Positions 1 through 64,000 of a stretch of DNA of 64,000 nucleotides are shown piece after piece. The notes under the pieces were generated by a model. That model was given only the letters and a program-made list of their open reading frames with translations, was not told the DNA's origin and ran no database searches. The stretch comes from Candidatus Gastranaerophilales bacterium (lineage in GTDB: Bacteria; Cyanobacteriota; Vampirovibrionia; Gastranaerophilales; Gastranaerophilaceae): assembly GCA_944325945.1 (NCBI GenBank), contig CALVBW010000023.1, positions 21,825 to 85,824 of the forward strand, in the 5' to 3' direction. How positions within the stretch are numbered: position 1 is the stretch's first letter; every line of letters begins with the position of its first letter. The position numbers and the translations under genes are program-made.

Positions 1-449
1 TATTCGTTAATTTTTTTGACGTAAGTTACCTGCGGAACATTTAACAGGCTTGCAATACAGGGACCTGTTTGTGCTGTATCACCGTCAATTGCAAACTGCC
101 CGCAAAGAATTATGTCAAAGTCAGGCATAATCTTTTTTATTGCAGCCGAAACCGTTTTGCCTGTTGCAAAGGTATCTGCACCCGCGAATTTTCGATCACT
201 GATTAAAACTCCGTTATCAACTCCGAGGGCGATGATATTTTTCAGCATATCTTCCGCCTGCATAGGTCCCATTGTAAATACCGTAATTTCTGCACCATAA
301 GCCTTTTTTAGCCTGAGTGCGGCTTCAACTGCATAAACATCATAAGGGTTCAAAATACTTTCAACCCCTTCACGCTGCATCGTGTTATTTTCGGTCCATT
401 TGATATCTGATGTATCAGGAACCTGTTTTACGCATAAAGCTATTTTCAT
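1..449 (-). CDS. etfB: Electron transfer flavoprotein beta subunit, N-terminal part; gene runs off the left window edge
   Basis: Absent from the ORF track because no stop lies in the window. Minus-strand translation from ATG 447-449 reads MKIALCVKQVPDTSDIKWTENNTMQREGVESILNPYDVYAVEAALRLKK..., a typical EtfB N-terminus. The start overlaps the stop of the upstream ORF (ATGA). Confidence 0.8.
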   Translation of the reverse strand, partial: MKIALCVKQVPDTSDIKWTENNTMQREGVESILNPYDVYAVEAALRLKKAYGAEITVFTMGPMQAEDMLKNIIALGVDNGVLISDRKFAGADTFATGKTVSAAIKKIMPDFDIILCGQFAIDGDTAQTGPCIASLLNVPQVTYVKKINE

Positions 450-628
450 TGATTAGTCGGTCTCTTTTTGCTGTTGGCTTCAATCAGTGCATTATAACCC
501 ATTATATACATTGAACATTTTTTTACATTAGCCATGTACCATGCACACTTTTCCTGTGTACAAACCATATCAATACCGCCTGATCCTATGCTTAATAACG
601 GGCAGAAAGGAATGTTATTATTTGCCAT
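446..628 (-). CDS. Small Cys-containing hypothetical protein (60 aa) between the NfnA-like gene and etfB
   Basis: ORF track 446..628. It is tightly packed in the operon, 9 nt after the upstream stop and with an ATGA overlap with etfB. It has four Cys (FCP..VCTQEKCAW..KKCSM). No family recognised. Confidence 0.4.
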   Translation of the reverse strand: MANNNIPFCPLLSIGSGGIDMVCTQEKCAWYMANVKKCSMYIMGYNALIEANSKKRPTNQ

Positions 629-636
629 AAGTCCTC

Positions 637-1476
637 CTATTTAACACTTTGTTTAAGTAAATTACAATTTTCGTCGCGTTTGCGTTCCTGATCTTTGTAA
701 ATACGGGTTCTATTTATAACCTCGTCAAAGTCGATTTTGTGTGCATCAAAATCAGGACCGTCAACACATGCAAATTTTGTTTCGCCGCCGACAGTAATAC
801 GGCATGCTCCGCACATACCCGTTCCGTCAACCATAATCGGGTTCATGCTGGCTTCCGTATAAATACCTTTATCGCGGGTCATATTTGCAACCGCTCTCAT
901 CATGGGCATCGGACCTACCGCAATCGCATAATCTATTTTTTCTTGTCCCATTAATCGTTCAAGAACCTGTGTTACAAAGCCTTTTTCGCCCAGAGTTCCG
1001 TCGTCGGTGGTGATAAAAAGTTCCGTGCAGGCATCTTTCATTTTGTCTGCCCAGAAGATTAATTCTTTTGTTCTTGCGCCCATTATCATATAAACTTTGT
1101 TGCCGGCTTCTTTGAAAGCTTTTGCAATCAAATAACATGGTGCTGCACCGTAGCCGCCTGCAAGACAAACTACCGTACCGTATTTTTTTATGTGTGTGGG
1201 CTGACCTAATGGTCCTACTATATCAACAATTTCATCACCTTCATTCAGTGCCGCAAGTTTTTTCGTTGAATATCCCACTGCCATAAAAACAAGTGTCAGA
1301 ATTCCTTTTTCTTTATCTACATCAGCTATTGTCAAAGGAACCCTCTCGCCGTTTTCTTCAGCTCTGAAAATTATAAACTGTCCGGCTTTTGCATTTCTTA
1401 CAACATAAGGTGCATCTACCTGTATTTCAAATTGATTAGGACAAATTTCTTTTTTTGATAATATTTTATAACCCAT
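637..1476 (-). CDS. Sulfide/dihydroorotate dehydrogenase-like FAD/NAD-binding subunit (NfnA/PyrK-like ferredoxin-NADP reductase small subunit)
   Basis: ORF 637..1560 trimmed to ATG 1474-1476, which follows GGTGGA. Starts MGYKILSKKEICPNQFEIQVDAP; contains RVPLTIADVD and GPLGQP; C-terminal Cys cluster GMCGACRITVGGETKFACVDGP. Confidence 0.8.
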   Translation of the reverse strand: MGYKILSKKEICPNQFEIQVDAPYVVRNAKAGQFIIFRAEENGERVPLTIADVDKEKGILTLVFMAVGYSTKKLAALNEGDEIVDIVGPLGQPTHIKKYGTVVCLAGGYGAAPCYLIAKAFKEAGNKVYMIMGARTKELIFWADKMKDACTELFITTDDGTLGEKGFVTQVLERLMGQEKIDYAIAVGPMPMMRAVANMTRDKGIYTEASMNPIMVDGTGMCGACRITVGGETKFACVDGPDFDAHKIDFDEVINRTRIYKDQERKRDENCNLLKQSVK

Positions 1477-1577
1477 AATTTCCACCTTCTGTAATTGAAT
1501 TATAGCACAAATTTTGATATAAGGGAATAAGGAAATTATAAATGCATTGTGAGGTGCCAAAGGTACTATAACCTACT

Positions 1578-1661
1578 GTCATGCTGAACTGGTTTCAGCA
1601 TCTCATTACGAGAGGATTGCCCCCTCACCCTTAGCCCCTCTCCCTCCGGGAGAGGGTAGAG
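1578..1661. repeat. Palindromic repeat cluster: GTCATGCTGAAC-N-GTTTCAGCATCTC unit (1578-1604) plus GC-rich hairpin CCCTCTCCC-tcc-GGGAGAGGG (1636-1656)
   Basis: Inverted repeats read directly. The same unit types recur at 2816-2877, 15267-15536, 19072-19137, 21135-21170, 22192-22218 and 22534-22572. Confidence 0.8.
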
Positions 1662-1695
1662 AATTTTATAATTTTGAGCGAAGCGAAAGAAACAA

Positions 1696-1730
1696 CTTAT
1701 TCTCTTATTACCCTATTACCTTATTCACTT
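1696..1730 (+). repeat. Tandem 8-bp array CTTATTCT CTTATTAC CCTATTAC CTTATTCA CTT, immediately 3' of pilin-like gene A
   Basis: Read directly. It is related to the CTTAGTnn arrays inside the pilin leaders and to the inverse array at 21010-21041. Confidence 0.75.
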
Positions 1731-1732
1731 GT

Positions 1733-2809
1733 TTAATCACCTATGCAAACCGCCTGTAGATTGTTATTGTTACGGTAGGTGTAGCTCCAGCTCGTACTGG
1801 TAGAGGAAAAGCCGCGGCGGCCGTACCCGATGCCGCTACCATACTCCTCACCGGACCAAACGAGGAAAGATGAGCCTTGAGAGGCTGTGAAGCCAAGCTC
1901 TGTTACTTTGTCATAGTCAAGTGTTAAATTGCGTGCATCGCCTTTGGCGCCTATGCCTGATGTGTTGTATACATAGTTTGCTATATCTGCTAATTGTGTA
2001 GCTGTTGGCATTTTACTTATACCTCCGCAGGCTTTTATAGCACCTGCCCAGTAATCACTTTTATGATAGCATTCTTTTATTCCAAGGTCACCTTTTAATT
2101 GTTCACATTCCGCCTCTGTAATAGGCTCAGGGAAAAACGGAGCAGTAAAACAAGTATTTCCCATTTTGAACGCACAGTTTCTTCCGTCAAGCGATTTAAC
2201 ATTAATAGAGCGTAAATCTTTTTGCTGAGTATTAGGAGTTTTAAATCCTGTGGTATCGTAAAGAATAGCTAAACAGGAAGTACCTGTAAATTGATTAGTA
2301 AAGGGCTGCTCTTTACACTCGGGATTATATGCAATAATCCCTGTAATACCGTTAGCGAATTGTACGCCGATGAGTTCGGTATCCCAATCATCCTGCCCGA
2401 AGTTGGAGGCATTTTTAATTTCTGTCATGTCGACTTCTTCTCCTTCAGCACCCCAGTAGACTTTGTCTTCAAAACAGGACATAATATCATTATTAGAACA
2501 AACTTTTGTAATTTTAAAGTATTTGCCTAAAGCACCGACAAAGTCAGCAGTAGATCTGTAGCCTGCCAGAACCTGCTGTGTATTCATTTGTTTAAGAGCT
2601 TCTTCTAATTTTCTTTCAAAGACAGACGCGGAAGTATTCCAGGTTTTGTTCTGATAATTCGCAATCAAAGTCGGAATAGTCATAGCGGCCACAACGCCTA
2701 TTATGCCGAGGGTGATAAGCACCTCAGCGAGGGTAAACGCGGCTTTTTTAGAAGATACTAAGTTACTAAGGCAGTAAGGCACTAAGAATTTACTGTGAGT
2801 TTCGCTCAC
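1733..2809 (-). CDS. Prepilin-type (type IV pilin-like/pseudopilin) protein, paralog A, with a DUF1566/FISUMP-like C-terminal domain
   Basis: N-terminus (GTG)SETHSKFLVPYCLSNLVSSKKAA-FTLAEVLITLGIIGVVAAMTIPTL is a class III signal (cleavage/methylation motif, Glu at +5, hydrophobic helix). The true start is uncertain; see the upstream ATG/G11 finding. Confidence 0.8.
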   Translation of the reverse strand: MSETHSKFLVPYCLSNLVSSKKAAFTLAEVLITLGIIGVVAAMTIPTLIANYQNKTWNTSASVFERKLEEALKQMNTQQVLAGYRSTADFVGALGKYFKITKVCSNNDIMSCFEDKVYWGAEGEEVDMTEIKNASNFGQDDWDTELIGVQFANGITGIIAYNPECKEQPFTNQFTGTSCLAILYDTTGFKTPNTQQKDLRSINVKSLDGRNCAFKMGNTCFTAPFFPEPITEAECEQLKGDLGIKECYHKSDYWAGAIKACGGISKMPTATQLADIANYVYNTSGIGAKGDARNLTLDYDKVTELGFTASQGSSFLVWSGEEYGSGIGYGRRGFSSTSTSWSYTYRNNNNLQAVCIGD

Positions 2810-2815
2810 ATATTT

Positions 2816-2877
2816 GTCATTCCGAACTAGTTTCGGAATCTCTTTATTATGAGATGCTGAAACTGGTTCAGCATGAC
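2816..2877. repeat. Two palindromic repeat units in opposite orientation (2816-2842 GTCATTCCGAACTAGTTTCGGAATCTC; 2851-2877 GAGATGCTGAAACTGGTTCAGCATGAC)
   Basis: Read directly. They lie inside the stop-free leader of gene A. Confidence 0.8.
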
Positions 2878-2894
2878 CGGAGGTTAAGCTACTG

Positions 2895-2905
2895 CCCCCC
2901 CCCCC
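2895..2905 (-). repeat. Homopolymer tract: C11 on the plus strand, G11 on the coding strand of gene A
   Basis: Counted from the sequence (actgCCCCCCCCCCCtgagt). It lies 12 codons after an SD-ATG (ATG 2940-2942). Confidence 0.9.
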
Positions 2906-2975
2906 TGAGTGAAAAGTAGTCGTGATGCGTATTTGCGCCCATTTTTTAAACCTCCAAATATCCTGTTACTGTTTT

Positions 2976-3004
2976 ATTATATCATTTTTTATACATGTGT
3001 GCAA
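2976..3004 (-). promoter_or_regulatory. Putative sigma70-type promoter of pilin locus A (TTGCAC-17 nt-TATAAT)
   Basis: Minus strand has TTGCAC (2999-3004), a 17-nt spacer and TATAAT (2976-2981), followed by GGAGG (2951-2955) and ATG (2940-2942). Confidence 0.5.
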
Positions 3005-3009
3005 TCAGC

Positions 3010-4059
3010 TTATTCCTCAATAACCTCGTAGTGATATTTTGGATTTTCTGCTAATCTTTTTTCTATTTCTTCAAAAGTTAAAAGCCCCTGTGTTGCTCCG
3101 AATTGGGAAACAACTCCCGCTGAATTTACGGAGGCATACATCAAAGATTTGCCTAAATTACGGTTTGTACGCTGTAAAGCCGCGCAGAATGTTGATGCAA
3201 AAGCATCGCCCGCCCCGAGTGTTGATACAACAGGCCCGTCAAAAATCGGACAGTGGTAGTAATTATTTCCGTCATAGGCATAGGCGCCGTTTCCGCCGTC
3301 TGTGATTACTATTACCTGATAGTCGCAAACCTTTAATTTTTTGAACATTTCTTTTAGATCCGGATGGATTAATTGATCGGAAAATTTTTCGTCGCGTGTA
3401 TCAGGACGTATTTGAATTCCTGTTGCCATTGACGCTTCATCTTTATTCATTACAACGATTTGCGCTGTTGCAATGATTTGTTTTAAGTAGTTAAATCCTT
3501 TTTTAATGCTTGTTGTGCCTGCGTTAAAACATACAAAAGTCCCGTTTTCTTTTGCAAAATTAACTATATCATCCAGAACCTTGTTGCTTTCGCCGTTTAA
3601 CGGCGCAATATATAGAAGAGTAGAATTTTTAATGGCTTCAAAGTTGATTTCAGACTTTTGAATTAAAGCGTTTGCGCCTCTGTGTGCCAGAACGGTTCTG
3701 TCGCCTTCAAAACTTGTCAGAATAATTGAAAACCCTGTGCTGACGTCATCTCTTTGAATCGCATTGGATAAATCAACATTTTTATTTTCAAAAGATTTGA
3801 AAATGCCTTTTGAATAAATATCGTTCCCGACTTTGAATATGGCGCTTGTTTTTAGCCCTAAATTCGCAAAGTTTACGGCTGTATTTATTCCTCCGCCTCC
3901 GACCTGTGAATCAAAATCCGTTATTTCCAGCTTAGCACCATACGGATAGCTCATAAATTCCGTTTTTTTATCTTTTCTGCATACGGATACAATATTTGCG
4001 TCGTCACTTTCCACAAATACATCCATTGTTGCGCTTCCTATTGTAATTACGTCAAACAT
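3010..4059 (-). CDS. PfkB-family carbohydrate kinase (ribokinase-like)
   Basis: 349 aa. Contains GGGGINTAVNFANLG and C-terminal DGGNGAY...STLGAGDAFASTF, the PfkB signature motifs. Confidence 0.8.
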   Translation of the reverse strand: MFDVITIGSATMDVFVESDDANIVSVCRKDKKTEFMSYPYGAKLEITDFDSQVGGGGINTAVNFANLGLKTSAIFKVGNDIYSKGIFKSFENKNVDLSNAIQRDDVSTGFSIILTSFEGDRTVLAHRGANALIQKSEINFEAIKNSTLLYIAPLNGESNKVLDDIVNFAKENGTFVCFNAGTTSIKKGFNYLKQIIATAQIVVMNKDEASMATGIQIRPDTRDEKFSDQLIHPDLKEMFKKLKVCDYQVIVITDGGNGAYAYDGNNYYHCPIFDGPVVSTLGAGDAFASTFCAALQRTNRNLGKSLMYASVNSAGVVSQFGATQGLLTFEEIEKRLAENPKYHYEVIEE

Positions 4060-4188
4060 AAATCTTTTCCCTTCTTTGTTTTTATCTTAGCATAAAAATG
4101 TTAAAATTTTTTAATGTTTTGCGGTAATGTGTCAAAAATATTTTTTTACGGATTTAAATATTGTTGTCGAAAAATAAAGGAAGATTAG

Positions 4189-6660
4189 ATGAAAATATAC
4201 TTTAACCCCGCAATTAAATCATACGTAAATAACAGGCAGCAAAATAAACATGAGGATAATAAGAATTTAAAAGAGAGTTATTCATATAATCCTGTTGCGT
4301 ACAGAGACTATAATATATCTTTTGGTGCAAGATTATTCAGGTCTCCTGAAAATTTTTACGAACAGGATTTTAACAAAGAAGGTATGCCGAAAACTTTGCA
4401 CCGGTATATTTACAACCCCGACAATTACAGCTTCAGAAAAACAATACCTCCGGCTCAGGCAATGAAAGAGGTTTTTGGCTCTATTTCAGGCATGCAGACA
4501 CTGGAAGAAGTGAAAGCGGCATTCCCTGACGAACCGTTATTTGCTGATTTGCATTCAAAATCATCAAGAAAAGCAAGAACAGGTCTGCTGGGCGAATTGG
4601 CACTCGTTCGTGAGGATGAGTTCTATGCCGGTAAATCTTTGTTTAAAAACGGTAAAGATGATCTTGGAATGTATATTTTGAAAAAGATATATGTTGAAGG
4701 TAAAACTTTAAAAGAAATAAATAAAGATTTCCAAAGGGATAAAAGTGTTGTTTACAATGGTTTGAGCGATATTCAATATACGGATGTTAAAGCGTTCGGT
4801 ATTAAGTTCCCTAAACGGGATTTTTGGAAGTCTTTTATTGCAACGCGTGAAGATTTTCCGTATGTTTATATCCCCAGAACAACAGAAGTAAGTAAATCTT
4901 CTGCACCGTCACATATTCATCGTGAAAATCCGGTAAAATATACTCCTAAAAAACGCTTTGAAGATTTGAAAGATTGGGAAATCGACAAAATTACCGATGC
5001 AATGCTGGAAGGTATGGGGGATAGAAAAGAAACTGAAAGACTTTTGAAAAAACGTAATTTACAAGATACTGAATCCCTGAATTTCGTTGCTAAATATATG
5101 GGTGAAATAAATTCTGTTGTGTTGGAAAAATTACATGTCTCAGAAGAAATGAAAGAATTTTTTGACAACTATGACAATTTAACTAAAACTCAGAAACAGA
5201 AATTCAAAGATTATTGGAAATCTCCTGAAACAAGAGAATTACGTTCACTTGTAATGTCGTCTACAATCAGATTTTTCTTTGATGTTTATGGTGTTGACGG
5301 CAACAATGAAGAATTTCAGGAGCTTTTGGAATATGCCCGCGGTATAAAAGCCAAAAGAGAAGCTCAGGAGCTTGAACATAATCGTATTCAAGCTGAGTAT
5401 GATGAAATGTTTAAAGAGCTTGATATGGCAGAACAAAATGAATTACCTAAAGAAGATATCAAAGAAGCACCGCAAATGACTTTTGATCAGCATCTTGAAA
5501 AAGAAGCAAAAAAATACAACGGTAAAGTATATACTTTTGTTGTTAAAGATGGTGTAAAAATTTCTATTGTGGCTAATCTTGCAGAATTAATGGCTCAAAA
5601 ATTCGCAAGTGAATATAGATTTTTACCAAATGCTTATGCAAAACAGTATACCAAGTTTGTATTAAATCATCATAAGGTTAATGACGATTATATGCTGTCT
5701 TTGTTATATAAAGTTGATAATTTGTTAGATCATGGCGATCTTTTATCCAATAAGCAATTATCTGATGATCCCGAAGAAAATAAAAAGTTAAATATGAATT
5801 ATGCCGAACAGATAAAAGAACAGCTTATGCCTGAAGAAAAAGTTAATTCTATAACTCAAGAAGTTTACAAAGATTTTGTGAAAAATAATAAAAAAACTTA
5901 TGATATAGCTACACAAACAATGATGGAGCTTGTTGTAAGGCTTATGAATTCTGAAGATAAAAGTGGTGATATTTCAGACGATATACAAAAGTTGTTGTCA
6001 GGCGATGAAGATGTAAATATAAAAATATCAGATATCTTAGATGTTGATTTTGTGGATATGTTACATAAAAACACATTAAGGAAAAGTAAACTTTTGAGAA
6101 GACATGATATCGCGTTTTTAAACCCTGAACAAATTTCTACAACGCTAAAGATGGCAGGATTTACTGATTTGTCTGTTGAAGATAAAAAATTTGTTGAAGA
6201 TACAATGGCAAAATATCAACAACCTTTGAATAATAAAGAGATAAGAAAGATAACCTACAAAATTATAGATAACCTGGTTAATTATCACACTGAAAAATCT
6301 GTTATACTGCAAGAACCTTATACGTTTTTATATAAAGCCGTTCAAAAAAATATAGAAAAGTATCCTGAAATCAAATCTTACCTTGTACAAACTTTGCAGA
6401 GATCATATGTACTGCCCCAAAATACTACTTTGCGGTATTTTATAGATGATAAAGCTGATAAGAATTTGTTAGAGGCTAAAACTGAAAGATTTATTATCGA
6501 ATTGATAACTAATGAGCCCGAAGTGGTTAGTCTGATGGCGTCAATAGATATGGAAAATATGGAAAAATATATTAAACCTTTTGATTACAATCTTTTTAGA
6601 AAAATGTGCGAATACAGACTTGTTGCATCACAATATTTTGCAAAAGCATCTAAAAAATAG
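4189..6660 (+). CDS. Large K/E-rich hypothetical protein (823 aa) with an N/Q-rich N-terminus and ISFGA motif
   Basis: ORF track; SD-like AAAGGAAG upstream of the ATG. No recognisable domain and no signal peptide. Confidence 0.7.
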   Translation: MKIYFNPAIKSYVNNRQQNKHEDNKNLKESYSYNPVAYRDYNISFGARLFRSPENFYEQDFNKEGMPKTLHRYIYNPDNYSFRKTIPPAQAMKEVFGSISGMQTLEEVKAAFPDEPLFADLHSKSSRKARTGLLGELALVREDEFYAGKSLFKNGKDDLGMYILKKIYVEGKTLKEINKDFQRDKSVVYNGLSDIQYTDVKAFGIKFPKRDFWKSFIATREDFPYVYIPRTTEVSKSSAPSHIHRENPVKYTPKKRFEDLKDWEIDKITDAMLEGMGDRKETERLLKKRNLQDTESLNFVAKYMGEINSVVLEKLHVSEEMKEFFDNYDNLTKTQKQKFKDYWKSPETRELRSLVMSSTIRFFFDVYGVDGNNEEFQELLEYARGIKAKREAQELEHNRIQAEYDEMFKELDMAEQNELPKEDIKEAPQMTFDQHLEKEAKKYNGKVYTFVVKDGVKISIVANLAELMAQKFASEYRFLPNAYAKQYTKFVLNHHKVNDDYMLSLLYKVDNLLDHGDLLSNKQLSDDPEENKKLNMNYAEQIKEQLMPEEKVNSITQEVYKDFVKNNKKTYDIATQTMMELVVRLMNSEDKSGDISDDIQKLLSGDEDVNIKISDILDVDFVDMLHKNTLRKSKLLRRHDIAFLNPEQISTTLKMAGFTDLSVEDKKFVEDTMAKYQQPLNNKEIRKITYKIIDNLVNYHTEKSVILQEPYTFLYKAVQKNIEKYPEIKSYLVQTLQRSYVLPQNTTLRYFIDDKADKNLLEAKTERFIIELITNEPEVVSLMASIDMENMEKYIKPFDYNLFRKMCEYRLVASQYFAKASKK

Positions 6661-6666
6661 CAAAAA

Positions 6667-6696
6667 ATAACCTTCCGAAAGGAAGGTTATTTTTTT
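6667..6696. terminator. Bidirectional rho-independent terminator between convergent genes
   Basis: ATAACCTTCC-gaaa-GGAAGGTTAT followed by T6 and preceded by an A-run. Confidence 0.75.
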
Positions 6697-6709
6697 AATG
6701 GTTTTTATA

Positions 6710-8854
6710 TTAGCCTAACTGAGCTTTTTCTTCGTCGGTTACACCTTTAATAGTTAAGTTGACGCGTCCTTTGTCATCAATTTTAATGATTTTGACAATT
6801 ACTTCGTCACCGATATTGAGATGCGGTTCAATAGTTTCAATACGTTCGTTACATACTTGAGAAATATGTACCATACCGTCTTTACCGCCGCAAAGCTCTA
6901 CAAAAGCCCCTATAGGAATGATTCTTACGACTTTTCCTTTCATAACCATACCGACTTCAGGTTTGAAAGTTAGGTCTTTAATCATTCTTTTGGCAATTTC
7001 AGCGCCTTCTTGATCGTTGGATGTAATAGTTACAACGCCGTTGTCCTGAATATCAATTTCAGCGCCTGAAGCGTCAATAATTTGTCTGATTTGTTTGCCG
7101 CCTGGTCCGATTACTGTTCCGATATCTTCAGTCGGAATTGTCATTGTTGTAATACTGGGCGCAAACGGTGACAGGTGTTCAGCCGGAGCTGTAATTACTT
7201 TTCTCATTTCGCCTAAAATATGAAGTCTGCCTTCTTTAGCCTGCTGAAGTGCGCGGCGTAAAGTGTCATTTGCAATACCTTTTGCCTTCATATCCATTTG
7301 AAGTGCGGTAATACCTGTGTCGTTACCCGTAACTTTAAAGTCCATATCGCCAAGAAAGTCTTCAATGCCTTGAATATCGGTTAATACAACCGGCTCTTTG
7401 CCTTCTTCGGTAATCATACCCATAGCAACGCCGCCAATCATACATTTAACCGGAACACCTGCATTCATCAATGCCATAGAAGATCCGCAGGTTGAAGCCA
7501 TTGAAGTTGAACCGTTTGATTCAAGAACATCTGATGTTACGCGGATTGTATAGCCAAATTCTTCCTGAGACGGAAGTGCCGGAACATTTGCACGTTCTGC
7601 GAGGTTTCCGTGACCGACTTCGCGGCGTCCGGGACCTCTTAGAGGTTTAACTTCACCGACTGAAAATCCGGGGAAGATGTATTTATGCATATAAGTTTTT
7701 TCTGTTTCAGGATCAACACCGTCAAGCTCCTGTTTCATTCCGGGGCCTGCAAGTGTTGCAACTGATAAAACTTGTGTTTGACCTCTTGTAAATACTGCAG
7801 AACCGTGAGCACGCGGAATTACTCCGACTTCGCACCAGATAGGACGAACTTCGGTCGGTTTTCTGCCGTCAGCTCTTACGCCTTCATCCAAAATCATTGC
7901 ACGCATAATTTTCTTTTCTGCATTTTTGAATTCTTCTGCAACAAAATCAATGCCGGTTTCTTCAATGATTTTTTTGATGTAATGATCTTCGGGCAATGCA
8001 TCTACTTTTTCTTTGACAAGGTTTTTAGCTTCTTCAAGTTTATTTTGTCTGTATTCTCTGTCAAAGTTGTGATATGCATCAAAAATCATATCGTGAGCTG
8101 TTTCGTCAATGATTTTCTTTAATTCGGTTGTATCGTAAGGATTTACGAATTCTTCTTTAACAACGCCGCATTCTTTTGCAAAAGCTTCTTGTGCTTCGCA
8201 TTGTTTTTTAATTTCTACTTGAGCGAATTCAACAGCGTTCATAATATCGTCTTCGGTTACGAATTTGCAGCCGGCTTCAACCATGATTACGGAATCATGT
8301 GTTCCTGCTACAACGATGTCAAGATCGGATTTATCAGCCTGCTGGTGAGTCGGGTTAGCAATCATGTTTCCGTTTTCGTCTTTTGAAACTCTGACTGCGC
8401 CGATAGGACCTTCAAACGGTGCTCCGGAAAGCATTAAAGCAAATGATGCACCGAGCATTGCAAGTGTGTCAGGCTGGTTTTGCTGGTCATAGCTGAATAA
8501 TTGCGCTACGATTTGTATATCATTTCTATATCCTTTCGGGAAAAGCGGTCTGATTGGTCTGTCGATTAAGCGTGAAACCAGAATGGCTTTGTCGCTTGCT
8601 TTTCCTTCAGTACGGTTGTAACCGCCCGGGATACGTCCGATTGCGGACATTCTTTCTTCATAATCAATTAATAACGGGAAAAAATCTATTCCGACACGGG
8701 GTTCTTTTGATACAACGCAGTGTACAAATAACATTGTATCGCCGCATCTTACGGTAACAGAACCGTTTGTGGATTGTGCATACTTCCCTGTTTCAATTGT
8801 AACGGTTTTTCCGCCGATTTCCAATTGAGTTTTGTGAGTTTGAGGAATTGTCAT
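6710..8854 (-). CDS. pnp: Polyribonucleotide nucleotidyltransferase (PNPase)
   Basis: ORF 6710..8905 trimmed to MTIPQTHKTQLEIGGKTVTIETGKYAQ, which follows AGGAAAGGAAAAG. Two RNase PH-like regions plus KH and S1 regions at the C-terminus (GKVVRIIPIGAFVEL). Confidence 0.95.
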   Translation of the reverse strand: MTIPQTHKTQLEIGGKTVTIETGKYAQSTNGSVTVRCGDTMLFVHCVVSKEPRVGIDFFPLLIDYEERMSAIGRIPGGYNRTEGKASDKAILVSRLIDRPIRPLFPKGYRNDIQIVAQLFSYDQQNQPDTLAMLGASFALMLSGAPFEGPIGAVRVSKDENGNMIANPTHQQADKSDLDIVVAGTHDSVIMVEAGCKFVTEDDIMNAVEFAQVEIKKQCEAQEAFAKECGVVKEEFVNPYDTTELKKIIDETAHDMIFDAYHNFDREYRQNKLEEAKNLVKEKVDALPEDHYIKKIIEETGIDFVAEEFKNAEKKIMRAMILDEGVRADGRKPTEVRPIWCEVGVIPRAHGSAVFTRGQTQVLSVATLAGPGMKQELDGVDPETEKTYMHKYIFPGFSVGEVKPLRGPGRREVGHGNLAERANVPALPSQEEFGYTIRVTSDVLESNGSTSMASTCGSSMALMNAGVPVKCMIGGVAMGMITEEGKEPVVLTDIQGIEDFLGDMDFKVTGNDTGITALQMDMKAKGIANDTLRRALQQAKEGRLHILGEMRKVITAPAEHLSPFAPSITTMTIPTEDIGTVIGPGGKQIRQIIDASGAEIDIQDNGVVTITSNDQEGAEIAKRMIKDLTFKPEVGMVMKGKVVRIIPIGAFVELCGGKDGMVHISQVCNERIETIEPHLNIGDEVIVKIIKIDDKGRVNLTIKGVTDEEKAQLG

Positions 8855-8936
8855 AATTCTTTTCCTTTCCTGCGTTCTTCCTAAACGCTTTTTATTGTGA
8901 TACATTTCTTTTGTTCGTTTTTATTATAACTTAAAC

Positions 8937-8967
8937 AAAAAAAAAGACCAACAAATGGTCTTTTTTG
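8937..8967 (-). terminator. Rho-independent terminator downstream of pilin-like gene B
   Basis: AGACCA-acaaa-TGGTCT flanked by an A-run and a T-run. Confidence 0.6.
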
Positions 8968-8983
8968 TAATTATAAAATTTTT

Positions 8984-9007
8984 GTCGGGCTGAAAGCCCA
9001 ACCTGCA
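8984..9007. repeat. GTCGGGCTGAAAGCCCAAC-type short palindromic repeat
   Basis: Related copy AGTCGGGCTAAAAGTCCAACC at 21107-21130. Both lie 3' of pilin-like genes. Confidence 0.6.
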
Positions 9008-9024
9008 AACTTCAAACCGTCAAA

Positions 9025-9825
9025 TTATAGCCACGGATAGTCATCCGGTATTTTCCAGCCGCTTTTTTTGATAACACTGCCGCAACCTCTGTATAAAGTA
9101 GTATTTGAATTATTTTCATTATAGCAGTCAGATTTATTGTTGTTTAATGTGGCGGACTCATTATAGAATAAAAATTTTCCGTCTTTCGCGCTTAAAATCA
9201 TCCAAAAAATATCTTTACCGAAACAATTAGGGGACGAAAAACCATTTAAATCAACATCAAAAGATATATTAGTATAATCAAAATACTTACATGACCCATC
9301 ATCATTATATTCCTTACAAGAGGAATTATCTAACAACATACGGATTATTACATTATTAGAAAGCAAAAAAATTCTGCCTTCAAGATTTCGAGATTCAACC
9401 GCGCCATTTGGGTAGGAAGTAGTAATTCCCACCTCCCTGTAAGAAGTATACCCGAAATCTTTTTGGATTTTTAAATTTGGAGCAAGGTAATTATCAAAAA
9501 CATTATTAACGAAATCCTCTTTGTTAAAACTTGTATCATCAGTGTGAATTCCGCTTGCGGCTTTAGACATCCAGGTAGAAGGGTCGCCATGTTCAACCTG
9601 AGCCATTTGTAACGCCTGCGATAAAATTGAATATGTTTGTTTTAGTTTAACTTCAAACTGCTTTTTCTGATAATTGCTAACCAACGTCGGGATCGTCATA
9701 GCAGCCACAACTCCGATTATGCCGAGGGTTATCAAGACTTCAGCGAGGGTGAAGGCGGGTTTTTTAGAAGATACTAAGTTACTAAGGCAGTAAGGCACTA
9801 AGAATTTACTGTGAACTTCGCTCAC
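9025..9825 (-). CDS. Prepilin-type protein, paralog B
   Basis: Conserved (GTG)SEVHSKFLVPYCLSNLVSSKKPA-FTLAEVLITLGIIGVVAAMTIPTL; pilin-like DVDLNGFSSPNCFGKDIFWM; C-terminal GWKIPDDYPWL. The ORF track extends to TTG 9870. AGGA lies 7 nt before GTG 9823-9825. With a C10 tract, the ATG at 9923 would be in frame. Confidence 0.8.
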   Translation of the reverse strand: MSEVHSKFLVPYCLSNLVSSKKPAFTLAEVLITLGIIGVVAAMTIPTLVSNYQKKQFEVKLKQTYSILSQALQMAQVEHGDPSTWMSKAASGIHTDDTSFNKEDFVNNVFDNYLAPNLKIQKDFGYTSYREVGITTSYPNGAVESRNLEGRIFLLSNNVIIRMLLDNSSCKEYNDDGSCKYFDYTNISFDVDLNGFSSPNCFGKDIFWMILSAKDGKFLFYNESATLNNNKSDCYNENNSNTTLYRGCGSVIKKSGWKIPDDYPWL

Positions 9826-9874
9826 TAATTTTCCTATACCTGAGACGCTAAAACAGTTACCCCAAGCCAATTTC

Positions 9875-9883
9875 GGGGGGGGG
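9875..9883 (-). repeat. Homopolymer tract: G9 on plus, C9 on the coding strand of gene B
   Basis: Counted from the sequence (tttcGGGGGGGGGcgact). It lies 13 codons after the SD-ATG at 9921-9923. Confidence 0.9.
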
Positions 9884-9945
9884 CGACTATCTGAACCGCT
9901 TTTTGCACAACCTTTTTCAACATATCAACTCTCCTTTTTTCTTTT

Positions 9946-9974
9946 ATTAAATATTATTTTGCATATTTTGTCAA
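9946..9974 (-). promoter_or_regulatory. Putative sigma70-type promoter of pilin locus B (TTGACA-17 nt-TTTAAT)
   Basis: Minus strand has TTGACA (9969-9974), a 17-nt spacer and TTTAAT (9946-9951), then AAGGAGAG and ATG. Confidence 0.5.
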
Positions 9975-9980
9975 GGCATT

Positions 9981-10014
9981 TTAAAATAGAAAGGCCCTCG
10001 TCGGGCCTTTCTAT
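9981..10014 (-). terminator. Rho-independent terminator after the 95-aa ORF
   Basis: AGAAAGGCCC-tcgtc-GGGCCTTTCT, with a T-rich run on the minus strand. Confidence 0.6.
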
Positions 10015-10048
10015 CATTTATAGACAATATAAAAAAGTTTTTGCAATA

Positions 10049-10336
10049 TTAAAAATGCATATCAAAGCTTGGCGGCATACCGTTCATTTTTTCGTCTTCC
10101 ATACGCATTGCAGAGCCAATTGTAAAGCTTTGTGCGCTTATTCTGTTTATCTGATAATTCAAATCTCCGTTAAATACCTGTTCGTTTTCTTCTAAAAATT
10201 TGAAAAGCGGATCAGCAGGACCTTTTGCAAGGTTGCCTAAAGTTTCGCCTGCCTGCTTCAGTGTCCTTTCCGGTACTTTTACGTTCAGTCCGAAAGGTTT
10301 ATATGGTCTGTTAAATGAAAATCCTGCTTCTGCCAT
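10049..10336 (-). CDS. Hypothetical protein (95 aa)
   Basis: ORF track, with its own terminator. No family recognised. Confidence 0.45.
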   Translation of the reverse strand: MAEAGFSFNRPYKPFGLNVKVPERTLKQAGETLGNLAKGPADPLFKFLEENEQVFNGDLNYQINRISAQSFTIGSAMRMEDEKMNGMPPSFDMHF

Positions 10337-10439
10337 GAGACTATTCCCTATTTTGTGTACACATAAATATTCGGAAACCTTCTTTGAAATATTTAATGTT
10401 TTTCAGCAAAAAGCAAGAAAAATTTACATTTGTTAATGT

Positions 10440-11879
10440 TTATGATATTACGGTGAATTTTTCTTTAAGCTTTTCAACAAGCGGATTTTCTATTTTTTTT
10501 ATTTTTGATTTGTCAAGAATAATATGACCTTCGCGTTCAATTGTTTGAACCTGAGAGAGCGCATCTTCGTAACGCATTTTGCCTCTGGCGACCAGTTTTG
10601 CAAGATTATTAACATATTTTTGTTGATTTTTCAGCGGATAATTTTCTAATACCTGCCACAGAGGTTTGCTTTGTCTGTCGGAATTTATTTGTTTTTTCGC
10701 TAAAGCTACATTTGAAAGTGTATTTGGTCCGCCTTCGGATTTAGCTTTTAAATGTTCAACCGAGACCATTCCGGGGTTAAATAATCTGTCACCTATTATA
10801 TCAGGGTCTGCATCACGGAATTTCAAAATTAAAGCGTCTGCACTTCTCGATGATGTCGGCAAATTCATTGCTATATCAAGCATTTTTTGCTTTAATGCTT
10901 TGTCCGGCATATTTTCCAGCAGTTTGTCCAGATCATATACAAATGCTTTGTTACTGAATGCCACGTGTACCGGTATGCCTTCAATCATACCGATATTTTC
11001 GGCGCAAAGTTTTTCAAGTTTTTTGTAACCTTTCATCTCTGCTGTTTTTCTCATTTTTTCGATAATTGCAATACGCACGGCATCTTTATCTGTTTCGTAT
11101 TTCTGGTAATTTTTTTCGTAAAATACGGATTTTCTGCCCGGAGCTTTAACATTTTTAAAATCAAACACCTGTTTCACAAATGTTGATGATAAGGGTCTGT
11201 TGCCGTGGTTTAAGTTTTCATTTTGCAGTAGATCAAGAAGTTTTTGCATACGGTTTTTGAGGTTGCCGTCGGACATTTTTTCCGTAATTTTTGTTATTTT
11301 ATATGAGAATTCTTTTAAACTGAATTCTTGTTTGATAGGCTGGTCATACAATTTTTTATCAATAGTTTCCATAAATTTAAAGAACGGCTGTATATATTCT
11401 TGAGGAAGTTCAGCGCCGAGAGTTTTTATGGCGTCAAATTTAGGTTTTTGGATTCGTCTGAAATTGGAGCGTGTTGTTTTGTACCAGTTTTTAAAAAGCT
11501 GCGGAAGATCAATATCAGGAGTTTCTTTTGCCGCCTCTTCTATCCTTTCAAAAACTTCTTTTTCAATAGGTTCAAGATATTTGTCTTTGTACGGCTTGAG
11601 TTTCATTACAACGTCGCTTATCGGTCCTTTGAAAAATCCGCGTTTTTTCATTTTTGTTAATTGGTCGCTGGATATCATTTTGTCTCCGGAATACAGGCAT
11701 GTCATATATTTGCCCAGTTTTTTAAATTCTTTTATTGACATTGGAGAACTGCCGGTGAAATTTACTGTGTCATATAATGGTTGTGTTTTGACAGATAAAT
11801 TGTTACGGGAATAATTATACTGATTATTCTCTGTTTTTCTTGCGTGTATGTTAAATAAATTTACCGGTAAAATTTTCAT
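10440..11879 (-). CDS. Hypothetical protein with an N/Q-rich N-terminus (VNFTG motif) and a C-terminal HNH nuclease motif
   Basis: 479 aa. Residues 371-403, MVSVEHLKAKSEGGPNTLSNVALAKKQINSDRQ, fit the H-N-N(H) beta-beta-alpha-Me pattern. Confidence 0.7.
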   Translation of the reverse strand: MKILPVNLFNIHARKTENNQYNYSRNNLSVKTQPLYDTVNFTGSSPMSIKEFKKLGKYMTCLYSGDKMISSDQLTKMKKRGFFKGPISDVVMKLKPYKDKYLEPIEKEVFERIEEAAKETPDIDLPQLFKNWYKTTRSNFRRIQKPKFDAIKTLGAELPQEYIQPFFKFMETIDKKLYDQPIKQEFSLKEFSYKITKITEKMSDGNLKNRMQKLLDLLQNENLNHGNRPLSSTFVKQVFDFKNVKAPGRKSVFYEKNYQKYETDKDAVRIAIIEKMRKTAEMKGYKKLEKLCAENIGMIEGIPVHVAFSNKAFVYDLDKLLENMPDKALKQKMLDIAMNLPTSSRSADALILKFRDADPDIIGDRLFNPGMVSVEHLKAKSEGGPNTLSNVALAKKQINSDRQSKPLWQVLENYPLKNQQKYVNNLAKLVARGKMRYEDALSQVQTIEREGHIILDKSKIKKIENPLVEKLKEKFTVIS

Positions 11880-11940
11880 ATTGTTTTAAAACTCCTGATT
11901 AAAAAAAATTGCCAGTCCGTATTTTACGTAACTGACAGTA

Positions 11941-12558
11941 TTATTTTTGACTAATTGGCGGAGGCTGGATATACAACGGCAGTAATTCCGCCCAATTACC
12001 GCTTTGTGTCTTTAATTTATCAAGCACCAGGTCTGATAAAATTTCTCCGAGCGGATAATTACCTTGCTGGTAGGATGTTCCGCCCAATATTTTTTGCAGT
12101 CTGTCATCCGTTATGACGTTGTAGCTGCCGTTTTTTATTATTTGCTGAACTTGTTCAAGTTCAACCGCGCCTTTTATTTCGTTGTCACACCAAAGATAAG
12201 CTTTGTTTTTTCTTGCATCCATTGCTACAAGAGGGTTCTCTCCGCCGAGTTTTGAAAGAATTTCCAGAGAAGAAACGCCTATTGCTTTTATATTGAGCTG
12301 TTGTGCAATTACTCTTGCGACAGTTGTACATGCTCTTATCCCTGTAAAACTTCCGGGGCCGATATTTATTCCTATTGCATCTAAGTCTGCGGGTTTTAGA
12401 TTGTTTTCTTTTAATATGCTTTTTATAGTAGATATTAAAAATGCAGAGTGATACTTGCTTTCGGTATTTTCAACAACTTTTGATGTCAGAATCTCCTTCT
12501 CCGTCCTCAAGACCACATACATTTTGTCCAAGCATGTATCAAATGCTAATATTTTCAC
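11941..12558 (-). CDS. tsaB: tRNA threonylcarbamoyladenosine (t6A) biosynthesis protein TsaB
   Basis: MKILAFDTC...GINIGPGSFTGIRACTTVARVIAQ, YeaZ/TsaB signature. Confidence 0.85.
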   Translation of the reverse strand: MKILAFDTCLDKMYVVLRTEKEILTSKVVENTESKYHSAFLISTIKSILKENNLKPADLDAIGINIGPGSFTGIRACTTVARVIAQQLNIKAIGVSSLEILSKLGGENPLVAMDARKNKAYLWCDNEIKGAVELEQVQQIIKNGSYNVITDDRLQKILGGTSYQQGNYPLGEILSDLVLDKLKTQSGNWAELLPLYIQPPPISQK

Positions 12559-13028
12559 TTATTTAATTCCCCTACTATAGATATATTATCATGACCCGTG
12601 GCTTCAAAGGAATATTTTCTCGATTCATCTTCATCATATGTAACATTTATTTTTATATGATCAAACGGAATTTCATCCTGTGAAAATTCCGCCCATTCCA
12701 CAAATGTTGCCTGATGCCCTTCCGAGTACTCTCTTAGTTCATCAAGAATTGTTTTGACTCCTTCGTTTTCAAGTCTGTACAAATCAAAATGATATATCGG
12801 AAGTTTTGCCGTATGGTATTCATTCAGGATAACAAAACTCGGGCTTGTTACCTTTTCTTTGACGCCGAGAGCTTCCGCAACAAGTTTTACGAATGCTGTT
12901 TTTCCTGCTCCGATTTCGCCGTAGAGGCTTACAAAGCAGCCTTTAGGTTCAATCAGTTTTGCAAATTTTTGTGCCAGTTCCTTTGTTTCTTCTAAATTAT
13001 GACAAATTTTTTCATATTTATTATTCAT
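12555..13028 (-). CDS. tsaE: t6A biosynthesis ATPase TsaE
   Basis: LYGEIGAGKTAFVK P-loop, SPSFVILNEY and HFDLYRL motifs. Overlaps tsaB by 4 nt. Confidence 0.85.
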   Translation of the reverse strand: MNNKYEKICHNLEETKELAQKFAKLIEPKGCFVSLYGEIGAGKTAFVKLVAEALGVKEKVTSPSFVILNEYHTAKLPIYHFDLYRLENEGVKTILDELREYSEGHQATFVEWAEFSQDEIPFDHIKINVTYDEDESRKYSFEATGHDNISIVGELNK

Positions 13029-14175
13029 TTATTACAACCTTATTTCGTCCTGTTTCTTTTGCTTTATATAATGCTTTATCGGCATTACTTATTAAATCTT
13101 GTTCCTTGTCACCATCTTTAAGCTGGTATACTCCCAAGCTTATGGTAACATGAATTTCTTTTTCCTGCGCATCAGGGTTTATTTTGGATATATCTATAAA
13201 TTTGTTCTCGATTGATTTTCTAAGACGTTCCGCAACCATTTTTGCTTCTTCAATTTTTGTAAACGGCAAAAGAATTACAAATTCTTCGCCTCCGTAGCGT
13301 CCCGCAATATCATATTCTCGAAGCTGTGAACGCATTATTTTTGAAACTGTTTTTAAAACCAGATCTCCGACAGTATGTCCGTATGTATCGTTTACTTTTT
13401 TGAAATAATCAACATCCGTCATTATCGCGCATAGAGGTGTTTTTTGACGGCGGGAACTTGCAATTTCTTGTTTTGTACGTTCTTCAAGCTGGCGTCTGTT
13501 ATAAAATCCTGTCAGAGCATCAAGTGTGGCGTGCTTTAAAATTTCCGCATAAGCATTTGCCCTGTTGATTGTTGTTGCTGCCTGTTTTGATAAATCTTCC
13601 AGATATTCGATTTCTCTCAACGTAAGTTTATTGTCGATTTTTTTGGTAATTACATAGCCTAATATTTGGTTTTCATTTATCAAAGGAAATACGCCGAGTT
13701 CATCTGTTGTTACGCGTTTTCTGGGTTCCGCGTTAATTATGTCCATAATTTTTGTGTCATTGCAGGCGCCCGGCCACATTAATTTATATTCGTGTTTGTC
13801 TTTAATAAATATATAAATAAGGTGATTTTGGATGAATTTATCTATCATTTCACCTAAAAGCGGAATTATATAGTGCAATTCGTATTGAGTTTCAATAATT
13901 TTGGCAATATTTTTCATTGCATTTTGAAAATCAATGCTCTTTTGCATTCTATCAGAAAGCACTATATTTTGTACTTTTAAGGAAATAAGATAAAGTGCTG
14001 TATCCAGAAAATTTTCAAGTTTTTTATTTGTTTTATCAAATTCAATGTATCCGATTATTTTGTTATATTTGTAAAGCGGGAAATAAGGTTTGTCAGAAGT
14101 AAAGTCATCTTTTAAAATTATGCTGCATTTTCCGCTTTTGAAATTTTCGTCAAAAAACTTCTCAAGAGAGGTCAC
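13021..14175 (-). CDS. Diguanylate cyclase (GGDEF domain) with an N-terminal GAF-like sensor region
   Basis: DALTGFYNRRQL...DVDYFKKVNDTYGHTVGD...GRYGGEEFVILLP. GTG start taken from the ORF track. Confidence 0.85.
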   Translation of the reverse strand: MTSLEKFFDENFKSGKCSIILKDDFTSDKPYFPLYKYNKIIGYIEFDKTNKKLENFLDTALYLISLKVQNIVLSDRMQKSIDFQNAMKNIAKIIETQYELHYIIPLLGEMIDKFIQNHLIYIFIKDKHEYKLMWPGACNDTKIMDIINAEPRKRVTTDELGVFPLINENQILGYVITKKIDNKLTLREIEYLEDLSKQAATTINRANAYAEILKHATLDALTGFYNRRQLEERTKQEIASSRRQKTPLCAIMTDVDYFKKVNDTYGHTVGDLVLKTVSKIMRSQLREYDIAGRYGGEEFVILLPFTKIEEAKMVAERLRKSIENKFIDISKINPDAQEKEIHVTISLGVYQLKDGDKEQDLISNADKALYKAKETGRNKVVINE

Positions 14176-14241
14176 AACGGATTTTTCGCTGTAACTTTCA
14201 TTGAGCAGTTGAGAAAGTTTTTTTATAAGTTCTAAAATGGT

Positions 14242-14991
14242 TTACCCCTCTAATTTTTGTAAAACTTCATCCGGAATATCAAAATTAGCATAGACATTTT
14301 GAACATCGTCATGTTCTTCAATTCTTTCCAAAAGTTTCATAATCTGAGAGGCTGTTGCCTCATCTGTTACCTCAACGGTATTTTGCGGAATTCTTGTGAG
14401 TTCTGCGGTTTTACTTTTAAAGCCTTCCGCCTCAAGTCCTTCAACTACTTTTTGGAAGTTTTCAACAGATGTGATAACTTTGTATTCGTCATCTTCTTCA
14501 AGAATATCTTCCGCATCAAGTGCTATTGCCGCTTCAAAAAGTTTTTCATAATCAATTGATTTGTCAAAAGATATAGAACCTTTCTGGTCGAACATCCAGC
14601 CCACACAGCCTGTTGCACCTAAGCTGCCGCCGAATTTTGTGAAATAACTTCTGATATCGCCTGCGGTTCTGTTTCTGTTATCCGTCATAGCCTCAATTAC
14701 AACGGCAACGCCGCCCGGGGCATAGCCTTCATAGATTAATTCTTCGTAATTTTCGGCGCCTGACGTTCCTGCACCTTTTTCAATGGCACGTTTGATGTTG
14801 TCGTTCGGAAGCCCTGCAGCTTTTGCTTTTTCAATTGCTGTTCTCAAGCGGAAATTCCCCGCCGGATCCGGTCCGCCGAGCCTTGCTGATACGATTAATT
14901 CCCTTGAATATTTTTGAAAAACTACGGCTCTTTGTGAGTCTACTTTTGCTTTTTTATGTTTAATGGTTGACCATTTTGAGTGTCCTGACAT
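14242..14991 (-). CDS. yebC: YebC/PmpR-family DNA-binding transcriptional regulator
   Basis: MSGHSKWSTIKHKKAKVDSQRAVVFQK..., a canonical YebC N-terminus. Confidence 0.9.
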   Translation of the reverse strand: MSGHSKWSTIKHKKAKVDSQRAVVFQKYSRELIVSARLGGPDPAGNFRLRTAIEKAKAAGLPNDNIKRAIEKGAGTSGAENYEELIYEGYAPGGVAVVIEAMTDNRNRTAGDIRSYFTKFGGSLGATGCVGWMFDQKGSISFDKSIDYEKLFEAAIALDAEDILEEDDEYKVITSVENFQKVVEGLEAEGFKSKTAELTRIPQNTVEVTDEATASQIMKLLERIEEHDDVQNVYANFDIPDEVLQKLEG

Positions 14992-15056
14992 GTATTTCTC
15001 CCGTTTGTTTGTTTCTTATTAAAGCGTAGCAGAAAAATAGTTATTAAGCAATTTTA

Positions 15057-15085
15057 TTGCAAATATATTTAAAATATGGTATGAT
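15057..15085 (+). promoter_or_regulatory. Putative sigma70-type promoter of pilin locus C (TTGCAA-17 nt-TGgTATGAT)
   Basis: TTGCAA 15057-15062, 17-nt spacer, TATGAT 15080-15085 with an upstream TG. AGGAGA and ATG 15109 follow. Confidence 0.5.
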
Positions 15086-15135
15086 AAGTTCATTACAGGA
15101 GAAAAAATATGGGAAATAAAGAGTTTAAAAATCTC

Positions 15136-15144
15136 GGGGGGGGG
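15136..15144 (+). repeat. Homopolymer tract G9 on the coding strand of gene C
   Basis: Counted from the sequence (atctcGGGGGGGGGcgact). It lies 9 codons after ATG 15109-15111. Confidence 0.9.
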
Positions 15145-15196
15145 CGACTCCTCTAAGTAGGCAGGGCAAGGGTTCTGGCGATATACGTTGGAAAAA

Positions 15197-15236
15197 GATA
15201 CTAAGATACTATGGCACTAAGATAGTAAGAGGTAAC
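15197..15236. repeat. Tandem 8-bp array GATACTAA GATACTAT GGCACTAA GATAGTAA GAGGTAAC, an inverted counterpart of the pilin-leader array at 15566-15600
   Basis: Read directly. The reverse complement contains TCTTAGTGCC and CTTAGTATCTT, matching the conserved leader. Confidence 0.7.
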
Positions 15237-15536
15237 AGTCGGATTAGTAAATCCGACTTACAATATGTCATCCTGAACTGCCTGAGGCAGGACAACACAC
15301 TGAACATTGGTGGGACTTACCATGTCATCCTGAACTTGTTTCAGGATCTCAAAAGATGCACCCCCGCCCCCAGAATTTCAAACACTCGCAAGCTTATGTT
15401 GAAATTCAACCCCCGCCCTCAAGGGGTGAGGGTAAGCCCCTTGAGCGAAGCTCACAGAAAACACACACCTCACTTTACTCACCTCACTCACTCTAGTCAC
15501 GTTAAACAAGAGACCCTGAAACGAGTTCTGGGTGAC
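15237..15536. repeat. Mosaic of short palindromic repeats inside the stop-free leader of gene C
   Basis: AGTCGGATT-agta-AATCCGACT (15237-15258), GTCATCCTGAACTGCCTGAGGCAGGAC (15267-15293), GTCATCCTGAACTTGTTTCAGGATCTC (15324-15350), CCCTCA-agggg-TGAGGG (15416-15432), GAGACCCTGAAACGAGTTCTGGGTGAC (15510-15536). Confidence 0.8.
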
Positions 15537-15542
15537 AAAGAT

Positions 15543-16310
15543 GTGTGCGAAGCTCACAGTAAATTCTTAGTGCCTTACTGCCTTAGTAACTTAGTATCTT
15601 CTAAAAAGACCGCGTTTACCCTTGCGGAGGTTTTAATAACCCTCGGCATAATCGGAATTGTAGCAGCAATGACAATTCCGACGCTTATATCAAATTATCA
15701 GAAAAAAATTACTGTTTCAAAATTGCAAAAAGCACATTCAACACTTAGTAATATGACTAAGCTTTTGTATGCTGACGGTGTATACAATGCTTTTTCGGGA
15801 ACTGTATCTTCTGAGAGAACCGAACAATTTTTTAATTCATATGTTTTACCGTATTTTAAATCTCCCGTTGTATACAAGGACCGTGTTTGTCCGTATACGG
15901 GCACCACAGAGGACTGTTTTCCTTTTAAATATCCTAATAATGATGTCGTAAATTCTAATGTTAAGACTATTTGGAATTACGGACGTATATATTTTACAAC
16001 ATCTGATAAGACTTCTTATTTTATAAATATAATGAAGTATATTGACCCGGACAACCCCGAGGACGGTCGTGAGTATAGAACTTCTCCCGAAGTTTGGGTT
16101 GATTTGAACGGAGCAGACGGACCAAATACTATGGGAAAAGATATTTTTTATTTCAAAACGGATTTTTCTAAAGGTCTTGTTATGAGTTACTGTGCCTCCA
16201 ACAGTTATGAGTATATAAACAGGGACTGTTCCAAAGATGGATATGGCTTTTGCTGCGCGGCAAAAATAATGCTCGACGGCTGGAAAATAAAAGACGATTA
16301 CCCGTGGTAA
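15543..16310 (+). CDS. Prepilin-type protein, paralog C
   Basis: (GTG)CEAHSKFLVPYCLSNLVSSKKTA-FTLAEVLITLGIIGIVAAMTIPTL; WVDLNGADGPNTMGKDIFYF; C-terminal GWKIKDDYPW. The ORF track opens at TTG 15336, and the frame is open back to 15144. Confidence 0.8.
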   Translation: MCEAHSKFLVPYCLSNLVSSKKTAFTLAEVLITLGIIGIVAAMTIPTLISNYQKKITVSKLQKAHSTLSNMTKLLYADGVYNAFSGTVSSERTEQFFNSYVLPYFKSPVVYKDRVCPYTGTTEDCFPFKYPNNDVVNSNVKTIWNYGRIYFTTSDKTSYFINIMKYIDPDNPEDGREYRTSPEVWVDLNGADGPNTMGKDIFYFKTDFSKGLVMSYCASNSYEYINRDCSKDGYGFCCAAKIMLDGWKIKDDYPW

Positions 16311-16313
16311 GCG

Positions 16314-17018
16314 TTAAGCTTCACAAAATTCTTGTATGGAAACTGATTCAATCCCCTCAAATTTTTGGAATTCTTTGTAAAGTGTCTGCATCGGTTTTTT
16401 TGAGTTAAGTTCAAGAATTACTATAATTTTAGTTAAATTTTCATCGGCTTTTTTGCTTATTTCTTTTAAATACGGATATTTATCTACAATATGTTCATAA
16501 ATTTTGTCAGCATTATTATTTTGGCATTTTAAAGAAATTTTGAGTCTGCAAAGGTTTTTAGTGCTCGACACAAGAACATTTTTCTCAAAGAATCTGACGG
16601 AAACAAGGGTTATGATAGCTACAATTGTTGCAACTATTGCCAGATCATACATTCCAGAGCCGCATGCCATACCGATTGCAGCTGACATAAATAAAGTTGC
16701 GGCAGTTGTAAGTCCGAAAACAGTTGCGCCGTGGCGTAAAACTGTTCCGCCGCCGATAAAACCTATACCTGTTACAACCTGTGCCGCAACACGTGCCGTA
16801 TCACGGGTTCCAAGCTCGACTGACGTTACGGTAATTGCCGGGAATCCGTATATTGAAATTATTGTAAATACGCATGCGCCGAGGCATACAAGGATGTTTG
16901 TTCTTAATCCTGCGTATTTGTTGGTCATTTCTCTTTCAAGACCGACTGCAAAACCTAATAACAACGCAGAAACCACGCGTATTATTATATTTAAATCAAA
17001 AATTCCCAGTAATTCCAT
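16314..17018 (-). CDS. MgtC/SapB-family membrane protein
   Basis: RVVSALLLGFAVGLEREMTNKYAGLRTNILVCLGA, MgtC signature, with a soluble C-terminal domain. Confidence 0.8.
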   Translation of the reverse strand: MELLGIFDLNIIIRVVSALLLGFAVGLEREMTNKYAGLRTNILVCLGACVFTIISIYGFPAITVTSVELGTRDTARVAAQVVTGIGFIGGGTVLRHGATVFGLTTAATLFMSAAIGMACGSGMYDLAIVATIVAIITLVSVRFFEKNVLVSSTKNLCRLKISLKCQNNNADKIYEHIVDKYPYLKEISKKADENLTKIIVILELNSKKPMQTLYKEFQKFEGIESVSIQEFCEA

Positions 17019-17020
17019 TT

Positions 17021-18085
17021 TTACCTTACCCTGCTTTTCGGATCCAATACGTCCCTTATTGTATCACCTATTAAGTTAAATGCCAATACCGCAACAAAAA
17101 TTAAAAATCCCGGTGTTAAAAGCCACGGGCGATAGATTATATTTGTAAATTCCTGTGCTTCTTTAAGCATATTACCCCAACTCGCGTCCGGCTGCTGAAT
17201 TCCCAGACCTAAAAAGCTTAAGCCTGATTCTGACAAGATATACGACGGAACCGATAAAGTCATTGCAACTATTACAAAGCTCGTTGTTTGAGGCAGAATA
17301 TGTTTTACGATAATACCGAGTCTTGATTGCCCTATTGATTTTGCAGCCTGAATAAATTCCTGATTTTTAATAGATAAAACCATTCCTCTGACGACACGTG
17401 CAAAACTTGCCCAGCCAATCAGCGCAAGAATTACGACAATAAGGATAAATCTCTGGATGCTTGTCATCCCGGACGGCAGAATTGATGCAAGGATTATCAA
17501 TAAGTAAAAACTCGGAACGGACATAACAGCTTCCGCAAAACGCATCATTATTGTGTCGACTTTGCCGCCGAAATATCCTGAAATTCCGCCGTACAAAAGT
17601 CCTATCGGAAACAGTACGAATAAAGCAAGAAATCCTATTGTCATTGAAATTCTTCCGCCGAATAAAAGTCTTGAAAATACATCGCGGCCGTTTATGTCTG
17701 TCCCTAAAAGGAATAATCTGCCCTCCGGTGCGACGGTTACAAGGTGACGTTTCATTGGAATCAATCCTAAGAATTTATAAGGCTGTCCTTGTGAGAAAAA
17801 TTTCAGATAATATTTTTGTGAACGGTCAAGTTTGTAGGTCATCTCAAGGGTATTTTGGTCGAATTCTCTTATGTAATTATATGTATAAGGTCTTGAAAAT
17901 TTACCGTTTTCGTCAATCGTAAAGATTTTGGACGGCGGAACGTAAGCCATTGTTCTGTCTGAAAAATCCTTTGTATATGGTGCCAGAAAATCCGCAAAGA
18001 AAAGCGCAAGATAGATTACCCCGAGAACTATAAGGGCAAGTCTTGCAAATTTATCTTTTAATAATTGTCTTAAAACTTCTCTCAT
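17021..18085 (-). CDS. Peptide/nickel ABC transporter permease (OppC/DppC-like)
   Basis: Multi-TM protein with the binding-protein-dependent transport signature (QAAKSIGQSRLGIIVKHILP). Confidence 0.85.
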   Translation of the reverse strand: MREVLRQLLKDKFARLALIVLGVIYLALFFADFLAPYTKDFSDRTMAYVPPSKIFTIDENGKFSRPYTYNYIREFDQNTLEMTYKLDRSQKYYLKFFSQGQPYKFLGLIPMKRHLVTVAPEGRLFLLGTDINGRDVFSRLLFGGRISMTIGFLALFVLFPIGLLYGGISGYFGGKVDTIMMRFAEAVMSVPSFYLLIILASILPSGMTSIQRFILIVVILALIGWASFARVVRGMVLSIKNQEFIQAAKSIGQSRLGIIVKHILPQTTSFVIVAMTLSVPSYILSESGLSFLGLGIQQPDASWGNMLKEAQEFTNIIYRPWLLTPGFLIFVAVLAFNLIGDTIRDVLDPKSRVR

Positions 18086-19053
18086 GATTTCACCCTTATT
18101 CTCGGATCCGTAATTATCAAAAGTATATCCGCAATTAAATTTCCAAGTATAAGCATAATAGCCCCCATCATCAAGGATGCCATAACAAGATTAATATCGG
18201 ATTTCAAAACCGCTTCCAAAATCAACCGCCCCAATCCGGGGTATTGAAATACGTATTCAGTCAAAGCAGCTCCGCTTAATAATCCTGCAAATTCAAAACC
18301 CAAAAGGGTTATCAAAGGGTTAACCGCGTTCCGGAGTGCGTGTTTATAAACAACTTTAAATTCGTTCAACCCTTTTGCACGTGCGAATTTTACGTAATCG
18401 CTGTCGAGTACGTCAAGCATATTTGCCCTCATTTGCCGCTGCAATCCCGCAAGCGAAATCGTAAAAAGTACAATCACAGGCAAAAACAGGTGATGTGCGA
18501 TATCTTTTATCTGACTAAAAAATCCCATATCCGCAAAATTTGCACTTGTTAAACCTCCTACCGGAAACCAGCCTGTTCTTACCGCAAAAATTAACAGCAA
18601 AACCGCAAAGAAAAACGACGGAATTGCCATTCCGACACTTGTTAAAACCGTCAGTATTCTGTCAAAAGGAGTTTTCCATTTGAGTGCGGCAAGTATTCCG
18701 AGCGGAATTCCCGCAGCCCATGTCAGAAAAATTACCACAATTGTTAATAAAAGGGTATTTGGAATTCTTTCTTTCAGTTTTGTACTGACCTGTTCGCCGT
18801 TTGCGGTTATCCCGAGATCGCCTTTTATAAATGATTTTGCCCATTTGCCGTATTGAATAATAATAGGTTTATCAAGACCCAGCCTTTGAGTTTCTTTTTC
18901 AAGAGTTTCTTTTGAAACTGACGGGTTAAGTCTTAATTCCGCAAGCGGATCCACAGGCGACAGCCTTATTATAAAAAAGCTTATTAACGATACTATTATT
19001 AATAACGGTATCGTCTGCAAAATTCTTTTAAATATATATTTTAAGATTTCCAT
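18082..19053 (-). CDS. Peptide/nickel ABC transporter permease (OppB/DppB-like)
   Basis: MEILKYIFKRILQTIPLLIIVSLISFFI...DYVKFARAKGL, an OppB-type motif. Confidence 0.85.
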   Translation of the reverse strand: MEILKYIFKRILQTIPLLIIVSLISFFIIRLSPVDPLAELRLNPSVSKETLEKETQRLGLDKPIIIQYGKWAKSFIKGDLGITANGEQVSTKLKERIPNTLLLTIVVIFLTWAAGIPLGILAALKWKTPFDRILTVLTSVGMAIPSFFFAVLLLIFAVRTGWFPVGGLTSANFADMGFFSQIKDIAHHLFLPVIVLFTISLAGLQRQMRANMLDVLDSDYVKFARAKGLNEFKVVYKHALRNAVNPLITLLGFEFAGLLSGAALTEYVFQYPGLGRLILEAVLKSDINLVMASLMMGAIMLILGNLIADILLIITDPRIRVKS

Positions 19054-19071
19054 AATGGGTTGTTACCTCGT

Positions 19072-19137
19072 GTCACCCTGAACTTGTTTCAGGGTCTCCT
19101 TATTGATTTTTAGATTCTGAAACGAGTTCAGAATAAC
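19072..19137. repeat. Two palindromic repeat units (19072-19098 GTCACCCTGAACTTGTTTCAGGGTCTC; 19112-19137 AGATTCTGAAACGAGTTCAGAATAAC)
   Basis: Read directly. The second unit overlaps the last codons of the substrate-binding protein gene. Confidence 0.8.
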
Positions 19138-20986
19138 ATTTTTCAGGCGATTCACAAATATATATCTCCTCTATATTATACGTGACCCCGCCGAGTGATG
19201 TCGGAAATATATTTTTGAATTTATTCCGGATTGCGACAATTACGGTCGGTGAATAGATGTAGATAAAAGGTTTTTCATCATAGACAATTTCCTGGTACTC
19301 GTCGTAATATTTTTTTCTATCTTCAAATTTTGTTGCGAGTGCGCCTTTTATAAACATTTCGTCAATCTTTTTTTCAAAATCGTAGCGCGGAGAATTTTTG
19401 TCTTTTTCAAGCCTCATGTTATATACATGTAAAGTTCCGTCGGACATCATAACGTTTTTCCCGCCGTTAGGCTCAAGCGGCGACCCCGTAAATCCCATTA
19501 TAACCATATCCCAATCGAGAGTGTTTACGAGCTTATTGACAAGAGAATTGAATTCAATCGGTTTAAAATTAACTTTCATTCCAAGATCTTCCAAATCCTG
19601 TTTAATCATAACCCCGATGGCTTCGCGCTCTGTGTTTCCTGCATTGGTAAGCATGTCAAATTCTACGCGGTTATTGAATTTGTCGTATAATTTTCCCTGT
19701 TTGTCCCAATAAAAACCGGACTTTTTCAAAAGTTCACGGGATTTGTTCAAATCTTTGTCATAGGGTTTGAGATTTGTATTTAAGAAAATCGAATTAAGAC
19801 TTTCCGCCGTGAAAAGAGGTTCTCCTATTCCGTTTGCAATATTTAAAACTATGTTTTTGCGGTCAACTGCATAGTCAACAGCTTTTCTGAAATTTACATC
19901 GTTAAACCACGCCTGCTTTTTCGGCGGAACGTAGAATTTGCCGTCGTTATTTTTGCGGTTGTTCAGGTTCATTGCAAGATAAATTGTGCCTGTGTTCGGC
20001 CCGAGATTATGGATTGTAAAATCGGAATGCGGTTCCATTGCTTTGTAGCGTGCAACTTTTGACCCTTGAAGATTAATCGTGTCAAGCTCTTTTGCCTCAA
20101 ATTTTAATACTTCGTTATTCAAATCCCCCACAATCAAATAAACCAGTCTGTCCAGATAAGGAAGTTTGTCCCCGTTTTTGTTTATAATGTAATAATTGGG
20201 GTTCCGTTCATAGACAACGCGCTGTGCCGGAACGTATTCTTTAAGTTTAAATGCGCCGGATATTACTAAATCCTTAGGCTTTGTATTTGTGGATAAAAAG
20301 GTTTCAAAGTATTGCGCGCCTTTTTTTACGGCGGGTTCAAAAATATGTTTGGGTGCAATGGGTGAAGAAAGCATTCTTATAAACGGTGCAAAGGGTTCGG
20401 GTGTTACAAATTTGACGGTGTAATCGTCGATTTTGTGTACGGTCGGAAGCTTGCCGTCGATTACGATGGAATCCCTGATTGAGGTATTTCCGAGCCCGGC
20501 AAGAATTATGTCACGCCATGTAAAAACAACGTCGTCTGCGGTAATCGGTTTGCCGTCAGACCATTTTATGCCGTGTCTTAAATTGATTGTGTATTCTTTT
20601 CCGTCCTCTGAGATTGAAAATGATTTTGCAAGTTTAGGTATTGGCTGACCTGTTACGGGGTGTGTTGTCAAAAGTCCGTCGTACATAATTTCAGACATGG
20701 CACTTGAAATATTGTCTTTTGAATTAAACGGATTAAATGTTTTTGGACCTTCGCCTATTGTGGATGCAGTAAAAGTTCCGCCGAATTTTCCTATAGGCGC
20801 CTGTGACTCAAGATAATCTACTTCCTTAATCGTAACTGTTTTTCTGTCCTCTGGGAATATGATTTCCTGCTCGCTGGTTGTGACTGCTTTTTCTGTATTT
20901 GTGTCGGGGACATCGCGCCTTATGCAGGCTTTTAAAAGCCCTAAAATCAACATAAGAATTAAGATAACATACATAACCCGTTTCAT
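19100..20986 (-). CDS. ABC transporter substrate-binding protein, family 5 (peptide/nickel)
   Basis: 628 aa with an N-terminal signal/lipobox-like LLKAC. Family-5 SBP-like sequence along its length. Forms an operon with the two permeases. Confidence 0.8.
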   Translation of the reverse strand: MKRVMYVILILMLILGLLKACIRRDVPDTNTEKAVTTSEQEIIFPEDRKTVTIKEVDYLESQAPIGKFGGTFTASTIGEGPKTFNPFNSKDNISSAMSEIMYDGLLTTHPVTGQPIPKLAKSFSISEDGKEYTINLRHGIKWSDGKPITADDVVFTWRDIILAGLGNTSIRDSIVIDGKLPTVHKIDDYTVKFVTPEPFAPFIRMLSSPIAPKHIFEPAVKKGAQYFETFLSTNTKPKDLVISGAFKLKEYVPAQRVVYERNPNYYIINKNGDKLPYLDRLVYLIVGDLNNEVLKFEAKELDTINLQGSKVARYKAMEPHSDFTIHNLGPNTGTIYLAMNLNNRKNNDGKFYVPPKKQAWFNDVNFRKAVDYAVDRKNIVLNIANGIGEPLFTAESLNSIFLNTNLKPYDKDLNKSRELLKKSGFYWDKQGKLYDKFNNRVEFDMLTNAGNTEREAIGVMIKQDLEDLGMKVNFKPIEFNSLVNKLVNTLDWDMVIMGFTGSPLEPNGGKNVMMSDGTLHVYNMRLEKDKNSPRYDFEKKIDEMFIKGALATKFEDRKKYYDEYQEIVYDEKPFIYIYSPTVIVAIRNKFKNIFPTSLGGVTYNIEEIYICESPEKCYSELVSESKNQ

Positions 20987-21009
20987 AATTCCAGAATAAC
21001 ATAAAAAAG

Positions 21010-21041
21010 GAATGAGTGAATAAGTTAATAAGGGAATAAGT
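21010..21041. repeat. Tandem 8-bp array GAATGAGT GAATAAGT TAATAAGG GAATAAGT
   Basis: Read directly. It is the inverse complement of the array type at 1696-1730. Confidence 0.7.
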
Positions 21042-21106
21042 GTTATAAAAAGTTGATATTGAAATAATCCGCCCAGATAGATTTTAGAAATAACTTGTTC
21101 CCTTTA

Positions 21107-21170
21107 GTCGGGCTAAAAGTCCAACCAACATCGTCCCCTCTCCCAAACCCTCTCCCGCTGGAATAGGGGC
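21107..21170. repeat. Short repeats 3' of gene D: AGTCGGGCTAAAAGTCCAACC and the GC-rich CCCCTCTCCC...CCCTCTCCC element
   Basis: Related to 8984-9007 and 1621-1661. Confidence 0.6.
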
Positions 21171-21198
21171 AATGAACCACGGCAAGACAAATATCAAT

Positions 21199-21972
21199 TT
21201 AATTTTTATATTCCTCATCAAGTTCATAAGGTTCGTAATGAAGTTTTCCGTCTTTCATAAATGTATAACTTGTATTATATAGGGAAGTTGAATCAGGATA
21301 AATACCTAAATCAAAAGTGTCTGCTCCCAGCTGGTTGGGACCGGCAGGACCATTAACATCTATAATAATCTGACCGCATCGAGGTGTGGTATAATAAATT
21401 ATTTCTTGTTCACCTGTTTCTTCATTGATTATAGGATTCCCCGCTTCATCTTTTTTTATCGCTGTGTATGTATAGTTACAATTACCTTGATAATTAAACC
21501 TTTGTACCATTATTCTCATGCCATTTTTTAATACGGCAGTTGGGGCGTAATACATGGTCTTACCATAGGTTACACCATTGTTATATTTTTTTTGCTCAAA
21601 TTTTATAGTCTCAGGCCAACAACTTTTATCGCCTGTATTACAAATTTTGGTTACTGATAAATTTTGAGTTAATAATTCCAATATTTCTAAATGAGATAAG
21701 TTTAAGCTGAATATATCACGATAACTGCTAAAACCATTCTGTGCCATTGTTATTTGTACGGCATTTTGTATTATTGAATACCCCGTTTTTGCCTGATTTA
21801 CAAGCTCTTTTTCTTTATAATTGGCAACAAGAGTTGGTATCGTCATAGCCGCCACAACGCCGATTATGCCGAGGGTTATCAAGACTTCAGCGAGTGTGAA
21901 GGCGGTTTTTTTAGAAGATACTAAGTTACTAAGGCAGTAAGGCACTAAGAATTTACTGTGAGCTTCGCTCAC
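21199..21972 (-). CDS. Prepilin-type protein, paralog D
   Basis: (GTG)SEAHSKFLVPYCLSNLVSSKKTA-FTLAEVLITLGIIGVVAAMTIPTL; IIDVNGPAGPNQLGADTFDL. The ORF track extends to TTG 22017. With a C10 tract, the ATG at 22070 would be in frame. Confidence 0.8.
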   Translation of the reverse strand: MSEAHSKFLVPYCLSNLVSSKKTAFTLAEVLITLGIIGVVAAMTIPTLVANYKEKELVNQAKTGYSIIQNAVQITMAQNGFSSYRDIFSLNLSHLEILELLTQNLSVTKICNTGDKSCWPETIKFEQKKYNNGVTYGKTMYYAPTAVLKNGMRIMVQRFNYQGNCNYTYTAIKKDEAGNPIINEETGEQEIIYYTTPRCGQIIIDVNGPAGPNQLGADTFDLGIYPDSTSLYNTSYTFMKDGKLHYEPYELDEEYKN

Positions 21973-22021
21973 TAATTTTCCTATACCTGAGACGCTAAAA
22001 CAGTTACCCCAAGTCAATTTC

Positions 22022-22030
22022 GGGGGGGGG
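22022..22030 (-). repeat. Homopolymer tract: G9 on plus, C9 on the coding strand of gene D
   Basis: Counted from the sequence (atttcGGGGGGGGGcgact). Confidence 0.9.
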
Positions 22031-22092
22031 CGACTATCTGAACCGCTTTTTGCACAACCTTTTTCAACATATCAATTCTCCTTTTTTCTTTT

Positions 22093-22121
22093 ATTAAATA
22101 TTATTTTGCATATTCTGTCAA
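22093..22121 (-). promoter_or_regulatory. Putative sigma70-type promoter of pilin locus D (TTGACA-17 nt-TTTAAT)
   Basis: Same sequence as locus B. It is divergent from the groES upstream region. Confidence 0.5.
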
Positions 22122-22191
22122 GTTTTTTTGAATAATTAATTTTTCCTTAACTTTTTTAAAAAATTGTGAATTCTGTATTATAAATATATTA

Positions 22192-22218
22192 GAGATTCTG
22201 AAATAAGTTCAGAATGAC
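22192..22218. repeat. Palindromic repeat unit GAGATTCTGAAATAAGTTCAGAATGAC in the groES 5' region
   Basis: Read directly. Same family as 19112-19137. Confidence 0.8.
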
Positions 22219-22248
22219 AAATTGGTTAGTAAAAAAGGAGAGATAAAT

Positions 22249-22533
22249 ATGATTAAACCGTTAGGCGACAGAATTGTAATTAAGGTTATTGAAGACACTG
22301 AACAAACATCAGGCGGAATTTTTATCCCCGACAGCGCAAAAGAAAAACCTCAAAAAGGTGAAATCGTTGCGGTTGGTTTGGGCAAAATGAACGACAAAGG
22401 CGAAAGAGAACCTATGGATGTTAAAGTCGGCGATGTTGTTCTTTACGCTAAATACGCAGGTACGGATATTAAAATGGACGGCGTTGAATACAAAATTCTG
22501 TCAGTTAAAGATGCTTTGGCGGTAATTGAATAA
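22249..22533 (+). CDS. groES: Co-chaperonin GroES
   Basis: ORF trimmed to [43 protein letters not shown], which follows AAGGAGAG. Confidence 0.95.
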
Positions 22534-22572
22534 TTACCCCTACCCTCTCCCCTAATTGGCGGGAGCGAAAAT
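22534..22572. repeat. GC-rich CCCCTACCCTCTCCCC...GGGAG element in the groES-groEL spacer
   Basis: Same family as 1621-1661 and 21135-21170. Confidence 0.55.
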
Positions 22573-22593
22573 ATTTATAATAAGGAGATATAG

Positions 22594-24237
<1,644 letters not shown>

Positions 24238-24251
24238 ATCCCGATTAAAAC

Positions 24252-24281
24252 AAAAAAGCGAGCTTTATAGCTCGCTTTTTT
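24252..24281. terminator. Bidirectional rho-independent terminator
   Basis: AAAAAAGCGAGC-tttata-GCTCGCTTTTTT between convergent genes. Confidence 0.8.
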
Positions 24282-24285
24282 GTTG

Positions 24286-26022
24286 TTAGCCAAATATAGC
24301 ATCAATACCTGTAGCTTCTTTAACTTTTTGCCACCAGGATTTTTGTGTACCATCACTTGCAATTGTCATACTGTAGCAATATTCAAGAAACATTTCTCTT
24401 GACATTTTTAAATCTCTATCAGGATACCATGGATTAATAAGAATAACTTCATCTTCGGTTACACGTTTAATAGTAAATGCGTGTAACCCGCTATCATTTG
24501 GTGTATCTCCAACTTTAAAAGAAGCGGTAGCAATTTTGTCAGATTTATTATCTGTCTCAAAATCTTCTTGTAGCTTATCAAGCATTTTATTAAGAGCGCG
24601 ATTTGTTATTCTTATGTTACCATCTATTTCATCAATAGACTGATAAGAATATGATGTTGCTGTTGATATAGGTAATACTTTATTATCCAGCAATGCTGTT
24701 GATGATAAAATTGGAAGATTTTCATAGTTTGTACTAGAATAATATTCAGATTTTTTGCCGGTTAAAACATATATTGCATCATGTTCCCTTCCTCCCGCAA
24801 GGATATTTTCTTCTTCCTTGCCGGTTACCATGCCGGCAATATGCCAATAATCGTCAACTGACAAATTATTTGCTTCAAGTGTTTGGTTGACTTCCTTTCG
24901 GTATTTTTCAAAAGCTGCTTCCAGTAATATTACATCAGGGTCACCTTTAGAATATTGTGTTCCGGCTTTTGATAAAATATCTTTGACTTCATCTTCTGTA
25001 AAAGAATATTCTCCAGTTATAAATACTTCTAATTTATCCTCTTTCAAAGATTCCGCAGCTGATTTGGCACCCGGAAAATTAAAAGTATACACCTTTTTGT
25101 CGTCTACTATTTGTTCAGTTCTTAAACTTTGTAAATATTCCTGACCGTCTGTAGTATTTCTAATTGCGTTTATTGTTGCCAATAAATAACAATCACCTTG
25201 ACCTTTTTGGAAAGAATTGCCATAATAATTATCTAAACCTAAATCCTTCTTTCCAAGTCTTTTGGAGGGAGGATCGGTTGGTTTTACCGGTGATGGATCT
25301 ACCGGTGTCGGATTGTCCGGGTTTTTAATACCCTTTTCCCAATCTTTTAAATTTTTAGTGCGTTTCATTTGCAGTTGTTCATTATCAACAGCTTTAAAAA
25401 TCACATCACCCTGTTCATTTTTTTCTAAAATAAATGCCATATCCTTAAATCTGGACATATAAGTACCGTCGGCTTCGTTATATGTGAGTTTTGTGAATTT
25501 GTTTTCTCCATAATCGGAAGGCAGCTCCATCATTAAAATTCTTGGCATACTTCCGTCTTCAGGCATAACGGTATTTTTCGGAATTCTGACAGTTCCTCTG
25601 TATATTTTGTTTGTAATTCCTGCTTCTCTTGCATCAATTTCTATATTTTCAAGTTTACCGTTTACAAATCCGAAGTCTTCCGCTTTTGGTGCTGTTTCCT
25701 CACTTTCTTCAATACTTGTATTGCCAAGTTCAATCATGAATTGCAAAAATTTTCGGCTTTCAACATCTTTTAATCCTTTGCTATCAAGATATGCTCTTGC
25801 TTCTTCTTCAGTAATGGTTTTATCTTCAATTGCTTTGGCTAAATCGGATTTTAGTATATCAAGTTCTTCCTGACTGATTTCACCGTCATTAGATGTCTCA
25901 ATTTTAGCCCAAATTGTGTTTAAATCTTCGGAGAGATTTTCTTTTTTCATACCGGCTTTTAATTTATTCCAATCAATATTTCCGATATTACCAATTTGAA
26001 TTTTATTTTCATTATTTGGCAC
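24286..26022 (-). CDS. Calpain-like (papain-fold, C2-like) cysteine protease with an N-terminal EF-hand-like loop
   Basis: QKGQGDCYLLATINAI (Cys), GLHAFTIKRV (His) and LINPWY (Asn) follow the calpain triad spacing. N-terminus has ETSNDGEISQEEL. No signal peptide. Confidence 0.6.
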   Translation of the reverse strand: MPNNENKIQIGNIGNIDWNKLKAGMKKENLSEDLNTIWAKIETSNDGEISQEELDILKSDLAKAIEDKTITEEEARAYLDSKGLKDVESRKFLQFMIELGNTSIEESEETAPKAEDFGFVNGKLENIEIDAREAGITNKIYRGTVRIPKNTVMPEDGSMPRILMMELPSDYGENKFTKLTYNEADGTYMSRFKDMAFILEKNEQGDVIFKAVDNEQLQMKRTKNLKDWEKGIKNPDNPTPVDPSPVKPTDPPSKRLGKKDLGLDNYYGNSFQKGQGDCYLLATINAIRNTTDGQEYLQSLRTEQIVDDKKVYTFNFPGAKSAAESLKEDKLEVFITGEYSFTEDEVKDILSKAGTQYSKGDPDVILLEAAFEKYRKEVNQTLEANNLSVDDYWHIAGMVTGKEEENILAGGREHDAIYVLTGKKSEYYSSTNYENLPILSSTALLDNKVLPISTATSYSYQSIDEIDGNIRITNRALNKMLDKLQEDFETDNKSDKIATASFKVGDTPNDSGLHAFTIKRVTEDEVILINPWYPDRDLKMSREMFLEYCYSMTIASDGTQKSWWQKVKEATGIDAIFG

Positions 26023-26205
26023 TACACAGTCTCCTATTACAAATTTACCTGAACTTATATACGGTAGAGATTAAGAATAACTTTAATCTGTTATCTTTAA
26101 TTGTTGCGGAATGTAAAAATTAAAGTTGTATTACATAATGACTTGTCTCCGTATGGACAAATTTAGCTGATTTTGTATAAAAAAATATCTCATTTGAGGT
26201 CTTTT

Positions 26206-27117
26206 TTATTCAAATAATTCGCTTGAAAGGTATCTTTCGCCTAAATCAGGAAGTATTACCACAATCATTTTGTTTTTGTATTCAGGTCGCTTGGAAATTT
26301 CAATAGCAGCATGCATTGCAGCACCTGATGAAATCCCGCACAAAATTCCTTCTTCTTTTGCAAGTTTTCTTGCTGTTTCTATTGAATCTTCATCGCTTAC
26401 GTGGATAATTTCATCCACAACGTTATAATCAAAATTTTTCGGGACAAAATTCGCGCCGATTCCTTGAATTTTATGCGCACCGGCAGGTTTACCGGCAAGC
26501 ACCTGTGATAATTCCGGTTCTACGGCAATTGCTTTTATCTGCGGGTTGTGTGATTTTAATGCTTTGGCAAGTCCCGTAATTGTTCCGCCTGTCCCGACAC
26601 CTGCAACTATGATGTCAACTTTGCCGTCTGTATCGCGCCAGATTTCTTCGGCGGTTGTTTTAATGTGTGCTTCAGGGTTTGCAGGGTTGTCAAATTGCTG
26701 CGGGATAAATGAATTCGGATATTTTTGGCTTAATTCAATTGCTTTATCTACAGCTCCCTGCATACCTTTAGCTCCGTCCGTCAAGACTAATTCCGCGCCG
26801 TATGCTTTTAAAAGTTTACGTCTTTCAAGGCTCATAGTCTCAGGCATAGTTAGAATCATTTTGTAACCCTTAATCGCACAGACCATTGCAAGTCCTATTC
26901 CAGTATTGCCGCTTGTCGGCTCAATAATTATTGTGTCTTTATTGATTAATCCCTCTTGTTCGGCTTTTTCTATCATATTAAGCGCAGGACGGTCTTTAAT
27001 AGATCCTGCGGGGTTGAAGCTTTCAACTTTAGCAAGGATATTTGCGCTTGACAGTTTGTTGATTTTTACAAGCGGTGTGTTTCCTATTAATTCTGTCATA
27101 TTGTTTGCGATTTTCAT
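26206..27117 (-). CDS. cysK: Cysteine synthase A (O-acetylserine sulfhydrylase)
   Basis: [14 protein letters not shown]...[15 protein letters not shown]...[12 protein letters not shown]...[10 protein letters not shown]. Confidence 0.9.
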
Positions 27118-27212
27118 TTATTGCCCCTTCTTGTAAAATGGTTTCTGGTATTTGTTTTCAAGGTGATAGCGTAAGCAGGGCGGTATGAGAAAATAAATAC
27201 CAGATCCAAGTA

Positions 27213-28211
27213 TTATCTAAATCCTTTGTTTTTTGAAATTGTTCTTCCAATTTGTTTGAATTTTTCTTCCAATTTTGTATAATCCACTGATTTTTTGCCC
27301 GGATAAATTTCGTATTGTGATCGATGAAATTCATCCGTAACGTTTGGCATAACAACATTTGCTCCGCTTTGGAGTGCCAGAATTCTACCGTCAGGGTGAA
27401 TCGTTTCCATTGCGGTTGTTGCGGGAATATTAATATCCGGCAGCAAAAGCCTTGTTATTGCCAGAACCTTTAAAGAAAGCCAAAATCCGTCTGCTTTAAC
27501 ATCTTTAAGCGGTGTGTCTTTATGCGGAATTAACGGTCCTAAACCGACCATATCCGCATCAAGCTCCTTGAAAAATAATATATCGTCAGCAAGCGAATTT
27601 ATTGTCTGTTCGGGAAGCCCGACAAGACAACCTGTTCCTGTTTCATAGCCCAGTTTTTTTAAATCTTTAAGACATCTGACCCGGTTTTCAAAGTTCATAT
27701 TCGGGTGAAGTTTCCGGTATAATTCTTTGTCCGTGGTTTCAATCCTGAGCAAAAACCTATCTGCACCGGCATCTTTTAGAATTTTGTATTCCTCATAAGA
27801 GCGCTCACCTATGCTCAGGGTTACGGCAGTATCGTTTTTTTTGATTTCTTTAATGATATCCGCAAGTATTTCTGCAGTATAATACATATCTTCCGCAGAT
27901 TGGAGAACGATTGTTTTATAGCCGCTGTTTAAGGCATTTCTTGCAAGCTGAATTATTTCATCAGGCATTAATCTGTATCTTTTAATGTTTTTATTTTCTG
28001 CTCTGACCCCGCAATAAAAGCAGTTTCGCGAGCAGATATTTGAAAATTCAATCAGCGCCCTCAGGTGAATCTCATCGCCGACAAATTTTTTCCTGACTCT
28101 GTCCGCTGCCCCGAAAAGTTCGTCATTTATTGAATTATCCTCAAGCAGCCTGATGATTTCGGGCTTTGAAAGGAAATGGCTCTCTTCAGCTTTTTGAATT
28201 AATGACTTCAT
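27213..28211 (-). CDS. hydE: Radical SAM protein, [FeFe]-hydrogenase maturase HydE-like
   Basis: IEFSNICSRNCFYCGVRAENKNIKRYRLMPDEI (CxxxCxxC) and overall BioB/HydE-like layout. Confidence 0.65.
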   Translation of the reverse strand: MKSLIQKAEESHFLSKPEIIRLLEDNSINDELFGAADRVRKKFVGDEIHLRALIEFSNICSRNCFYCGVRAENKNIKRYRLMPDEIIQLARNALNSGYKTIVLQSAEDMYYTAEILADIIKEIKKNDTAVTLSIGERSYEEYKILKDAGADRFLLRIETTDKELYRKLHPNMNFENRVRCLKDLKKLGYETGTGCLVGLPEQTINSLADDILFFKELDADMVGLGPLIPHKDTPLKDVKADGFWLSLKVLAITRLLLPDINIPATTAMETIHPDGRILALQSGANVVMPNVTDEFHRSQYEIYPGKKSVDYTKLEEKFKQIGRTISKNKGFR

Positions 28212-28227
28212 AATTTAATTATACACG

Positions 28228-28256
28228 AAAAAAGACCGGCAAAAGCCGGCCTTTTA
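28228..28256 (-). terminator. Rho-independent terminator after the Spy-like gene
   Basis: CCGGC-aaaa-GCCGG core stem, with a T-run on the minus strand. Confidence 0.55.
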
Positions 28257-28274
28257 TGGAGATGATTGAGATTA

Positions 28275-28892
28275 TTATTCAACCGGTGGCTGAGGTGGAA
28301 GTGCGTTAGGAATAACAGGTCCCGGTCCCATCGGCATATGATGCGGTCCTTTTATTCCGTAACCCGGTCCGAATACGGGACGGTTTTTGTGTTCTTTTTC
28401 AAAACGTTTTCTGCCTTCTTCTTTCATTTTTTTAAGTTCTTTTTGTTGTTTTTTAGTCAAAATTGCTTCAAAATCTTTCATATTTTGCATACGGAGTTCG
28501 TGTGCCTGTTTTTTAAGTGCCTGAATGTCTTTTTGAATTTCAGCCAATTTTTCCTGCTGCATTTCAACAGCTATTCTTGAACGTCTTACGGCCTCTGCTT
28601 CCTGACGTTTTGCCTGAATTTGTTCAATAATCGGTTTCATTTGTTCGCGGCCGTTTTGTTGAAGTTCTTTGATTTTTACCTTTTGTTCTTCCGTAAGTTT
28701 AAGGCGTTTTTCAAACTGTTCGCGTTTTATTTCGCGTTTTTTGATTTGTTCCTGAGTCAAAACAGGTTTTGCAGGCTGTACTTCAGTTTGAGCAACAGGT
28801 GCTTTTACATCTTCTGTAACAGGTGTTTCAGCAGCAAGTACTGTTGTCATTGAAAATGCCAGTAAGCTTGCTATAATAAGTGTTTTTTTCAT
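28275..28892 (-). CDS. Spy/CpxP-family periplasmic protein (LTXXQ repeats)
   Basis: ORF 28275..29033 trimmed to MKKTLIIASLLAFSMTTVLAAE (signal peptide). Contains LTQEQIKK, LTEEQKVK and LTKKQQKE. The start overlaps the sigma gene stop (TAATG). Confidence 0.7.
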   Translation of the reverse strand: MKKTLIIASLLAFSMTTVLAAETPVTEDVKAPVAQTEVQPAKPVLTQEQIKKREIKREQFEKRLKLTEEQKVKIKELQQNGREQMKPIIEQIQAKRQEAEAVRRSRIAVEMQQEKLAEIQKDIQALKKQAHELRMQNMKDFEAILTKKQQKELKKMKEEGRKRFEKEHKNRPVFGPGYGIKGPHHMPMGPGPVIPNALPPQPPVE

Positions 28893-29404
28893 TAATCCAT
28901 CCTTTCTTTGATTAAATCTTTTAACTTTTCTGCCAATTCTTTTTTTGCATTGTAAATTCTTGATTTTACGGTTCCTAAAGGACATTTTAATTTGCGCGCG
29001 CAGTCCTCGTAACTGTATCCTTGAATTTCGCAAAGCATTATCACTTCTTTGAATTTTGGCTTTAGTGAATTTATTGCATTTATTATTTGAGTTTGTCTTT
29101 CATTTTTTATTACTTTAAGTTCCGGTGTCTCCTTTTTATCCTTCAAAGTATTTAAAGTTATTTCATCAGATGTGGAATTTTGGGAATTTTTCCGGTAAGC
29201 GGATTTGAGGTAATCTTTTGAGATGTTTTTGGCAATTGTATTTATCCAGCTTTTAAAGTTACCTTGTTCAGAGTATTTTTTTGAATTTTTCCAGACTCTT
29301 ATATAGACCTCCTGTTCAAGGTCTTCATTTTCTTCCTTCGTAATGAGTTTAATTATATTTTTTACGTTTTCTCTGTTTTTTTCTACAATTTCTTTAAAAT
29401 TCAT
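28892..29404 (-). CDS. ECF-type RNA polymerase sigma factor
   Basis: Region 2 DLEQEVYIRVWKN and region 4 HTH QGYSYEDCARKLKCPLGTVKSRIYNAKKEL. Confidence 0.85.
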   Translation of the reverse strand: MNFKEIVEKNRENVKNIIKLITKEENEDLEQEVYIRVWKNSKKYSEQGNFKSWINTIAKNISKDYLKSAYRKNSQNSTSDEITLNTLKDKKETPELKVIKNERQTQIINAINSLKPKFKEVIMLCEIQGYSYEDCARKLKCPLGTVKSRIYNAKKELAEKLKDLIKERMD

Positions 29405-29749
29405 CTACTCTACCGTTACAAATCCGTATGCGTCAACAGGAAAACCCAAGTCTTCCGCAGTCAGTGTTGTACCGTATTTTATTGTGTCAGAAATATCAGT
29501 GTTAAAATTAATTACACCAAGTGTTGTTGCACTCAGACACATTGCAAATACGGCACATGCTATTTTAAGTTTTGCCATGTTTTGTTTGTGTTTTAGATAA
29601 TGCGGTCTAACCTCCTTAATCAATTCCGATACGGCATTCATTTTTGTATCCTCAGCCTGACAGTCTTTGCAGGTTGCAAGATGTTCCCGAAAAGTCTTTT
29701 CGTCTGCGAATGTAAAAAGAGCCTCATATTTTGTACATTTGTTTGTCAT
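29405..29749 (-). CDS. Zinc-binding anti-sigma factor (HxxxCxxC), single-pass membrane protein
   Basis: HLATCKDC motif and one TM segment (LKIACAVFAMCLSATTLGVI). Abuts the sigma gene start. Confidence 0.6.
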   Translation of the reverse strand: MTNKCTKYEALFTFADEKTFREHLATCKDCQAEDTKMNAVSELIKEVRPHYLKHKQNMAKLKIACAVFAMCLSATTLGVINFNTDISDTIKYGTTLTAEDLGFPVDAYGFVTVE

Positions 29750-29895
29750 TTTTTAACCTCTGTACCTGTATAACGAAATTGAAAATAAAAAGTTCATTTT
29801 TTAATTATATAATATTATCTTGCATTTGTAAAATTGTTGTAATATTATATAATACGCTAGCAATTTTTAAGATTTACAGACTTGGAATAAGTGAA

Positions 29896-30525
29896 ATGAG
29901 CATCGGTAATTTGTTAGAAAGAATATGTACCCGATTGGGTGAAAAAAATAAAGCTACTTATGTTGTAATGGCAATTGCTACAGTCAAAGGGATTTGTCGT
30001 CCGACTTTTACAATGATGGACAAAAAAGAAAATCCTGTGACTAAAAAATATACAGCAATAAGAGAAGGCTTGACCGAATTGATTGCAATTCCGGTTTATT
30101 GGGCCAGTGGTGAGCTGGCGGCCAAACTTGGTAAGGCACTTGCAAAGCCTAAATATTTTATGGATAAGGAGTTGTATAAGCTGCACAAAGCCGGTCAAAT
30201 TACCCCTGATGTGGAAAAAGCTTTTAATTCCGCAAAAAAACTTGCAGAAAATAATAAAGCTAAGTTGGAAACAAATTTGATGTTTATTGGTGTTTGTACG
30301 GCGGCTTTATTTGTTATTCCGGCATTATGTTCCGTTGCGATTAAGCCGTTAATGGGCGTAATCCAAAAAAATCATAAGCCTGAAGACAAACGTCTTGATG
30401 TGAATACATTGCGAGAAACTTCAGCTCCTTTGTATAATCCATATTTCCAGCATAATGACAATTTAAAATATTTAAGCAGTTTTAATAAAACATCTGTTAG
30501 CGGGATGAAAGTAGGTGGCGTATGA
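29896..30525 (+). CDS. Hypothetical membrane protein, tandem paralog 1
   Basis: ORF 29731..30525 trimmed to MSIGNLLERI. Shares the KGICRPTF...KKYTAIREGL module with the next gene. Confidence 0.55.
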   Translation: MSIGNLLERICTRLGEKNKATYVVMAIATVKGICRPTFTMMDKKENPVTKKYTAIREGLTELIAIPVYWASGELAAKLGKALAKPKYFMDKELYKLHKAGQITPDVEKAFNSAKKLAENNKAKLETNLMFIGVCTAALFVIPALCSVAIKPLMGVIQKNHKPEDKRLDVNTLRETSAPLYNPYFQHNDNLKYLSSFNKTSVSGMKVGGV

Positions 30526-31154
30526 TTAGTGCAATAGCAAACGGTTTATCAAGCTCAACACTTGCAAATATCGCGCAAAATACGGCAGCTTCAGTTTCTA
30601 TTGAAACAACTTTGAAGTCTATTGGCAGACCCGGGTTTATATTGATTGACAATGAAATCAGTCCGGATACCAAAAAGTATGCAGCCGCAAAAGAGTTTTT
30701 ATATCAGGCAACGTGTCTTGCGGTATATTTAGCTCTGGTTATTCCGGTATTTAAAAAAGGTGCGTTCACTCTTGCGAAGAAAACTTTCTTTAAAAACAAA
30801 CCCGAATTTTCAAAGTTTAAAAATGCAGATGAATTTCTTGAATATCATAAACTCGCCAAAAAAAATATGGACAACAGAAAAGCATCTTTAATGAAAGATC
30901 ATTCTCGCGATAAATTTTTGCATGACGGTTTGCGTGAAGATTTAGAAAACAATGAATCTCCGGAATTGTATCCGCTGATTAAGGGAACAATTGAACTCGG
31001 GTCTTTGATAGGTTCAGTTTTTGGTCTGGCAATTTTGGCTCCGCAGATAAGTCATTATACTATCCACCCGATGCTCCGTGCATTAGGTCTTGAGAAAAAA
31101 GAAACCCCGAAAACAGAACCGAAAAACGATGTAAAATTAGATAAGAAGGCATAA
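30522..31154 (+). CDS. Hypothetical membrane protein, tandem paralog 2
   Basis: KSIGRPGF...KKYAAAKEFL module. 4-nt overlap with the upstream gene. Confidence 0.6.
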   Translation: MISAIANGLSSSTLANIAQNTAASVSIETTLKSIGRPGFILIDNEISPDTKKYAAAKEFLYQATCLAVYLALVIPVFKKGAFTLAKKTFFKNKPEFSKFKNADEFLEYHKLAKKNMDNRKASLMKDHSRDKFLHDGLREDLENNESPELYPLIKGTIELGSLIGSVFGLAILAPQISHYTIHPMLRALGLEKKETPKTEPKNDVKLDKKA

Positions 31155-31157
31155 TTT

Positions 31158-31349
31158 ATGGAATGTAAACAGTCTGAAAATATAAAAAATTGCACCTGTA
31201 CTGCAGGATGTCCGAATAGAGGATATTGCTGTGAATGTGTTGCGCATCATCGTGAACTCGGGCAAATTCCGGGGTGCTTTTTCCCTAAAGATGCAGAAGC
31301 AACTTATGATAGATCAATTGAATATTTTATAAAAGTTATGAGCAAATAG
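31158..31349 (+). CDS. Small Cys-rich protein (63 aa), DUF6485-like
   Basis: NCTCTAGCPNRGYCCECVAHHRELGQIPGCFF cysteine pattern. The family name is recalled from memory and unverified. Confidence 0.5.
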   Translation: MECKQSENIKNCTCTAGCPNRGYCCECVAHHRELGQIPGCFFPKDAEATYDRSIEYFIKVMSK

Positions 31350-32640
31350 ATTTTAGCGCATTTAATGAACATTCCGCCATTAATTCGGCTTTAAGCTTTT
31401 TGTTTTTGCGTTCCTTTTTGGGAAGTTCAACAGGCGGTAAAATACCCCAGTTTGAATTTATCGGCTGGAATTTTTCGTGTTCGGGATTACTTATGTAATG
31501 CGTTAATGCTCCGAGCATGGTTTCTTTCGGAAGTTCTAAAAGAGTTTCATTGTTTAAATATTTTGCCATGTTAATTCCTGCCAGAAGTCCTGTTGCAATG
31601 GATTCCGTATAGCCTTCAGTACCCGTAATCTGACCTGCAAAAAATAAATCCGAACGTTTTTTGGTCTGCAGTGATGCGTTCAAAATTTTAGGTGAATTTA
31701 TAAATGTATTTCTGTGCATAACTCCGTATCTTACTATATTAGCGTTTTCCAGTCCCGGAATTGATTGCAGAAGTTCTTTCTGGCTTCCCCATTTTAAATT
31801 CGTTTGAAAACCGACTAAATTGTATAAAGTTTTAGCTGAATTGTCCTGTCTTAATTGGACAACTGCATAATTTTCAATTCCTGTTCTTTTATCAACAAGC
31901 CCGACAGGCTTCATCGGTCCGAACCTCAAGGTGTCAACTCCTCTTGATGCTAAAACTTCAATAGGCAGACAACTTTCAAAAAATTTGGCGTTTTTTTCAA
32001 ATTCTTTTAATTCAATCCGCGGAGCATGGGTTAATATATCATAGAATTTTTCGTATTCTTCTTTATTCATCGGACAGTTAATATATGACGCTTCGCCTTT
32101 GTCATAGCGTGAGGCGTAAAATGCTTTGTCAAAATTTATGCTGTCTTTTTCAACAATCGGTGCAATTGCATCAAAAAAATGCAGATGTTCACTTTGGGTA
32201 AATGTTTTGATGGCCTCAGCAAGCTTGTCACTCGTCAAAGGTCCTGATGCTATTATTACCGGTGTGTCAGGAATTCGAGTTAATTCTTCGCGGATTAATT
32301 TTATTTCCGGATTGCTTTTTATTTTTTCTGTAACTTTTGCGGAAAACATTTCCCTGTCAATAGCAAGGGCGCTTCCTGCCGGAACTCTGCATTCATAAGC
32401 TATTTTGATTAATTCTCCGCCCAGAAGTTCCATTTCATGTTTTAAAAGTCCGCTTGCATTTGTTATGTCTGCTGAGCCTAAACTGTTTGAACATACGAAT
32501 TCTGCGCAATTTTCGCCTGTATGTGCTCCGGTTGTCTTTTGTGGCCGCATTTCATATAAATTCACTGTATGCCCTTTTTTTGCCAGCTGCAGTGCGGCTT
32601 CTGACCCGGCTAATCCTGCTCCGATTATCGTTACTTTCAT
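31336..32640 (-). CDS. trmFO: Methylenetetrahydrofolate--tRNA-(uracil-5)-methyltransferase TrmFO
   Basis: MKVTIIGAGLAGSEAALQLAKKG...EFVCSNSLGS...GQITGTEGYTESIATGLLAG. Confidence 0.9.
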   Translation of the reverse strand: MKVTIIGAGLAGSEAALQLAKKGHTVNLYEMRPQKTTGAHTGENCAEFVCSNSLGSADITNASGLLKHEMELLGGELIKIAYECRVPAGSALAIDREMFSAKVTEKIKSNPEIKLIREELTRIPDTPVIIASGPLTSDKLAEAIKTFTQSEHLHFFDAIAPIVEKDSINFDKAFYASRYDKGEASYINCPMNKEEYEKFYDILTHAPRIELKEFEKNAKFFESCLPIEVLASRGVDTLRFGPMKPVGLVDKRTGIENYAVVQLRQDNSAKTLYNLVGFQTNLKWGSQKELLQSIPGLENANIVRYGVMHRNTFINSPKILNASLQTKKRSDLFFAGQITGTEGYTESIATGLLAGINMAKYLNNETLLELPKETMLGALTHYISNPEHEKFQPINSNWGILPPVELPKKERKNKKLKAELMAECSLNALKSICS

Positions 32641-32771
32641 TTTTTAAGTTTATTATATTATATTTCTCATGTCAATTTTAAAGTTTTGCTACATATATAG
32701 TAGTATTTATTTGAGATATACAAGGCTTTCGGGTGTTATGTAAAAGAAATGTTACAATTGTAGTAGGAGAC

Positions 32772-32800
32772 TTGCAAAATAATTTTGGATTAAGTATAAT
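32772..32800 (+). promoter_or_regulatory. Putative sigma70-type promoter (TTGCAA-17 nt-TATAAT) upstream of the 667-aa membrane protein
   Basis: TTGCAA 32772-32777 and TATAAT 32795-32800. This leaves a 5' UTR of about 130 nt. Confidence 0.45.
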
Positions 32801-32928
32801 AAGTACACTTATTAAATACATTTATCTTTTTGTTAATGTTTCTTAAAGATTAGGCGAAAAAAAGCAATAAGTGTCACGGTAAGTTTTTTTAAAATGTATG
32901 TGTGTAGATAGTAAAAGTTAGTAGGGAC

Positions 32929-34932
32929 ATGTCAGTAAAATCAGTACAGTTAGCAAGCGTAGATTCAAAGCGTAATTATAATAATCAAAAACAAAATAAC
33001 GCCGTTTCATTCGGTAATGCAGGAAATCCTGTAATTACATTGATGGATGCAATAGACAGAGGCGGTTTTGCGGCTTCATTTATCATGCAGGATTTTCTTG
33101 GCATGGCAGGTCCCCGTGTATTAACAGGCATGTTCCGTAATCATGATAAAACCGGACAGTTAAATTGGGATTTTGCAAAGAAGGAAGGTATTCGTGAAAT
33201 TTTAAGCGGTCCCAGTGCATTTATTATACCTGCGTTTTTGATGGCGGGTATTAAAAGACTTTCAGGCAGCGCCAATAATGTTCCTATAGATTTTATTAAC
33301 GGATTAGGCGAAACTTTTAACGATTACGCTAAATCAAATATTAATACATTAAGTGATGCTGCTGTAACAAAACACGGTTTTTATAAAAATGTGTTTAAAA
33401 ATATGTTATCCGCGTCGACAAATGAAGTTTTGCAGGGTGAAGAACTTGAACAAACCGCTAAAACATTCGCGGATAAATTGATTGCAGCTGAAAAAGCTCC
33501 GAAAAAAGGTTTCTGGAAACATTTAACAGGGAAAAAGGTTGAAGGTTCAGCGCAAGATTTGCAGCATGAACTTCTGGAAGAATTTGTAAAACTCCGTAAA
33601 CAATATCTTGGCGCGGATAGTGACAAGGTCGTTGCCGAATATGTTGGTAAAGACGGTAAAAAAATTGCTTCATCATTTAAATCTATTCTCGGGCATATGA
33701 ATGATTATGCAAATGATGCAATTAAGCATGTAAATAAAAAATTCAAAGATGTTAAAACTCTTACGCCTGAAAATGTTGAAAAATTTGTAAAAACATTGAG
33801 CCAGAGACGTTCAGGCACAAGATTTTTATCAAATATCAGTATGTGGCTTGCTGTTGTAGGGTTTTATACAATTATTCCTAAGCTGTATAACCACGTAACA
33901 AAAGGAAGAGACCCGGGATTGGACGGTCTTGATATTCAGGATCAAAATGTAAATAAAACAGCAAATCCTACATTCTCCAAAGACTCAAAAGAAGAAAATA
34001 AGGATGAAAAAACAGAAAAAACTGATAATAGTGTAAAAGCTGAACCTTCATTTACAGGTTTGTCAGGTGTAATGGCAAAAGTTGGCAGAACTGTTAGTGA
34101 GACCGGCGGATTTAAAAAATTGTCGGATGCGTTTGAATTTGACGGTGCAACAATGTCAATGCCTGCGATGTTGACTCTGTTGTTCGGTTTTTGTCTGCCG
34201 CCAAGGTTGAAACATGCTCAAAGCAATACAGACAGAAAAGAAATTTTGTTTAGAGATTTTACAAGTTTCTTATCAATTCTGTTCGGTGCTAAAATTCTTA
34301 CACGTGTATTCTCGGATATATTTGCAAAGGCATCAGGTCTTGCTTTGAATACCAAACCTCATAATAGCGGCGATTCAATTTTCAAAAAAATCTGGCACTA
34401 TGTTTATCCTTCAGGAGGGGTGCAGGTTCTTGACGATACAAGAATTAAAGCAAATTACAGCAATGTAGCATCATACAAAGACGGTATAAATGATATGTTC
34501 AGGTTCGTTGATAAAAACGGCGGTAATGTCGGTAAAATGCTTAACATAGATAAAGATATTAAAGCAGCCGCTACGGAAATTCTCGGTAAAGCTCCGGACA
34601 AATCAATGAAACTTGCTGATATCATTAAAGCATTTGATAAATCAAAAGATTCGGAAGCTTACAAAAATATACTTAAAAAGCTTGCTGATGAAGGCAATAT
34701 GCTTGTAAAACGCGCCAAAACTTACAATAGTTTGTTCGGTTTTGTGTCAACGATATTCCTTGTACCGGGTCTGATGGTATGGATTTCAAGACATTGTGAA
34801 AAAATGACAAAAGAACGTATTGCAGAACAAAAAGAACAATCTATGCAGAATATGGCAAAACAAACTCAGGTGCCTGATTCTATGAGAGTTGTGACAAATA
34901 AACCGACTATGGCAGGTTTTTTAAATAAATAA
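32929..34932 (+). CDS. Large hypothetical membrane protein (667 aa) with an N/Q-rich N-terminus and VSFGN motif
   Basis: Several hydrophobic segments. The N-terminal module (LGMAGPRVL...AKKEGIREIL) resembles the tandem paralogs at 29896-31154. Confidence 0.7.
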   Translation: MSVKSVQLASVDSKRNYNNQKQNNAVSFGNAGNPVITLMDAIDRGGFAASFIMQDFLGMAGPRVLTGMFRNHDKTGQLNWDFAKKEGIREILSGPSAFIIPAFLMAGIKRLSGSANNVPIDFINGLGETFNDYAKSNINTLSDAAVTKHGFYKNVFKNMLSASTNEVLQGEELEQTAKTFADKLIAAEKAPKKGFWKHLTGKKVEGSAQDLQHELLEEFVKLRKQYLGADSDKVVAEYVGKDGKKIASSFKSILGHMNDYANDAIKHVNKKFKDVKTLTPENVEKFVKTLSQRRSGTRFLSNISMWLAVVGFYTIIPKLYNHVTKGRDPGLDGLDIQDQNVNKTANPTFSKDSKEENKDEKTEKTDNSVKAEPSFTGLSGVMAKVGRTVSETGGFKKLSDAFEFDGATMSMPAMLTLLFGFCLPPRLKHAQSNTDRKEILFRDFTSFLSILFGAKILTRVFSDIFAKASGLALNTKPHNSGDSIFKKIWHYVYPSGGVQVLDDTRIKANYSNVASYKDGINDMFRFVDKNGGNVGKMLNIDKDIKAAATEILGKAPDKSMKLADIIKAFDKSKDSEAYKNILKKLADEGNMLVKRAKTYNSLFGFVSTIFLVPGLMVWISRHCEKMTKERIAEQKEQSMQNMAKQTQVPDSMRVVTNKPTMAGFLNK

Positions 34933-34957
34933 GAGGTTCAAAAGAACCTCTTATTTA
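34929..34957. terminator. Bidirectional rho-independent terminator
   Basis: ATAAGAGGTTC-aaaa-GAACCTCTTAT. Confidence 0.7.
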
Positions 34958-34977
34958 ATATCTGTATGAGTCGGATA

Positions 34978-35181
34978 TTATTCTTCAATTAATGCATTGA
35001 TATCTGCAACCATTGCATCAGGATCAAAACCGTGAACTTTTGCACCTGCTTCAAGGTTTTCAAAACGTGCGGCAGCACAGCCTATGCAGCCTAATCCGTA
35101 TTTTTGGAAAACTTCAATGCTTTGAGGACAAGCTTGAACTATATCCATGATGTTCATTTCTTTTGTAATTTTTTGTGTCAT
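34978..35181 (-). CDS. DUF1858 / hybrid-cluster-protein-associated redox disulfide protein
   Basis: EMNIMDIVQACPQSIEVFQKYGLGCIGCAAARFENLEAGAKVHG. Confidence 0.7.
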   Translation of the reverse strand: MTQKITKEMNIMDIVQACPQSIEVFQKYGLGCIGCAAARFENLEAGAKVHGFDPDAMVADINALIEE

Positions 35182-35254
35182 ATTTTTTCTCCTTTTTGAC
35201 TTTTTTTACTTCATTATTAAAAATATTATACACGAAACAAAAGAAGGTATACAA

Positions 35255-35416
35255 ATGGAATTTATTAAAAATTTATTTAAAGACGATGATAGAGTCATAG
35301 GTCTGTCCGGTTTTAAAAAAGAAGAGGAGGAGAAGTTAAGCGTATTTATACCGAAATTTAACCCTGCTAAGCCTATTTACAGCGTAAATTATCAAAAGAA
35401 TTTCTTTTTAATGTAA
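35255..35416 (+). CDS. Small hypothetical protein (53 aa)
   Basis: ORF 35147..35416 trimmed to MEFIKNLFKDDD, which follows GAAGG. Weak call. Confidence 0.3.
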   Translation: MEFIKNLFKDDDRVIGLSGFKKEEEEKLSVFIPKFNPAKPIYSVNYQKNFFLM

Positions 35417-35492
35417 TATTTTGTTACAAAAAGGCAATTTTTAAACCCCCGATTACTTTATTATAATACAGGGAAAAATTGGGGATTTAATT

Positions 35493-35681
35493 ATGGCTGT
35501 AAATGCAGTACAATTTGGAAATTTATACAAAGTAAATAACATAAAATATGTGCAAAACAATTCCGCGCAAGGTATTGCTCAGGGTGTTAATTCAGTAAAA
35601 GACAGAGAACTTCATCCTGAGGTTTGCAGCACTGATTTAGGCGTAACACCATACGCTAATAAATTGGATATACTCTGTTAA
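35493..35681 (+). CDS. Small hypothetical protein (62 aa) with N-terminal VQFGN
   Basis: ORF track; GGGGA upstream of the ATG. Confidence 0.35.
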   Translation: MAVNAVQFGNLYKVNNIKYVQNNSAQGIAQGVNSVKDRELHPEVCSTDLGVTPYANKLDILC

Positions 35682-35682
35682 T

Positions 35683-36198
35683 TTATTGATCACTTTCGTG
35701 GCGTTCGTTGTCTTTCATAAGTTTAGCAAAGTCTGAAGGTTTTATGCTCTGGATAAAGTTTTTAAATTCCTGAGCTTCTTCTTCGTCTTTTGCTGCATCA
35801 GTTGAGACAGAACCGTTAGAGAGAACATTTGCCGTTACAAATATAGGCGCGTCTACTCTTATAGCGATTGCTATTGCATCGGACGGACGTGAATCTATTT
35901 CAATAAAGTTATCGTTATCATCTTTTAAGAATAATGTTGCAAAATAAGTTTCTTTTTCTACGTCGTTAATTTCAACTCTGTCAAGAGTATAGCCTGTTTT
36001 TTCAATAATATTTATTATCAGGTCATGCGTCATGGGACGTGAAACATTCAAGTTTTCAATTTTCCTGATAATAGCGCTGGCTTCTGCTGAACCTATCCAT
36101 ATTGGCAAGGCTTTCCTGTTATCTTTGTCATGTAAAACAACAATAGGGGAACCAGTTCTTGTATCAAGGGCAATACCCATAACTTTCATTTCTATCAT
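35683..36198 (-). CDS. Bifunctional nuclease family protein (BFN/DUF151)
   Basis: PIVVLHDKDNRKALPIWIGSAEASAI...RPMTHDL...IDSRPSDAIAIAIR. Confidence 0.8.
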   Translation of the reverse strand: MIEMKVMGIALDTRTGSPIVVLHDKDNRKALPIWIGSAEASAIIRKIENLNVSRPMTHDLIINIIEKTGYTLDRVEINDVEKETYFATLFLKDDNDNFIEIDSRPSDAIAIAIRVDAPIFVTANVLSNGSVSTDAAKDEEEAQEFKNFIQSIKPSDFAKLMKDNERHESDQ

Positions 36199-36212
36199 AA
36201 TTTATAACCTTT

Positions 36213-36986
36213 CTAATTTTTACCGACAACTCCGACTAAAGGCGAAGACGCTGACGCAATTTCTTTTTTAGGCATTCTGCCTGCTTCGTAAGCTGCGCGA
36301 CCTGCCATTACACCGTATTTAAATGCTTCTGCCATTTTAACAGGATCTTGAGCTTTTGCAATAGCTGTATTTATAAGACAAAAATCAGCTCCGCATTCCA
36401 TAACGCTTGCAGCATCGGACGGAACTCCTATTCCGGCATCCACAACAACCGGAACATTTGCCTGTTCAATAATAATTTTAATGTTTTCAAGGGTTTTTAC
36501 TCCCTGACCTGAGCCGATAGGAGAGGCTAAAGGCATAATTGTAGCGCAGCCGATTTCTTCAAGTCTTTTGGCTAAAATCGGATCTGCATTTATATAAGGT
36601 AATACAGTAAAACCTTCATCCACAAGAACTTTTGCAGCCTCTAAAGTGGCTATGGGATCCGGCATTAAGTATTTCGGGTCGGGAATTACTTCAAGTTTAA
36701 TCCAGTTATTTATTCCCATAGCTTTTGAAAGTCTTGCAACACGAATTGCTTCTTCTGCGGTTGCACAACCTGCAGTGTTCGGTAAAAGCCAGTATTTATT
36801 CAAGTCAATATGATCCATAAGTCCGACATGACCCGGTGCTTTCATATCAACTCTTCTTATTGCAACGGTAACAATTTCCGCACCGCTTGCTCTGTGTGCT
36901 TTTTCCATTGTCTCAAAATCATCAAATTTTCCTGTTCCAACCATTAATCTTGATGTGAATTCTTTGTCTGCAATTCTTATTGTCAT
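36213..36986 (-). CDS. thiG: Thiazole synthase ThiG
   Basis: [12 protein letters not shown]...LLPNTAGC...[13 protein letters not shown]...[13 protein letters not shown]. Confidence 0.9.
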
Positions 36987-37106
36987 AATTTTTTCTCCTA
37001 TATACTAAATATTATAAACTAAAAAATAATTTTTAGCCCCTTTAAAAAAAAAATATTTATGGTATACTTGACGTATCAACCGGTTACATATGCCGGCATG
37101 AAAATT

Positions 37107-37196
37107 GGAGTAATGGCCGAGTGGCTGAAGGCGGCACCCTGCTAAGGTGTTAGGTGGGTCTAACCTGCCTCGAGGGTTCAAATCCCTCTTGCTCCG
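37107..37196 (+). tRNA. tRNA-Ser (anticodon GCU), class II with a long variable arm
   Basis: Acceptor GGAGTAA/TTGCTCC, anticodon stem-loop GCACC-CTGCTAA-GGTGT, T-arm GAGGG-TTCAAAT-CCCTC. No encoded CCA. Confidence 0.9.
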
Positions 37197-37201
37197 TTTT
37201 T

Positions 37202-37230
37202 AAAAGGCTTTCGGGCCTTTTATTTTTTTG
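37202..37230 (+). terminator. Rho-independent terminator after the tRNA
   Basis: AAAAGGC-tttcgg-GCCTTTT followed by a T-run. Confidence 0.6.
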
Positions 37231-37332
37231 TATCGCGTTATGTTTTCTAAATGCTCACAAAATATTTTTTAGGTTTCTTTATTTTGTGTGTTATTTTGCG
37301 CAAAAAAAAATATTTTTAACCGTTAAAGAGAT

Positions 37333-39228
37333 ATGCACATATTAAATATCAATCAACAGAATGAAAACTTTAGATATGCTCCGTCCTTTGGAAGAACAAG
37401 TAACTTTCATACTATAGAGAAATTTCAGCTAAAGCCTGAAGAAATTGAGAAAATTTCGCAAATGTCTGAAAGTCTTTCAAAAATTTCTGAATTTTTTGCA
37501 TCCTTGAACGGGATTTTGCAAAAAAAATTCAAGTCAAATTATCCGGGTCTGGTTGCCGGCGAAAAAATAAAAGGGTTTTTGTTTGATTCAATTTTGGGAG
37601 GTAATGGTAAAAAACTTCAGATTGTTCGATTAAATACACGACCTGATAGTGAAGAACTTTTGACGTTCGGACTATTAGATTCAAGCAATAAAAATATACT
37701 CCGTTATAAAGTGAATAAAAATGGCGATGTCGTTGTTATGAAAGAAAAATTGAATTCTGAACCCGTAGACACCGGTATTTTTTCTGAATGGAATTTGGAT
37801 ACCTTTATAGAGGAATTGAAATATTTAAATATTTATTCTCAGAATTTTAATGAAGTGAACAGAAAATTAACAGGTACCGAGTCTATAGTTGTTATGCATA
37901 AGCTTTTGGATAAAATTATCGCTGTTAAGAAAAGCGAAGGGATTAAAAATAGCATTGAAAATGTAGTAGAAAGTTTTAACGAGGTCTCCTCCGAATTTAA
38001 TAAGAATTCTTGGCGCGGGGTTGTTGAAATTAAACGGGCATATTTTGGAAAATTTGCACAAGAAAAATCTAAAAGTATGTTTTTTAAAGATCCGGTAAAC
38101 TCAAAGATATATTCATATACTCCGGCAAAAAGTGTCGCCGATAATCGTATTTTCAGGTTAATGGTCTTTGATGAATCCGGCAGGGTTAATGACGGATTTT
38201 TGTTCTTTTCGGACGGTAAAGTGGCAAGAATACTACCGGAAGCTCTTAATTCGGATTTTATCCGCGGTCGTAAGATGGAATATTTGTCAGACGATGAGAT
38301 AAAAAATTTGAATCTTAAAGGTAATTTGTCTGTGGTGGATCAAGGTTTGAAAGATTTTAAAGCTTTTATTGTTGAAAAGCGTTCTTTTAAAAAGAAAAAT
38401 ACAAATGCAGCTAAAGAAAATAGTTTGTCGGGAGCTATCAATAAAATCCCTCAAATAAAACCGCAAGGCGTTAAAAATGTTTCTAAGGAACAAAGAAAAG
38501 TACAGCCTAAAAAACAAATGGCATCTCCAATAATTAAATCAGGAACGCAAAATATCACCGCTAAAAAAACTGTTGCACAGAATAAAAATATTATAGAAAA
38601 GGTTGAATCTCATACAATTAATAACAGCAATAAAACGTCTTTAGTAACACAAAGTGTTTCTCAAACTGTAAATAAAACTGAATTTATAAATACAACGCTT
38701 ACTTCTCTTGCGGAAAAACTTACAAATTTATTTGATACCCCTGTTGAAGAAAGAAGTTCGCATCTCGTTCATGAAAAGCTTCAAAACGGAAGAATTTTTT
38801 CCGGCAGAGTCTCTTTTATTGCATCTGACGGTGCTCAAATTACTGTATCAAGGATTAAATCTCCCAGATATGTCGATTTTATGTACTATTCAATAAAAGT
38901 TTCCGACGGAAAATCTCATTATGTAATGAATTTGGATCCTGAAGCCGGTTTGATTTTGGAAAGCACTCCTGAAGGGAAAGTTATTATTGATAAAAAACAA
39001 CGTGTAAAACATCTTTCTAAAAAGGAATTTATTGAGCTATATCCGCAAGCAATAAATTTGGAGCGTTATTTAAAAGAACTTTTTGAGTTTAAAACCGATG
39101 GCAAAAGAAAGGTTGTAACTTCTAATTTAAAAATGAAAGGGCTTACTTTAAAAGAAAGGGAAAAGGAAGTCCTGAAAGCGCTTGGACAATCTCCGGATAT
39201 TGCACTTGATTCGTTGTTTAAACTTTAG
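37333..39228 (+). CDS. Large K/E/N-rich hypothetical protein (631 aa) with an N/Q-rich N-terminus and PSFGR motif
   Basis: ORF track. No recognisable domain or signal peptide. Confidence 0.7.
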   Translation: MHILNINQQNENFRYAPSFGRTSNFHTIEKFQLKPEEIEKISQMSESLSKISEFFASLNGILQKKFKSNYPGLVAGEKIKGFLFDSILGGNGKKLQIVRLNTRPDSEELLTFGLLDSSNKNILRYKVNKNGDVVVMKEKLNSEPVDTGIFSEWNLDTFIEELKYLNIYSQNFNEVNRKLTGTESIVVMHKLLDKIIAVKKSEGIKNSIENVVESFNEVSSEFNKNSWRGVVEIKRAYFGKFAQEKSKSMFFKDPVNSKIYSYTPAKSVADNRIFRLMVFDESGRVNDGFLFFSDGKVARILPEALNSDFIRGRKMEYLSDDEIKNLNLKGNLSVVDQGLKDFKAFIVEKRSFKKKNTNAAKENSLSGAINKIPQIKPQGVKNVSKEQRKVQPKKQMASPIIKSGTQNITAKKTVAQNKNIIEKVESHTINNSNKTSLVTQSVSQTVNKTEFINTTLTSLAEKLTNLFDTPVEERSSHLVHEKLQNGRIFSGRVSFIASDGAQITVSRIKSPRYVDFMYYSIKVSDGKSHYVMNLDPEAGLILESTPEGKVIIDKKQRVKHLSKKEFIELYPQAINLERYLKELFEFKTDGKRKVVTSNLKMKGLTLKEREKEVLKALGQSPDIALDSLFKL

Positions 39229-39312
39229 TTTTTTTTAATTTCGATTTTTTGGTGTAAAGAATTTTGAATATTTTGTAACATTTTTGACAAATTAAACTTT
39301 GTTTGTGGTTTA

Positions 39313-40224
39313 TTGATAAGAAAGCTGATAAGAGGTTTGAACAAATTGCAAAATACTATTACAAAAACCTTCAATAAAAAGAAAATATCCTATATGGACA
39401 GAGGAGACAACCGTTCTTTTTATTTTATTGAAAAAAGATTGACAAAGGTTTTTAAAGAAGAGATTGAGTCAGAGAATTCAATTTTTCGCAGTGTGTCTCC
39501 GAGTGTAATCCGTAAAATGGCATTATTTTTGTCAGGGGTTACAAAACGATCCTGCTCAATAGGAATAGCCGGTGAAACTGCCAGCGGCAAATCAACTATT
39601 GCTTATGATATTATTGATACTCTTGAAACTTTTGCAGTTGAATTTGGTATAAATGATTTGATTACCAGAATTAATACGGACGATTATTATTATGACAGAT
39701 CTGATATGGTAAAACAGGCAGGCAGTTTTGCGGAATTTGCCAAGCATTATGACCTTGATATTCCGCAGGCGCTGGAATTATCTTTGATGAAAAAACATAT
39801 AAAGGCGCTTCTTGCAGGGGAAAGAGTTTATCTGCCGAAATATGATATGTCCGGTACTGCAAAAAGAGAAGATAATGTTACACTTGCAAAACCGTCTAAA
39901 GTGGTTATTTCAGAGGGACTTTTTACTTTGACAAAAGATGTTGTGGATGCGTTTGATTTTAAAATTTATGTAGATGTTTCCTCTGATGTTCAAAAAGAAA
40001 GATTTTACAGGCGCGCCAATGAACGTAATTTAGGTTCATCTGTCGACGAAGTTTATAAAAATGCATCTGATAAAGCCAAAATACATATTTATCCTACTGT
40101 TAATAATGCTGATATTATCTTGTCCGGTGAAGCTGACAGACAGGCTTATAAAAATTTCATCAATAAGGTTTTGGATATAGTAAAAGAAGTTTATTTTAAT
40201 AATGTCTTTTTGTACTGTGTTTAA
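39313..40224 (+). CDS. Uridine kinase/phosphoribulokinase-family P-loop kinase
   Basis: IGIAGETASGKSTIAYDI Walker A. The start is uncertain: a non-ATG start at 39313 or ATG at 39394. Confidence 0.65.
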   Translation: MIRKLIRGLNKLQNTITKTFNKKKISYMDRGDNRSFYFIEKRLTKVFKEEIESENSIFRSVSPSVIRKMALFLSGVTKRSCSIGIAGETASGKSTIAYDIIDTLETFAVEFGINDLITRINTDDYYYDRSDMVKQAGSFAEFAKHYDLDIPQALELSLMKKHIKALLAGERVYLPKYDMSGTAKREDNVTLAKPSKVVISEGLFTLTKDVVDAFDFKIYVDVSSDVQKERFYRRANERNLGSSVDEVYKNASDKAKIHIYPTVNNADIILSGEADRQAYKNFINKVLDIVKEVYFNNVFLYCV

Positions 40225-40850
40225 GCTGACTGTTCTGCGGCTGCAGCTTGTTGGAGTTTATCTTTTTGTTCATAAAACCAGTCAATTAAAGGCTTTTTCT
40301 CCCCGAATTTAAACTTGAAGCTTTTTTCAAAATCAGGATCTGTCAAAAATTTATAACTTATATTAAACCCGAGAGGCTCATCAACAAGTTTGAGTTTTTT
40401 GATTTTGTACTGTGAAAGTTTTTTTGTTTTTTTGTTGAGAATATTTGAATAATTCAATCCCTGATAGCAGCAAAACGGGACTTTTATTCTGTCGTCAGCC
40501 CCTTTTGTCAAAAGTCCGAATGTGCGGCAGACAATTCCTCTGTAGTCATAAACCGAGCAGACATCATCAATTAAAAACGGACAATCATAATGAAAGTTAT
40601 CTCCGGTAAATTTACTTTTTTCTTCAACAACTTTTTGTATATTAGCTTCAATTTTATCTTGAGTTTCTTTAGGCAGCCTCATAAAGCCGTATAAGAGATA
40701 TTTCAGTTCGATTTCGGAATAAGGAAATTCGGCATTTTTGCAGCATCTTGCGCATCCTTTTTGACAGAATATAAATTGTTTTTGCGAATTGAAAAATTTT
40801 GATAATTTATTGTTTAAAAAAATGAGGTATGTCAAATAATTCTCAAGCAT
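40221..40850 (-). CDS. YkgJ-family cysteine cluster protein (UPF0153)
   Basis: CQKGCARCCKN...CPFL...VCSVYDYRGIVCRTFG. Confidence 0.7.
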   Translation of the reverse strand: MLENYLTYLIFLNNKLSKFFNSQKQFIFCQKGCARCCKNAEFPYSEIELKYLLYGFMRLPKETQDKIEANIQKVVEEKSKFTGDNFHYDCPFLIDDVCSVYDYRGIVCRTFGLLTKGADDRIKVPFCCYQGLNYSNILNKKTKKLSQYKIKKLKLVDEPLGFNISYKFLTDPDFEKSFKFKFGEKKPLIDWFYEQKDKLQQAAAAEQSA

Positions 40851-40852
40851 AA

Positions 40853-41758
40853 TTAACCTTCCGTTGTTTGTTTAAATTTTTCGTTAAGTTTTTCAAGAAA
40901 TAATTTTGCGGCAGGAGAGAATACCTGATATTTTTTCCAGACAATGTCAAGTCCTGATTCAAGTCTTGGAGACAGCGGACGAAAGACAAGGTTATTATCC
41001 GGATTTGTGTCTATTAATTTATCAAGTGTAACAGCATAGCCAAGTCCTGCTTCAACCATTATAGCAGCGTTATAAACCAGATTGTATGTTGCGGCTATAT
41101 TTAAATTATCAAACTTTTCACCAAACCAGTCAAGAAAACCGCTTTCTGCGGAGTATTTCTTTGACATTTGTCGCGACGCAATTATAGGTAGAGTTTCCAA
41201 ATCATTCATTTCTATTTTTTCTTTTGCTGCCAGAGGGCTGTCTTTACGCATTATAACACCCCATACGTCTTTTGAAGGCATTGTCAGATGATCGTATTTT
41301 GAAAGGTCTATCGGTTGAATTAATAATCCAAAATCCAATAATCCTTTATCAAGTTTTTCAATTACGTCCTCAGCATTTCCGCTATGGATGTGAAATTTTA
41401 TACCCGGATAATTATTTTGTATGTCTTTCATTACCTCAGCTATATATTTCATTGCATCAGTTTCACCGGAACCGATATAGATGTCTCCGCCTATAATTTC
41501 TTTCATGGAAGAAAATTCTGCCTCTGTTTTTTCTGCCATATCAATTATTTCTTCGGCTCGTTTCCGCAGTATCATTCCTTCCGGAGTTAGAGATATATTT
41601 GACTTTCCGCGGATTAACAGTTTATGACCTAATTCTTTTTCAAGATCCATAATCTGTCTGGAAAGTGTGGGTTGAGTCAGGTGTAAAGAATTAGCAGCTC
41701 CTGTTATACTGCCTTCTCTTGCAACAGTAAGAAAATATTTAAGCACTCGAAGTTCCAT
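40853..41758 (-). CDS. LysR-family transcriptional regulator
   Basis: MELRVLKYFLTVAREGSITGAANSLHLTQPTLSRQIMDLEKELG. Confidence 0.9.
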   Translation of the reverse strand: MELRVLKYFLTVAREGSITGAANSLHLTQPTLSRQIMDLEKELGHKLLIRGKSNISLTPEGMILRKRAEEIIDMAEKTEAEFSSMKEIIGGDIYIGSGETDAMKYIAEVMKDIQNNYPGIKFHIHSGNAEDVIEKLDKGLLDFGLLIQPIDLSKYDHLTMPSKDVWGVIMRKDSPLAAKEKIEMNDLETLPIIASRQMSKKYSAESGFLDWFGEKFDNLNIAATYNLVYNAAIMVEAGLGYAVTLDKLIDTNPDNNLVFRPLSPRLESGLDIVWKKYQVFSPAAKLFLEKLNEKFKQTTEG

Positions 41759-41907
41759 AGTTTTATTTTATTATTTTTAATTATGCTTGTCAAGCATTCA
41801 ACGTTATTTAATATAAGTATTTGCTATTTTTGTAAAATCGTAAATAATAAAGGTATAAGGAAAATAATATTGTCTTTTGATGTTATATAATAAATTCGGA
41901 GATTTTC

Positions 41908-42765
41908 ATGGATAAACAGATTAGAAACAAAATTTTTGACGAAGAAAGATCACTTTATAACATAAAAAATACGGAAGTGATTAACTGTAAATTTGCAGGG
42001 CCTGCAGATGGTGAATCTGTTTTGAAAGAAGGCAGAAATTATGCTGTCAAAGACTGCGCATTTTCTTTGAGGTATCCTATGTGGCACGCAAAAAAATTCT
42101 CTTTGATTAATTCTTCTATGGATGACAAAACAAGGGCGCCTCTGTGGTATTCCAATGACGGATTGATGAATGATTGTCTTATAAACGGGATTAAATGCCT
42201 CAGAGAATGCAAAAATATTGTTATTGATAATTGCACGATAAATTCTCCCGAGTTCGGCTGGCGTTGTAAAAATATAAAAATTTATGATTCTTCTGTTGAT
42301 GCAATGTACTTTTTATTCGAATCCAAAAATGTTGAGATTAAAAATCTTAAAATGACCGGCAAATATTCATTTCAATATATGAAAAATCTTTTTATTTCAG
42401 ACAGCAAACTGGATACGAAAGACGCTTTCTGGCACAGTAAAAATATTGTTGTTGAAAATTCAACCGTTAAAGGCGAATATCTCGGGTGGTTCAGTGAAAA
42501 TCTTACTTTTATTAATTGTAAAATTATAGGCACCCAGCCTCTTTGCTATTGTAAAAATTTGAAGCTTATAAACTGTGTAATGGAAAATACGGATTTATCT
42601 TTTGAATATTCAGATGTTCAAGCTGATATTAAAGGACATATAGTGTCCGTTAAAAATCCCAGATCCGGTGTGATAAAAGCTGACAGTGTCGGTGAAATTA
42701 TATCCGAAGATGCTGTTATGAAATGTTCCGGCAAAGTAATACTTAATAATACAGCCGCTGTATAA
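41908..42765 (+). CDS. DUF3737-like beta-helix repeat protein
   Basis: EERSLYNIKN...GESVLKEGRN and repeated xxNCxI/xxxSxL units. The family name is recalled from memory. Confidence 0.55.
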   Translation: MDKQIRNKIFDEERSLYNIKNTEVINCKFAGPADGESVLKEGRNYAVKDCAFSLRYPMWHAKKFSLINSSMDDKTRAPLWYSNDGLMNDCLINGIKCLRECKNIVIDNCTINSPEFGWRCKNIKIYDSSVDAMYFLFESKNVEIKNLKMTGKYSFQYMKNLFISDSKLDTKDAFWHSKNIVVENSTVKGEYLGWFSENLTFINCKIIGTQPLCYCKNLKLINCVMENTDLSFEYSDVQADIKGHIVSVKNPRSGVIKADSVGEIISEDAVMKCSGKVILNNTAAV

Positions 42766-42832
42766 ATTTCGTAATCTTTTCTCGACATAAAGGCATTTGT
42801 GTGCTAAAACTTATATGAAGCGGGAGAAAATT

Positions 42833-43855
42833 ATGAAAAAAGATATTGATTGGAAAAATTTAGGATTTGGTTATATTAAAACGGATTACCGTTTTGTATC
42901 AAACTACAAGGACGGCAAATGGGATGACGGCGTACTTTCAACAGATTCAGAAATTACAATGAGCGAAAGTGCCGGTGTTTTGCAGTATGCTCAGACATGT
43001 TTTGAAGGGCTGAAAGCTTATACAACTGTTGACGGACATGTTGTATGTTTCAGACCCGATCTGAACGCTCAAAGAATGGCAGCAAGCTGTGAAAGACTTG
43101 AAATGCCTGTTTATCCGGAAGAAAAGTTCGTTGAAGCTGTCGAAAAAGTGGTAAAAGCTAATATTGATTGGGTTCCGCCCTATGGTACGGGGGCAACTTT
43201 ATACATAAGACCGTATATGTTCGGAAGCAGCGCCGTAATCGGTGTTAAGCCAGCTGAAGAATATCAGTTCAGAATTTTTACAACCCCTGTAGGCCCGTAT
43301 TTTAAAGGCGGTGTAAAGCCTATTACTCTGCGAGTTCCTGATTTTGACAGAGCAGCCCCGAGAGGAACGGGTCATGTAAAAGCAGGGCTTAATTATGCTA
43401 TGAGTTTACACGCAATTGTTGACGCTCATAAACAAGGCTATAACGAAAATATGTATCTTGATTCCGCAACCCGTACGAAAGTTGAGGAAACCGGCGGTGC
43501 TAATATTATTTTTGTTACTCCCGATAACGTTGTTGTAACACCTAAGTCAAGCACTATTTTGCCGTCAATTACCCGTCGTTCTTTGATGTATGTTGCAGAA
43601 CATTATCTGGGACTAAAAACCGAGGAAAGAGAAATTCACGTGGAAGAATTGAAAGACTTTACGGAATGCGCACTATGCGGAACCGCTGCTGTTCTTTCTC
43701 CTGTCGGTGAAATCGTAAACCACGGTGAACATATTTATCTTCCGTCCGGAAAAGACAGAATGGGCGTGATTACTCAAAAATTATATGATACCTTAACAGG
43801 AATTCAAATGGGCAGAATTGAAGCTCCTGACGGCTGGATTAAAGTTATTCAATAA
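42833..43855 (+). CDS. ilvE: Branched-chain amino acid aminotransferase
   Basis: ORF trimmed to MKKDIDWKNLGFGYIKTDYRF, which follows GGGAGA. Contains QTCFEGLKAY, RPYMFGS and GTAAVLSPVG. Confidence 0.9.
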   Translation: MKKDIDWKNLGFGYIKTDYRFVSNYKDGKWDDGVLSTDSEITMSESAGVLQYAQTCFEGLKAYTTVDGHVVCFRPDLNAQRMAASCERLEMPVYPEEKFVEAVEKVVKANIDWVPPYGTGATLYIRPYMFGSSAVIGVKPAEEYQFRIFTTPVGPYFKGGVKPITLRVPDFDRAAPRGTGHVKAGLNYAMSLHAIVDAHKQGYNENMYLDSATRTKVEETGGANIIFVTPDNVVVTPKSSTILPSITRRSLMYVAEHYLGLKTEEREIHVEELKDFTECALCGTAAVLSPVGEIVNHGEHIYLPSGKDRMGVITQKLYDTLTGIQMGRIEAPDGWIKVIQ

Positions 43856-43867
43856 ATTAAAAGCCCT

Positions 43868-45742
43868 CTATATATGAGGGCTTTTTAATGCTCTGAGTGA
43901 ATTCAAAACAGCCAGAAGGGTTACGCCTACATCCGCAAATACGGCTCCCCACATTGTCATATAGCCGAATGCTCCAAGCATTAGAAAAAGAACTTTTACG
44001 CCTATTGCAAAAATTATGTTTTGCCTTACTATAAGCATTGTTTTTTGCGCAATTTTTACGGCTGTCGGAATTTTTGAAGGTTTGTCATCCATAATTACAA
44101 CATCACTCGCCTCAATCGCGGCATCAGAACCCAGACCGCCCATTGCAATGCCGATATCTGCCCGTGCCAGCACCGGCGCATCGTTTATTCCGTCGCCCGT
44201 AAATATTACGCTTTTGTTTTTTGCTTTGTTTTGTATAATTTCTTCTATTTTGGCTACTTTGTCTGCCGGCAAAAGTTCTGAATAATATTTTTCAATACCG
44301 AGTTCACCTGCAATATGCCGTGCCGTGTTTTCGGAATCTCCCGTAAGCATTACAATGTTATTTACGAGTTTTTTTAATTCTTTTACGGCATCTGTTGAAT
44401 CCGGTTTTATTTCGTCTGAGATTACAATATAGCCTATAAATTCATTGTTTTTGGCTGTATAAATTATAGTCCCGCTCTCATTGGATTGTTTGAAATTTAT
44501 ATTGTATTTTTCCATAAGCTTGGCATTGCCTGCGAGAACTCTTATTCCGTTTATGTTTGCGGATACACCGTTTCCGGCATCTTCAACGACGTCCGTGATG
44601 GCTGTCGGATTGATTTCTTTCCCGTAAGCATTTTTGATTGATATTGCAATCGGGTGGTTTGAAAAATTCTCAGCCTGCGCTGTTAATTCAAGAAGTTCCT
44701 CCGGAGTTATGCCGTCTTGAGGGTTGATTTTTGTAACTTTAAATGAACCTTTTGTCAGCGTTCCTGTTTTATCAAATACCAGACTGTCAGGTTTTGACAG
44801 TAATTCAAGGTAACTGCTGCCTTTGATTAATATGCCGCATTTTGACGCACCGCCGATTCCTGCAAAAAAGCTTAACGGTACCGATATTACAAGCGCACAC
44901 GGACAGGATATTACAAGAAATGTCAGCGCGCGTTCTATCCAGATGTTGAATGCTGTGCCTGTCAATATCGGCGGAACTATTGCAAGCAACAGGGCGCCGA
45001 ACACAACAACAGGTGTGTAGTAGTGTGCAAATCTGGTAATAAAATTTTCGGCTTTTGCTTTTTTTGAGCTTGCATGTTCAACGAGTTCAAGGATTTTGGA
45101 AACGGTTGAGTCCGTAAATTCTTTTGTAACACGTATTTTAATAAGTCCGTTTGTGTTTATGCACCCGCTGAGAACTGTGTCGCCTTTTTGAGCTTCACGC
45201 GGAATTGATTCGCCGGTAAGTGCAGAGGTGTCAATTATTGCTTTTCCTTCAATAATCTCTCCGTCAAGCGGAATTTTTTCGCCGGCTTTTACTATAATTC
45301 TGTCGTTTATTTTGACTTTTTCTGGTGATTTTGTGAGAATTATACCGTTTTCTTCAACATTTGCATGATCAGGTTTTATGTCCATTAAATCCGTTATTGA
45401 TTTCCGTGACTTTTTAACTGCTAACCCTTGAAAATATTCGCCTATTCTGTACAAAATCATTACCATAACAGCTTCCGGATACTCGCCTATTGCCATTGCG
45501 CCGAGTGTTGCAATACCCATTAAAAAGTTTTCGTCAAAAATTTCTCCTCTTAAAATATTTTTAACGGCTTTCCATAAAATTTCTCCGCCTGCTATCAGAT
45601 ATGCCGCCAAGAATATCAAAAATCTGTCCGCACCTGTTGATTGCATCAAAAATGCAACCGTAAAAACTGCTGTCGCAGCAATGATTACGGCTAGTTCTTT
45701 TTTGTTGTTTGTTTCATGATGATGGTGATGATGTTCGCACAT
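43868..45742 (-). CDS. Heavy-metal (Cd/Zn/Co-type) translocating P1B-type ATPase with a His-rich N-terminus
   Basis: ORF trimmed to MCEHHHHHHE. Contains the CPC motif (VISCPCALVISVP), DKTGTLT and GDGINDAP. Confidence 0.9.
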   Translation of the reverse strand: MCEHHHHHHETNNKKELAVIIAATAVFTVAFLMQSTGADRFLIFLAAYLIAGGEILWKAVKNILRGEIFDENFLMGIATLGAMAIGEYPEAVMVMILYRIGEYFQGLAVKKSRKSITDLMDIKPDHANVEENGIILTKSPEKVKINDRIIVKAGEKIPLDGEIIEGKAIIDTSALTGESIPREAQKGDTVLSGCINTNGLIKIRVTKEFTDSTVSKILELVEHASSKKAKAENFITRFAHYYTPVVVFGALLLAIVPPILTGTAFNIWIERALTFLVISCPCALVISVPLSFFAGIGGASKCGILIKGSSYLELLSKPDSLVFDKTGTLTKGSFKVTKINPQDGITPEELLELTAQAENFSNHPIAISIKNAYGKEINPTAITDVVEDAGNGVSANINGIRVLAGNAKLMEKYNINFKQSNESGTIIYTAKNNEFIGYIVISDEIKPDSTDAVKELKKLVNNIVMLTGDSENTARHIAGELGIEKYYSELLPADKVAKIEEIIQNKAKNKSVIFTGDGINDAPVLARADIGIAMGGLGSDAAIEASDVVIMDDKPSKIPTAVKIAQKTMLIVRQNIIFAIGVKVLFLMLGAFGYMTMWGAVFADVGVTLLAVLNSLRALKSPHI

Positions 45743-45765
45743 AATTGCCTCTTTATTAATATTAT

Positions 45766-45844
45766 AATTGAACAACTGTTCAATTGTCAAGTGTGAGGCA
45801 TTAGAAATGCAATAAAAATTTACAATAGTTGAATAATTGTTCAA
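45766..45844. promoter_or_regulatory. Two ArsR/SmtB-type palindromic operators in the divergent ATPase/arsR intergenic region
   Basis: AATTGAACA-ac-TGTTCAATT (45766-45785) and TTGAATA-at-TGTTCAA (45829-45844). Confidence 0.6.
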
Positions 45845-45862
45845 TTGTGGTATGATATTAAT

Positions 45863-46213
45863 ATGGAAAATAAAAGAACTGATTGCGAAGCTATTAATAT
45901 TGATATTGTGGAAAAAGTCAGACCAAAGATGCCTGAGATGAATTTGTTGTATGAATTGTCGGATTTTTTCAAGGTTATGGGCGACGGCACACGAATACAG
46001 TTGTTGTGGGCGCTGGAAGAAAGCGAAATGTGTGTGGGAGATCTTGCGGTATTGTTAAATATGACAAAGTCTGCCGTATCACATCAATTAAAAGTTTTGC
46101 GGGTGGCAAAGCTTGTGAGAGCCGAAAAAAAAGGCAAAAATGTTTATTATTCTTTAAATGACCACCATGTGAAATTGATTTTAGAGAAAGCATTAGAGCA
46201 TGTTAGCGAGTAA
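45863..46213 (+). CDS. ArsR/SmtB-family metalloregulator
   Basis: ORF trimmed to MENKRTDCEA. Contains LYELSDFFKVMGDGTRIQLLWAL..EMCVGDLA...SAVSHQLKVLR. Confidence 0.85.
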   Translation: MENKRTDCEAINIDIVEKVRPKMPEMNLLYELSDFFKVMGDGTRIQLLWALEESEMCVGDLAVLLNMTKSAVSHQLKVLRVAKLVRAEKKGKNVYYSLNDHHVKLILEKALEHVSE

Positions 46214-46657
46214 TCAGTATATAAATTTTTCGATTATTCGGGCTGCATCAGCAATACATTTTTCGCAGGGGCGTGAGGCGTAATATTCTTCTGTGCGTTT
46301 TGACGGAACCGGTGAATCTTTGCCTTTTGGCAGACCGAGAATTTCGCGGCAGATAATTGTTTTGTGTTTTTCTTCAAATTCTGCGGCTAATTTTTGTATC
46401 CGTTCATAGTGCGCTTGTTTTATGGTGTCATTATTTGGTTCTGTATAACCGAATTTTAAGCCCGCTATCATAAACATTGCACTTACGGCTCCGCAAACTT
46501 CGCGTAATCTCCCCATGCCGCCGCCGAAGGAGGATGATAGTTTTAAACCTGTTTCAAAATCCATTCCGAAATCTTCACAAAAAGCGCAGAATACGGATTG
46601 GGCGCAGTTGTAGCCCGTATGAAATAATTCGACAGCTTTTTCGGATTTTGTTTTCAT
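46214..46657 (-). CDS. C_GCAxxG_C_C-family putative redox-active protein
   Basis: GYNCAQSVFCAF...EVCGAVSAMFMIAG...CREIL...CEKCI. Confidence 0.75.
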   Translation of the reverse strand: MKTKSEKAVELFHTGYNCAQSVFCAFCEDFGMDFETGLKLSSSFGGGMGRLREVCGAVSAMFMIAGLKFGYTEPNNDTIKQAHYERIQKLAAEFEEKHKTIICREILGLPKGKDSPVPSKRTEEYYASRPCEKCIADAARIIEKFIY

Positions 46658-46699
46658 ATTCAAATTATAAAACAAAATTTTTTGTGTTTTAATTATTTT

Positions 46700-47788
46700 A
46701 TGGACAAATTTTTTACAAATGAGATGACTTTATTAAAAGCCTTAGCCATAATGCTTGTGGTGTCCGGTCATCTTGAGTTTTCGCTACTGGGAATTTTTCC
46801 GCCGTATTCATTCCAAATTGCTTTATTTTTCTTTATTTCAGGGTGTTTATTTAAGGAAAAATATTTAAGTTTGCCGGCTGAATATATAAAACGTCGGGTT
46901 ATGAGTCTTCTGGTACCGTATTATTTATATGCGGGTTTTTATCTCGGAGTGACAGTTATTATTGCAAAATTAACCGGAAAATTCTGGGGGATGCCCGTTA
47001 CTTTAAAAAATTATATTCTGACACCGTTTCTCAACGGGCATGAATTGGATTTGATAGCACCTTTGTGGTTTGTAACCCAGTTATTTATGACTCTTGTAGT
47101 GTTTTTGTTTATATTCAGGCAACTGAAGAATTTAAAAGATAATAAATTTTTGCATCTGGTAATATTTTTGACAGGAGCGGTAATTTCTGTTTTTATGGCG
47201 GATAAAATGCCCCGCACCCCGTGTCTGCTGGTTGTTGTAAGAACTTTATTTTCAATGTTTTTTGTATATGCCGGGTATTTTTATACAAATTTCATAAAAG
47301 AAAAATACGATATTTTTACGGTGAAATGGCTGGGCGCAATTATTTGTATTCAAGCAGTCTTGTGGCTTTTTAATACTGATTATGATCCGGTACAGGGAAT
47401 AGGGTTGAGTTATGTTCTTGTATGGGGTGAATTTAATACATGGGGAATTGTTCCGATAATTGTTAGTCTGACGGGAATTTGGGCGGCATTATTTACGGTG
47501 AAAATATTCTATCCGTATTTGAAAAACGTTAGATTTTTGCAGGATATGGGAAACGTAACCTATCATATTATGGCTAATCATTTGTTTGTTATGTATTTAT
47601 TAACAGCGTTTTTCTTGTATTTGAACGGAATTCCTATGACTGAGAGGGCAAACCATGATATTTACTGGATCTTTGACCCGGTCAAAAATACATATCTGTA
47701 TTTTGTTATAACAATGGTTGTTACAACTTATATCGGAATCGGTTTAAAAAAAATGAAATCTTATATTTTTAGCCACATAGCATCATAA
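46700..47788 (+). CDS. Membrane acyltransferase (acyltransferase_3 family)
   Basis: LLKALAIMLVVSGHLEF and about 10 hydrophobic segments. Confidence 0.7.
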   Translation: MDKFFTNEMTLLKALAIMLVVSGHLEFSLLGIFPPYSFQIALFFFISGCLFKEKYLSLPAEYIKRRVMSLLVPYYLYAGFYLGVTVIIAKLTGKFWGMPVTLKNYILTPFLNGHELDLIAPLWFVTQLFMTLVVFLFIFRQLKNLKDNKFLHLVIFLTGAVISVFMADKMPRTPCLLVVVRTLFSMFFVYAGYFYTNFIKEKYDIFTVKWLGAIICIQAVLWLFNTDYDPVQGIGLSYVLVWGEFNTWGIVPIIVSLTGIWAALFTVKIFYPYLKNVRFLQDMGNVTYHIMANHLFVMYLLTAFFLYLNGIPMTERANHDIYWIFDPVKNTYLYFVITMVVTTYIGIGLKKMKSYIFSHIAS

Positions 47789-49827
47789 GGTTTTAACCGG
47801 ACGGTTAATTGTTTGTTTTTGGCCTGTACTTTTGTCATTTTATCCGTTAAAAGATCATAGAGATAAACTTCTTTTGATTTTTTCCCGAAATCATCATTAG
47901 GAAGGTTTACTGTTGCTTTTATTCTTTTATCGGTAAGATTATTGATTACAACAATTCTTGTGTCATTCAGTTCTCGAACGTATGCGAAAACTTCAGGTGA
48001 TTCTGTTTTAATTTCAGTAAAGGTTCCGCGTGTGATAACCGGATAATTTTTACGTAAGTTAATTAATTTTTTAACGCGTTCATATACCTTGTTATTAAAT
48101 GTACCTTTATTTGTTACTGCTTTTTTAAAGGTATCTTCGGTTATGGGACCTCTGTTTATGTCGCGGCTGTCAAAGTAGCTTAAAAGTTTGACTTTGTTTT
48201 TGCTATGTGTTTGTTTATATTCACGAAGTTTTGCACTGCGTTTTGCATTTGCAAAATTGTTTTGTATACCTATTTCATCCCCGTAATAAATTATAGGAAT
48301 TCCCGGAAGTGACAATAAAATTGAAAAAGCCATACCTATACGGTCAGGATTATTATCCAAAAAACTTGCCATTCTGCCGCTTACGCCAAAACCTTTTCTA
48401 AATCCGGCACCTTTAGGCGCTAAATCTTCAAATAAAAGTTCTCTGGTTTTGGAATTTACCATTTCAAGCGTCAATTCATCGTGCACTCGTAAAAATATTG
48501 CCCACGTCGCGGAATTAGGGATTTGAGGGGTTTGTTTATAAGCTTTCCAGAAATAGCTGTTATCTCCCGCAACAAGTGACGCCCAGATTGCCGGCATGTA
48601 AGGGAAATGATAGGCTATTTGAACTTCATCGGTTCTTGTCAGTTCCCTTTGTTCGCCGTTAATTGCCAGTTTGATTTTTTGTTCGGTTCCGAAATACGGA
48701 AGGATTTTATTCGGAAGCTGGCAGGCCTCTGCTTGAATTACCGAACGCGGAGCAACCGATTGAATATAAAGGCTTAATATTTTTATTATACGGTGCGTAT
48801 TTGAAAGATTTTCGGCATTTGTTCCTTCCTCTTTTATTAAATAAGGAATTGCATCCATTCTGAAAATATCTATCCCGAGATTTGCCCAGAAGCTTATAGT
48901 CTCAAGATTATAGTATAACACCTCAGGATTTTCCCAGTTTATATCCAGCTGGAACGGGTAAAAAGTATGATATAAATAGTAATCTTTGCCGTTTATAGTT
49001 ACCTTTCTGTAATGGTTTTCCGTAATTTCCGGAAAAATAAGCCGTCTTTTTGATATTTTGCCGTCAGGTTCTTTATATTCCACAACCTGACCGAGTTTTT
49101 CATCTTTGTAGCTTTTATATTCCGGCATTTGTTCGGTTACGACAAAGTAATTTAATTTTTCGATATCTCCGTTTTGTGCTTCTTTAAACCATACGTGTTC
49201 ATCCGAAAAGTGGTTTAACACTAAATCAGCTTTGATTTTAAAGCCTTTTTCTCTTGCAGCGGTTAGAAATTCTTTGAATTCTTTTATTCCACCCAGATCA
49301 TTTCTAACATCTCTCGGGTTTCTGACGTCAAATCCTGCATCTTTCATCGGTGAATCTGCAAAAGGCAGTATGTAAATTGTAGTAACGCCTAAATTTTTAA
49401 GATAATCAAGCATTTTTATATCATCTTTAAACGTATTTGGCGTGTTTGTGTTTTTTACTCCGAATTGGTCGGCATAAAACATATAGATTACTTCGTCTTT
49501 ATACCAGTCGTCCGGTCTTTTTAAATCTTCATCCTTCAAGCTTTGCGGACGGTCGAGTTTTGTTTGTTCGGCTATTTTTTCAATATTTGCGTATATTGTA
49601 TCAACATTTTGCTGTCCGTAAATCTTTGCCAGTGCCGATTTTATTTCCTTTTCAGCTTTTATCGGGATTACCGGCAGGGTAATTTGTTCCGAAATTTCTG
49701 CATTTAATTCATCTTTTGCTGCCGCAGCATTATATAATCCCGCATAATTAAACGAAAATATAATCGTAAGCAGAAAAACTATAAATTTCTTTACGGATAC
49801 ATTCAGCATAAATTTATTATAACTCAA
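47761..49827 (-). CDS. Secreted GH13 alpha-amylase-family glycoside hydrolase (trehalose synthase/amylosucrase-like)
   Basis: DWYKDEVIYMFYADQFG, DAGFDVRN, ADLVLNHFSDEHVWF, GIDIFRMDAIPYL. N-terminal signal peptide. An alternative ATG start lies at 49809. Confidence 0.8.
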   Translation of the reverse strand: MSYNKFMLNVSVKKFIVFLLTIIFSFNYAGLYNAAAAKDELNAEISEQITLPVIPIKAEKEIKSALAKIYGQQNVDTIYANIEKIAEQTKLDRPQSLKDEDLKRPDDWYKDEVIYMFYADQFGVKNTNTPNTFKDDIKMLDYLKNLGVTTIYILPFADSPMKDAGFDVRNPRDVRNDLGGIKEFKEFLTAAREKGFKIKADLVLNHFSDEHVWFKEAQNGDIEKLNYFVVTEQMPEYKSYKDEKLGQVVEYKEPDGKISKRRLIFPEITENHYRKVTINGKDYYLYHTFYPFQLDINWENPEVLYYNLETISFWANLGIDIFRMDAIPYLIKEEGTNAENLSNTHRIIKILSLYIQSVAPRSVIQAEACQLPNKILPYFGTEQKIKLAINGEQRELTRTDEVQIAYHFPYMPAIWASLVAGDNSYFWKAYKQTPQIPNSATWAIFLRVHDELTLEMVNSKTRELLFEDLAPKGAGFRKGFGVSGRMASFLDNNPDRIGMAFSILLSLPGIPIIYYGDEIGIQNNFANAKRSAKLREYKQTHSKNKVKLLSYFDSRDINRGPITEDTFKKAVTNKGTFNNKVYERVKKLINLRKNYPVITRGTFTEIKTESPEVFAYVRELNDTRIVVINNLTDKRIKATVNLPNDDFGKKSKEVYLYDLLTDKMTKVQAKNKQLTVRLKPYDAMWLKI

Positions 49828-49838
49828 ACATAAGAAAA

Positions 49839-50078
49839 TTATCTGCGTGAATATGCAAGCGCTATGGCAAGAGCAATTTCACTGTCTGATGAAAGTTTAT
49901 TTTTCTTGGAATATTTATTCTCTTCAGCTATTTCTTCCGGAAAAATATTGTTTATTTTTTTAATAACAACGGACATAATATTCATTGCCCAGACCATTAT
50001 TACAAGAAATGCAAATACAACACCCATGCCTATGCATAAGATTATTATTCCGTCTTCTAATAATGAAACTGTTTCCAT
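49839..50078 (-). CDS. OadG-like small membrane protein (decarboxylase gamma-chain family)
   Basis: LLEDGIIILCIGMGVVFAFLVIMVWAMNIM resembles OadG. No alpha or beta subunit genes lie nearby. Confidence 0.45.
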   Translation of the reverse strand: METVSLLEDGIIILCIGMGVVFAFLVIMVWAMNIMSVVIKKINNIFPEEIAEENKYSKKNKLSSDSEIALAIALAYSRR

Positions 50079-50131
50079 ATTTTCTCCTTTGAGTGTTTTC
50101 TTTATTCATTTTATTATAAAAAAATAAAAAT

Positions 50132-50794
50132 TCAAACAGATACAGGTATGGTTATTTCAAATTCTGTAATTGATTTTGTTGATTTGTTTAATTTTAAGTC
50201 TGCATTTTGAGCTTTGAGATTACATTTGCATATATGAAGTCCGAGTCCGTTTCCTGTTGGCTTGGTTGTAAAACCTTCTTCGAAAATTTCTTTTTGTTTT
50301 TCTTTTGAGATTATTTTTCCGTTGTTTGAAATTCTCAGATGTGCAACTTTATCTTTAATCTCGCCCATTATGTTAATTTCACCCTTAATTTCTATGGCTT
50401 CTATGGCATTTTTAATTATATTTACTATGCAGGCTAAAAATTTGTTTTCATCTACATAAATTGATGCCGTATTTTTTACAAAAGAGTTTATTGTAATGTT
50501 TTTCCCTTGAATGTAGGCATCTGAAAGTCTTGCACCTTCTTCTACAAGTGTTTTAAAATCACAATTATGCGGAACAAAATTGTTGACTGATTTTAAATCC
50601 AATAGGGTTGTGCTGATTATTTTTAAGGATTTTTTGATACATTCAATTGCATTTTCTGCAGAATTATTTTTGTAACCGTCACGTTCAAGATTTTTTTTTA
50701 AAATTTCCGTGTACATTTCACAAATCGAAATGTGGTTTCGTATTTCGTGAGATACGCATCTTGTCTGCAATTTTATTAAGTCTAATTCGTCCAT
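50132..50794 (-). CDS. Cytoplasmic sensor histidine kinase (HisKA-like plus HATPase_c)
   Basis: H-box CVSHEIRNHIS, N-box NIIKNAIEA, G-box GNGLGLHICK. No TM or sensor domain. Confidence 0.8.
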   Translation of the reverse strand: MDELDLIKLQTRCVSHEIRNHISICEMYTEILKKNLERDGYKNNSAENAIECIKKSLKIISTTLLDLKSVNNFVPHNCDFKTLVEEGARLSDAYIQGKNITINSFVKNTASIYVDENKFLACIVNIIKNAIEAIEIKGEINIMGEIKDKVAHLRISNNGKIISKEKQKEIFEEGFTTKPTGNGLGLHICKCNLKAQNADLKLNKSTKSITEFEITIPVSV

Positions 50795-50868
50795 TAAAGC
50801 CTTTCTTTAATTTTAAGGTCCAGCCTCAGCTGAACCTTAAAACCTCTTTACTTTTAAATGATATTTCG

Positions 50869-51567
50869 TTATACAGCCATTTTTACACGTCTTCTGTTTG
50901 CAAAGCCGTTGTTCAACGCATATAAAACAGCCTGGGTTCTGTCATTTACCTGAAGTTTTTGGAAAATGTTATTAACGTGGGTTTTAACTGTAGTTTCTGA
51001 TATAAATAATTTTCCTGCAATCCCCTTATAGTTATTACCCTGTGTCAGCAGATCCAGAACTTCTTCTTCTCTTGCTGTCAGGTATGTAAGAAGATTTTCT
51101 GAGTCGCTTGCAGAAGCTTCTTCTTTGTATGAATTCTGGAAGTATTCAAAGAATCTTGAAGAAAGTGCTGACGGAAGATAGATTTTGCCTGCTGCAACTT
51201 CATCTATCGCGTAGATTAATTGTGCTGATGCCATGGTTTTTAAAATATAACCTTTAGCACCGAGTTTCATTGCGCGGAAAATTAAATCTGAGTCATCATA
51301 GCCGCTCAAAGCAATTACTCTTGTGTCCAGCCCTAATCTTTCGATTTCCTGTATTGCTTGAAGACCGTCTTTCTCAGGCATATTGATATCCATTAAAACA
51401 ACGTCAGGATGATATTTTTTAATAAGATTAATGCCGATATTTGCGCTTGTTGTTGCGCCGACTACATCATAGCTGCTTTCAAGATTTATTAATTCTTTTA
51501 CGCCTCTTAAATGATCTGCGTTGTCATCAATTAACAAAACTCTTAATTTTCCTCTAAACTCTCTCAT
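50869..51567 (-). CDS. NarL/LuxR-family response regulator
   Basis: REC domain (LLIDDNADH...DVVLMDINMP) and LuxR HTH (LTAREEEVLDLLTQGNNYKGIAGKLFISETTVKTHVNNIFQKL). Confidence 0.9.
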   Translation of the reverse strand: MREFRGKLRVLLIDDNADHLRGVKELINLESSYDVVGATTSANIGINLIKKYHPDVVLMDINMPEKDGLQAIQEIERLGLDTRVIALSGYDDSDLIFRAMKLGAKGYILKTMASAQLIYAIDEVAAGKIYLPSALSSRFFEYFQNSYKEEASASDSENLLTYLTAREEEVLDLLTQGNNYKGIAGKLFISETTVKTHVNNIFQKLQVNDRTQAVLYALNNGFANRRRVKMAV

Positions 51568-51711
51568 TTTATCTCCCCTTTATTTTTTGTAACCTTTAAC
51601 TACACTTTACATACTACTATTTTTAGAGGGGGTATTCATCCATGACCCGATTGATATTGTAGTCATGGCGGTTTGAGAATTTGGCGTACATCCGTAGATT
51701 GATATTTTACC

Positions 51712-51756
51712 TCAACCATGCTCTAGACCATGATTTGCGGCATGGTTGATTTTTTT
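51712..51756 (+). terminator. Orphan plus-strand rho-independent terminator-like hairpin (10-bp perfect stem plus T7)
   Basis: TCAACCATGC-18 nt-GCATGGTTGA-TTTTTTT. No plus-strand CDS lies upstream of it. Confidence 0.45.
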
Positions 51757-51825
51757 GTAAATATTTTTTCGTTACATTTTTTGATATACAACAATTGTGG
51801 TATAATTTCGGTTAAGGAGAGTGTA

Positions 51826-52863
51826 ATGGAAATATTAATTTTTATAGGGGGATTTGTATTCGGAGCTGTATGTGTATTTATACCTTTTTTTATGGCTCAA
51901 AAAAATACCAGAGCTGATTTTGAAAACCTTGCTAACAGAATTTTTAAAGAAAATTCCGTTGAATTTTCCGCGCAAAATCGCGAACGTCTGGATGAGTTTT
52001 TTAAACTTTTTAAAGAACGAATTGCGGATTTTGAGAAAAGAACCGAAGATAATTTTAAGCAGGAAAAAGAAAATTTTACTATATTTGATTTGAATATTAA
52101 AAATTTTCTTGAAACCGGTAAAAAGATTTCAATGGATGCAAATGCTCTTGTTAATGTTATGAAGTCCGACAACCGCACCTCCGGCAAGTGGGGCGAAATT
52201 GTTCTTGAAAGAGTTCTGGAAGCTTCCGGTTTGAGAAAAGACGAAGAATATAAAATTCAGTCCGGCTCATCTGACGGCAGACCGGATGCAACGGTTTTTC
52301 TGCCTGATAACAGATGTATTTATATTGATTCCAAAACTTCGTTTGCTTCATTTGAAGGTTATGTTAATTCAGATAATGAATACGAAAAAGAAAATTATTT
52401 AAAACAGTTTATTGACTCGACTAAGGCACATATTTCCGGTCTCGCAAAGCGGGATTATTCATCTGATGATCGGTCTCCGGATTATGTCTTGATGTTTATA
52501 CCAATTGAAAGTTGTTATGCAATGCTGTTTTGTGAGGATTGTGCTCTTTGGGATTTCGCGTGGAAAAATAAGGTTATGCCGGTATCTCCGTCAACACTGC
52601 TTGCTGCTTTGAAAATTATTAATTCATTCCATGTCGTTGACAGGCACAATAAAAATGCGCTTGAGGTTACCAGAATATGTTCCAGAATGATTGATAAATT
52701 TTCCGACTTACTCGGTGATTTGACTAAAATTAAAAATGCCTATAATTCTGCCGTTACAAGGCTCACCGGCAAAGACAATATTATTAATCAATTGACCAGA
52801 ATTGAAGAGCTCGGAGTGAAAGGTTCTAAAAGTATACCGGAGATTCCTGAAGAGATTAATTAA
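51826..52863 (+). CDS. rmuC: DNA recombination protein RmuC
   Basis: ORF trimmed to MEILIFIGGF, which follows AAGGAGAG; TGgTATAAT at 51798-51806. Contains GKWGEIVLERVLE...DATVFLPD...IDSK...DYVLMFIPIE. Confidence 0.85.
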   Translation: MEILIFIGGFVFGAVCVFIPFFMAQKNTRADFENLANRIFKENSVEFSAQNRERLDEFFKLFKERIADFEKRTEDNFKQEKENFTIFDLNIKNFLETGKKISMDANALVNVMKSDNRTSGKWGEIVLERVLEASGLRKDEEYKIQSGSSDGRPDATVFLPDNRCIYIDSKTSFASFEGYVNSDNEYEKENYLKQFIDSTKAHISGLAKRDYSSDDRSPDYVLMFIPIESCYAMLFCEDCALWDFAWKNKVMPVSPSTLLAALKIINSFHVVDRHNKNALEVTRICSRMIDKFSDLLGDLTKIKNAYNSAVTRLTGKDNIINQLTRIEELGVKGSKSIPEIPEEIN

Positions 52864-55246
52864 CCGCGGTTAATGATTCTGTTTCCAGGTATTTCTTTTG
52901 CGTACGGTTAAATGTGTTTATTTTGTATATTTTGCCGTCGGTAGTGATTTTTATTGAATTGTTATAATCTGTTCTGTATATTTGTGTATGGCGTAAAATG
53001 TCAAGCGTAATTTTGTTCGGGTGTCCAAAGTTGTTCGGACCTGTTGAGATTACCGATATCGAATTTTTGAGGTAATCTGTCATTGATTTGTTGACTACAT
53101 TTTTGCCGCCATGGTGTCCGACTTTTAGTACCTCAATATTTTGCGGAATATCTTTTTTAATTTTGTCAAATGCAATTACACCGGCGTCGCCCATAAACAA
53201 CATGTCAAAATCTTTGTAGTTCAAAAGCGCTATTATTGAATTTTCATTGTCATTGTCCGGTATATTTGCTGTATAGGTTGTGATTTTTAAATCCGGTTCT
53301 GTGTAAATAACAGCGTTATTCTCAGCGAGATATGTTTTTATTTTATATTTGTCAATGGCATCAAAGATATTGATAACGGTATAGCTGTCCTGTTTGAGTG
53401 AATTGACATATACTGATTTGATGTTTAATGCTTCCATTAAGTCGACGGCGCCGCCTGCGTGGTCGACATCAAAGTGAGTTATAATCATTCCTTCAATATT
53501 TTTTATTCCTCTGTCTTTTAAATATTTTGCAATGACAAATTTTGCAGTGGAGGATGAACTTTTATAGCTCATTTTGGCAGTGTCAATTATAAAATATTTA
53601 TTTTCCGGCGTTTTAATTAAAAACGCATCGGCATTACCGACATCAAATGTTATAATTTCCAGTTTGTGGTTTGGTATATTGATTGTTGTAACAAAAAGTA
53701 TGACTATTGCAGTCAAAATTATTGTGAATAATTTTTTGTCGAAGCCTTTTTCTATTAAAATTGTAACCAGCAGTATTATTCCGTAAAAAATTAGAAGTTG
53801 TATAACCCCAGGGTGTGTTGTATCAATAATTGCATTCGGCAGTGACGCAAAATAATTTGAGATTGCGACAATTATATCAAGTGCGTATTTTAAAATAAAG
53901 TCAAAAATCATACAGACAAAATCAGCAATAGGTTTTATTGTAGCAAGTATTGAACTTACAAAACCGCCGAAACTTATTACACTTAAAAATGGCACTGTAA
54001 GTATATTTGCTAAAATAGAATATGTACTGAAAGTGTTAAAATAAAACATCTGCAACGGCGCCACCCAGATTTGTGCGATAATCGGAATTAGGATTCCGCC
54101 CTTAATCCATTCCGGCAGATTGATATCTTTAAATTTGTCAAATATTACCATCCCTGTTGTCAAAAGCCCGAATGTTACTATGAATGACAACTGGAATCCG
54201 ACATTGTTTATGTATGCAGGATTGTATATAAGCATTAAAAATGCCACAAAAGATAATAATGATACACTGTGAGCATCTCTGTCTATGAGTTTTCCTATCT
54301 GAATAAATAAAAGCATTAATGCGGCACGCAAGACAGATGCACCAAGTCCTGTCATTAATGTATAAAGAATTACCATAACCATTCCGCCGGTTATATTTAT
54401 TTTATAAGGCACCCTTAAAAATCTCATTATGAAAAACCAGAATCCGAAAATAAATGCAACGTTCATACCTGATGCGGCAAGTATATGCAATAATCCTGAA
54501 TTGATAAAATTCGTTTTAATATAATCAGGAGGCGCTACTGCGTCGTCTCCGAATACTACTCCGCCAAGAATTTCCAAATTCGGTGATTGAAGATATTTGG
54601 AATGACTTTCTAAAATTCCGTTTCTTACGTTATTTAATTTCCTTAAAAATTTCCACTGCAGCGAAAGCTCTCCGTTTAATTTATGACAATCAGTATAATC
54701 CGCATAAACTGTTGTAAATGCATTGAAATTTTGCAGATATCTTCCATAATCAAATTGTGACGGATTACCGGCTTTGAACGGACGTCTGATTTTTGCATTG
54801 ATTGAAACATAATCTCCTGTGTTTAAAGTTGGTGTTTCTGACTCGCTGTATAATGTCACATAAGTTTTGGCTTTGATTTCTTGCCCGTTAATTTTGTTTA
54901 CTGCAAGAAAAAATTTCGTCTTATCATCAGTTATGTTCGGAATGGAAACAATTTGTCCTTGAATTTCGGCATCAATTGGTGCTATATCATATAATTGGTC
55001 GCTTGTATTTATTCTGAAATACGAATTAAAAAAGCCGAAATAAAATATTGTTATCCAAAAAATTACATATTTTATCGACAATCTTTTTTGAAAAATTAAA
55101 ATTATTCCGATTATCGTTAATGCCGCGGAAACTATAATTGCACAGTCGTTAAAATATGACAGTATTCCTGCCATAAACATTACAGATGTTATAAACATTA
55201 CGGCATTTTTGCTTTGTAATGTTGAATTTAGGTATTCTCTAAACAT
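52856..55246 (-). CDS. comEC: DNA internalization competence protein ComEC/Rec2 with a C-terminal metallo-beta-lactamase domain
   Basis: Polytopic competence domain (LLHILAASGMNVAF) and MBL motif (THFDVDHAGG). Confidence 0.9.
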   Translation of the reverse strand: MFREYLNSTLQSKNAVMFITSVMFMAGILSYFNDCAIIVSAALTIIGIILIFQKRLSIKYVIFWITIFYFGFFNSYFRINTSDQLYDIAPIDAEIQGQIVSIPNITDDKTKFFLAVNKINGQEIKAKTYVTLYSESETPTLNTGDYVSINAKIRRPFKAGNPSQFDYGRYLQNFNAFTTVYADYTDCHKLNGELSLQWKFLRKLNNVRNGILESHSKYLQSPNLEILGGVVFGDDAVAPPDYIKTNFINSGLLHILAASGMNVAFIFGFWFFIMRFLRVPYKINITGGMVMVILYTLMTGLGASVLRAALMLLFIQIGKLIDRDAHSVSLLSFVAFLMLIYNPAYINNVGFQLSFIVTFGLLTTGMVIFDKFKDINLPEWIKGGILIPIIAQIWVAPLQMFYFNTFSTYSILANILTVPFLSVISFGGFVSSILATIKPIADFVCMIFDFILKYALDIIVAISNYFASLPNAIIDTTHPGVIQLLIFYGIILLVTILIEKGFDKKLFTIILTAIVILFVTTINIPNHKLEIITFDVGNADAFLIKTPENKYFIIDTAKMSYKSSSSTAKFVIAKYLKDRGIKNIEGMIITHFDVDHAGGAVDLMEALNIKSVYVNSLKQDSYTVINIFDAIDKYKIKTYLAENNAVIYTEPDLKITTYTANIPDNDNENSIIALLNYKDFDMLFMGDAGVIAFDKIKKDIPQNIEVLKVGHHGGKNVVNKSMTDYLKNSISVISTGPNNFGHPNKITLDILRHTQIYRTDYNNSIKITTDGKIYKINTFNRTQKKYLETESLTAVN

Positions 55247-55273
55247 TCCGATAAAGGAATTATAACATGGAAA

Positions 55274-57088
55274 TTATTTCTTTTTCCCGAAAAACAGGAA
55301 CCATTTTTTCTTTTTCTGCTCTTGTTTGGGCTGAGGTTGTTTGACAGGTTTAAATGCGCCTTTTGCAAGAGTTTCAGCATAAGTTCCTCTGGTATGTGCA
55401 TAATCAAAGAGAACAACGCCATCAGCTTTAAGTTTTCTTGTTTCGTGAATTTGTCTTATTAAATCTTCATTGGAACCGCCCATAAATGTTACAAATATTC
55501 CTGCATAGATATTTGTTTTTCCGCCTTTTATATTCATTACGTCGTTCATCATTTCAGCAACCATTTTAGGATCATAAGTTAAAAACAGCGGAGTAAAACC
55601 GTCTACAAAATCTCGTTTTGACCAGGTTCGCCAGTCTTGTTGCTTTGTATTGAGCGCACTTTCAATATCAGGGAAAATTACGGTGCTGACGTACACATTA
55701 TTTTCTCTGCCGAGAGTCCCTGCTTTGGCTACAAAGTTTGTAATTTTTTCCCTGCGGTAGTTTTCCCAATCCTGCCAGAGATTATCATTATATTTTATAT
55801 TAACAGGGTCTGTGTTATACAGATCTTTAAAGTCTTTTCGTGCATATTCCGTAAAACCCCAGCTTCCTGATTCGTTTTTTGAAATTGCCTGAGGGTATCT
55901 TATATAATCAAGATTTATGCCGTCAGGTTTGTAGGTACATATTATTTCGGAAAGAAGTTTAAGTAAAAATTCTTGAACTTTCGGGTTTGCAGGATCTAAA
56001 AAATATCCGTTGTGTTCTGATTTGGAACTGGTCGGAGTTTTTGACAAATAATCCGCTTTTGTTTTATTTCCCCATTCCGGATGCACTGCAAGGATGCTTT
56101 TAGAGTTGTTAGCAGGATTGCTGTTTCCTACGTAAAAAGATTGGAACCATATATGGATTTTCATATCCCGTTTATGCGCTTCCTGTATCCAGATTTTTAA
56201 CGGATCAAATTTGTTAAACTGTTCATTTTGTACAACAAATCCATAATCTTTCATTGTTTTGCTCGGAAATATGGTTTTGCCGTGGTAAAAAGTTTCCAAA
56301 AATACGTTGTCAATACCTATATCCTGCATTTTATTAAGTGTAGAAACTATTTGAAATGAAGATGTTTCTGTCGGACGTATCCATACGCCTTTTAATTCTT
56401 TGGGAATATAGGGTAATACAGAAATGATTGTATCGTTAGCTTCTTCTACAGCCAGCTTTGAATATTTTTTCAGGTGATCCTGATTGTCGGGGTCTTTTTT
56501 TGCTTTTTTTAGATAATTTTGTGCTGCGGTTATGTGGTTATTTGGAGTTTTTGAATTGTAGTAAGGCACTTTATTTTTGTAATAATCCATCATGTTTTTA
56601 GCTTCGGTAATTTTATTTTCAGCTTCAAACATGTAACTTTCAGATGTTGTGTAAACATTTAAAGTGTTTTTAGTCTTATCAATGTAAACCTTTGTACCTA
56701 CCGTTATATTTTTATTCATCCAGTTTTTAGCGGAACCGTGACCGCTGATTACAAAACCGTCAAGCGGTATAAAGGAATTGGCTCCGCTTATCATTGTTAC
56801 AATGTTGTTTTGAACAATCGCTTCAGTACCGTATTCATTTGTGTTTGTTCTTTCTCCAAAATCGGAGGTGTATATTACAAGCTGGTTTGCGCCTCGTCCT
56901 CCGGGGAAAATGCTTCCTGTTGCATTATTTTTAGGGGTCGGATTAATTACATTTATTGATATAGATGAATTTGAAAATGTAACTTCATTACGTGCAAATT
57001 TTACGGGGTTATAAATATCATCAGACGCATAAACTTTTGATGTCAAAATGGTAATTATAAATATTATTGCAAGTTGTTTTAATTTCAT
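55274..57088 (-). CDS. Secreted glycoside hydrolase-like family 10 protein (GHL10/YngK-like)
   Basis: Signal peptide; GVWIRPTE, FLETFYHGKTIFPS, HIWFQSFYVGN, GINLDYIRYP. Confidence 0.7.
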   Translation of the reverse strand: MKLKQLAIIFIITILTSKVYASDDIYNPVKFARNEVTFSNSSISINVINPTPKNNATGSIFPGGRGANQLVIYTSDFGERTNTNEYGTEAIVQNNIVTMISGANSFIPLDGFVISGHGSAKNWMNKNITVGTKVYIDKTKNTLNVYTTSESYMFEAENKITEAKNMMDYYKNKVPYYNSKTPNNHITAAQNYLKKAKKDPDNQDHLKKYSKLAVEEANDTIISVLPYIPKELKGVWIRPTETSSFQIVSTLNKMQDIGIDNVFLETFYHGKTIFPSKTMKDYGFVVQNEQFNKFDPLKIWIQEAHKRDMKIHIWFQSFYVGNSNPANNSKSILAVHPEWGNKTKADYLSKTPTSSKSEHNGYFLDPANPKVQEFLLKLLSEIICTYKPDGINLDYIRYPQAISKNESGSWGFTEYARKDFKDLYNTDPVNIKYNDNLWQDWENYRREKITNFVAKAGTLGRENNVYVSTVIFPDIESALNTKQQDWRTWSKRDFVDGFTPLFLTYDPKMVAEMMNDVMNIKGGKTNIYAGIFVTFMGGSNEDLIRQIHETRKLKADGVVLFDYAHTRGTYAETLAKGAFKPVKQPQPKQEQKKKKWFLFFGKKK

Positions 57089-57090
57089 TG

Positions 57091-57735
57091 TTATTTCCTG
57101 ATAGAATTATTGTTATAATAGCCGGAATTGCCGTAATTTAGAGATTCTATTTGTAAGGCTTTGTCTTTTAGATTCGTATTTGTCCTGTCTAATGAAAAGG
57201 CCTTTTCATAATAATACTTTGCGGTCAAAAGATCGGCAAATTTTTCATATATCGTAGCAATTTTTAAGTTTAAGTCAAAGTATTCGCTATAACCGTTTTC
57301 GTAAGCTCTTTTGAAATATCTCAGCGCCCTTTTGTAATCATCTCTTTTAAAATAAAAATCTCCGAGATAATAATTCAAATAGGGATCTTTTTTATTAATG
57401 TCATAACAAATACTGAAATATTCTTTTGCAAATCTGTCTAATTTTTTTTCATCATATGTTCTTGCAAGCTGAACCATCGGATAAATTTCTACCGGATAAA
57501 TTTTAGTAACAATATAATATTTACCCATTGCAGTGCTTAAATATTTCGGATCTTTTGTGGTTTCGTATTGTTCAAAATAGCCGTCAGCTTCTTCTAAAAT
57601 TTTTTGACCGTCCAGAACAGAATAGTCCATTAAATTATCTTCGTACTTCACTGAACCTTTTTCAATTGAAAAACTTGGAAGTACGAAGATTAATAAGCTT
57701 ATACAAAGATATAATAATTTTTTACAGATCCTCAT
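57091..57735 (-). CDS. Secreted TPR-repeat protein
   Basis: Signal peptide and repeated A..YY/F.KA TPR-like units. Confidence 0.6.
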   Translation of the reverse strand: MRICKKLLYLCISLLIFVLPSFSIEKGSVKYEDNLMDYSVLDGQKILEEADGYFEQYETTKDPKYLSTAMGKYYIVTKIYPVEIYPMVQLARTYDEKKLDRFAKEYFSICYDINKKDPYLNYYLGDFYFKRDDYKRALRYFKRAYENGYSEYFDLNLKIATIYEKFADLLTAKYYYEKAFSLDRTNTNLKDKALQIESLNYGNSGYYNNNSIRK

Positions 57736-58048
57736 AACTCGGTGTTGTTTTAATATCGTGATTCATGAAAGAACCGTCATCCAGTGCCGGATCTAAATAG
57801 ATAAAGACATTTTTTATCCATCTGACCAGTTTGCAATCTTTTTTACCCTGTTCAGCATCTGTAGTATTCAAATATTGTTCCCCGTTCACGCTTGCTCTTG
57901 TTTTTTGTACTATTTCAACGGTGGCATTAGAATGACCATGATTACGCAGATAATCTGGAGAAACAGCATCTGTAGGTGTTATTCCGGCGAAGGTCGGAAT
58001 AGTTGCATATGTAATAAATAATGCTGTAATTAAAAGTTTTATTTTCAT
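57722..58048 (-). CDS. Small secreted hypothetical protein (108 aa)
   Basis: Signal peptide MKIKLLITALFITYATIPTFAG. Overlaps the downstream TPR gene. Confidence 0.5.
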   Translation of the reverse strand: MKIKLLITALFITYATIPTFAGITPTDAVSPDYLRNHGHSNATVEIVQKTRASVNGEQYLNTTDAEQGKKDCKLVRWIKNVFIYLDPALDDGSFMNHDIKTTPSYEDL

Positions 58049-58118
58049 AGTTACCTCTATTATAGTTAATTTTTAAATTTAATACAACTATATTATATTT
58101 TTGTTACACTTGCATGAA

Positions 58119-59174
58119 CTATTCGTATGATTTTATTATAATTTCTTCCAATTTTTCAAGCAGTTTATTTTCCGGAACTTTAGCTACGATTTCGCCTTTT
58201 TTGAATACATAGCCTTCATTTATACCGCCGGCAATACCGAAATCGGCATGTCTGGCTTCGCCGGGACCGTTTACCGCACAACCCATTGTTGCAATGGTTA
58301 TATTTTTGTCCAGATTCTTGAATTTTTCTTCAACCTTTTTTGCCAGTCCAATCAAATCAATTTGTGTTCTTCCGCAGGTGGGGCATGATATAAAATTGAC
58401 TCCGCCCTGTCTTAAACCAAGGCTTTTGAGAATATCAAATCCTGCAGTAACTTCTTCTGCCGGATTTTCGGTTAATGAAACTCTTATTGTGTCGCCGATA
58501 CCTTCCGCAAGTAAGGTTCCCAATCCAACGGATGATTTTATCAAACCGCCTCTGAGTGTTCCTGCTTCAGTTACTCCCAGATGCAGAGGGTAAGGAATTT
58601 TTTCTGCAATTGAGCGGTAGGCTTCTATTGTTGTCAAAACATCGGATGATTTCAGTGAAACTTTTATTAAATCGAAATCCAAATCTTCAAGAATTTGGAT
58701 ATGTTTCATCGCGCTTTTGACCATCTTTTCGGAAAGAGGTATATTCTCTTCCATAAGTTCTTTTTCTAAAGATCCTGCATTAACCCCTATTCTTATTGGT
58801 ATTTGTTGTTGTTTTGCAAGATTAACAACTTTTTCCACGTTCTCGCGTTTTCCTATATTACCGGGATTAAGTCTTAGCGCATTTATCCCGTTATTAATAC
58901 ATTGAATGGCAAGTCTGTAATCAAAATGGATATCTGCAACAAGCGGTACAGGGGATTTTTTAACTATTTCTTTAATAGCTTCGGCAGCATCTTTATTTAA
59001 TACGGCTAACCGTACAATTTCGCATCCTTTTGCAGCGAGTTCGTTAATTTGTTTCAAAGTCGTATTCACATCTCGCGTATCTGTGTTACACATGGATTGA
59101 ACGCTTATAAGTGCATCTCCGCCTATTTTTATATCGCCTATTGAAATTTGTTTTGACTGTCTTCTTTTTATCAT
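58119..59174 (-). CDS. ispG: 4-hydroxy-3-methylbut-2-en-1-yl diphosphate synthase (flavodoxin)
   Basis: RRQSKQISIGDIKIGGDALISVQSMCNTDT...ISCPTCGR...GCAVNGPGE. Confidence 0.95.
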   Translation of the reverse strand: MIKRRQSKQISIGDIKIGGDALISVQSMCNTDTRDVNTTLKQINELAAKGCEIVRLAVLNKDAAEAIKEIVKKSPVPLVADIHFDYRLAIQCINNGINALRLNPGNIGKRENVEKVVNLAKQQQIPIRIGVNAGSLEKELMEENIPLSEKMVKSAMKHIQILEDLDFDLIKVSLKSSDVLTTIEAYRSIAEKIPYPLHLGVTEAGTLRGGLIKSSVGLGTLLAEGIGDTIRVSLTENPAEEVTAGFDILKSLGLRQGGVNFISCPTCGRTQIDLIGLAKKVEEKFKNLDKNITIATMGCAVNGPGEARHADFGIAGGINEGYVFKKGEIVAKVPENKLLEKLEEIIIKSYE

Positions 59175-59238
59175 ATTTATATTTTATTATAAAAATAATT
59201 ATTTGTGTTATACTAAATACCAAAAAGGAGAATTTCAT

Positions 59239-59970
59239 ATGCGAGTTGCCGTTATTTCTGATATCCATGCTAATCTTATCGCTTTAGAAGCAGTATTAAA
59301 AGATATTGAAAAGGAAAATTGTGAACATATTATATGTCTTGGAGATTTGGTTTTAGCAGGTCCGCAGCCAATTAGTATTTTGGATTTTGTCAAACAGCAA
59401 AATTGGACAATCGTTCAGGGAAATACTGACAAACTTATTGCCGAATACAGTGATGATGTCCTTGATATGATGAAAGAAAAATATCCGGTAATGGCTAATG
59501 CAATTGTCGACGATATGAATTATGTAACAGAAGAAGATCAAAAATATTTAAGCGAGCTTCCTCCTCAACTTGAGATGGATATTGATGGAATTAAACTTCT
59601 TCTGGTTCACGGTTCTCCTCGTGCAAATAATGAAGATATTTTGCCTAACAGACCGCTGGAAGAAATTGAAGAAATTATCTCAGATTATGATGCGGATTTG
59701 ATTTTGTGCGGTCATACTCACATTCCATGCGGATATCAGACAAATAATAAACAAACCGTTGTTAATGTCGGCAGTGTGGGCAGACCTATGACACCTACGC
59801 CTTTAGCGTGCTATGTTGTAATTGATTTGGAAAATGGTGTATTTAATATCAGACATAAATTTGTTGATTACGACAGAGAAAAAGCAGCAGAACTTGTTCG
59901 GGTAAGAAATTTTGAAGGTGCCGATAAACTGGCTGAATTGCTTATAAATCCTGTAGAACGTCACGTCTAG
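59239..59970 (+). CDS. Metallophosphoesterase-family protein (YfcE-like)
   Basis: ORF trimmed to MRVAVISDIHAN, which follows AAGGAGAA. Contains GDLV and GHTH motifs. Confidence 0.8.
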   Translation: MRVAVISDIHANLIALEAVLKDIEKENCEHIICLGDLVLAGPQPISILDFVKQQNWTIVQGNTDKLIAEYSDDVLDMMKEKYPVMANAIVDDMNYVTEEDQKYLSELPPQLEMDIDGIKLLLVHGSPRANNEDILPNRPLEEIEEIISDYDADLILCGHTHIPCGYQTNNKQTVVNVGSVGRPMTPTPLACYVVIDLENGVFNIRHKFVDYDREKAAELVRVRNFEGADKLAELLINPVERHV

Positions 59971-60032
59971 TTGTAATTTTTATTTTTGTGGTATAGTGTA
60001 GTTGCGAGGATTTTTTTAGAAAGCAGATTTTT

Positions 60033-61037
60033 ATGAATATGGATAAAGAAAAACTCGTTTCTTACATTAAGAAACTAACCGAACCAAAAATATTAGTTAT
60101 TGGTGATTTAGCTATAGATGAAATGATTTACGGTGATGCGGAAAGAATTTCCAGGGAAGCACCAGTTTTAATTTTGCAGCATACAAGAACCAGATTGATT
60201 CTTGGCGGTGCCTCAAATGCAGCACATAACGTTTCTACTTTAAATAACGGAAAAGTCGGTGTAATAGGCGTTTGCGGCGATGATTATCAGTCAGGACAAT
60301 TGATTGATACTTTTGAAAAAGCTAATGTGGATTGTAAATATATTGTTAAAGATTCTGCCAGAAAAACAACGACAAAAACCCGTATTTCAGGGTCTATAAC
60401 AACATCAATTACCCAGCAGATTGTTCGTGTCGACAGACAAACAAATGAGCCTGTTTCCACCGAAACTGAAAATAAAATTATTGATAATATAGAAAAGGCA
60501 ATCCCTGAATATGATGCGGTTATTTTATCAAACTATCATATAGGAACTTTGACTAAAAAAATTATTGAGACTACAAGCAAACTTGCCAACAAATATAATA
60601 AAATTGTTATAGTTGACGCGCAAAAAGATTTGAATATTTATAAAAATATAACTTCAATGACCCCGAATCTTCCTGACACTGAAAAAGCAGTAGGTTTTGA
60701 GTTGAATAATGATGAAGATTTGAAAAAAGCAGGCGACAAATTGCTTTCAGAAACAAAGGCAAAAGCAATTTTGATAACCTGCGGGGCTGACGGCATGTTT
60801 GTCGCAGAACCCAAAAAGAAATATACAAAAATTCCGGTATTTAATAAGTCGGAAGTGTTTGACGTGACAGGTGCCGGCGATACGGTTACTGCGGTTTATA
60901 CACTTGCACTTGCGGCCGGCGCGGATTTTGTCCATGCCGCAATTATCGGTAATATAGCGGCGAGCCTTGTCGTAAGACAATTCGGCTGTGCAACGACAAC
61001 TATTCATGAATTGCTGGATGCTGCCGCAAAATTATAG
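60033..61037 (+). CDS. D-glycero-beta-D-manno-heptose-7-phosphate kinase (RfaE domain I / HldA-like, PfkB family)
   Basis: ILVIGDLAIDEMIYGDAERISREAPVLIL...GGASNAAHN...DVTGAGDTV. Confidence 0.75.
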   Translation: MNMDKEKLVSYIKKLTEPKILVIGDLAIDEMIYGDAERISREAPVLILQHTRTRLILGGASNAAHNVSTLNNGKVGVIGVCGDDYQSGQLIDTFEKANVDCKYIVKDSARKTTTKTRISGSITTSITQQIVRVDRQTNEPVSTETENKIIDNIEKAIPEYDAVILSNYHIGTLTKKIIETTSKLANKYNKIVIVDAQKDLNIYKNITSMTPNLPDTEKAVGFELNNDEDLKKAGDKLLSETKAKAILITCGADGMFVAEPKKKYTKIPVFNKSEVFDVTGAGDTVTAVYTLALAAGADFVHAAIIGNIAASLVVRQFGCATTTIHELLDAAAKL

Positions 61038-61046
61038 GAGAATGTT

Positions 61047-61613
61047 ATGCAAAAGTTTTTGGATTTACTTAAAAAGGTCAGACCGATTGATATAATTATA
61101 ATTGTCGGTGTTGTGATTGCTTTAATTGTCGGATTTTTTACGTTTACAAATTTTAGACAAACTGCGGATAAACAGATTGAAGCAACTTCTAAAATCAGAT
61201 TTCAGGTTTATATAAGAAGTGTCACCCTGACCAGCAACAAAATTCCTATGGCAAAAGGTGAAAAAACGTTTATCAGCATAAGAAATGTTCCTTATTCGGA
61301 TCTGGATATAGTGGACGTTCAATCAGACAGAAAAAAAATAGTTTTGCCGACATTTAATTCAAAAAAAGTTGTTGTGGTTGAAGATGTTTCACAGGCAAGT
61401 CTTTATGATATTATCGTAACTCTTGAAGATACCGCTAAAATTACAAAAGACGGTGCTGTTGTGGGCGGTAACAAAATTAAAATGGGTCTGCCGATTACAT
61501 TAGAGGGAGAAGATTACAAGTTTAACGGTATAGTTTCCGACTTGCAGCTTGTGCCGGATCCTGACAGCCATGACGTAATTAATAATCAAAGTACAGCATA
61601 CGATGTTCAGTAA
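61047..61613 (+). CDS. Membrane-anchored hypothetical protein (possibly DUF4330-like)
   Basis: N-terminal TM segment IDIIIIVGVVIALIVGFFTF. The family assignment is from memory only. Confidence 0.5.
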   Translation: MQKFLDLLKKVRPIDIIIIVGVVIALIVGFFTFTNFRQTADKQIEATSKIRFQVYIRSVTLTSNKIPMAKGEKTFISIRNVPYSDLDIVDVQSDRKKIVLPTFNSKKVVVVEDVSQASLYDIIVTLEDTAKITKDGAVVGGNKIKMGLPITLEGEDYKFNGIVSDLQLVPDPDSHDVINNQSTAYDVQ

Positions 61614-62952
61614 AATAATATTCAAAGTTCAGGATAAACTGAAATATTTATATGATAACAGCCTTTTTTTGCAGAAGATAGATACATTTATCTTCTGCTC
61701 TATCATTGCAGTAATTATCGTGTCAACTTTTTTGTCATCGGATTATATAGGGTTCATTGCGCTCGTAACCATGTTTTTGACCTTTGTAAAAATTATGACA
61801 AAGAAGGGTGACAAATTTACGTTTAATCATTTTGAATTATTCCTTGCTGCTTATTTTATGTTTGTTGTTATAAGTCTTGCAGGCTCAAGTTTGTTTGCGT
61901 TGAGCCTCAAAGGATTTTTAAAAACATTTATATATATAGGATTTTATTTTTCAGCCGCGCATTATTTTAAAAATAATTTGTCTAAAATTCCATACGTGAT
62001 TGCCGCAATAGCATTGTGTATAGGGTTTGAAAGTATTATTGCAGTTTTGCAAAATTCTGCGCATGTTGAGGCAATATCCGGCTGGCAGGATACAACAGGA
62101 CATAATCCGGAAGAAATTATGACGAGGGTTTACGGAACTTTGAAGCCGTTTAACCCGAATCTTTTAGGCGGGTATTTTGTTGTCGGTATTCCTGCGCTTT
62201 TCGGAATGTGTGCATATTTCCTGTTTCATAAGAATTATAAACGTATGGCGATTTTTGCGGGCTTTTCTTTGCTGGCGGTTCTTGCATTGTTTTTGACAGG
62301 CTGCAGAGGGGCATATCTTGCTTTGCTTTTAATCCTTGCTCTTACGTTTCTTGTTTCAGCAAAATTTTTCTGGGAAAAATATAAGACAATTTATTTATCC
62401 CTAATTGGTGCTGCAGTCGGGATGTTTACGGCTGCATTGATATTTGTTACGTCGCTCAGGGCAAGATTTTTATCTATTTTTGCAATGCGTCAGGATTCAT
62501 CAAATTCTTTCAGATTTAACGTATATCAATCTTCAATTGAAATGTTTAAAGACAATTGGCTTTTAGGAATTGGTGTAGGAAACAGAAATTTCAGGGAAAT
62601 TTACGGACTTTATATGAAAACGGGGTTTGACGCTTTAAGCGCTTATAATATTTTTCTGGAAATCGCTGTTGAAAGCGGAATTTTTGCCCTTGTTGCGTTT
62701 TTAGGATTTTTAATTCTGCTGGTTAAAGATTCCGTAAAAATGATATTCAATTCTATTGATATTGAAAAAATAATTTTTGTATCTGCGGCTTTGATATCAA
62801 TACTTGCCGTAATGTTTCACGGGCTTGTGGATACGGTATTTTTCAGACCGCAGATTCAGTTCGTTTTCTGGACTATGGTGGCAGTAATAAGTGCATATAA
62901 TTTTAATATTACAGAATGTGAACAAGGTAAAAAAACAGAAATAAATACATAG
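61603..62952 (+). CDS. O-antigen ligase-family (Wzy_C) polytopic membrane protein
   Basis: About 10 or more TM segments. LTGCRGAYLALLL and the loop SIEMFKDNWLLGIGVGN are typical of this family. Confidence 0.7.
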   Translation: MFSKIIFKVQDKLKYLYDNSLFLQKIDTFIFCSIIAVIIVSTFLSSDYIGFIALVTMFLTFVKIMTKKGDKFTFNHFELFLAAYFMFVVISLAGSSLFALSLKGFLKTFIYIGFYFSAAHYFKNNLSKIPYVIAAIALCIGFESIIAVLQNSAHVEAISGWQDTTGHNPEEIMTRVYGTLKPFNPNLLGGYFVVGIPALFGMCAYFLFHKNYKRMAIFAGFSLLAVLALFLTGCRGAYLALLLILALTFLVSAKFFWEKYKTIYLSLIGAAVGMFTAALIFVTSLRARFLSIFAMRQDSSNSFRFNVYQSSIEMFKDNWLLGIGVGNRNFREIYGLYMKTGFDALSAYNIFLEIAVESGIFALVAFLGFLILLVKDSVKMIFNSIDIEKIIFVSAALISILAVMFHGLVDTVFFRPQIQFVFWTMVAVISAYNFNITECEQGKKTEINT

Positions 62953-62980
62953 TGATATAGGGGAAGAAAGGAGATTTGGT

Positions 62981-63355
62981 ATGGCAACAGTTACTAAAAT
63001 AGGTCAGGCAGCAAAATTTTTGTTCAACAGGATGCGCGGGGTTAAATATGGCGGAGTAAAATTTGGAAACGGTTCGGTGCAATTAGTACCTACTAACAAA
63101 TTAAGAAAATTGGATACGGTGATTGCTGAAAACTACGGTGAAGGTTTTGTCAATATGCCTACTGAACAAGTCAATGAAATTTTAAGATTTACAAGACCGT
63201 TGCAAAAAGGCTCTCCTCTGGCAGTATTGGGCGACTCTTTTCAGTATTTGAATGTACATGGCGGTTTGTCAATATATAATAATCAAACAAATGAGGCTGT
63301 TTTGAATATTTGTGAAAAGCTCAAACATCCGATTAAAACATATTTATTTGGCTAA
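62981..63355 (+). CDS. Hypothetical protein (124 aa) with GVKFGN near the N-terminus
   Basis: ORF track; AAGGAGA upstream; its own terminator. Confidence 0.5.
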   Translation: MATVTKIGQAAKFLFNRMRGVKYGGVKFGNGSVQLVPTNKLRKLDTVIAENYGEGFVNMPTEQVNEILRFTRPLQKGSPLAVLGDSFQYLNVHGGLSIYNNQTNEAVLNICEKLKHPIKTYLFG

Positions 63356-63379
63356 GCGGGAATATCTTCCCGCTTTTTT
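63355..63379 (+). terminator. Rho-independent terminator
   Basis: GCGGGA-atatct-TCCCGC followed by T6. Confidence 0.7.
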
Positions 63380-63452
63380 ATTAAGCTTTTATAAAGACAC
63401 GAAAAAGGTGTGGTAAACTTAAATTAAGGGTAGTTAAGAAGGAGAATTATAT

Positions 63453-64000
63453 ATGATACCTATTTTAGATTCAAAACGTCAGTACGCAACAATTGGTGCG
63501 GAAGTTGAAAAAGCTGTATGTGAAGTTTTACGTTCAGGTTCTTATATTTTAGGACCTAATACAAAAGCGCTTGAACAGGAATTGGCTGATTTTATCGGCT
63601 GTAAATATACTGTTGGTTTAAACTCAGGAACTGACGCTTTACATCTGGCATTAAGAGCACTGGATATAGGTGCAGGTGATGAAGTTATAACCGTTGCATT
63701 TACATTTGTTGCTACAACGGAAGCTATCGGAATTGTGGGTGCTAAACCTGTTTTTGTTGATATTGATCCTGATACATTCAACCTTGATGTTTCAAAATTA
63801 GAAGCTGCAATTACTCCGAGAACAAAAGCTATTATACCGGTTCACCTTTACGGTCAGCCGTGTGATATGGATGTTATTATGGATGTTGCAAAACGTCATA
63901 ATTTACATGTAATTGAGGATTGCTGTCAGGCAATCGGTGCTTTGTATAAAGGCAAAATGGTCGGTACATTCGGCGATTTCGGATGTTTAAGTTTCTATCC
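63453..64000 (+). CDS. DegT/DnrJ/EryC1/StrS-family sugar aminotransferase, N-terminal part; runs off the right window edge
   Basis: Not in the ORF track. ATG 63453 follows [30 protein letters not shown]...[18 protein letters not shown]...[11 protein letters not shown]. Confidence 0.85.

Follow-up and report, generated by a model that had tools for sequence, protein, structure and literature searches.

Four pilin-like genes in a 64-kb stretch of Candidatus Gastranaerophilales DNA (the window, meaning the whole stretch that was analysed) are probably simple-sequence contingency loci, in which slippage at a G or C homopolymer would produce translational phase variation. Gastranaerophilales are non-photosynthetic relatives of Cyanobacteria that are found in animal guts. 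The window has a GC content of 36% and contains only four G/C homopolymers longer than 5 nt (Table 1). Each of these lies 9–13 codons past an ATG with a Shine-Dalgarno sequence (SD) and upstream of a prepilin-type gene, a placement that is far from chance. As assembled, the tracts of loci A, B, C, and D have lengths of 11, 9, 9, and 9, each one base out of frame, and all four loci are OFF; the in-frame lengths are 7, 10, and 13 at every locus. Read on the plus strand, the four runs are C11, G9, G9, and G9.

Table 1. Positions of the features of loci A to D in the window
Feature	Coordinates	Strand	Details
Promoter, locus A	2976..3004	-	-35 TTGCAC 3004-2999, 17-nt spacer, extended -10 TGaTATAAT 2984-2976
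Shine-Dalgarno GGAGG, locus A	2951..2955	-	8-nt spacer to ATG
Upstream ORF, locus A, as assembled	2889..2942	-	ATG 2942-2940 to TAG 2891-2889; product MGANTHHDYFSLRGGGQ, then stop
G11 homopolymer, putative frame switch, locus A	2895..2905	-	G7/G10/G13 would fuse ATG frame to pilin frame
Leader, locus A	2738..2894	-	157 nt, tract to prepilin cleavage site; built of repeat modules
Hairpins in leader, locus A	2854-2874, 2819-2839, 2794-2810	-
TTAGTnnn array in leader, locus A	2757-2785	-	four copies
GTG, ORF start as assembled, locus A	2807..2809	-	mechanical ORF list and public gene call P0001
Mature pilin-like protein, locus A	1733..2737	-	FTLAEVLITLGIIGVVAAMTIP..., 334 aa plus stop
Locus B	9875..9923	-	ATG 9923-9921, 13 codons, C9 (9883-9875) on coding strand; OFF; ON at C7/C10/C13
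Locus B pilin	9753-9025	-
Locus C	15109..15614	+	ATG 15109-15111, G9 15136-15144; OFF; ON at G7/G10/G13
Locus C leader and pilin		+	470-nt stop-free leader to F+1 at 15615; pilin end 16310
Locus D	22022..22070	-	ATG 22070-22068, C9 (22030-22022) on coding strand; OFF
Locus D pilin	21900-21199	-

At locus A, the sequence-only reading had placed a promoter, an SD, an ATG, 12 codons, a G11 tract, and a TAG stop, and our reading of the sequence agrees with it throughout. The promoter is the top promoter-like site of the local scan, with 10 of 12 matches, and is kept in the sister species (L124 and L129); the GGAGG SD is conserved across all A-type loci. The ATG is followed by 12 codons (MGANTHHDYFSL), an A and the G11 tract, CAG, and the stop. 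When the locus was translated in silico at tract lengths from 7 to 13, the ATG joined the pilin only at 7, 10, and 13, where the frame reads without a stop into ...SSLTSGHAEPVSASHNKEIPKLVRNDKYVSETHSKFLVPYCLSNLVSSKKAA/FTLAEV... (the slash marks the cleavage site), as had been claimed for G10. At the other lengths, the product has only about 15–30 aa. The first start codon in the pilin frame of the assembled locus is the GTG listed in Table 1, which had been described as lacking an obvious SD; indeed, no GGAGG-like sequence is located upstream of it, and it sits within a repeat hairpin.

The other three loci had been said to follow the same logic as locus A. This holds for the ON length, which is 10 at all of them, and has to be amended for the base of the run: the coding strand of loci B and D carries C9 instead of a G run. 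From the promoter through the N-terminal helix, the 5′ cassettes of loci B and D are 96–100% identical, and the mature domains of the proteins from loci A to D are only 16–28% identical.

All four proteins matched the pilin N-terminal models above the curated cut-offs. PF07963 gave 23.6, 22.4, 22.2, and 21.3 bits (cut-off 21.2) and TIGR02532 gave 18.6–20.7 bits (cut-off 16.3), with 23.6 and 19.1 bits, respectively, for the locus A protein. The class III N-terminal cleavage/methylation motif is present (FTLAEVLITLGIIGVVAAMTIP) together with a hydrophobic helix that carries Glu at +5. A short basic leader ending in Gly at -1 is a feature that the window pilins lack: their position -1 is Ala (KKAA/F, KKPA/F, KKTA/F), and the shortest of their ON-state leaders would have 57 aa and the longest, that of locus C, about 170 aa, with 68 aa expected at locus A. 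Gly at -1 occurs in the sister species (...SSLTSCG/FTLAEV, 23 aa) and in orthologs that have no tract (MKKTG/FTLAEV). Leaders of 68 or about 170 aa with Ala at -1 are atypical for prepilin peptidase substrates. A peptide spanning the leader of the locus A ON product would be, for example, ...SLRGGGSSLTSGHAEPVSASHNK. The genes pilA, pilB, pilC, pilD, and pilT have been reported from a Gastranaerophilus genome (PMC5877343).

Homologs are common in public assemblies (5236 matches). The mature part has a dN/dS of 0.12–0.28 against its orthologs, and the pilin ORFs, with 331–346 aa, are intact over dS values of up to 1.8, which indicates that the pilin ORF is under purifying selection.

The orthologs of locus A share their neighbours, with a pfkB-family kinase gene upstream and a gene for a dihydroorotate-dehydrogenase-B-like Fe-S subunit downstream. 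Contigs of the window's species were sampled via the identical PfkB neighbour protein, a procedure in which the pilin call introduces no bias. The tract is G11 in L135 and L136 and G10 in L137; comparison of L137 with the window over 2810 nt gives 12 substitutions and a single gap, which is the tract itself. The sister species gives the same picture, with G11 in L124 and L125 and G10 in L126, while the other 668 aligned columns are identical. The G10 alleles of L137 and L126 supply the length polymorphism among orthologous loci that the sequence-only reading had called for, with 7, 10, and 13 expected to be ON. Other lineages carry G9 (L139) or G11 (L140), and L067, a different species-level genome, has G9 with in-frame lengths that are again 7, 10, and 13. 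The N-terminus RGGGGSS of P0069 points to a G13 allele. Contigs anchored on P0001 all have G11; this sample was discounted and neighbour genes, GroEL among them, were used as anchors instead, because P0001 is called only when the tract is OFF.

Proteins in the ON state are also found among public gene calls. In public assemblies, the calls for at least 14 A-type protein clusters begin at the homologous upstream ATG (MGANTH..YFS.RGGG...) and run through the Gly codons into the pilin. ON alleles of the B/D type (..AVQIVAPP..) are represented by P0033, P0081, P0082, and P0086, and those of the C type (..GGGATP..) by P0148, P0149, and P0154; ON and OFF N-termini are mixed within single 90%-identity clusters. 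Alleles with an interrupted tract, which would be locked ON, occur as well. In the sister species, the leader of 23 aa (MGVNTHYSYISFRGGGTSLTSCG/FTLAEV) holds no start codon between the tract and FTLAEV, and therefore the only start called for the protein of L124 and L125 at G11 (P0031) is an internal Met located past the transmembrane helix.

A genome-collection scan with the degenerate pattern TTAGTnnnTTAnTnnnTTAGTnnnTTAGT gave 119 matches, mostly chance matches or tandem repeats, and the relevant ones are L067, L092, and L110 only, which are Candidatus Gastranaerophilales genomes assembled from metagenomes. A scan with the tract and its 3′ flank returned two loci, and an exact 32-mer of the leader array had no match in the JGI metagenome set.

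The leader between the tract and the cleavage site is open in the pilin frame. At locus A, this frame contains no stop, compared with 5 and 9 stops in the other two frames, and the same was found in 11 of 11 leaders from OFF alleles (no stops in the pilin frame, 1–15 in the other frames). The probability of such an open frame in composition-matched shuffles is 0.0002 for locus C, 0.001 for L067, and 0.03 for locus A. Strains of the window's species have three different leader architectures at locus C (470, 482, and 434 nt); all of these lengths are 2 mod 3, and all three architectures are stop-free in the pilin frame, compared with 11–16 stops in the other frames. These counts show a leader that is evidently held open by selection in the pilin frame. 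Relatives that lack the ATG–tract arrangement, or that carry stops in the leader, had been named as evidence against the switch; the arrangement is present in relatives, and the leaders examined are stop-free in the pilin frame.

What the leader is made of differs from the earlier description. The segment VSETHSKFLVPYCLSNLVSSKKAA, which had been taken for a conserved pilin N-terminus, proves to be a mosaic built from dispersed repeat modules and is absent from the sister species. Both this segment and the two palindromic repeats consist of copies of short modules, among them an 8-bp TTAGTnnn array and hairpins such as GTGAGCGAAGCTCAC and ATTCCGAA..TTCGGAAT. The modules are also found in non-coding DNA and in both orientations, in the window and in other Gastranaerophilales contigs; they are absent from the orthologs of the sister species and are shuffled between strains. 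The repeat modules thus appear to have colonised the leader-coding region, where only frame-preserving arrangements survive, and this survival provides further evidence that ribosomes traverse the leader. At locus C, a 45-nt inverted repeat (15195-15239 and 15556-15600) was considered as the boundary of an invertible segment; no allele of the opposite orientation was seen in 10 strains, and the repeat is accounted for by a dispersed module that is present in an inverted copy.

The segment before the tract also looks translated. At locus A it has 13 codons, a length that is invariant in six lineages, and third-position variability in the upstream ORF is highest in the ATG frame. The synonymous share of differences likewise peaks in that frame (33%, compared with 19% and 13%).

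On the reading that we prefer, a strong sigma-70-type promoter would drive a transcript that is translated from the ATG with the SD, and the ribosome would have to cross the G/C homopolymer within the part that encodes the class III prepilin leader. With G10 (or G7 or G13), the ATG frame would continue through the leader into the type-IV-pilin-like protein, and the leader would presumably be removed by prepilin peptidase. With G11 or G9, translation would end after 15–29 codons and no pilin would be made; locus A appears to have no credible alternative start. Slipped-strand mispairing at replication would add or remove one G and might in this way turn each pilin ON or OFF heritably and reversibly; we infer the slippage mechanism, its rate, and its reversibility. 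The contig breaks at or close to the tract in L137 and L138 may be an indirect hint of such switching within a population. The C-terminal domains at the four loci are very different, so that the pilin-like proteins would be antigenically distinct and independent switching could generate a combinatorial surface repertoire. The earlier proposal of phase variation by slipped-strand mispairing gains support from the G10 and G11 alleles, the ON clusters, the stop-free leaders, and the dN/dS values. That the tract gates translation of the pilin is supported by six independent lines of evidence, which are the ON alleles, the polymorphism, the open leader, the lack of a start in the short leader, the absence of decay, and the apparently translated upstream segment taken together.

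The uniform length of the tracts sits badly with free switching. In contigs sampled by neighbour genes, locus C is G9 in 10 of 10, despite SNPs directly beside the tract, and locus D is C9 in 5 of 5, and no length variation was seen in either sample. Locus A is mostly G11, the length also of A-type OFF alleles in at least five lineages with a dS of >1 between them. The length assembled in the window is always exactly one base above or below an ON length. Classical contingency tracts are more variable than these: Neisseria pilC tracts span 9–20 between strains, for example (PMC5953494), compared with 9–11 here, and 13 if the G13 allele is counted. In Campylobacter jejuni, G11 is strongly biased towards deletion and shortens to G10 with a frequency of about 4x10^-3 per division (PMC3401435), and the predominance of G11 at locus A does not fit this bias. 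One possibility is that each locus is caught a single step away from ON by mutation bias, combined with selection that disfavours a consensus in the ON state; a strand-dependent bias, read from the pattern of C11, G9, G9, and G9 on the plus strand, is a matter of speculation.

The same uniformity speaks for recoding, which we consider unlikely and rank second. Here the out-of-frame length would itself be the selected and stable genotype, low levels of pilin would be made by RNA polymerase stutter or by a ribosome shift on rare GGG/CCC codons, and G10 would give high expression. Such a process could account for an out-of-frame length in all contigs of loci C and D, which were sampled regardless of the pilin call, for the exact distance of one base from ON, and for the predominance of G11 against the deletion bias known from C. 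jejuni. It would also suit the retention of G11 over dS 0.9–1.8 while the protein is under purifying selection, and the retention of the leader frame through module turnover while G9 stayed fixed. Its second rank is due to three findings: the direction of the shift would have to differ between loci, with +1 needed at A and -1 at the other three; the search for a conserved stimulatory element was negative; and DNA-level alleles of G9, G10, and G11, a probable G13, and interrupted tracts locked ON exist. As to the stimulatory element, no conserved hairpin lies 5–9 nt past the tract, and the sister species have none at all; the fold of the tract region is no better than that of shuffles (z = -0.75), and Rfam at the gathering threshold placed no family on the region, its sole match in the window being a tRNA elsewhere. 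Moreover, the known bacterial transcriptional slippage sites are mostly A/T runs. Recoding could also act alongside DNA slippage. In a combined form, which we hold to be rather improbable, selection would keep the tracts one base out (G11 at A, G9 or C9 at B to D), RNA-level slippage would supply the output, G10 would be a rare high-output state, and palindromic repeat elements would be tolerated where they land in frame in the cleavable prepilin leader; if true, this would amount to two-tier, rheostat-like control over the pilin repertoire.

Three further explanations leave less room. Homopolymers of 9–11 G are error-prone, several contigs have low coverage (2.7–8.5x according to their names), and contig ends often fall at the tract or close to it (L137 and L138, the latter inside it), so that a true length of 10 everywhere, with all genes ON, might have been miscalled; the deviations are all exactly one base from 10, and where G10 or G11 rests on one contig of possibly low coverage, a miscall is conceivable in principle. 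We regard such an artefact as highly improbable, however, as the lengths recur in independent samples from at least two series (BRZ and ONAT22), with G11 at locus A in at least 8 contigs and G9 at locus C in 10, the same assemblies combine a deviation of +1 at A with one of -1 at the other three loci, a pattern that is no systematic bias, and ON and OFF calls are found within one study. It is also doubtful, if slightly less so, that the short upstream ORF encodes a separate regulatory leader peptide, acting perhaps through SD sequestration or stalling at Gly or Pro runs, while the pilin starts at the GTG or another internal codon and the tract is no gate. Public gene callers do start the protein at the GTG (P0001), and the leaders of L134 and L067 contain a perfect internal promoter with an ATG, from which expression independent of the tract could occur. 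The SD GGAGGTTTAA is complementary to the conserved post-tract TTAACCTCC, and the helix appears in the minimum-free-energy and centroid folds. This predicted SD/anti-SD helix, which would enclose the tract, is nevertheless no better than in shuffles, as the z-score given above shows, and it is beyond a covariation test because both arms are invariant. The GTG within its repeat hairpin lacks an SD, the sister species offer no start codon at all before the cleavage site, and many assemblies have a continuous ORF; a separate leader peptide would also leave unexplained why the pilin frame is stop-free back to the tract in every leader. Finally, neither the four window loci nor most of the alleles sampled are in frame, as would be expected of decaying paralogs inactivated at a mutational hot spot. 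This is the least credible of the explanations and is strongly disfavoured by the dN/dS values and the intact ORFs; leaders without stops and in-frame alleles in the same species argue against it as well.

Homopolymer contingency loci are textbook knowledge in cultured pathogens such as Neisseria, Haemophilus, Campylobacter, and Helicobacter, and work on phase variation in gut commensals has centred on DNA inversions. For Melainabacteria and Gastranaerophilales, our literature searches did not turn up any description of phase variation mediated by repeats. If the loci are phase-variable, the new elements would be the lineage, the position of the tract inside the class III leader of a pilin-like subunit, the repeat-built leaders, and the uniform lengths one base from ON; of these, the uniform out-of-frame lengths and the leaders made of repeats, which reach about 170 codons, extend past what the textbook describes. 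If confirmed, the presence within 64 kb of four pilin-like genes that switch independently would mean that a widespread uncultured gut lineage varies its surface stochastically, with phage, host immunity, or colonisation bottlenecks as likely pressures. An OFF tract also leads automatic annotation to misplace starts or truncate genes (P0001, P0031, and P0133), and tract lengths could be read from existing metagenomes as a phenotype marker.

Several known systems share part of this arrangement. Programmed slippage and frameshifting, as in Thermus dnaX and the transposases of IS elements, usually involve A/T runs or slippery heptamers with stimulators. As in these cases, an out-of-frame homopolymer, of largely uniform length at each locus, splits two ORF segments here, the second of which has an open frame that is selected; unlike them, our loci have no stimulator that we could find, the direction differs by locus, and length variants, including in-frame ones, exist in the DNA. 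The leader modules recall the Rickettsia palindromic elements, which are inserted in frame in protein-coding genes: both are short dispersed palindromes, intergenic and inside ORFs, of which only frame-preserving copies would persist. In contrast to the Rickettsia elements, the modules here pile up in a leader that is expected to be cleaved off, and their mosaics vary between strains.

The sequence-only reading had likened the arrangement to Neisseria pilC, whose run lies in the signal-peptide coding part. Phase variation of pilC at a G (C) run in N. gonorrhoeae and N. meningitidis is attributed to Jonsson et al. 1991 in PMC5953494. The proposed mechanism is similar, with an in-frame G (C) run near the 5′ end, slippage by one base, a pilus-associated protein that turns ON or OFF, and more than one copy per genome. 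The likeness is one of analogy only, and the proteins are unrelated: PilC, which is exported with a Sec signal, belongs to the PilY1-type tip or assembly factors and not to the pilins, while Pfam and NCBIfam scans of the four loci matched pilin/pseudopilin N-terminal models alone and gave no PilC/PilY1 homology. Also in contrast to pilC, it is the pilin-like subunit itself that has the tract here, within a class III leader enlarged by repeat modules.

The poly-G/C contingency genes of C. jejuni switch at 10^-4 to 4x10^-3 per division (PMC3401435). Tract lengths of 9–11 in an AT-rich genome are also the modal range of C. jejuni tracts (PMC3401435). The two cases share an AT-rich genome in which long G/C runs are found almost only in genes that are, or here would be, phase-variable, with a mode of about 9 in C. 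jejuni, and they would also share single-unit changes and several surface-structure loci that switch independently (PMC3401435). The C. jejuni genes mostly serve glycan and flagellar modification, whereas the loci described here encode pilin-like proteins in an uncultured, non-photosynthetic sister group of the Cyanobacteria.

In some lineages with pilin genes like that of locus A (A-type), the HYD codons (CAT TAT GAC) supply an ATG in the G11 frame (contigs L129-L132, protein cluster P0130; clusters P0024, P0054 and P0097), and the product from this ATG is MTTFLPGGGGSSLTSCG followed, across the prepilin cleavage site, by FTLAEV, the start of the mature pilin. Start codons thus occur in two of the three frames, which could make output graded rather than binary in these lineages. 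In the window, where the codons are CAT CAC GAC, this ATG is absent. The leader-coding region of two other contigs, L067 and L134, contains a perfect TTGACA-17-TATAAT promoter. The ATG found 9 nt after the TATAAT begins a prepilin leader of the short canonical kind, MNYGFKKFFA, joined to FTLAEV at the cleavage site. This arrangement, absent at locus A of the window, may provide these lineages with an additional start that does not depend on the tract and is possibly leaderless.

The tract itself also differs between alleles. The Gly run is broken by Val or Arg in clusters P0008, P0050 and P0146 (N-termini RGGVGSS and RGGRGSS), which implies that the homopolymer is interrupted and that these alleles are apparently locked ON. 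Several public contigs terminate inside the tract or within about 50 nt of it (contig ends in L137 and L138, from the species of the window; short contigs L126, L139 and L140); such ends are compatible with assembly-graph heterogeneity at the tract, or with the neighbouring dispersed repeats having broken the assembly. Read on one strand of the window, all three G runs are 9 nt long and the sole C run is 11 nt, and a G9-CGACT motif is common to loci B/D and C in the same plus-strand orientation despite the genes lying on opposite strands. A possible reason for this pattern is that the equilibrium tract length is biased by strand (replication).

At locus A, the post-tract segment TTAACCTCC, which encodes SLTS and is invariant, shows complementarity to GGAGGTTTAA in the SD region; this complementarity is also present in L124, L129, L133, L139 and L140. 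The predicted 9-bp helix encloses the upstream ORF and the tract and is found in the minimum-free-energy fold and again in the centroid fold, with an overall z-score for the fold of only -0.75. Since both arms are invariant, covariation provides no test of the helix. Contigs L120 and L135-L137 also have, conserved beside locus A, an 823-aa ORF of the window for which a Pfam search returned no match at E <= 0.01.

Loci B and D are 96-100% identical over promoter, tract, leader and N-terminal helix (about 300 nt), and identity falls to about 50% past this helix, which suggests that a 5' control region was placed on different pilin bodies by gene conversion or cassette duplication.

Coordinates of the features (window positions unless a contig is named)
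Feature	Position	Strand
SD region, locus A	2943-2955	
Post-tract segment, locus A	2881-2889	
C11 run	2895-2905	+
G9 runs	9875-9883; 15136-15144; 22022-22030	+
Common 5' region, B vs D	9753-10010 vs 21900-22160	
Inverted repeat, locus C leader	15195-15239 vs 15556-15600	
823-aa ORF, divergent from pfkB	4189-6660	+
Module sites, window	2757-2874; 1578-1601; about 22190-22215; 15195-15600	
Module sites, related contigs	L092:1-2600; L110:5000-5260	
Internal promoter	L067, about 240 nt past G9 tract	-
Internal promoter	L134:930-1000	

The locus C leader carries a 45-nt inverted repeat (78% complementary), a TTAGT array copied in inverted orientation; no allele with the opposite orientation was seen among 10 strains. 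We also observed a family of short dispersed modules, comprising this 8-bp TTAGTnnn array and palindromic hairpins of the types ATGCTGAA..TTCAGCAT, ATTCCGAA..TTCGGAAT, GTGAGCGAAGCTCAC and GTCATCCTGAAC..GTTCAGGATGAC. The modules occur in both orientations in non-coding DNA, including 99-bp tandem units in L092, and are always in frame within pilin leaders, where they resemble Rickettsia palindromic elements.

Follow-up and report, generated by a model that had tools for sequence, protein, structure and literature searches.

A variable poly-C tract as a probable translational phase-variation switch of a type IV pilin-like gene in Gastranaerophilales

Introduction

Phase variation through slippage at homopolymers has been well documented in a small number of cultured pathogens. 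SSR contingency loci include the opa genes of Neisseria, with CTCTT repeats in the signal sequence, and the poly-G/C genes of Campylobacter and Helicobacter. A different use of repeats within genes is seen in the Rickettsia palindromic elements, where a palindromic repeat is inserted in frame into open reading frames. For pilus-associated genes, the pilC1 and pilC2 genes of Neisseria gonorrhoeae and N. meningitidis undergo frameshifts through changes in the length of a poly-G tract, and the resulting ON/OFF switching is reversible and alters piliation (PMC13017665).

In bacteria, the leaders of class III signal peptides are 6–26 aa long, with an invariable Gly at position −1 (PMC4471445). Gastranaerophilales have been reported to encode the type IV pilus genes pilA-D and pilT, with pilD reported in a Gastranaerophilus genome (PMC5877343). 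Our literature search found no paper that links Gastranaerophilales or the DUF6613 domain with phase variation.

Here we analyze a pilin-like gene, referred to as locus B, and three sister loci in a 64,000-nucleotide stretch of the genome of a Candidatus Gastranaerophilales bacterium; this whole stretch is called the window below. The mechanism that we propose is ordinary slipped-strand phase variation. The novelty lies in the lineage, in the type of gene affected and in a cassette with a long leader that recurs at multiple loci.

Results

Four pilin loci share one 5′ layout

The window contains four pilin genes (loci A to D), and the 5′ regions of all four are built in the same way: an ATG preceded by an SD motif (SD-ATG) is followed by 9–13 codons, a G/C homopolymer, an open linker, a 53-nt core and a signal peptide. 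Locus A (1733–2942, minus strand) has its SD-ATG at 2942–2940 and a tract that reads G11 in the sense direction (2895–2905). Locus C (15109–16310, plus strand) starts with an SD-ATG at 15109–15111 and a G9 tract at 15136–15144, after which a linker of 470 nt stays open in the pilin frame although it holds palindromic repeats. Locus D (21199–22070, minus strand) combines a 5′ cassette of the locus B type (ATG 22070–22068, C9 at 22022–22030) with another pilin body. The sense tract of locus B is likewise C9. The Phe codons of the four genes lie at 2737 (−), 9753 (−), 15615 (+) and 21900 (−) for loci A, B, C and D, respectively.

Besides these four tracts, no G/C run of at least six nucleotides occurs in the 64 kb, and four runs of at least nine were observed versus 0.05 expected from shuffled sequences. 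As assembled, all four ATGs are out of frame with their pilins. Locus A needs one base fewer, and loci B, C and D need one base more, so that G10 would be the in-frame (ON) length at both A and C, and each locus is presently OFF.

Several other large, conserved open reading frames of the window have no Pfam match, namely those encoding 823 aa (4189–6660, plus strand), 479 aa (10440–11879, minus strand), 578 aa (24286–26022, minus strand) and 95 aa (10049–10336, minus strand). The 95-aa and 479-aa genes are located directly 5′ of locus B in every contig examined.

Elements of locus B

All elements of locus B described below are on the minus strand. A promoter-like element, read directly from the sequence at 9946–9974, consists of TTGACA (9974–9969), a 17-nt spacer and TTTAAT (9951–9946). 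Downstream of it, an SD motif, AAGGAG (9936–9931), is separated by 7 nt from ATG 9923–9921, which we propose as the main translation start of the prepilin. Thirteen codons after this ATG lies the C9 homopolymer (9875–9883; G9 on the plus strand), the proposed switch. A first-pass annotation of this DNA had described the same promoter, SD-ATG, codon count and tract, and a renewed reading of the minus strand gave the same positions for each of them. Its promoter assignment, however, stands only in part: both hexamers and the 17-nt spacer are present, but a consensus promoter scan did not call the element, because the −10 hexamer TTTAAT has T in place of the consensus A at position 2. Given this non-canonical −10 hexamer and the lack of a scan call, we regard the locus B promoter as plausible.

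From the ATG to the Phe codon of FTLAE there are 170 nt, and 170 mod 3 = 2, so that one C more, or two fewer, restores the pilin frame. Tracts of C10 or C7 are thus in frame (ON), and the assembled C9 is OFF, which agrees with the earlier claim that the ATG falls one base short of the pilin frame. In the C9 state, the ATG opens an out-of-frame ORF of 29 codons (9834–9923; MLKKVVQKAVQIVAPPRNWLGVTVLASQV) that ends at TAG 9836–9834. As also claimed, this stop lies inside an AGGA, 8 nt ahead of an in-frame GTG at 9825–9823. The hypothetical C10 product would begin with MLKKVVQKAVQIVAPPPKLAWGNCFSVSGIGKLVSEVHSKF and continue into the pilin, since the pilin frame of locus B is open from the tract onward.

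The linker between the tract and the GTG (9826–9874; KLAWGNCFSVSGIGKL) is open in this frame, and a terminator-like CCCC...GGGG hairpin, CCCCGAAATTGGCTTGGGG, is listed for this region. The peptide KLAWGNCFSVSGIGK would belong to the leader of locus B, and ILRYYGTK to that of locus C. The GTG has an AGGA 6 nt in front of it and might serve as a secondary start, in which case the leader would have 24 aa; gene callers choose this GTG in the OFF state, as in P0001 and other forms of 266 aa. The 53-nt core, which encodes HSKFLVPYCLSNLVSSKK, follows at 9761–9813. The predicted cleavage between Ala and Phe falls between positions 9754 and 9753, and the mature pilin extends from the Phe of FTLAEVLITLGIIG through the stop codon at 9027–9025 (9025–9753).

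Two other kinds of control element were considered for these 5′ regions and rejected. For an attenuator, the folding of the locus B leader gave z = −1.4, which is not significant, and the CCCC...GGGG hairpin is weak. For an invertible element, suggested by TCG-G9-CGACT at locus C and AGTCG-C9-GA at loci B and D, which are reverse complements, only about five flanking bases are common to the loci, and neither inverted repeats nor alternative orientations were seen in 14 contigs carrying locus B. A scan of the window with Rfam gathering thresholds detected a single tRNA, and the pilin 5′ regions gave no match to any known RNA element.

The encoded proteins resemble type IV pilins with long leaders

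The N_methyl family PF07963 scored above its gathering threshold in all four window proteins; for pilin B, the score was 22.4 bits versus a cutoff of 21.2. The N-terminal methylation motif of pilin B consists of A followed, after the cleavage site, by FTLAEVLITLGIIGVVAAMTIP, with Phe at +1, Glu at +5 and a hydrophobic stretch of about 21 residues. In alignments with pilins and pseudopilins of solved structure (PpdD, GspG, PilE1 and PilA), mature residue 1 of these proteins coincides with this Phe of pilin B. The AlphaFold model of pilin B (pLDDT 83) contains a 53-residue N-terminal helix (residues 27–79) followed by a beta domain. When the model was compared with PDB using Foldseek, the top match was the full-length PAK pilin, a weak match that is below significance (E = 0.069, probability 0.47). 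Precomputed annotations also assign DUF6613 to these proteins, a domain that our Pfam scan at E ≤ 0.01 did not recover.

In their ON forms, the leaders would be 57 aa long at loci B and D, about 68 aa at locus A and 169 aa at locus C, and would reach about 190 aa at related loci. All of these lengths lie far outside the 6–26 aa of class III leaders, and a length within it, 24 aa, results only if the GTG is used. The four window loci and the majority of homologs have Ala at position −1, where some homologs have Gly. A leader of 57–190 aa with Ala at −1 counts against processing as an ordinary class III precursor. A prepilin peptidase would be expected to remove the leader between Ala and Phe.

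Tract length varies between metagenome assemblies

The first-pass annotation held that a tract fixed at nine in all strains would speak against a length switch. Each of the four tracts instead differs by one base among metagenome assemblies, these being differences between assemblies of different samples. At locus A, G11 is found in the window and three contigs, and G10 (ON) in contig L012. At locus B, the window and 12 contigs have C9, and contig L001 has C10 (ON). At locus C, G9 in the window and five contigs contrasts with G10 (ON) in six (L014–L019), which encode the 400-aa protein P0108. At locus D, C9 occurs in the window and seven contigs and C8 in contig L050; the contigs surveyed for this locus favor OFF forms.

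When the hypothetical C10 product of locus B was used as a protein query, a large family was recovered, many members of which begin with a short peptide that is followed by GGG or PPP and then by a long leader. One of them, P0127 (299 aa, encoded by L001), is identical to the predicted ON protein at 295 of 299 positions, including the first 36 residues. In the 90% cluster of locus B, it is the only 299-aa form, the ten others being forms of 222–266 aa called from the GTG. Compared with the C9 contigs L012 and L013, L001 differs over 3 kb solely by the one-C indel in the tract. The in-frame C10 allele that had been predicted from the assembled C9 sequence thus exists, in a background that is otherwise identical over this length.

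Locus C shows two flanking haplotypes, and G9 and G10 occur on each of them (L004 versus L014–L017, and L002 versus L018 and L019), which indicates recurrent length change. This homoplasy across haplotypes may be taken as indirect support for reversible switching. The P0085 cluster, which is more distant and well sampled, has the ON form (283 aa) on more than 120 contigs.

The combinations of states differ between samples. Sample BRZ_PS has locus B ON and loci A and D OFF; in SAMEA6814470, locus A is ON and loci B, C and D are OFF; and in BRZ_KN, locus C is ON and loci A and B are OFF. These per-sample states are apparent ones, as the contigs of one sample may derive from different strains.

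Homopolymers of A/T served as controls. An A9 run at 8937–8945 is invariant in all 13 contigs, and so are most A/T runs of 7–8 nucleotides. Two intergenic A/T runs, at 6690–6696 and 11901–11908, each come in two lengths among the contigs, T7 or T8 and A7 or A8; the genes on either side are convergent or adjacent.

A divergent allele of locus A occurs in some strains (L001 10664–10710 and L011 16887–16933) and has additional modules, HKPHLTHSTHSKKL, in its leader. With its G11 tract, this allele would come into frame at G10. Gene callers place its start at a TTG within the SD motif, which yields a spurious product of 423 aa.

The leader frame is kept open across species

A 26-nt piece of the core is present in five species-level Gastranaerophilales genomes. 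It occurs in 19 copies upstream of a pilin with a G/C tract, a set that counts the four loci of the window. At 18 of the 19 loci, the pilin frame between the tract and the core is free of stops. Over the 1,938 codons of all loci, the pilin frame has 15 stops, every one in the outlier L040b, compared with 174 and 160 in the other two frames. An ATG with a strong SD-like motif at 6–11 nt spacing is located 18–40 nt before the tract at 18 of the 19 loci. By comparison, a GTG at the position equivalent to 9825 is present at only 10 of them, mostly without an SD motif. Four of the loci are ON (with tracts of G10, G9, G8 and G7), twelve need one base more and three need one base fewer.

The outlier locus (L040, 6036–6737) has its 15 pilin-frame stops over 649 nt, and another of its frames has only 2 stops; it may be a decayed switch or may have suffered a secondary indel. 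Taken together, the open pilin frame and the conservation of the SD-ATG across species support translation of the leader.

A shared cassette, a fixed core and repeat modules

A 5′ cassette of about 285 nt is common to loci B and D, with 97–100% identity (9690–9975 and 21837–22122). It has sharp boundaries. The identity begins exactly at the promoter-like element of locus B, with the −35 hexamer, and stops about 60 nt beyond the Phe codon, where the alpha-1N helix ends. Outside the cassette, both the flanks and the bodies of the pilins are unrelated or highly diverged. The earlier description of locus D as a near-identical copy of locus B therefore applies to the cassette and not to the pilins. 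The sharp edges suggest gene conversion, cassette exchange or transfer.

The 53-nt core is 100% identical in its four copies (9761–9813, 2745–2797, 15555–15607 and 21908–21960). There is no synonymous change in it among the four paralogs, whereas the neighboring codons of the conserved helix differ at many third positions. The two non-pilin frames of the core contain 2 and 4 stop codons. In other genomes, orphan copies of the core occur without a pilin (L022, L028, L036 and L039).

The pilin leaders are mosaics assembled from repeat modules, among them a 27-nt palindromic repeat of the form GTCAYNCTGAAC..GTTCAGNRTCTC. Eight copies of this repeat were located in the window, at 1578–1604, 2816–2842, 2851–2877, 15324–15350, 15510–15536, 19072–19098, 19111–19137 and 22192–22218. 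The copies are sited between genes as well as, with the frame kept, in the leaders encoded at loci A and C. They show compensatory changes in the stem (ATGCTG/CAGCAT, ATCCTG/CAGGAT, ACCCTG/CAGGGT and ATTCTG/CAGAAT). At locus B, the tract plus GAAATTGGCTTGGGG aligns with the palindromic repeat module of loci A and C. More precisely, the sequence C9-GAAATTGGCTT-GGGG of loci B and D (9860–9883 and 22007–22030) aligns with the modules ATTCCGAAACTAGTTCGGAAT and ACCCTGAAACGAGTTCTGGGT of A and C, with the C-tract opposite the 5′ stem arm of the repeat. By this alignment, the C-tract of loci B and D may have been born by expansion of a repeat stem arm.

Discussion

We propose that locus B is a contingency locus, at which a translational phase-variation switch controls a type IV pilin-like surface protein, and we assign this reading a probability of roughly 0.8. 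Ribosomes would initiate at the SD-ATG at 9923 and translate 13 codons before entering the poly-C tract. Slipped-strand mispairing in the course of DNA replication would shift the length of this tract by one base. With C10 (or C7), translation would stay in frame through the linker and the 53-nt core and reach the class III signal peptide. The result would be a 299-aa prepilin with a 57-aa cytoplasmic leader, which the prepilin peptidase would cut off between Ala and Phe-Thr-Leu-Ala-Glu. With C9, ribosomes would halt at TAG 9836–9834, and with C8 or C11 at an earlier stop. The three other pilin genes of the window would use the same design independently, and with independent switches at four pilin genes, different cells or populations could display different pilins.

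The locus shows three of the features expected of an SSR contingency locus: a mutable repeat in the 5′ part of an ORF, length polymorphism between near-identical genomes, and one length that gives the full-length product. Thus, C10 yields the 299-aa P0127 and C9 the 29-aa ORF, and G10 at locus C yields the 400-aa P0108. Slippage during replication, the reversibility and rate of switching, and the processing of the long leader are steps that we infer.

Three other readings of the locus need to be weighed against a tract-length switch. The gene might start at GTG 9825, with the ATG-C9 ORF acting as a regulatory uORF coupled to the pilin and the tract length being incidental. The arrangement at locus B invites this reading: the TAG is embedded in an AGGA that stands 6 nt before the GTG, the resulting 24-aa leader is in the normal range, the GTG is picked by gene callers in 10 of the 11 cluster members, and C9 is the commonest state of the locus. 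A stop that adjoins a conserved, SD-equipped start, at a distance of 8 nt and with AGGA at 6-nt spacing, was nevertheless found at loci B and D only. At loci A and C, coupling is impossible, as the out-of-frame ORF stops 100–440 nt upstream of the GTG. The GTG itself is absent at 9 of the 19 related loci and seldom comes with an SD motif. A 5′ untranslated region, moreover, would not be expected to keep one frame free of stops at 18 of the 19 loci, for as many as 190 codons. In addition, the tract varies and yields exact in-frame alleles. We therefore consider a coupled uORF decidedly improbable as the general explanation. The first-pass annotation had offered it as its alternative, and what survives is a possible secondary, low-level route at loci B and D, where reinitiation at GTG 9825 might provide residual expression in the C9 state.

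It is also conceivable that the OFF genotype is the normal one, with slippage of RNA polymerase on C9/G9 or programmed ribosomal frameshifting ensuring constitutive low-level expression. Homopolymers of at least nine nucleotides are known substrates for RNA polymerase slippage, and tracts one base short of the frame predominate at 12 of the 19 loci in GTDB genomes, at three of the four window loci and in 13 of the 14 locus-B contigs. On the other hand, length variants exist at the DNA level, including in-frame ones on identical haplotypes. Some loci, such as the P0085 cluster, are ON in most assemblies, and OFF offsets occur in both directions, +1 and −1 (locus A and L030), which slippage in a single direction does not serve. 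We think this reading unlikely, although somewhat less so than the coupled uORF, and either kind of slippage may still contribute alongside a switch in the DNA. The modal length of nine could equally stem from a mutational bias of poly-G tracts.

The least credible of the readings, to which we give very little weight, is that the tract differences are sequencing or assembly errors in the homopolymers and that the true gene is always in frame or is a fixed pseudogene. G/C homopolymers are error-prone in sequencing and hard for short-read platforms, and several of the contigs have a coverage of only 4–6x according to their names. However, the C10 contig L001 is covered about 18-fold, and the same lengths recur across independent samples, with G10 in six and C9 in thirteen. 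The A9 run and most other homopolymers are invariant; these A/T controls do not fully exclude an artefact. Finally, the open frames, the SD-ATG and the presence of a tract are conserved across five species, independently of any single tract call.

For the tract-length switch that we favor, the excess of tracts one base short is the main point that slipped-strand switching leaves unexplained. With all four window loci OFF and this state being the commonest, expression may depend in part on some factor besides switching at the DNA level.

If the switch is confirmed, the same logic that operates in pathogens would be at work in uncultured gut commensal relatives of cyanobacteria, with many pilin genes per genome. 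It would suggest that the surface filaments of Gastranaerophilales are under continual variation, with host immunity or phages as the probable selective pressure. For annotation, it would mean that such genes are assigned arbitrary internal starts or protein lengths that depend on the assembly, and that apparent homopolymer errors there reflect biology and not noise. Should the long leaders prove to be synthesized and cleaved, class III signal peptides would span a wider range than is now accepted, and the leaders would be a natural example of coding sequence that needs only to stay in frame.

A bolder idea, which we put forward tentatively and judge more doubtful than probable, is that the prepilin leader, cut off in the cytoplasm, serves as a disposable 'frame sensor' within a portable 5′ cassette that is exchanged among dozens of paralogs. 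The cassette envisaged comprises the promoter, the SD-ATG, the G/C tract, the palindromic-repeat linker, the 53-nt core and the alpha-1N helix. Were this true, each pilin would have an independent switch, giving a combinatorial and heritable pilus repertoire, and the functional length of class III leaders would be extended about tenfold. Repeat elements would have been domesticated as coding spacers, the tract of loci B and D apparently deriving from a repeat stem.

Comparison with described systems places the Gastranaerophilales loci close to several of them, and each comparison has its limits. Like the Rickettsia palindromic elements, they carry short palindromic repeats within coding sequence with the frame kept, a likeness at the level of description. 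Unlike those elements, the repeats gather here in a leader that is presumably discarded and whose repeats would therefore be under little structural constraint.

The encoded proteins share with type IV prepilins (PilA/PilE, and the type IVb TcpA and Flp) the N_methyl motif, Phe at +1, Glu at +5, a hydrophobic alpha-1 and a lollipop-like predicted architecture. They differ in having leaders of 57–169 aa in place of 6–26 aa, and Ala instead of Gly at −1 (PMC4471445). The window pilins are also large, with mature proteins of about 240 aa and a C-terminal DUF6613 by precomputed annotation.

As in pilC (PMC13017665), a G/C tract lies in the signal-peptide-coding 5′ end of a pilus-associated gene. 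PilC is not homologous to these pilins; it acts as a tip adhesin or in pilus assembly, and its signal peptide is of the standard and not the class III type. In Gastranaerophilales, the tract falls within an extension of the prepilin leader that would stay in the cytoplasm and be removed, and four or more pilin paralogs each have a switch of their own.

With the SSR contingency loci at large, the four loci have in common a hypermutable repeat in the 5′ coding region, an association with surface-structure genes, numerous paralogs and, for G/C tracts, a modal length near nine. They stand apart from these loci in belonging to an uncultured, non-photosynthetic gut relative of cyanobacteria and to a pilin-like family that combines N_methyl with DUF6613 (the latter by precomputed annotation), and in placing the repeat upstream of a long, mosaic, repeat-derived leader that is kept in frame.

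Follow-up and report, generated by a model that had tools for sequence, protein, structure and literature searches.

Poly-G tract length probably switches a family of type IV pilin-like genes with repeat-built leaders in a Gastranaerophilales bacterium

How is a type IV pilin-like gene read when the start codon provided with a promoter and a ribosome-binding site lies out of its frame, on the far side of a homopolymeric G tract and of 398 nt of repeat-derived DNA? The question is raised by locus C, one of four pilin loci in the window, the stretch of 64,000 nucleotides of a Candidatus Gastranaerophilales bacterium that was analysed here. The Melainabacteria/Gastranaerophilales, which are related to Cyanobacteria but do not photosynthesise, inhabit animal guts and have not been cultured; to our knowledge, hardly anything has been learned of their dealings with the host. 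The best explanation, to which we assign a probability of about 0.78, is phase variation by slipped-strand mispairing in a type IV pilin-like multigene family.

The elements of the start region are listed in Table 1. Promoter, Shine-Dalgarno (SD) sequence, ATG 15109, G9 tract and stop codon were all found where a preliminary description of this DNA had placed them. The promoter is the only promoter-like site that a scan of the plus strand detected 5' of the pilin coding sequence (CDS), and no such site was found on this strand within the link that separates the tract from the pilin. Translation of the assembled sequence from ATG 15109 reaches the tract after nine codons and yields the peptide MGNKEFKNLGGGRLL, which ends at TAA 15154-15156. 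When the tract was edited in silico to G10, G7 or G13, the same ATG opened a reading frame of 399-401 aa, the product being 15 aa long with G9 and 400 aa long with G10.

Table 1. Coordinates of the features of locus C and of the three other pilin loci in the window (tracts of loci A, B and D are given as coding-strand bases).
Feature	Position	Strand	Basis
Sigma-70-like promoter of locus C: TTGCAA, 17-nt spacer, TATGAT, with TG extension	15057-15085	+	promoter scan
TTGCAA box of the locus C promoter	15057-15062	+	
TATGAT box of the locus C promoter	15080-15085	+	
Shine-Dalgarno sequence AGGAGA, 6 nt 5' of the ATG	15097-15102	+	sequence
ATG and 15-codon OFF-state mini-ORF (MGNKEFKNLGGGRLL, stop), containing the tract	15109-15156	+	
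G9 homopolymer tract, the proposed switch; OFF at G9, ON at G10, G7 or G13	15136-15144	+	
Link, 398 nt, stop-free; proposed translated spacer of dispersed hairpin-forming repeat modules	15145-15542	+	stop counts, shuffles
Left arm of an inverted repeat, an inverted and degenerate version of the CTTAGTNN octamer array; in the conserved class-1 5' module	15195-15239	+	
Palindromic repeat module ATGTCATCCTGAACTTGTTTCAGGATCTC (VILNLFQDL)	15322-15350	+	
Degenerate direct copy of the hairpin-plus-array leader module (TTGAGCGAAGCTCACAGAAAACACACACCTCAC...) within the link	15441-15500	+	direct repeat D1
Conserved proximal part of the leader, VCEAHSKFLVPYCLSNLVSSKKTA, up to the predicted prepilin cleavage site A/F	15543-15614	+	alignment
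Mature type IV pilin-like protein C (FTLAEVLITLGIIG..., 231 aa) and stop codon	15615-16310	+	
Pilin locus A: ATG 2942, G11 2895-2905, 85-nt open link, leader from 2809, ON at G10 or G13	1733-2942	-	
Pilin locus B: ATG 9923, C9 9875-9883, 49-nt open link, leader from 9825, ON at C10 or C7	9025-9923	-	
Pilin locus D: ATG 22070, C9 22022-22030, 49-nt open link, leader from 21972, ON at C10 or C7	21199-22070	-	

The link of locus C is open in one frame. The pilin frame carries no stop codon from 15129 to GTG 15543, which corresponds to 138 codons (133 when counted from 15144), and its translation includes VILNCLRQD, VILNLFQDL and ETLKRVLGD. Between 15145 and 15542 the stops number 0 in this frame, 13 and 8 in the two remaining forward frames, and 4, 9 and 11 in those of the reverse strand. 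Among 5000 dinucleotide-preserving shuffles of the same nucleotides only two were stop-free in the pilin frame. The earlier claim that an opening of 133 codons is unlikely to arise by chance thus survives the comparison of stop density with the other forward frames and with shuffled controls. The link occurs in three allelic forms (398, 434 and 386 nt) whose repeat mosaics differ, and all three are stop-free in the ON frame only; the stops in orthologous leaders that the preliminary description had named as evidence against its proposal were sought in the pilin frame and none occurred. Variable columns of the link are spread evenly over the three codon positions (18, 23 and 20). Because of this flat distribution, the leader is selected to stay open and not for its peptide sequence, and selection at the amino-acid level was rejected. 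Of the earlier suggestion that the repeats are tolerated or selected as coding sequence, toleration stands and selection as protein does not.

The same design is found throughout the pilin family. The 64-kb window contains four G or C runs of at least 7 nt, each located 5' of one of the four pilin genes, and in all four loci a strong SD-ATG is fused to the pilin only when the tract is 10 nt long (or 7 or 13). With 19 loci from about 10 related Gastranaerophilales metagenome-assembled genomes (MAGs), 23 loci could be compared. The layout, composed of an SD-preceded start, 6-13 codons, a G/C tract and a stop-free link of 73-485 nt, is shared by 22 of them, the exception being a second locus in L036 with an extra frame break in the link. 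A strong SD precedes the pre-tract start codon in each of the 23 loci with upstream DNA; the start codon is ATG in 22 and TTG (with AAGGAGG) in the one of L018. Over 6545 nt of link from 22 of the 23 loci there are no stops in the ON frame versus 187 and 199 in the others, while the same repeat at non-pilin sites has 86, 85 and 83 stops per 4500 nt in the three frames. Of 36 long tracts seen, 30 belong to the pilin family and the remaining six lie at locus edges. In a scan of JGI metagenomes with the class-1 module nine sequences matched; most of them are repeat copies outside pilin genes, and one G10 OFF locus was new.

These counts bear on the possibility that translation starts internally, at GTG 15543 or ATG 15396, with the mini-ORF as an unrelated or regulatory upstream ORF and the open frame as a by-product of repeat composition. 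Public annotations of OFF alleles do begin internally (304, 266 and 257 aa), since gene callers use ATG 15396 as the start, and GTG 15543 for some OFF alleles, and in loci B, C and D the GTG follows a weak SD-like GGTGA or AGGA at a distance of 6-7 nt. However, the sequence stays open in the pilin frame alone and in the pilin context alone: about 190 stops fall in each of the other frames of the links, and the repeats elsewhere are interrupted in every frame. Neither the GTG nor its SD is conserved over loci and alleles, the GTG being missing in many of them (the ortholog L044 included) and lying, in locus C, within a hairpin (GTGAGCGAAGCTCAC). No conserved internal start codon was found among the 23 loci; SD-bearing internal starts are absent in 12 and unconserved in the rest. 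We regard an internal start as highly improbable.

Most loci are OFF as assembled and few are ON, and within single genomes OFF paralogs (mostly G9) are mixed with ON ones, such as G10 in L013 and L042, G7 in L037 and the interrupted tract G8AG in L028. The prevalence of out-of-frame copies, together with the additional frame break of the second L036 locus, would also fit a redundant pilin family that is decaying into pseudogenes by frameshifts at mutable tracts. This is barely credible, given that the tract is the sole lesion, link and CDS being intact in 22 of the 23 loci, and that ON alleles recur. Moreover, pN/pS between pilin alleles is 0.40, and the genes are therefore not decaying. Under phase variation, a genome probably contains more than ten phase-variable pilin-like genes, at least four of them in the window.

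Tract length at locus C varies between assemblies. Among the public ones, the tract is G10 in nine and G9 in ten (eleven copies counting the window). In the nine G10 assemblies a 400-aa protein has been called, which bears out, in independent assemblies, the earlier claim that G10 joins the ATG to the pilin. The link of the G10 contigs is identical to that of the window in six cases (399/399) and shows a few differences in the other three, and the flanks of locus C differ by 0-6 nt over 1.25 kb among assemblies. The three G10 haplotypes lie at least 5-6 nt from each other, and two of them lie 1-2 nt from a G9 haplotype; each being nearer to a G9 haplotype than to another G10 one, they indicate at least two independent changes. 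No strictly identical haplotype common to G9 and G10 contigs was found among the assemblies compared. Locus C thus shows a tract of a length prone to mutation, in silico toggling by a change of one nucleotide and polymorphism between close genomes, which are among the marks of a simple-sequence contingency locus. With respect to the other loci, the tract of locus A is G11 in the window and G10 in its ortholog L056, locus B orthologs have C9 in eight cases and C8 in one, and locus D has C9 in seven same-species assemblies; in an eighth contig, L066, C9 follows a different 5' peptide.

Could these lengths be homopolymer errors of sequencing or assembly, all true tracts measuring 10 nt and the genes being ordinary ORFs that are always on? 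In each of the four window loci a single nucleotide separates the assembled tract from the ON length of 10, two contigs (L067 and L073) end at or just past the tract, and several have low coverage (2-6x). On the other hand, independent assemblies agree on the lengths given above for loci B, C and D, contig names point to Illumina short-read assemblers, whose indel error is low, tracts of 7, 8, 9, 10 and 11 nt have been called, and ON and OFF lengths coexist inside one MAG. Errors of this kind are a very unlikely source of the pattern.

According to consensus contigs, from which all tract lengths were taken, the lengths are remarkably uniform: C9 at all same-species copies of locus D and in 8/9 of locus B, most class-1 paralogs having G9. 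Such uniformity could reflect slow switching or another way of reading G9. The latter would consist of a fixed, functional G9/C9 from which pilin is made constitutively at a low level, either by slippage of RNA polymerase (one added G) or by -1 ribosomal frameshifting. Lengths one short of ON indeed prevail (class-1 G9, eleven copies of locus C, all of locus D, 8/9 of locus B), the stop three codons past the tract is conserved, and a run of G permits perfect re-pairing of tRNA-Gly. Nevertheless, ON alleles exist at the DNA level (G10, G7 and the interrupted G8AG), ON is the consensus in nine locus C assemblies, and class-2 loci (G11, ON at 10 or 13) would require a shift in the opposite direction. 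The tracts span 7 to 11 nt instead of keeping the fixed length of a slippery run. It also counts against recoding that GGG and CCC are poor A-site codons for -1 slippage and that the documented cases of efficient slippage in transcription are mostly at A/T runs. We consider recoding an improbable substitute for DNA switching, on top of which it may add some leakiness.

The identity of the protein rests on its domains, relatives and predicted structure. All four window proteins match PF07963 (N_methyl; 21.4-23.6 bits, cut-off 21.2) and TIGR02532 (18.9-20.7, cut-off 16.3), both matches beginning at the conserved proximal leader (15543 onward), and positions 15554-15607 are identical across the four loci in the alignment. 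The predicted cleavage region, KKTA/FTLAEVLITLGIIGIVAAMTIP (the slash marks the cut), has a small residue at -1, Phe at +1 and Glu at +5, followed by a hydrophobic run. The residue at -1 is Ala in the window pilin and Gly or Ala in relatives; Ala at this position is tolerated by PilD. Some members of the family have canonical short leaders (MKKLFA/FTLAEV). An AlphaFold2 (AF2) model of pilin C (pLDDT 93) predicts an N-terminal helix (3-53) and then a head with five strands. Two cysteines are near-invariant in the family and DUF6613 is the head domain in part of it; a Foldseek search of the model against the PDB gave no match with E below 0.3. Judged by the two domain matches above cut-off, the short-leader relatives and the AF2 model, the predicted product is a type IV pilin-like protein.

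Type IV pilins typically have a short basic leader of about 5-30 aa, and these loci do not. Counted from the upstream start, the predicted leader has 169 aa in locus C, 67 aa in locus A and 56 aa in loci B and D, and ranges from about 40 to 190 aa over the window and its relatives. Leaders of 40-190 aa on a class III signal peptide have, as far as we know, no experimental precedent. A Pfam search of 10 large window ORFs identified ComEC, a P-type ATPase, an amylase, GcpE and others, and among these ORFs no Pil protein, prepilin peptidase or assembly ATPase. PilA, B, C, D and T have been reported from a Gastranaerophilales genome (PMC5877343).

The link is composed of modules of hairpin-forming repeats. 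The ATGTCATCCTGAACTTGTTTCAGGATCTC module has a sister copy from 15265 and an inverted partner at 15510-15537, and its family counts eight copies in the 64-kb window, intergenic sites included, against 0.46 expected. The CTTAGTNN inverted array, kept in 17 class-1 loci, is the left arm of a 45-nt inverted repeat (15195-15239 against 15556-15600, 78% complementary) and forms one side of a long-range stem in the predicted RNA fold, which has a z-score of -5.65. An Rfam scan of the window detected a single tRNA and no match at locus C. DNA inversion between the two arms was rejected as the switch: the link is inverted in none of 20 orthologous contigs, its reverse-strand frames hold 4-11 stops, and the left arm is missing from class-2 and class-3 loci.

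A bolder proposal, which we put forward tentatively and hold to be rather unlikely, is that the repeat-built leader does more than space the tract from the pilin: the CTTAGTNN inverted array just past the tract would pair with the invariant 54-nt array before the mature pilin and close the entire link into a long-range RNA duplex. Translation of the pilin and survival of the mRNA would then strictly need in-frame ribosomes arriving from the tract, and OFF would be tight. The invariant array might also serve as a joint for recombination, so that loci exchange switch modules, link mosaics and pilin cassettes. If both were true and prepilin peptidase had to cleave off leaders of 40-190 aa, surface-antigen variation would have a new architecture here.

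Phase variation by slipped-strand mispairing could operate as follows. Transcription would start from the promoter at 15057-15085, and ribosomes would initiate at ATG 15109 and read nine codons into the poly-G tract. With G9 they would terminate three codons past it (OFF). Slipped-strand mispairing during replication would yield G10, with which ribosomes would read through the 133-codon spacer into the prepilin and produce a 400-aa precursor (ON). The spacer would be a mosaic of the dispersed palindromic repeats of the genome, stop-free and unconstrained in peptide sequence. It would lie on the cytoplasmic side of the class III signal peptide and be removed by prepilin peptidase at KKTA/FTLAE, and a cytoplasmic segment that is cut off would be expected to be open but unconstrained.

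Several known systems resemble parts of this arrangement. In Neisseria gonorrhoeae and N. meningitidis, according to PMC5953494, which cites Jonsson et al. 1991, pilC undergoes phase variation through a poly-G tract (G9-20) within its reading frame. The homopolymeric G tract occupies, as in pilC, the 5' coding portion of a gene for a type IV pilus protein; a single nucleotide added or lost toggles full-length and truncated products, and two or more paralogs would switch independently. PilC, however, is no prepilin but a pilus protein of the tip/adhesin type that carries a Sec-type signal peptide. Its tract is placed directly in the signal-peptide region, whereas that of the window family is about 70-490 nt upstream, behind a repeat-built spacer, and in Gastranaerophilales the whole pilin family bears the switch.

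Campylobacter jejuni has about 30 poly-G tracts of G8-G13 per genome, with a modal length of G9. Many independent G/C tracts of 8-11 nt in surface-structure genes, with G9 the commonest and ON mixed with OFF, are common to both, but the Campylobacter tracts are found in assorted glycosylation, capsule and flagellar-modification genes and those of Gastranaerophilales nearly all in one family. The opa genes of Neisseria carry CTCTT pentamer repeats in the region coding for the signal peptide. They too form a surface-protein multigene family with its own repeat switch per copy, in a leader absent from the mature protein; opa combines a pentamer with a short leader free of mobile-repeat spacers, in contrast to the homopolymer plus spacer described here. 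Rickettsia palindromic elements are dispersed palindromic repeats inserted in frame in protein-coding genes. Although both are hairpin-forming dispersed modules kept stop-free within an ORF, the Rickettsia elements stay in mature proteins, whereas the Gastranaerophilales modules gather in a presumably discarded leader and are found in ordinary intergenic DNA too. Canonical type IV prepilins have a class III signal peptide with a leader of 5-30 aa and the pattern G/F...E5. The family shares with them FTLAE with Glu at +5, a hydrophobic alpha-1 helix, the PF07963 and TIGR02532 matches and relatives with MKK..G/F or A/F leaders, and differs in its leader (41-170 aa in the window and up to about 190 aa in relatives), Ala at -1 and a head without solved structural match.

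A literature search on Melainabacteria/Gastranaerophilales combined with phase variation, homopolymeric tracts or pilin found nothing relevant, and we know of no earlier report of such a switch in this phylum. The mechanism of the switch is already known from Neisseria pilC and Campylobacter; what is new is the lineage, the family-wide use and the repeat-built leader of 40-190 aa. Present gene callers truncate or mis-start these pilin genes. Tract lengths could be taken directly from metagenomic reads, which makes them a potential ON/OFF phenotype for each sample. The loci are also a natural experiment on how long and arbitrary a prepilin leader can be and on the absorption of dispersed palindromic repeats into a translated region. 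Among pathogens, Neisseria and Campylobacter vary their surface structures stochastically. If the proposed reading is true, ten or more separately switched pilin genes per genome would provide these gut bacteria with stochastic variation of a surface fibre, the presumed benefit being escape from antibody or from pilus-specific phage, or changed adhesion.

Exactly four type IV pilin-like genes are present in the window (GC content, 36%), and their products share the N-terminus AFTLAEVLITLGIIG and exceed the curated cut-offs of PF07963 and TIGR02532. G/C runs of at least 7 nt likewise number exactly four in the window, one located 5' of each pilin gene. In loci A to D a strong SD and an ATG are followed by 9-13 codons, the tract and a link (the stretch between the tract and the conserved proximal leader) that has no stop in the pilin frame. 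As assembled, all four loci are out of frame, and in silico a tract length of 10 (or 7, or 13) produces the full-length fusion in each of them. Lengths that fuse the upstream start codon to the pilin frame are called ON, and those that give an early stop are called OFF.

Coordinates of the pilin loci and of their 5' elements in the window
Feature	Position	Strand	Remarks
Locus A, start codon ATG	2942	-	tract G11
Locus B, start codon ATG	9923	-	tract C9
Locus C, start codon ATG	15109	+	tract G9; sequence
Locus D, start codon ATG	22070	-	tract C9
Locus C, promoter-like TTGCAA / TATGAT	15057-62 / 15080-85	+	17-nt spacer, TG extension; promoter scan
Locus C, SD AGGAGA	15097-15102	+	sequence
Locus C, G9 tract	15136-15144	+	sequence
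Octamer array, proximal 54 nt	15554-15607	+	100% identical in four loci
Octamer array, proximal 54 nt	2745-2798, 9761-9814, 21908-21961	-	100% identical in four loci

Inspection of locus C located every element of the preliminary description where it had been placed, and TTGCAA-TATGAT is the sole promoter-like site detected by the scan on the + strand upstream of the pilin C gene. The frame of the ATG, as assembled, reads MGNKEFKNLGGGRLL and stops at 15154-56, and the pilin frame lacks stops from 15129, past the conserved GTG (15543), up to its own stop at 16308-10. The pilin frame has no stop codon over the link (15145-15542), where stops number 13 and 8 in the two remaining forward frames and 4, 9 and 11 in the three frames of the reverse strand. 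This openness had been considered unlikely by chance, and only 2 of 5000 dinucleotide-preserving shuffles of the same stretch were stop-free in the pilin frame. One extra G (G10), as had been proposed, fuses the ATG in silico into a 400-aa ORF.

The G10 allele exists at the DNA level. Searching proteins with the hypothetical product of G10 retrieved a 400-aa protein that is identical to it over the first 305 residues. Its cluster contains 400-aa proteins of three different forms, encoded on nine contigs from as many samples, together with 304-aa OFF calls on twelve contigs. All nine ON contigs of locus C carry G10, and six of them match the window at every one of the 399 nt that follow the tract. 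Locus C orthologs recovered from ten other assemblies, using the neighbouring genes as exact-match anchors, all carry G9 (10/10). Among nine flanking haplotypes of locus C, three of them G10, two of the G10 haplotypes show 1-2 differences from a G9 haplotype, whereas G10 haplotypes differ among themselves at 5-6 or more positions, which implies that the G9/G10 change has occurred at least twice. At locus A, the window and two assemblies carry G11 and a fourth copy carries G10 (ON); orthologs of locus B carry C9 in eight assemblies, with C8 in a single contig of low coverage, and locus D has C9 in seven same-species assemblies. Homopolymer sequencing error is an unlikely source of these lengths, because each of them is agreed by many independent assemblies. 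The OFF lengths are strikingly uniform, which makes recoding at a fixed G9, by transcriptional slippage or -1 frameshifting, an attractive reading. However, this reading is contradicted by the DNA-level ON alleles and by the loci with a class-2 5' switch module (G11, ON at 10 or 13), which require the opposite shift, although recoding may add leakiness. The metagenome contigs L067, L073, L055, L056 and L072 terminate right at the pilin tract or no more than ~140 nt beyond it, as would fit an assembly graph broken at a length-heterogeneous homopolymer or at repeats.

A 22-nt piece of the conserved leader, used as query for relatives, was found in 43 places in ~10 MAGs, all Candidatus Gastranaerophilales or "Cyanobacteria bacterium" (Melainabacteria), one bin excepted. 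A MAG labelled "uncultured Muribaculaceae" (CAYLHN01 contigs; L001, L006, L023) carries Gastranaerophilales-type CTTAGT repeat arrays on short contigs and is probably mis-binned or mislabelled. The 23 pilin loci with enough upstream DNA, the window's four included, all share one order: an SD, a start codon (ATG in 22, TTG in L018), 6-13 codons, and a tract, which is G7-G11 or C9. In 22 of them the link (73-485 nt) is stop-free; summed over these loci, 6545 nt of pilin frame contain no stops, and the other two frames contain 187 and 199. In the 300 nt upstream of 22-mer copies away from pilin genes, the three frames contain 86, 85 and 83 stops per 4500 nt, so the openness comes with the pilin context rather than with the repeats as such. 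Stops in orthologous leaders would have spoken against a coding leader, but the divergent locus C alleles L044 and L046 (links of 434 and 386 nt), built from a different set of repeat modules from that of the window, have none in the ON frame versus 8-13 in the others. Initiation at the internal GTG or ATG chosen by gene callers leaves the frame specificity of the openness unaccounted for, and neither the start codon nor any SD is conserved.

Copies inside single MAGs are in mixed states, most of them OFF (typically G9 where 10 is ON) and a few ON: G10 in L013 and L042, G7 in L037 and G8AG in L028. The L028 tract (near 3780, MAG BRZ_BN__bin58), with G8 A G in place of G10, is in frame and interrupted, and the gene is expected to be locked ON. 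The second pilin locus of L036 (leader near 6704) is the only one with a closed link; it has 15 stops in the pilin frame and just 1 in the +1 frame over 643 nt, which points to a second frameshift, to decay of the copy or to misassembly. More classes of 5' switch module occur in L003, L007, L008, L034 (MAG SIG32) and L090; in one of them ...CATTAGGGGGGGGGTAGAAACGCTCTCGTAGTCTGGG lies on the other strand from a leader-like repeat, and in another, from a JGI contig, the tract is G10 and the ON length is 8 or 11.

The locus C link is a mosaic of modules that are also present in ordinary intergenic DNA of the window and of MAGs. Directly 3' of the tract lies a conserved class-1 module, which includes a degenerate CTTAGTNN octamer array in inverted orientation (15195-15239) and is followed by several GTCATCCTGAAC...GTTCAGGAT-type hairpin modules and a degenerate proximal-leader copy. 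The proximal leader is composed of ~4.5 tandem 8-nt units (CTTAGTGC CTTACTGC CTTAGTAA CTTAGTAT CTTC), and such arrays, with varying unit number, constitute a dispersed intergenic repeat in Gastranaerophilales MAGs (L001-L043). The N-terminus adjoining the invariant 54 nt is protein-constrained, with third-position differences among the four loci. Positions 15195-15239 and 15556-15600 form a 45-nt inverted repeat, 78% complementary, on either side of the variable link. The predicted fold of the locus C 5' region is much stabler than shuffles (z = -5.65), and in it the two octamer arrays pair as a long-range stem. The left arm is kept in all class-1 loci and missing from class-2 and class-3, and the link was found in inverted orientation in none of 20 orthologous contigs. 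The repeats had been suggested to be tolerated or selected as coding sequence. Tolerance is borne out by the open link; selection of the peptide is not, since variable sites in the class-1 module are evenly spread over codon positions (18, 23 and 20), and only the absence of stops is under selection.

Family relatives possess canonical short leaders, for instance MKKLFA↓FTLAEV and MMKEKG↓FTLAEV. The AlphaFold model of the mature protein (pLDDT 93) consists of a 50-residue N-terminal helix and a beta-sheet head, which had no significant match among solved structures. The leaders of the family proteins P0024 and P0120 and of L022 contain a partial duplicate of the prepilin N-terminus (...AFTLAEGATHVD...RRVAFTLAEVLITLG...), giving two candidate cleavage motifs in tandem. 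The window and L078 alleles of pilin C are identical, except for one codon, in the leader and the N-terminal two thirds; 40 differing codons are clustered in the C-terminal third (window 16000-16280, codons 154-246), a mosaic suggesting that the exposed head domain has undergone recombination or gene conversion. Pseudogenisation does not fit intact ORFs and an overall pN/pS of 0.40 between these alleles. At 52856-55246 on the - strand the window encodes a competence protein of the ComEC type, with Competence, DUF4131 and Lactamase_B domains, so the pilin-like proteins could serve DNA uptake, instead of or besides adhesion or motility. Five large window ORFs of 479-823 aa (4189-6660, 10440-11879, 24286-26022, 32929-34932 and 37333-39228) gave no Pfam match at E <= 1e-4.

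For the whole pilin-like family, the best-supported reading is that slipped-strand mispairing at the homopolymeric tract causes phase variation of the classical translational type. With the tract placed right at the beginning of an exceptionally long leader, the prepilin would be reached only by translating the leader, which would stay cytoplasmic and be removed by prepilin peptidase at KKTA↓FTLAE. Because it would be cytoplasmic and cut off, its sequence could be arbitrary, and this freedom would let dispersed repeats pile up in stop-free register. The sequences establish how the loci are built, how tract length sets the frame, that openness is selected, and that the length has changed repeatedly in the DNA; we infer the rate of switching, removal of the leader, assembly into a pilus and a selective benefit.

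This mechanism matches that of opa and of the Campylobacter poly-G loci. It also matches Neisseria pilC, which has a genic poly-G tract of G9-20 (PMC5953494). The in-frame dispersed palindromes of the leader are reminiscent of the Rickettsia palindromic elements. Searches of the accessible literature turned up no account of phase variation in Melainabacteria, and the lineage is new for this mechanism. Also new is that essentially every long G/C tract seen lies within one gene family (30 of 36, the remaining six being at locus edges), as is a translated, repeat-built leader of 40-190 aa that separates the switch from the mature protein; the prepilin leaders known to us are far shorter. Phase variation of these pilin loci is directly testable from existing metagenomic reads.

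Follow-up and report, generated by a model that had tools for sequence, protein, structure and literature searches.

A poly-C tract in the leader of a pilin-like gene as a probable translational phase switch in a Candidatus Gastranaerophilales gut bacterium

Homopolymeric contingency loci are textbook knowledge in Neisseria, Campylobacter and Haemophilus, and in gut commensals the main known examples of phase variation are the invertible promoters of Bacteroides. In Campylobacter and Helicobacter, long G/C runs together with a depletion of intermediate ones are found in genomes that each carry several independently switching loci. The Bordetella fimbrial subunit genes fim2 and fim3 are controlled by a poly-C tract, as is proposed here for a pilin-like gene; that tract is located between the -35 and -10 elements and alters transcription. 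The Neisseria pilC tract was reportedly placed by Jonsson et al. in 1991 in the part of the gene that encodes the signal peptide, so that the residues encoded by the tract are removed from the mature protein, as would also happen at the locus described below. The threshold in use for phase variability in Neisseria is a G/C run of at least 9 nt, 9 being also the modal poly-G length there (PMC5953494). Canonical prepilin leaders are short and hydrophilic, with a length of 6–26 aa and a near-invariant Gly at position -1 (PMC4471445), and a termite Gastranaerophilus genome has been reported to contain pilA, pilB, pilC, pilD and pilT (PMC5877343). A search of a literature library yielded no publication on homopolymer switches, or on prepilin leaders of such length, in Melainabacteria.

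A 64-kb stretch of DNA from an uncultured Candidatus Gastranaerophilales bacterium, henceforth referred to as the window, was analysed. The groES-adjacent gene, referred to as locus D, is probably a slipped-strand translational phase switch situated in a prepilin leader, OFF with nine C's (C9) and ON with ten (C10). Relatives in which the same cassette has ten C's and an intact gene were identified, and the locus is therefore best explained as an ordinary homopolymer on/off switch in a new lineage.

Four poly-G/C tracts and the anatomy of locus D

The window has a G+C content of 36% and contains only four G/C runs of at least 6 nt (11, 9, 9 and 9 nt; Table 1). An earlier note on this DNA had described these tracts as the only G/C homopolymers of 9 nt or longer, and the run census confirmed this even with the threshold lowered to 6 nt. 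The run-length histogram comprises 483 runs of 3 nt, 97 of 4 nt, 12 of 5 nt, none of 6–8 nt and four of at least 9 nt, where a first-order model predicts about 6 runs of 6–8 nt and about 0.05 runs of at least 9 nt. Only four FTLAEV prepilin motifs occur in the window, and one tract lies 122–471 nt 5' of each. Four long runs upstream of the only four prepilin motifs, against about 0.05 expected, indicate that the tracts are not random.

The four loci have a common layout. In each, a GGAG-type Shine-Dalgarno (SD) sequence, as also carried by groES and groEL of the window, and an ATG are located 9–13 codons 5' of the tract, and no stop interrupts the pilin frame between tract and pilin (at locus C over a spacer of 470 nt after G9). 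As the earlier note had it, all four tracts are out of frame with the SD-preceded ATG, and a length of 10 brings all four into frame. The G/C homopolymer threshold of PhasomeIt (at least 9 nt; PMC5953494) is reached by C9 at locus D, the sister tracts measuring 9, 9 and 11 nt.

All switch features of locus D are read on the minus strand. The two promoter-like hexamers with their 17-nt spacing, the ATG and the C9 tract were recovered exactly where they had previously been described, and the divergent arrangement with groES was likewise verified; Cpn10 neighbours every locus D ortholog. Promoter function of the hexamers is suggested by a TATAAT found at the same -10 position in two related contigs (L016 and L017), with TTTAAC in a third (L015). 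The pair was not reported by a consensus promoter scan because its -10 hexamer is without A at position 2. The tract lies 38 nt past the ATG, with 13 codons between them, and the FTLAEV motif begins about 121–122 nt 3' of it. Since the locus D tract is 3' of the ATG, as it is in all four window loci, the promoter-spacer mechanism of the Bordetella fim genes is inapplicable.

Table 1 Features of locus D, its sister loci and other elements of the window.
Feature	Position	Strand	Remarks
G/C runs	C11 2895–2905; G9 9875–9883; G9 15136–15144; G9 22022–22030		As written on the window
-35-like hexamer TTGACA	22116–22121	-	Putative promoter element
-10-like hexamer TTTAAT	22093–22098	-	Putative promoter element; 17-nt spacer from -35
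Shine-Dalgarno GGAGA	22077–22081	-	6 nt 5' of ATG
Leader ORF start ATG	22068–22070	-	Preceded by SD
Poly-C tract C9, proposed switch	22022–22030	-	G9 on plus strand
TGA stop	22014–22016	-	Closes the 18-codon OFF-state peptide MLKKVVQKAVQIVAPPRN
Hairpin GTGAGC-GAA-GCTCAC	21958–21972	-	First three bases (21970–21972) are the in-frame GTG
54-nt leader block	21908–21961 (-); 2745–2798 (-); 9761–9814 (-); 15554–15607 (+)		100% identical in 4/4 paralogs
Imperfect 8-nt tandem array (CTTAGTNN) x ~4	21915–21949	-	Within the 54-nt block
FTLAEV, mature pilin-like N-terminus	21883–21900	-
Pilin-frame ORF	21199–22017	-	Open back to tract
groES	22250–22533	+	Divergent from locus D; groEL next at 22597–24237
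Sister locus A	1733–2942	-	ATG 2940–2942; coding-strand G11 2895–2905; in frame at G10
Sister locus B	9025–9923	-	Same cassette as D; C9 9875–9883; other globular domain
Sister locus C	15109–16310	+	ATG 15109; G9 15136–15144; in frame at G10
Inverted repeat of locus C	15195–15239/15556–15600		45 nt; 78% complementary; encloses a 316-nt spacer
Palindromic leader-type repeats	15240–15560; 2810–2880; 22183–22215; 19100–19160		Also in many homolog leaders
ComEC-type competence channel protein	52856–55246	-	Competence, DUF4131 and metallo-beta-lactamase domains
Large ORFs, 578–823 aa	24286–26022 (-); 37333–39228 (+); 4189–6660 (+); 32929–34932 (+)		No significant Pfam match

With nine C's, the ATG frame of locus D closes at the TGA listed in Table 1. 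The earlier note had given TAG 21981–21983 (minus strand) as the stop, but this is only the second stop of that frame; at locus B the TAG does come first, TGG standing where locus D has TGA. The further claim that C10 joins the ATG frame to the pilin held true, in that one added C yields a 290-aa ORF (22070–21199, minus strand) beginning with MLKKVVQKAVQIVAPPPKLTWGNCFSVSGIGKLVSEAHSKFLVPYCLSNLVSSKKTA and continuing directly into FTLAEV. Gene callers instead start the locus D protein at the in-frame GTG (P0001, 257 aa), which is located 50 nt past the tract and preceded, at loci B and D, by AGGA 6 nt upstream.

An Rfam search of positions 21700–22400 returned no known RNA family at E values up to 1. 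A terminator-like hairpin (CCCCGAAATTGACTTGGGG) with a T-rich tail was considered as a length-dependent element and rejected, since only 4 C's of the tract take part in it, and two hits of this kind where 0.7 would be expected are weak.

Loci B and D share a 263-nt cassette whose first base is that of the -35 hexamer (21860–22121 and 9713–9974), and its 97.7% identity bears out the previously described likeness of the two loci. The cassette extends to about codon 27 of the mature protein, and the globular domains are dissimilar past residue 56. Since the cassette is shared while the globular domains differ, it is a portable 5' module placed on different pilin bodies.

The encoded protein resembles a type IV pilin at its N-terminus. 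The motif FTLAEVLITLGIIGVVAAMTIP (from 21900, minus strand) scored 21.3 bits against PF07963 (cutoff 21.2) and 18.9 against TIGR02532 (cutoff 16.3), and both Glu5 and a hydrophobic alpha1N segment are present. The AF2 model of the mature part (pLDDT 93) shows a pilin-like arrangement of a 53-residue N-terminal helix (residues 3–55) and a beta domain; a Foldseek search of this model against the PDB gave no match with E below 0.1 for the globular domain. Prepilin-peptidase cleavage is predicted between Ala (21901–21903) and Phe (21898–21900) on the minus strand. Counted from the ATG, the locus D leader measures 57 aa; initiation at the GTG would shorten it to 24 aa. Leaders across the family range from 55 to ~240 aa. 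Position -1 is Ala at locus D and in 96 of 118 homologs. The short leader and Gly at -1 of class III signal peptides are thus not seen at locus D, and a leader of at least 55 aa with Ala at -1, as a departure from canonical prepilins, counts against a switch in a prepilin leader. More than 7,700 homologs of the fused protein are present in the protein collection, almost all unnamed and some carrying DUF6613. PilB, PilC and PilD gave no match among ten large window ORFs scanned, one of which is ComEC.

Translation of the long leader

Evidence that the leader is translated was obtained from 14 loci in the window and related MAGs. Their tract-to-pilin spacers of 115–533 nt contain no stop in the pilin frame over ~1,300 codons, compared with ~139 and ~116 stops in the two other frames. 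Because no stop interrupts this frame in any of the 14 loci, the ATG upstream of the tract is, on this coding evidence, most probably the real start of these genes. Contigs L016 and L017 carry the same cassette with a different leader, in which neither ATG nor GTG occurs in frame before the pilin motif; their sole in-frame start there is a TTG directly 3' of the tract and without an SD, which leaves the upstream ATG as the only reasonable choice. Initiation at this ATG places the tract within the coding sequence, and at locus D 1-nt changes in it shift the frame of the full-length gene.

Database annotation agrees in part with such a start. Many homologs are called from an SD-preceded ATG through GGG or PPP into the pilin, and among the best homologs a short peptide that runs into GGG(G) or PPP, corresponding to the translated in-frame tract, opens 31 of the 84 leaders longer than 30 aa. 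In the best 120 of the more than 7,700 homologs, gene-called leaders reach 238 aa, with a median of 72 aa. Where gene callers start at an internal GTG or TTG, the real start and the ON/OFF state are therefore missed in annotation.

The internal GTG is itself a possible tract-independent start. If it were used, pilin with a 24-aa leader would be made from it and the ATG–tract segment would be a regulatory or vestigial short upstream ORF, with the tract modulating expression at most, for example through the point at which the upstream ORF terminates. Besides its choice by gene callers and the AGGA 5' of it at loci B and D, the GTG is present in all four window paralogs, is followed by highly conserved leader sequence and stands 11 nt before an invariant 54-nt block. 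One allele of locus D (L022) retains the ORF although the ATG and tract are lost, and at locus B and in one locus D haplotype the C9-frame TAG lies 8 nt 5' of the GTG, which would allow termination-reinitiation. We nonetheless regard initiation at the GTG as rather unlikely, because it leaves unexplained the stop-free pilin frame that reaches back to the tract in 14 loci over up to 533 nt, and because the same cassette occurs without a GTG in L016, L017 and L019. The GTG also sits in a hairpin stem with an SD of only 4 nt. In the window-type locus D haplotype the upstream ORF ends 42 nt before it, so the coupling geometry is not conserved.

The 54-nt block forms the 3' end of the leader and contains an imperfect 8-nt tandem array (Table 1), a pattern with 16 hits in the window against 0.21 expected. 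The mature-pilin codons adjoining the block differ among the paralogs at synonymous sites. Constraint at the nucleotide level is suggested by these features, and may reflect a regulator site, recombination, gene conversion or RNA pairing. At locus C an inverted copy of the 8-nt array just 3' of G9 gives rise to the inverted repeat listed in Table 1, which could act as an RNA stem or an inversion site. An invertible element was rejected for locus D, which, unlike locus C, has no inverted-repeat partner.

The long leaders are largely made of short palindromic repeat units kept in frame, which translate to, for example, VILNLFQDL, CHPELVSGS, EMLKQVQHD and IPKLVRNDK. Leader-type hairpins were also observed in intergenic DNA and at the end of an SBP gene (...SELVSES). 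In the leaders of P0047, P0120, P0172, P0045 and P0057, one to three tandem pseudo-N-termini of the form AFTLAEGATHVxxxxNIRR, which are repeated partial prepilin cleavage motifs, precede the real AFTLAEVLI. A 27-nt piece of the shared leader gave 13 matches in five MAGs, which carry the label Candidatus Gastranaerophilales or uncultured bacterium and belong to the gut Melainabacteria/Vampirovibrionia; two JGI metagenome DNA scans, with a B/D-specific 25-mer and a general leader 21-mer, gave no match. A protein search with the 41-aa leader alone gave no candidate, a result limited by the word index, since P0029 and P0136 contain this leader.

Tract length and cassette exchange among relatives

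Natural variation in tract length was identified in relatives of the window. A syntenic contig with 99.5% identity over 7 kb (L018) carries the locus B ortholog with C10, compared with C9 in the window, and encodes a predicted fusion protein of 299 aa (P0136, MLKKVVQKAVQIVAPPPKLAWGNCF...); the locus B protein cluster has one 299-aa member. At a third locus, C10 is found in L019 (P0144, 398 aa) and C9 in L016 and L017. For the cassette, at locus B and the third locus, near strains therefore include both ON and OFF lengths, and across near-identical strains C8, C9 and C10 were directly observed. These C10 alleles, together with the open frame, support the earlier proposal of a length-dependent switch that is ON at C10. 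Homologs of the locus A type imply tracts of G7, G10, G12 and G13, with G7 in frame in L012; P0079 and P0024 are among their G10 alleles in the database. Locus B has C10 and locus D has C9, at equal coverage (~18x), in sample BRZ_PS; each locus thus has a state of its own.

Sequencing errors are frequent in homopolymers, and several locus D contigs have a coverage of only 3–7x. That the run is due to chance or to mis-assembly, a concern raised with the original observation, is nevertheless scarcely credible: C9 occurs in 15 independent assemblies, C10 is found in contigs at 18–20x, and the four long runs, against about 0.05 expected, all lie at prepilin genes. Replication of C9 across assemblies effectively refutes an artefact.

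Locus D itself is demonstrably a member of the polymorphic cassette family and is OFF wherever sampled. Its 17 contigs comprise 15 with C9, one with C8 (L026) and one with a deletion (L022); none of the 16 tract-bearing contigs, which derive from different samples and include the window, has the ON length of C10, and no 290-aa member occurs in the locus D protein cluster. All 17 contigs preserve the 257-codon ORF, free of frameshifts and stops and with only 5 polymorphic sites, too few for a measure of selection (dN/dS) at this locus. In L022, a 67-nt deletion between AATTGA direct repeats (contig positions 1400–1500; ~22005–22071 of the window) removes the ATG and the poly-C tract and joins the SD to ...ACTGTTTTAGCG, leaving the pilin ORF intact; pilin could thus be translated independently of the tract.

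Counting all B/D-type cassettes, C9 is present in ~20 of 23, spanning two diverged haplotypes and three chromosomal loci, which is more uniformity than is expected of a freely switching tract. Such uniformity would be consistent with recoding at a fixed C9, in which prepilin is made constitutively at a low level through RNA-polymerase slippage or a -1 frameshift on C CCC CCC and DNA-level C10 alleles are rare over-expressing mutants, not the normal ON state. Homopolymer runs of at least 9 nt suffice for transcriptional slippage, a shift of -1 leads from the ATG frame to the pilin frame, and the tract formally constitutes a correctly phased X XXY YYZ heptamer. Recoding is nonetheless improbable in our judgement. 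Sister cassettes would need opposite corrections (G11 minus 1 at locus A and L006; L007 plus 1 from G11), whole clusters are in frame in the DNA, such as that of P0024 with 6/6 members, and C8 and C10 variants of the tract exist. The downstream structure is no better than that of shuffled sequence (fold z-score -1.2) and no convincing stimulatory structure was found. The fixed length, single shift direction and stimulatory element of programmed frameshifting or slippage were accordingly not found.

Outside the C tract, the 7 kb shared by the window and L018 show no indels other than 1-nt changes in intergenic T8/T7 (~11908) and A7/A8 (~6697) runs. A/T runs of 7–8 nt also vary by 1 nt, and the C-tract indel is therefore not unique; homopolymer indels are the general class of indel between the two sequences. 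The predominance of C9, the GTG after the tract and these A/T-run indels are the reasons why a length-dependent switch at locus D is held to be probable and not placed higher.

In one further contig (L030, 1–2513), an upstream region resembling that of locus B, with 89% identity to the window, continues into the locus D pilin and downstream flank (99.4%), the join falling inside the shared cassette. This contig is probably an assembly chimera, although inter-locus recombination could also produce it, and as its two parts are chimera-like in their identities it was set aside as proof of cassette recombination.

Permanent silence of locus D was also considered, either as a pilin store that recombines through the shared cassette, a model likened to Neisseria pilS, or as a gene being lost. 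The absence of an ON length from all 16 tract-bearing contigs, the additional allele with its switch deleted, the B-to-D join of L030 and the potential of the invariant 54-nt block to act as a recombination site would all fit a silent copy. We consider this very unlikely, however, given the intact 257-codon ORF in 17/17 contigs (with only 5 polymorphic sites), the retention of a promoter-like region, SD and ATG a single step from ON, and the chimeric appearance of L030.

A broader arrangement can be proposed in which promoter, SD-preceded ATG, homopolymer and a giant cleavable leader of in-frame palindromic repeats would form a modular 5' cassette. The tract would be poised at C9, with low expression through RNA-level slippage, and the 54-nt (CTTAGTNN)n block would serve as a recombination or regulator site at which cassettes and pilin bodies are swapped between loci. 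This arrangement is doubtful and is offered tentatively. If true, a gut commensal would combine phase variation with antigenic variation, and prepilin peptidases would be able to process leaders exceeding those described so far about tenfold in length.

The proposed switch and its relation to known systems

The favoured explanation for locus D remains a switch set by tract length. Locus D would be one of at least four paralogous type-IV-pilin-like genes of this Candidatus Gastranaerophilales gut bacterium, with translation proceeding from a strong SD-preceded ATG far 5' of the prepilin cleavage site through the poly-G/C tract and the long leader. The reading frame would be set by the length of the tract: with C9, translation would stop after 18 codons and the gene would be OFF, and with C10 the 290-aa prepilin would be made and the gene would be ON. 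The state would flip by gain or loss of one C through slipped-strand mispairing during replication, both mechanism and rate being presumed. Because the tract lies in a leader that would be removed by prepilin peptidase, changes of 3 nt in its length would leave the mature protein unaltered. We infer from the sequence both that the leader is cleaved and that no pilin is made at C9.

An uncultured relative of the cyanobacteria from animal or human guts thus appears to gate a very large pilin-like surface family by poly-G/C switches. The scale is considerable, with more than 7,700 database homologs and four loci in 64 kb, each apparently switched independently. Strong fluctuating selection on surface filaments is implied, for example by host immunity, phage or variable adhesion. 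If cleaved, leaders of 55–240 aa would widen the known range of prepilin peptidase substrates. The mechanism is ordinary; the lineage and the gene family are new, and the location of the switch in a very long, repeat-built leader that is presumably cleaved is unusual.

A close parallel is offered by Neisseria pilC1 and pilC2, in which, as proposed here, an in-frame G/C homopolymer of about 9 nt or more in a pilus-related gene turns translation ON or OFF by 1-nt changes (PMC5953494). Neisseria PilC is an adhesin associated with pili and has an ordinary signal peptide, whereas the protein described here is prepilin-like, with a class-III-type leader of 55–240 aa. It also belongs to a large paralogous pilin-like family of an uncultured, non-photosynthetic cyanobacterial relative, and its switching is proposed from sequence comparison. 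Canonical type IV prepilins share with it the N-terminal methylation motif, Glu5, the hydrophobic alpha1N segment and the order of an N-terminal helix followed by a beta domain, the last as seen in the AF2 model, but their leaders of 6–26 aa with Gly at -1 (PMC4471445) contrast with the 57 to ~240 aa and mostly Ala at -1 found here.

The poly-G loci of Campylobacter jejuni and Helicobacter resemble the present ones in that an AT-rich genome carries long G/C runs almost only at surface-structure genes, and intermediate runs are depleted in the window as in those organisms (0 of 6–8 nt against ~6 expected). Most of their targets are genes for glycosyltransferases and for the modification of flagella or capsules, whereas those described here are pilin-like structural subunits. 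Unlike the Campylobacter and Helicobacter loci, those of the present family follow one common design of SD-preceded ATG, ~9–13 codons, tract and long leader.
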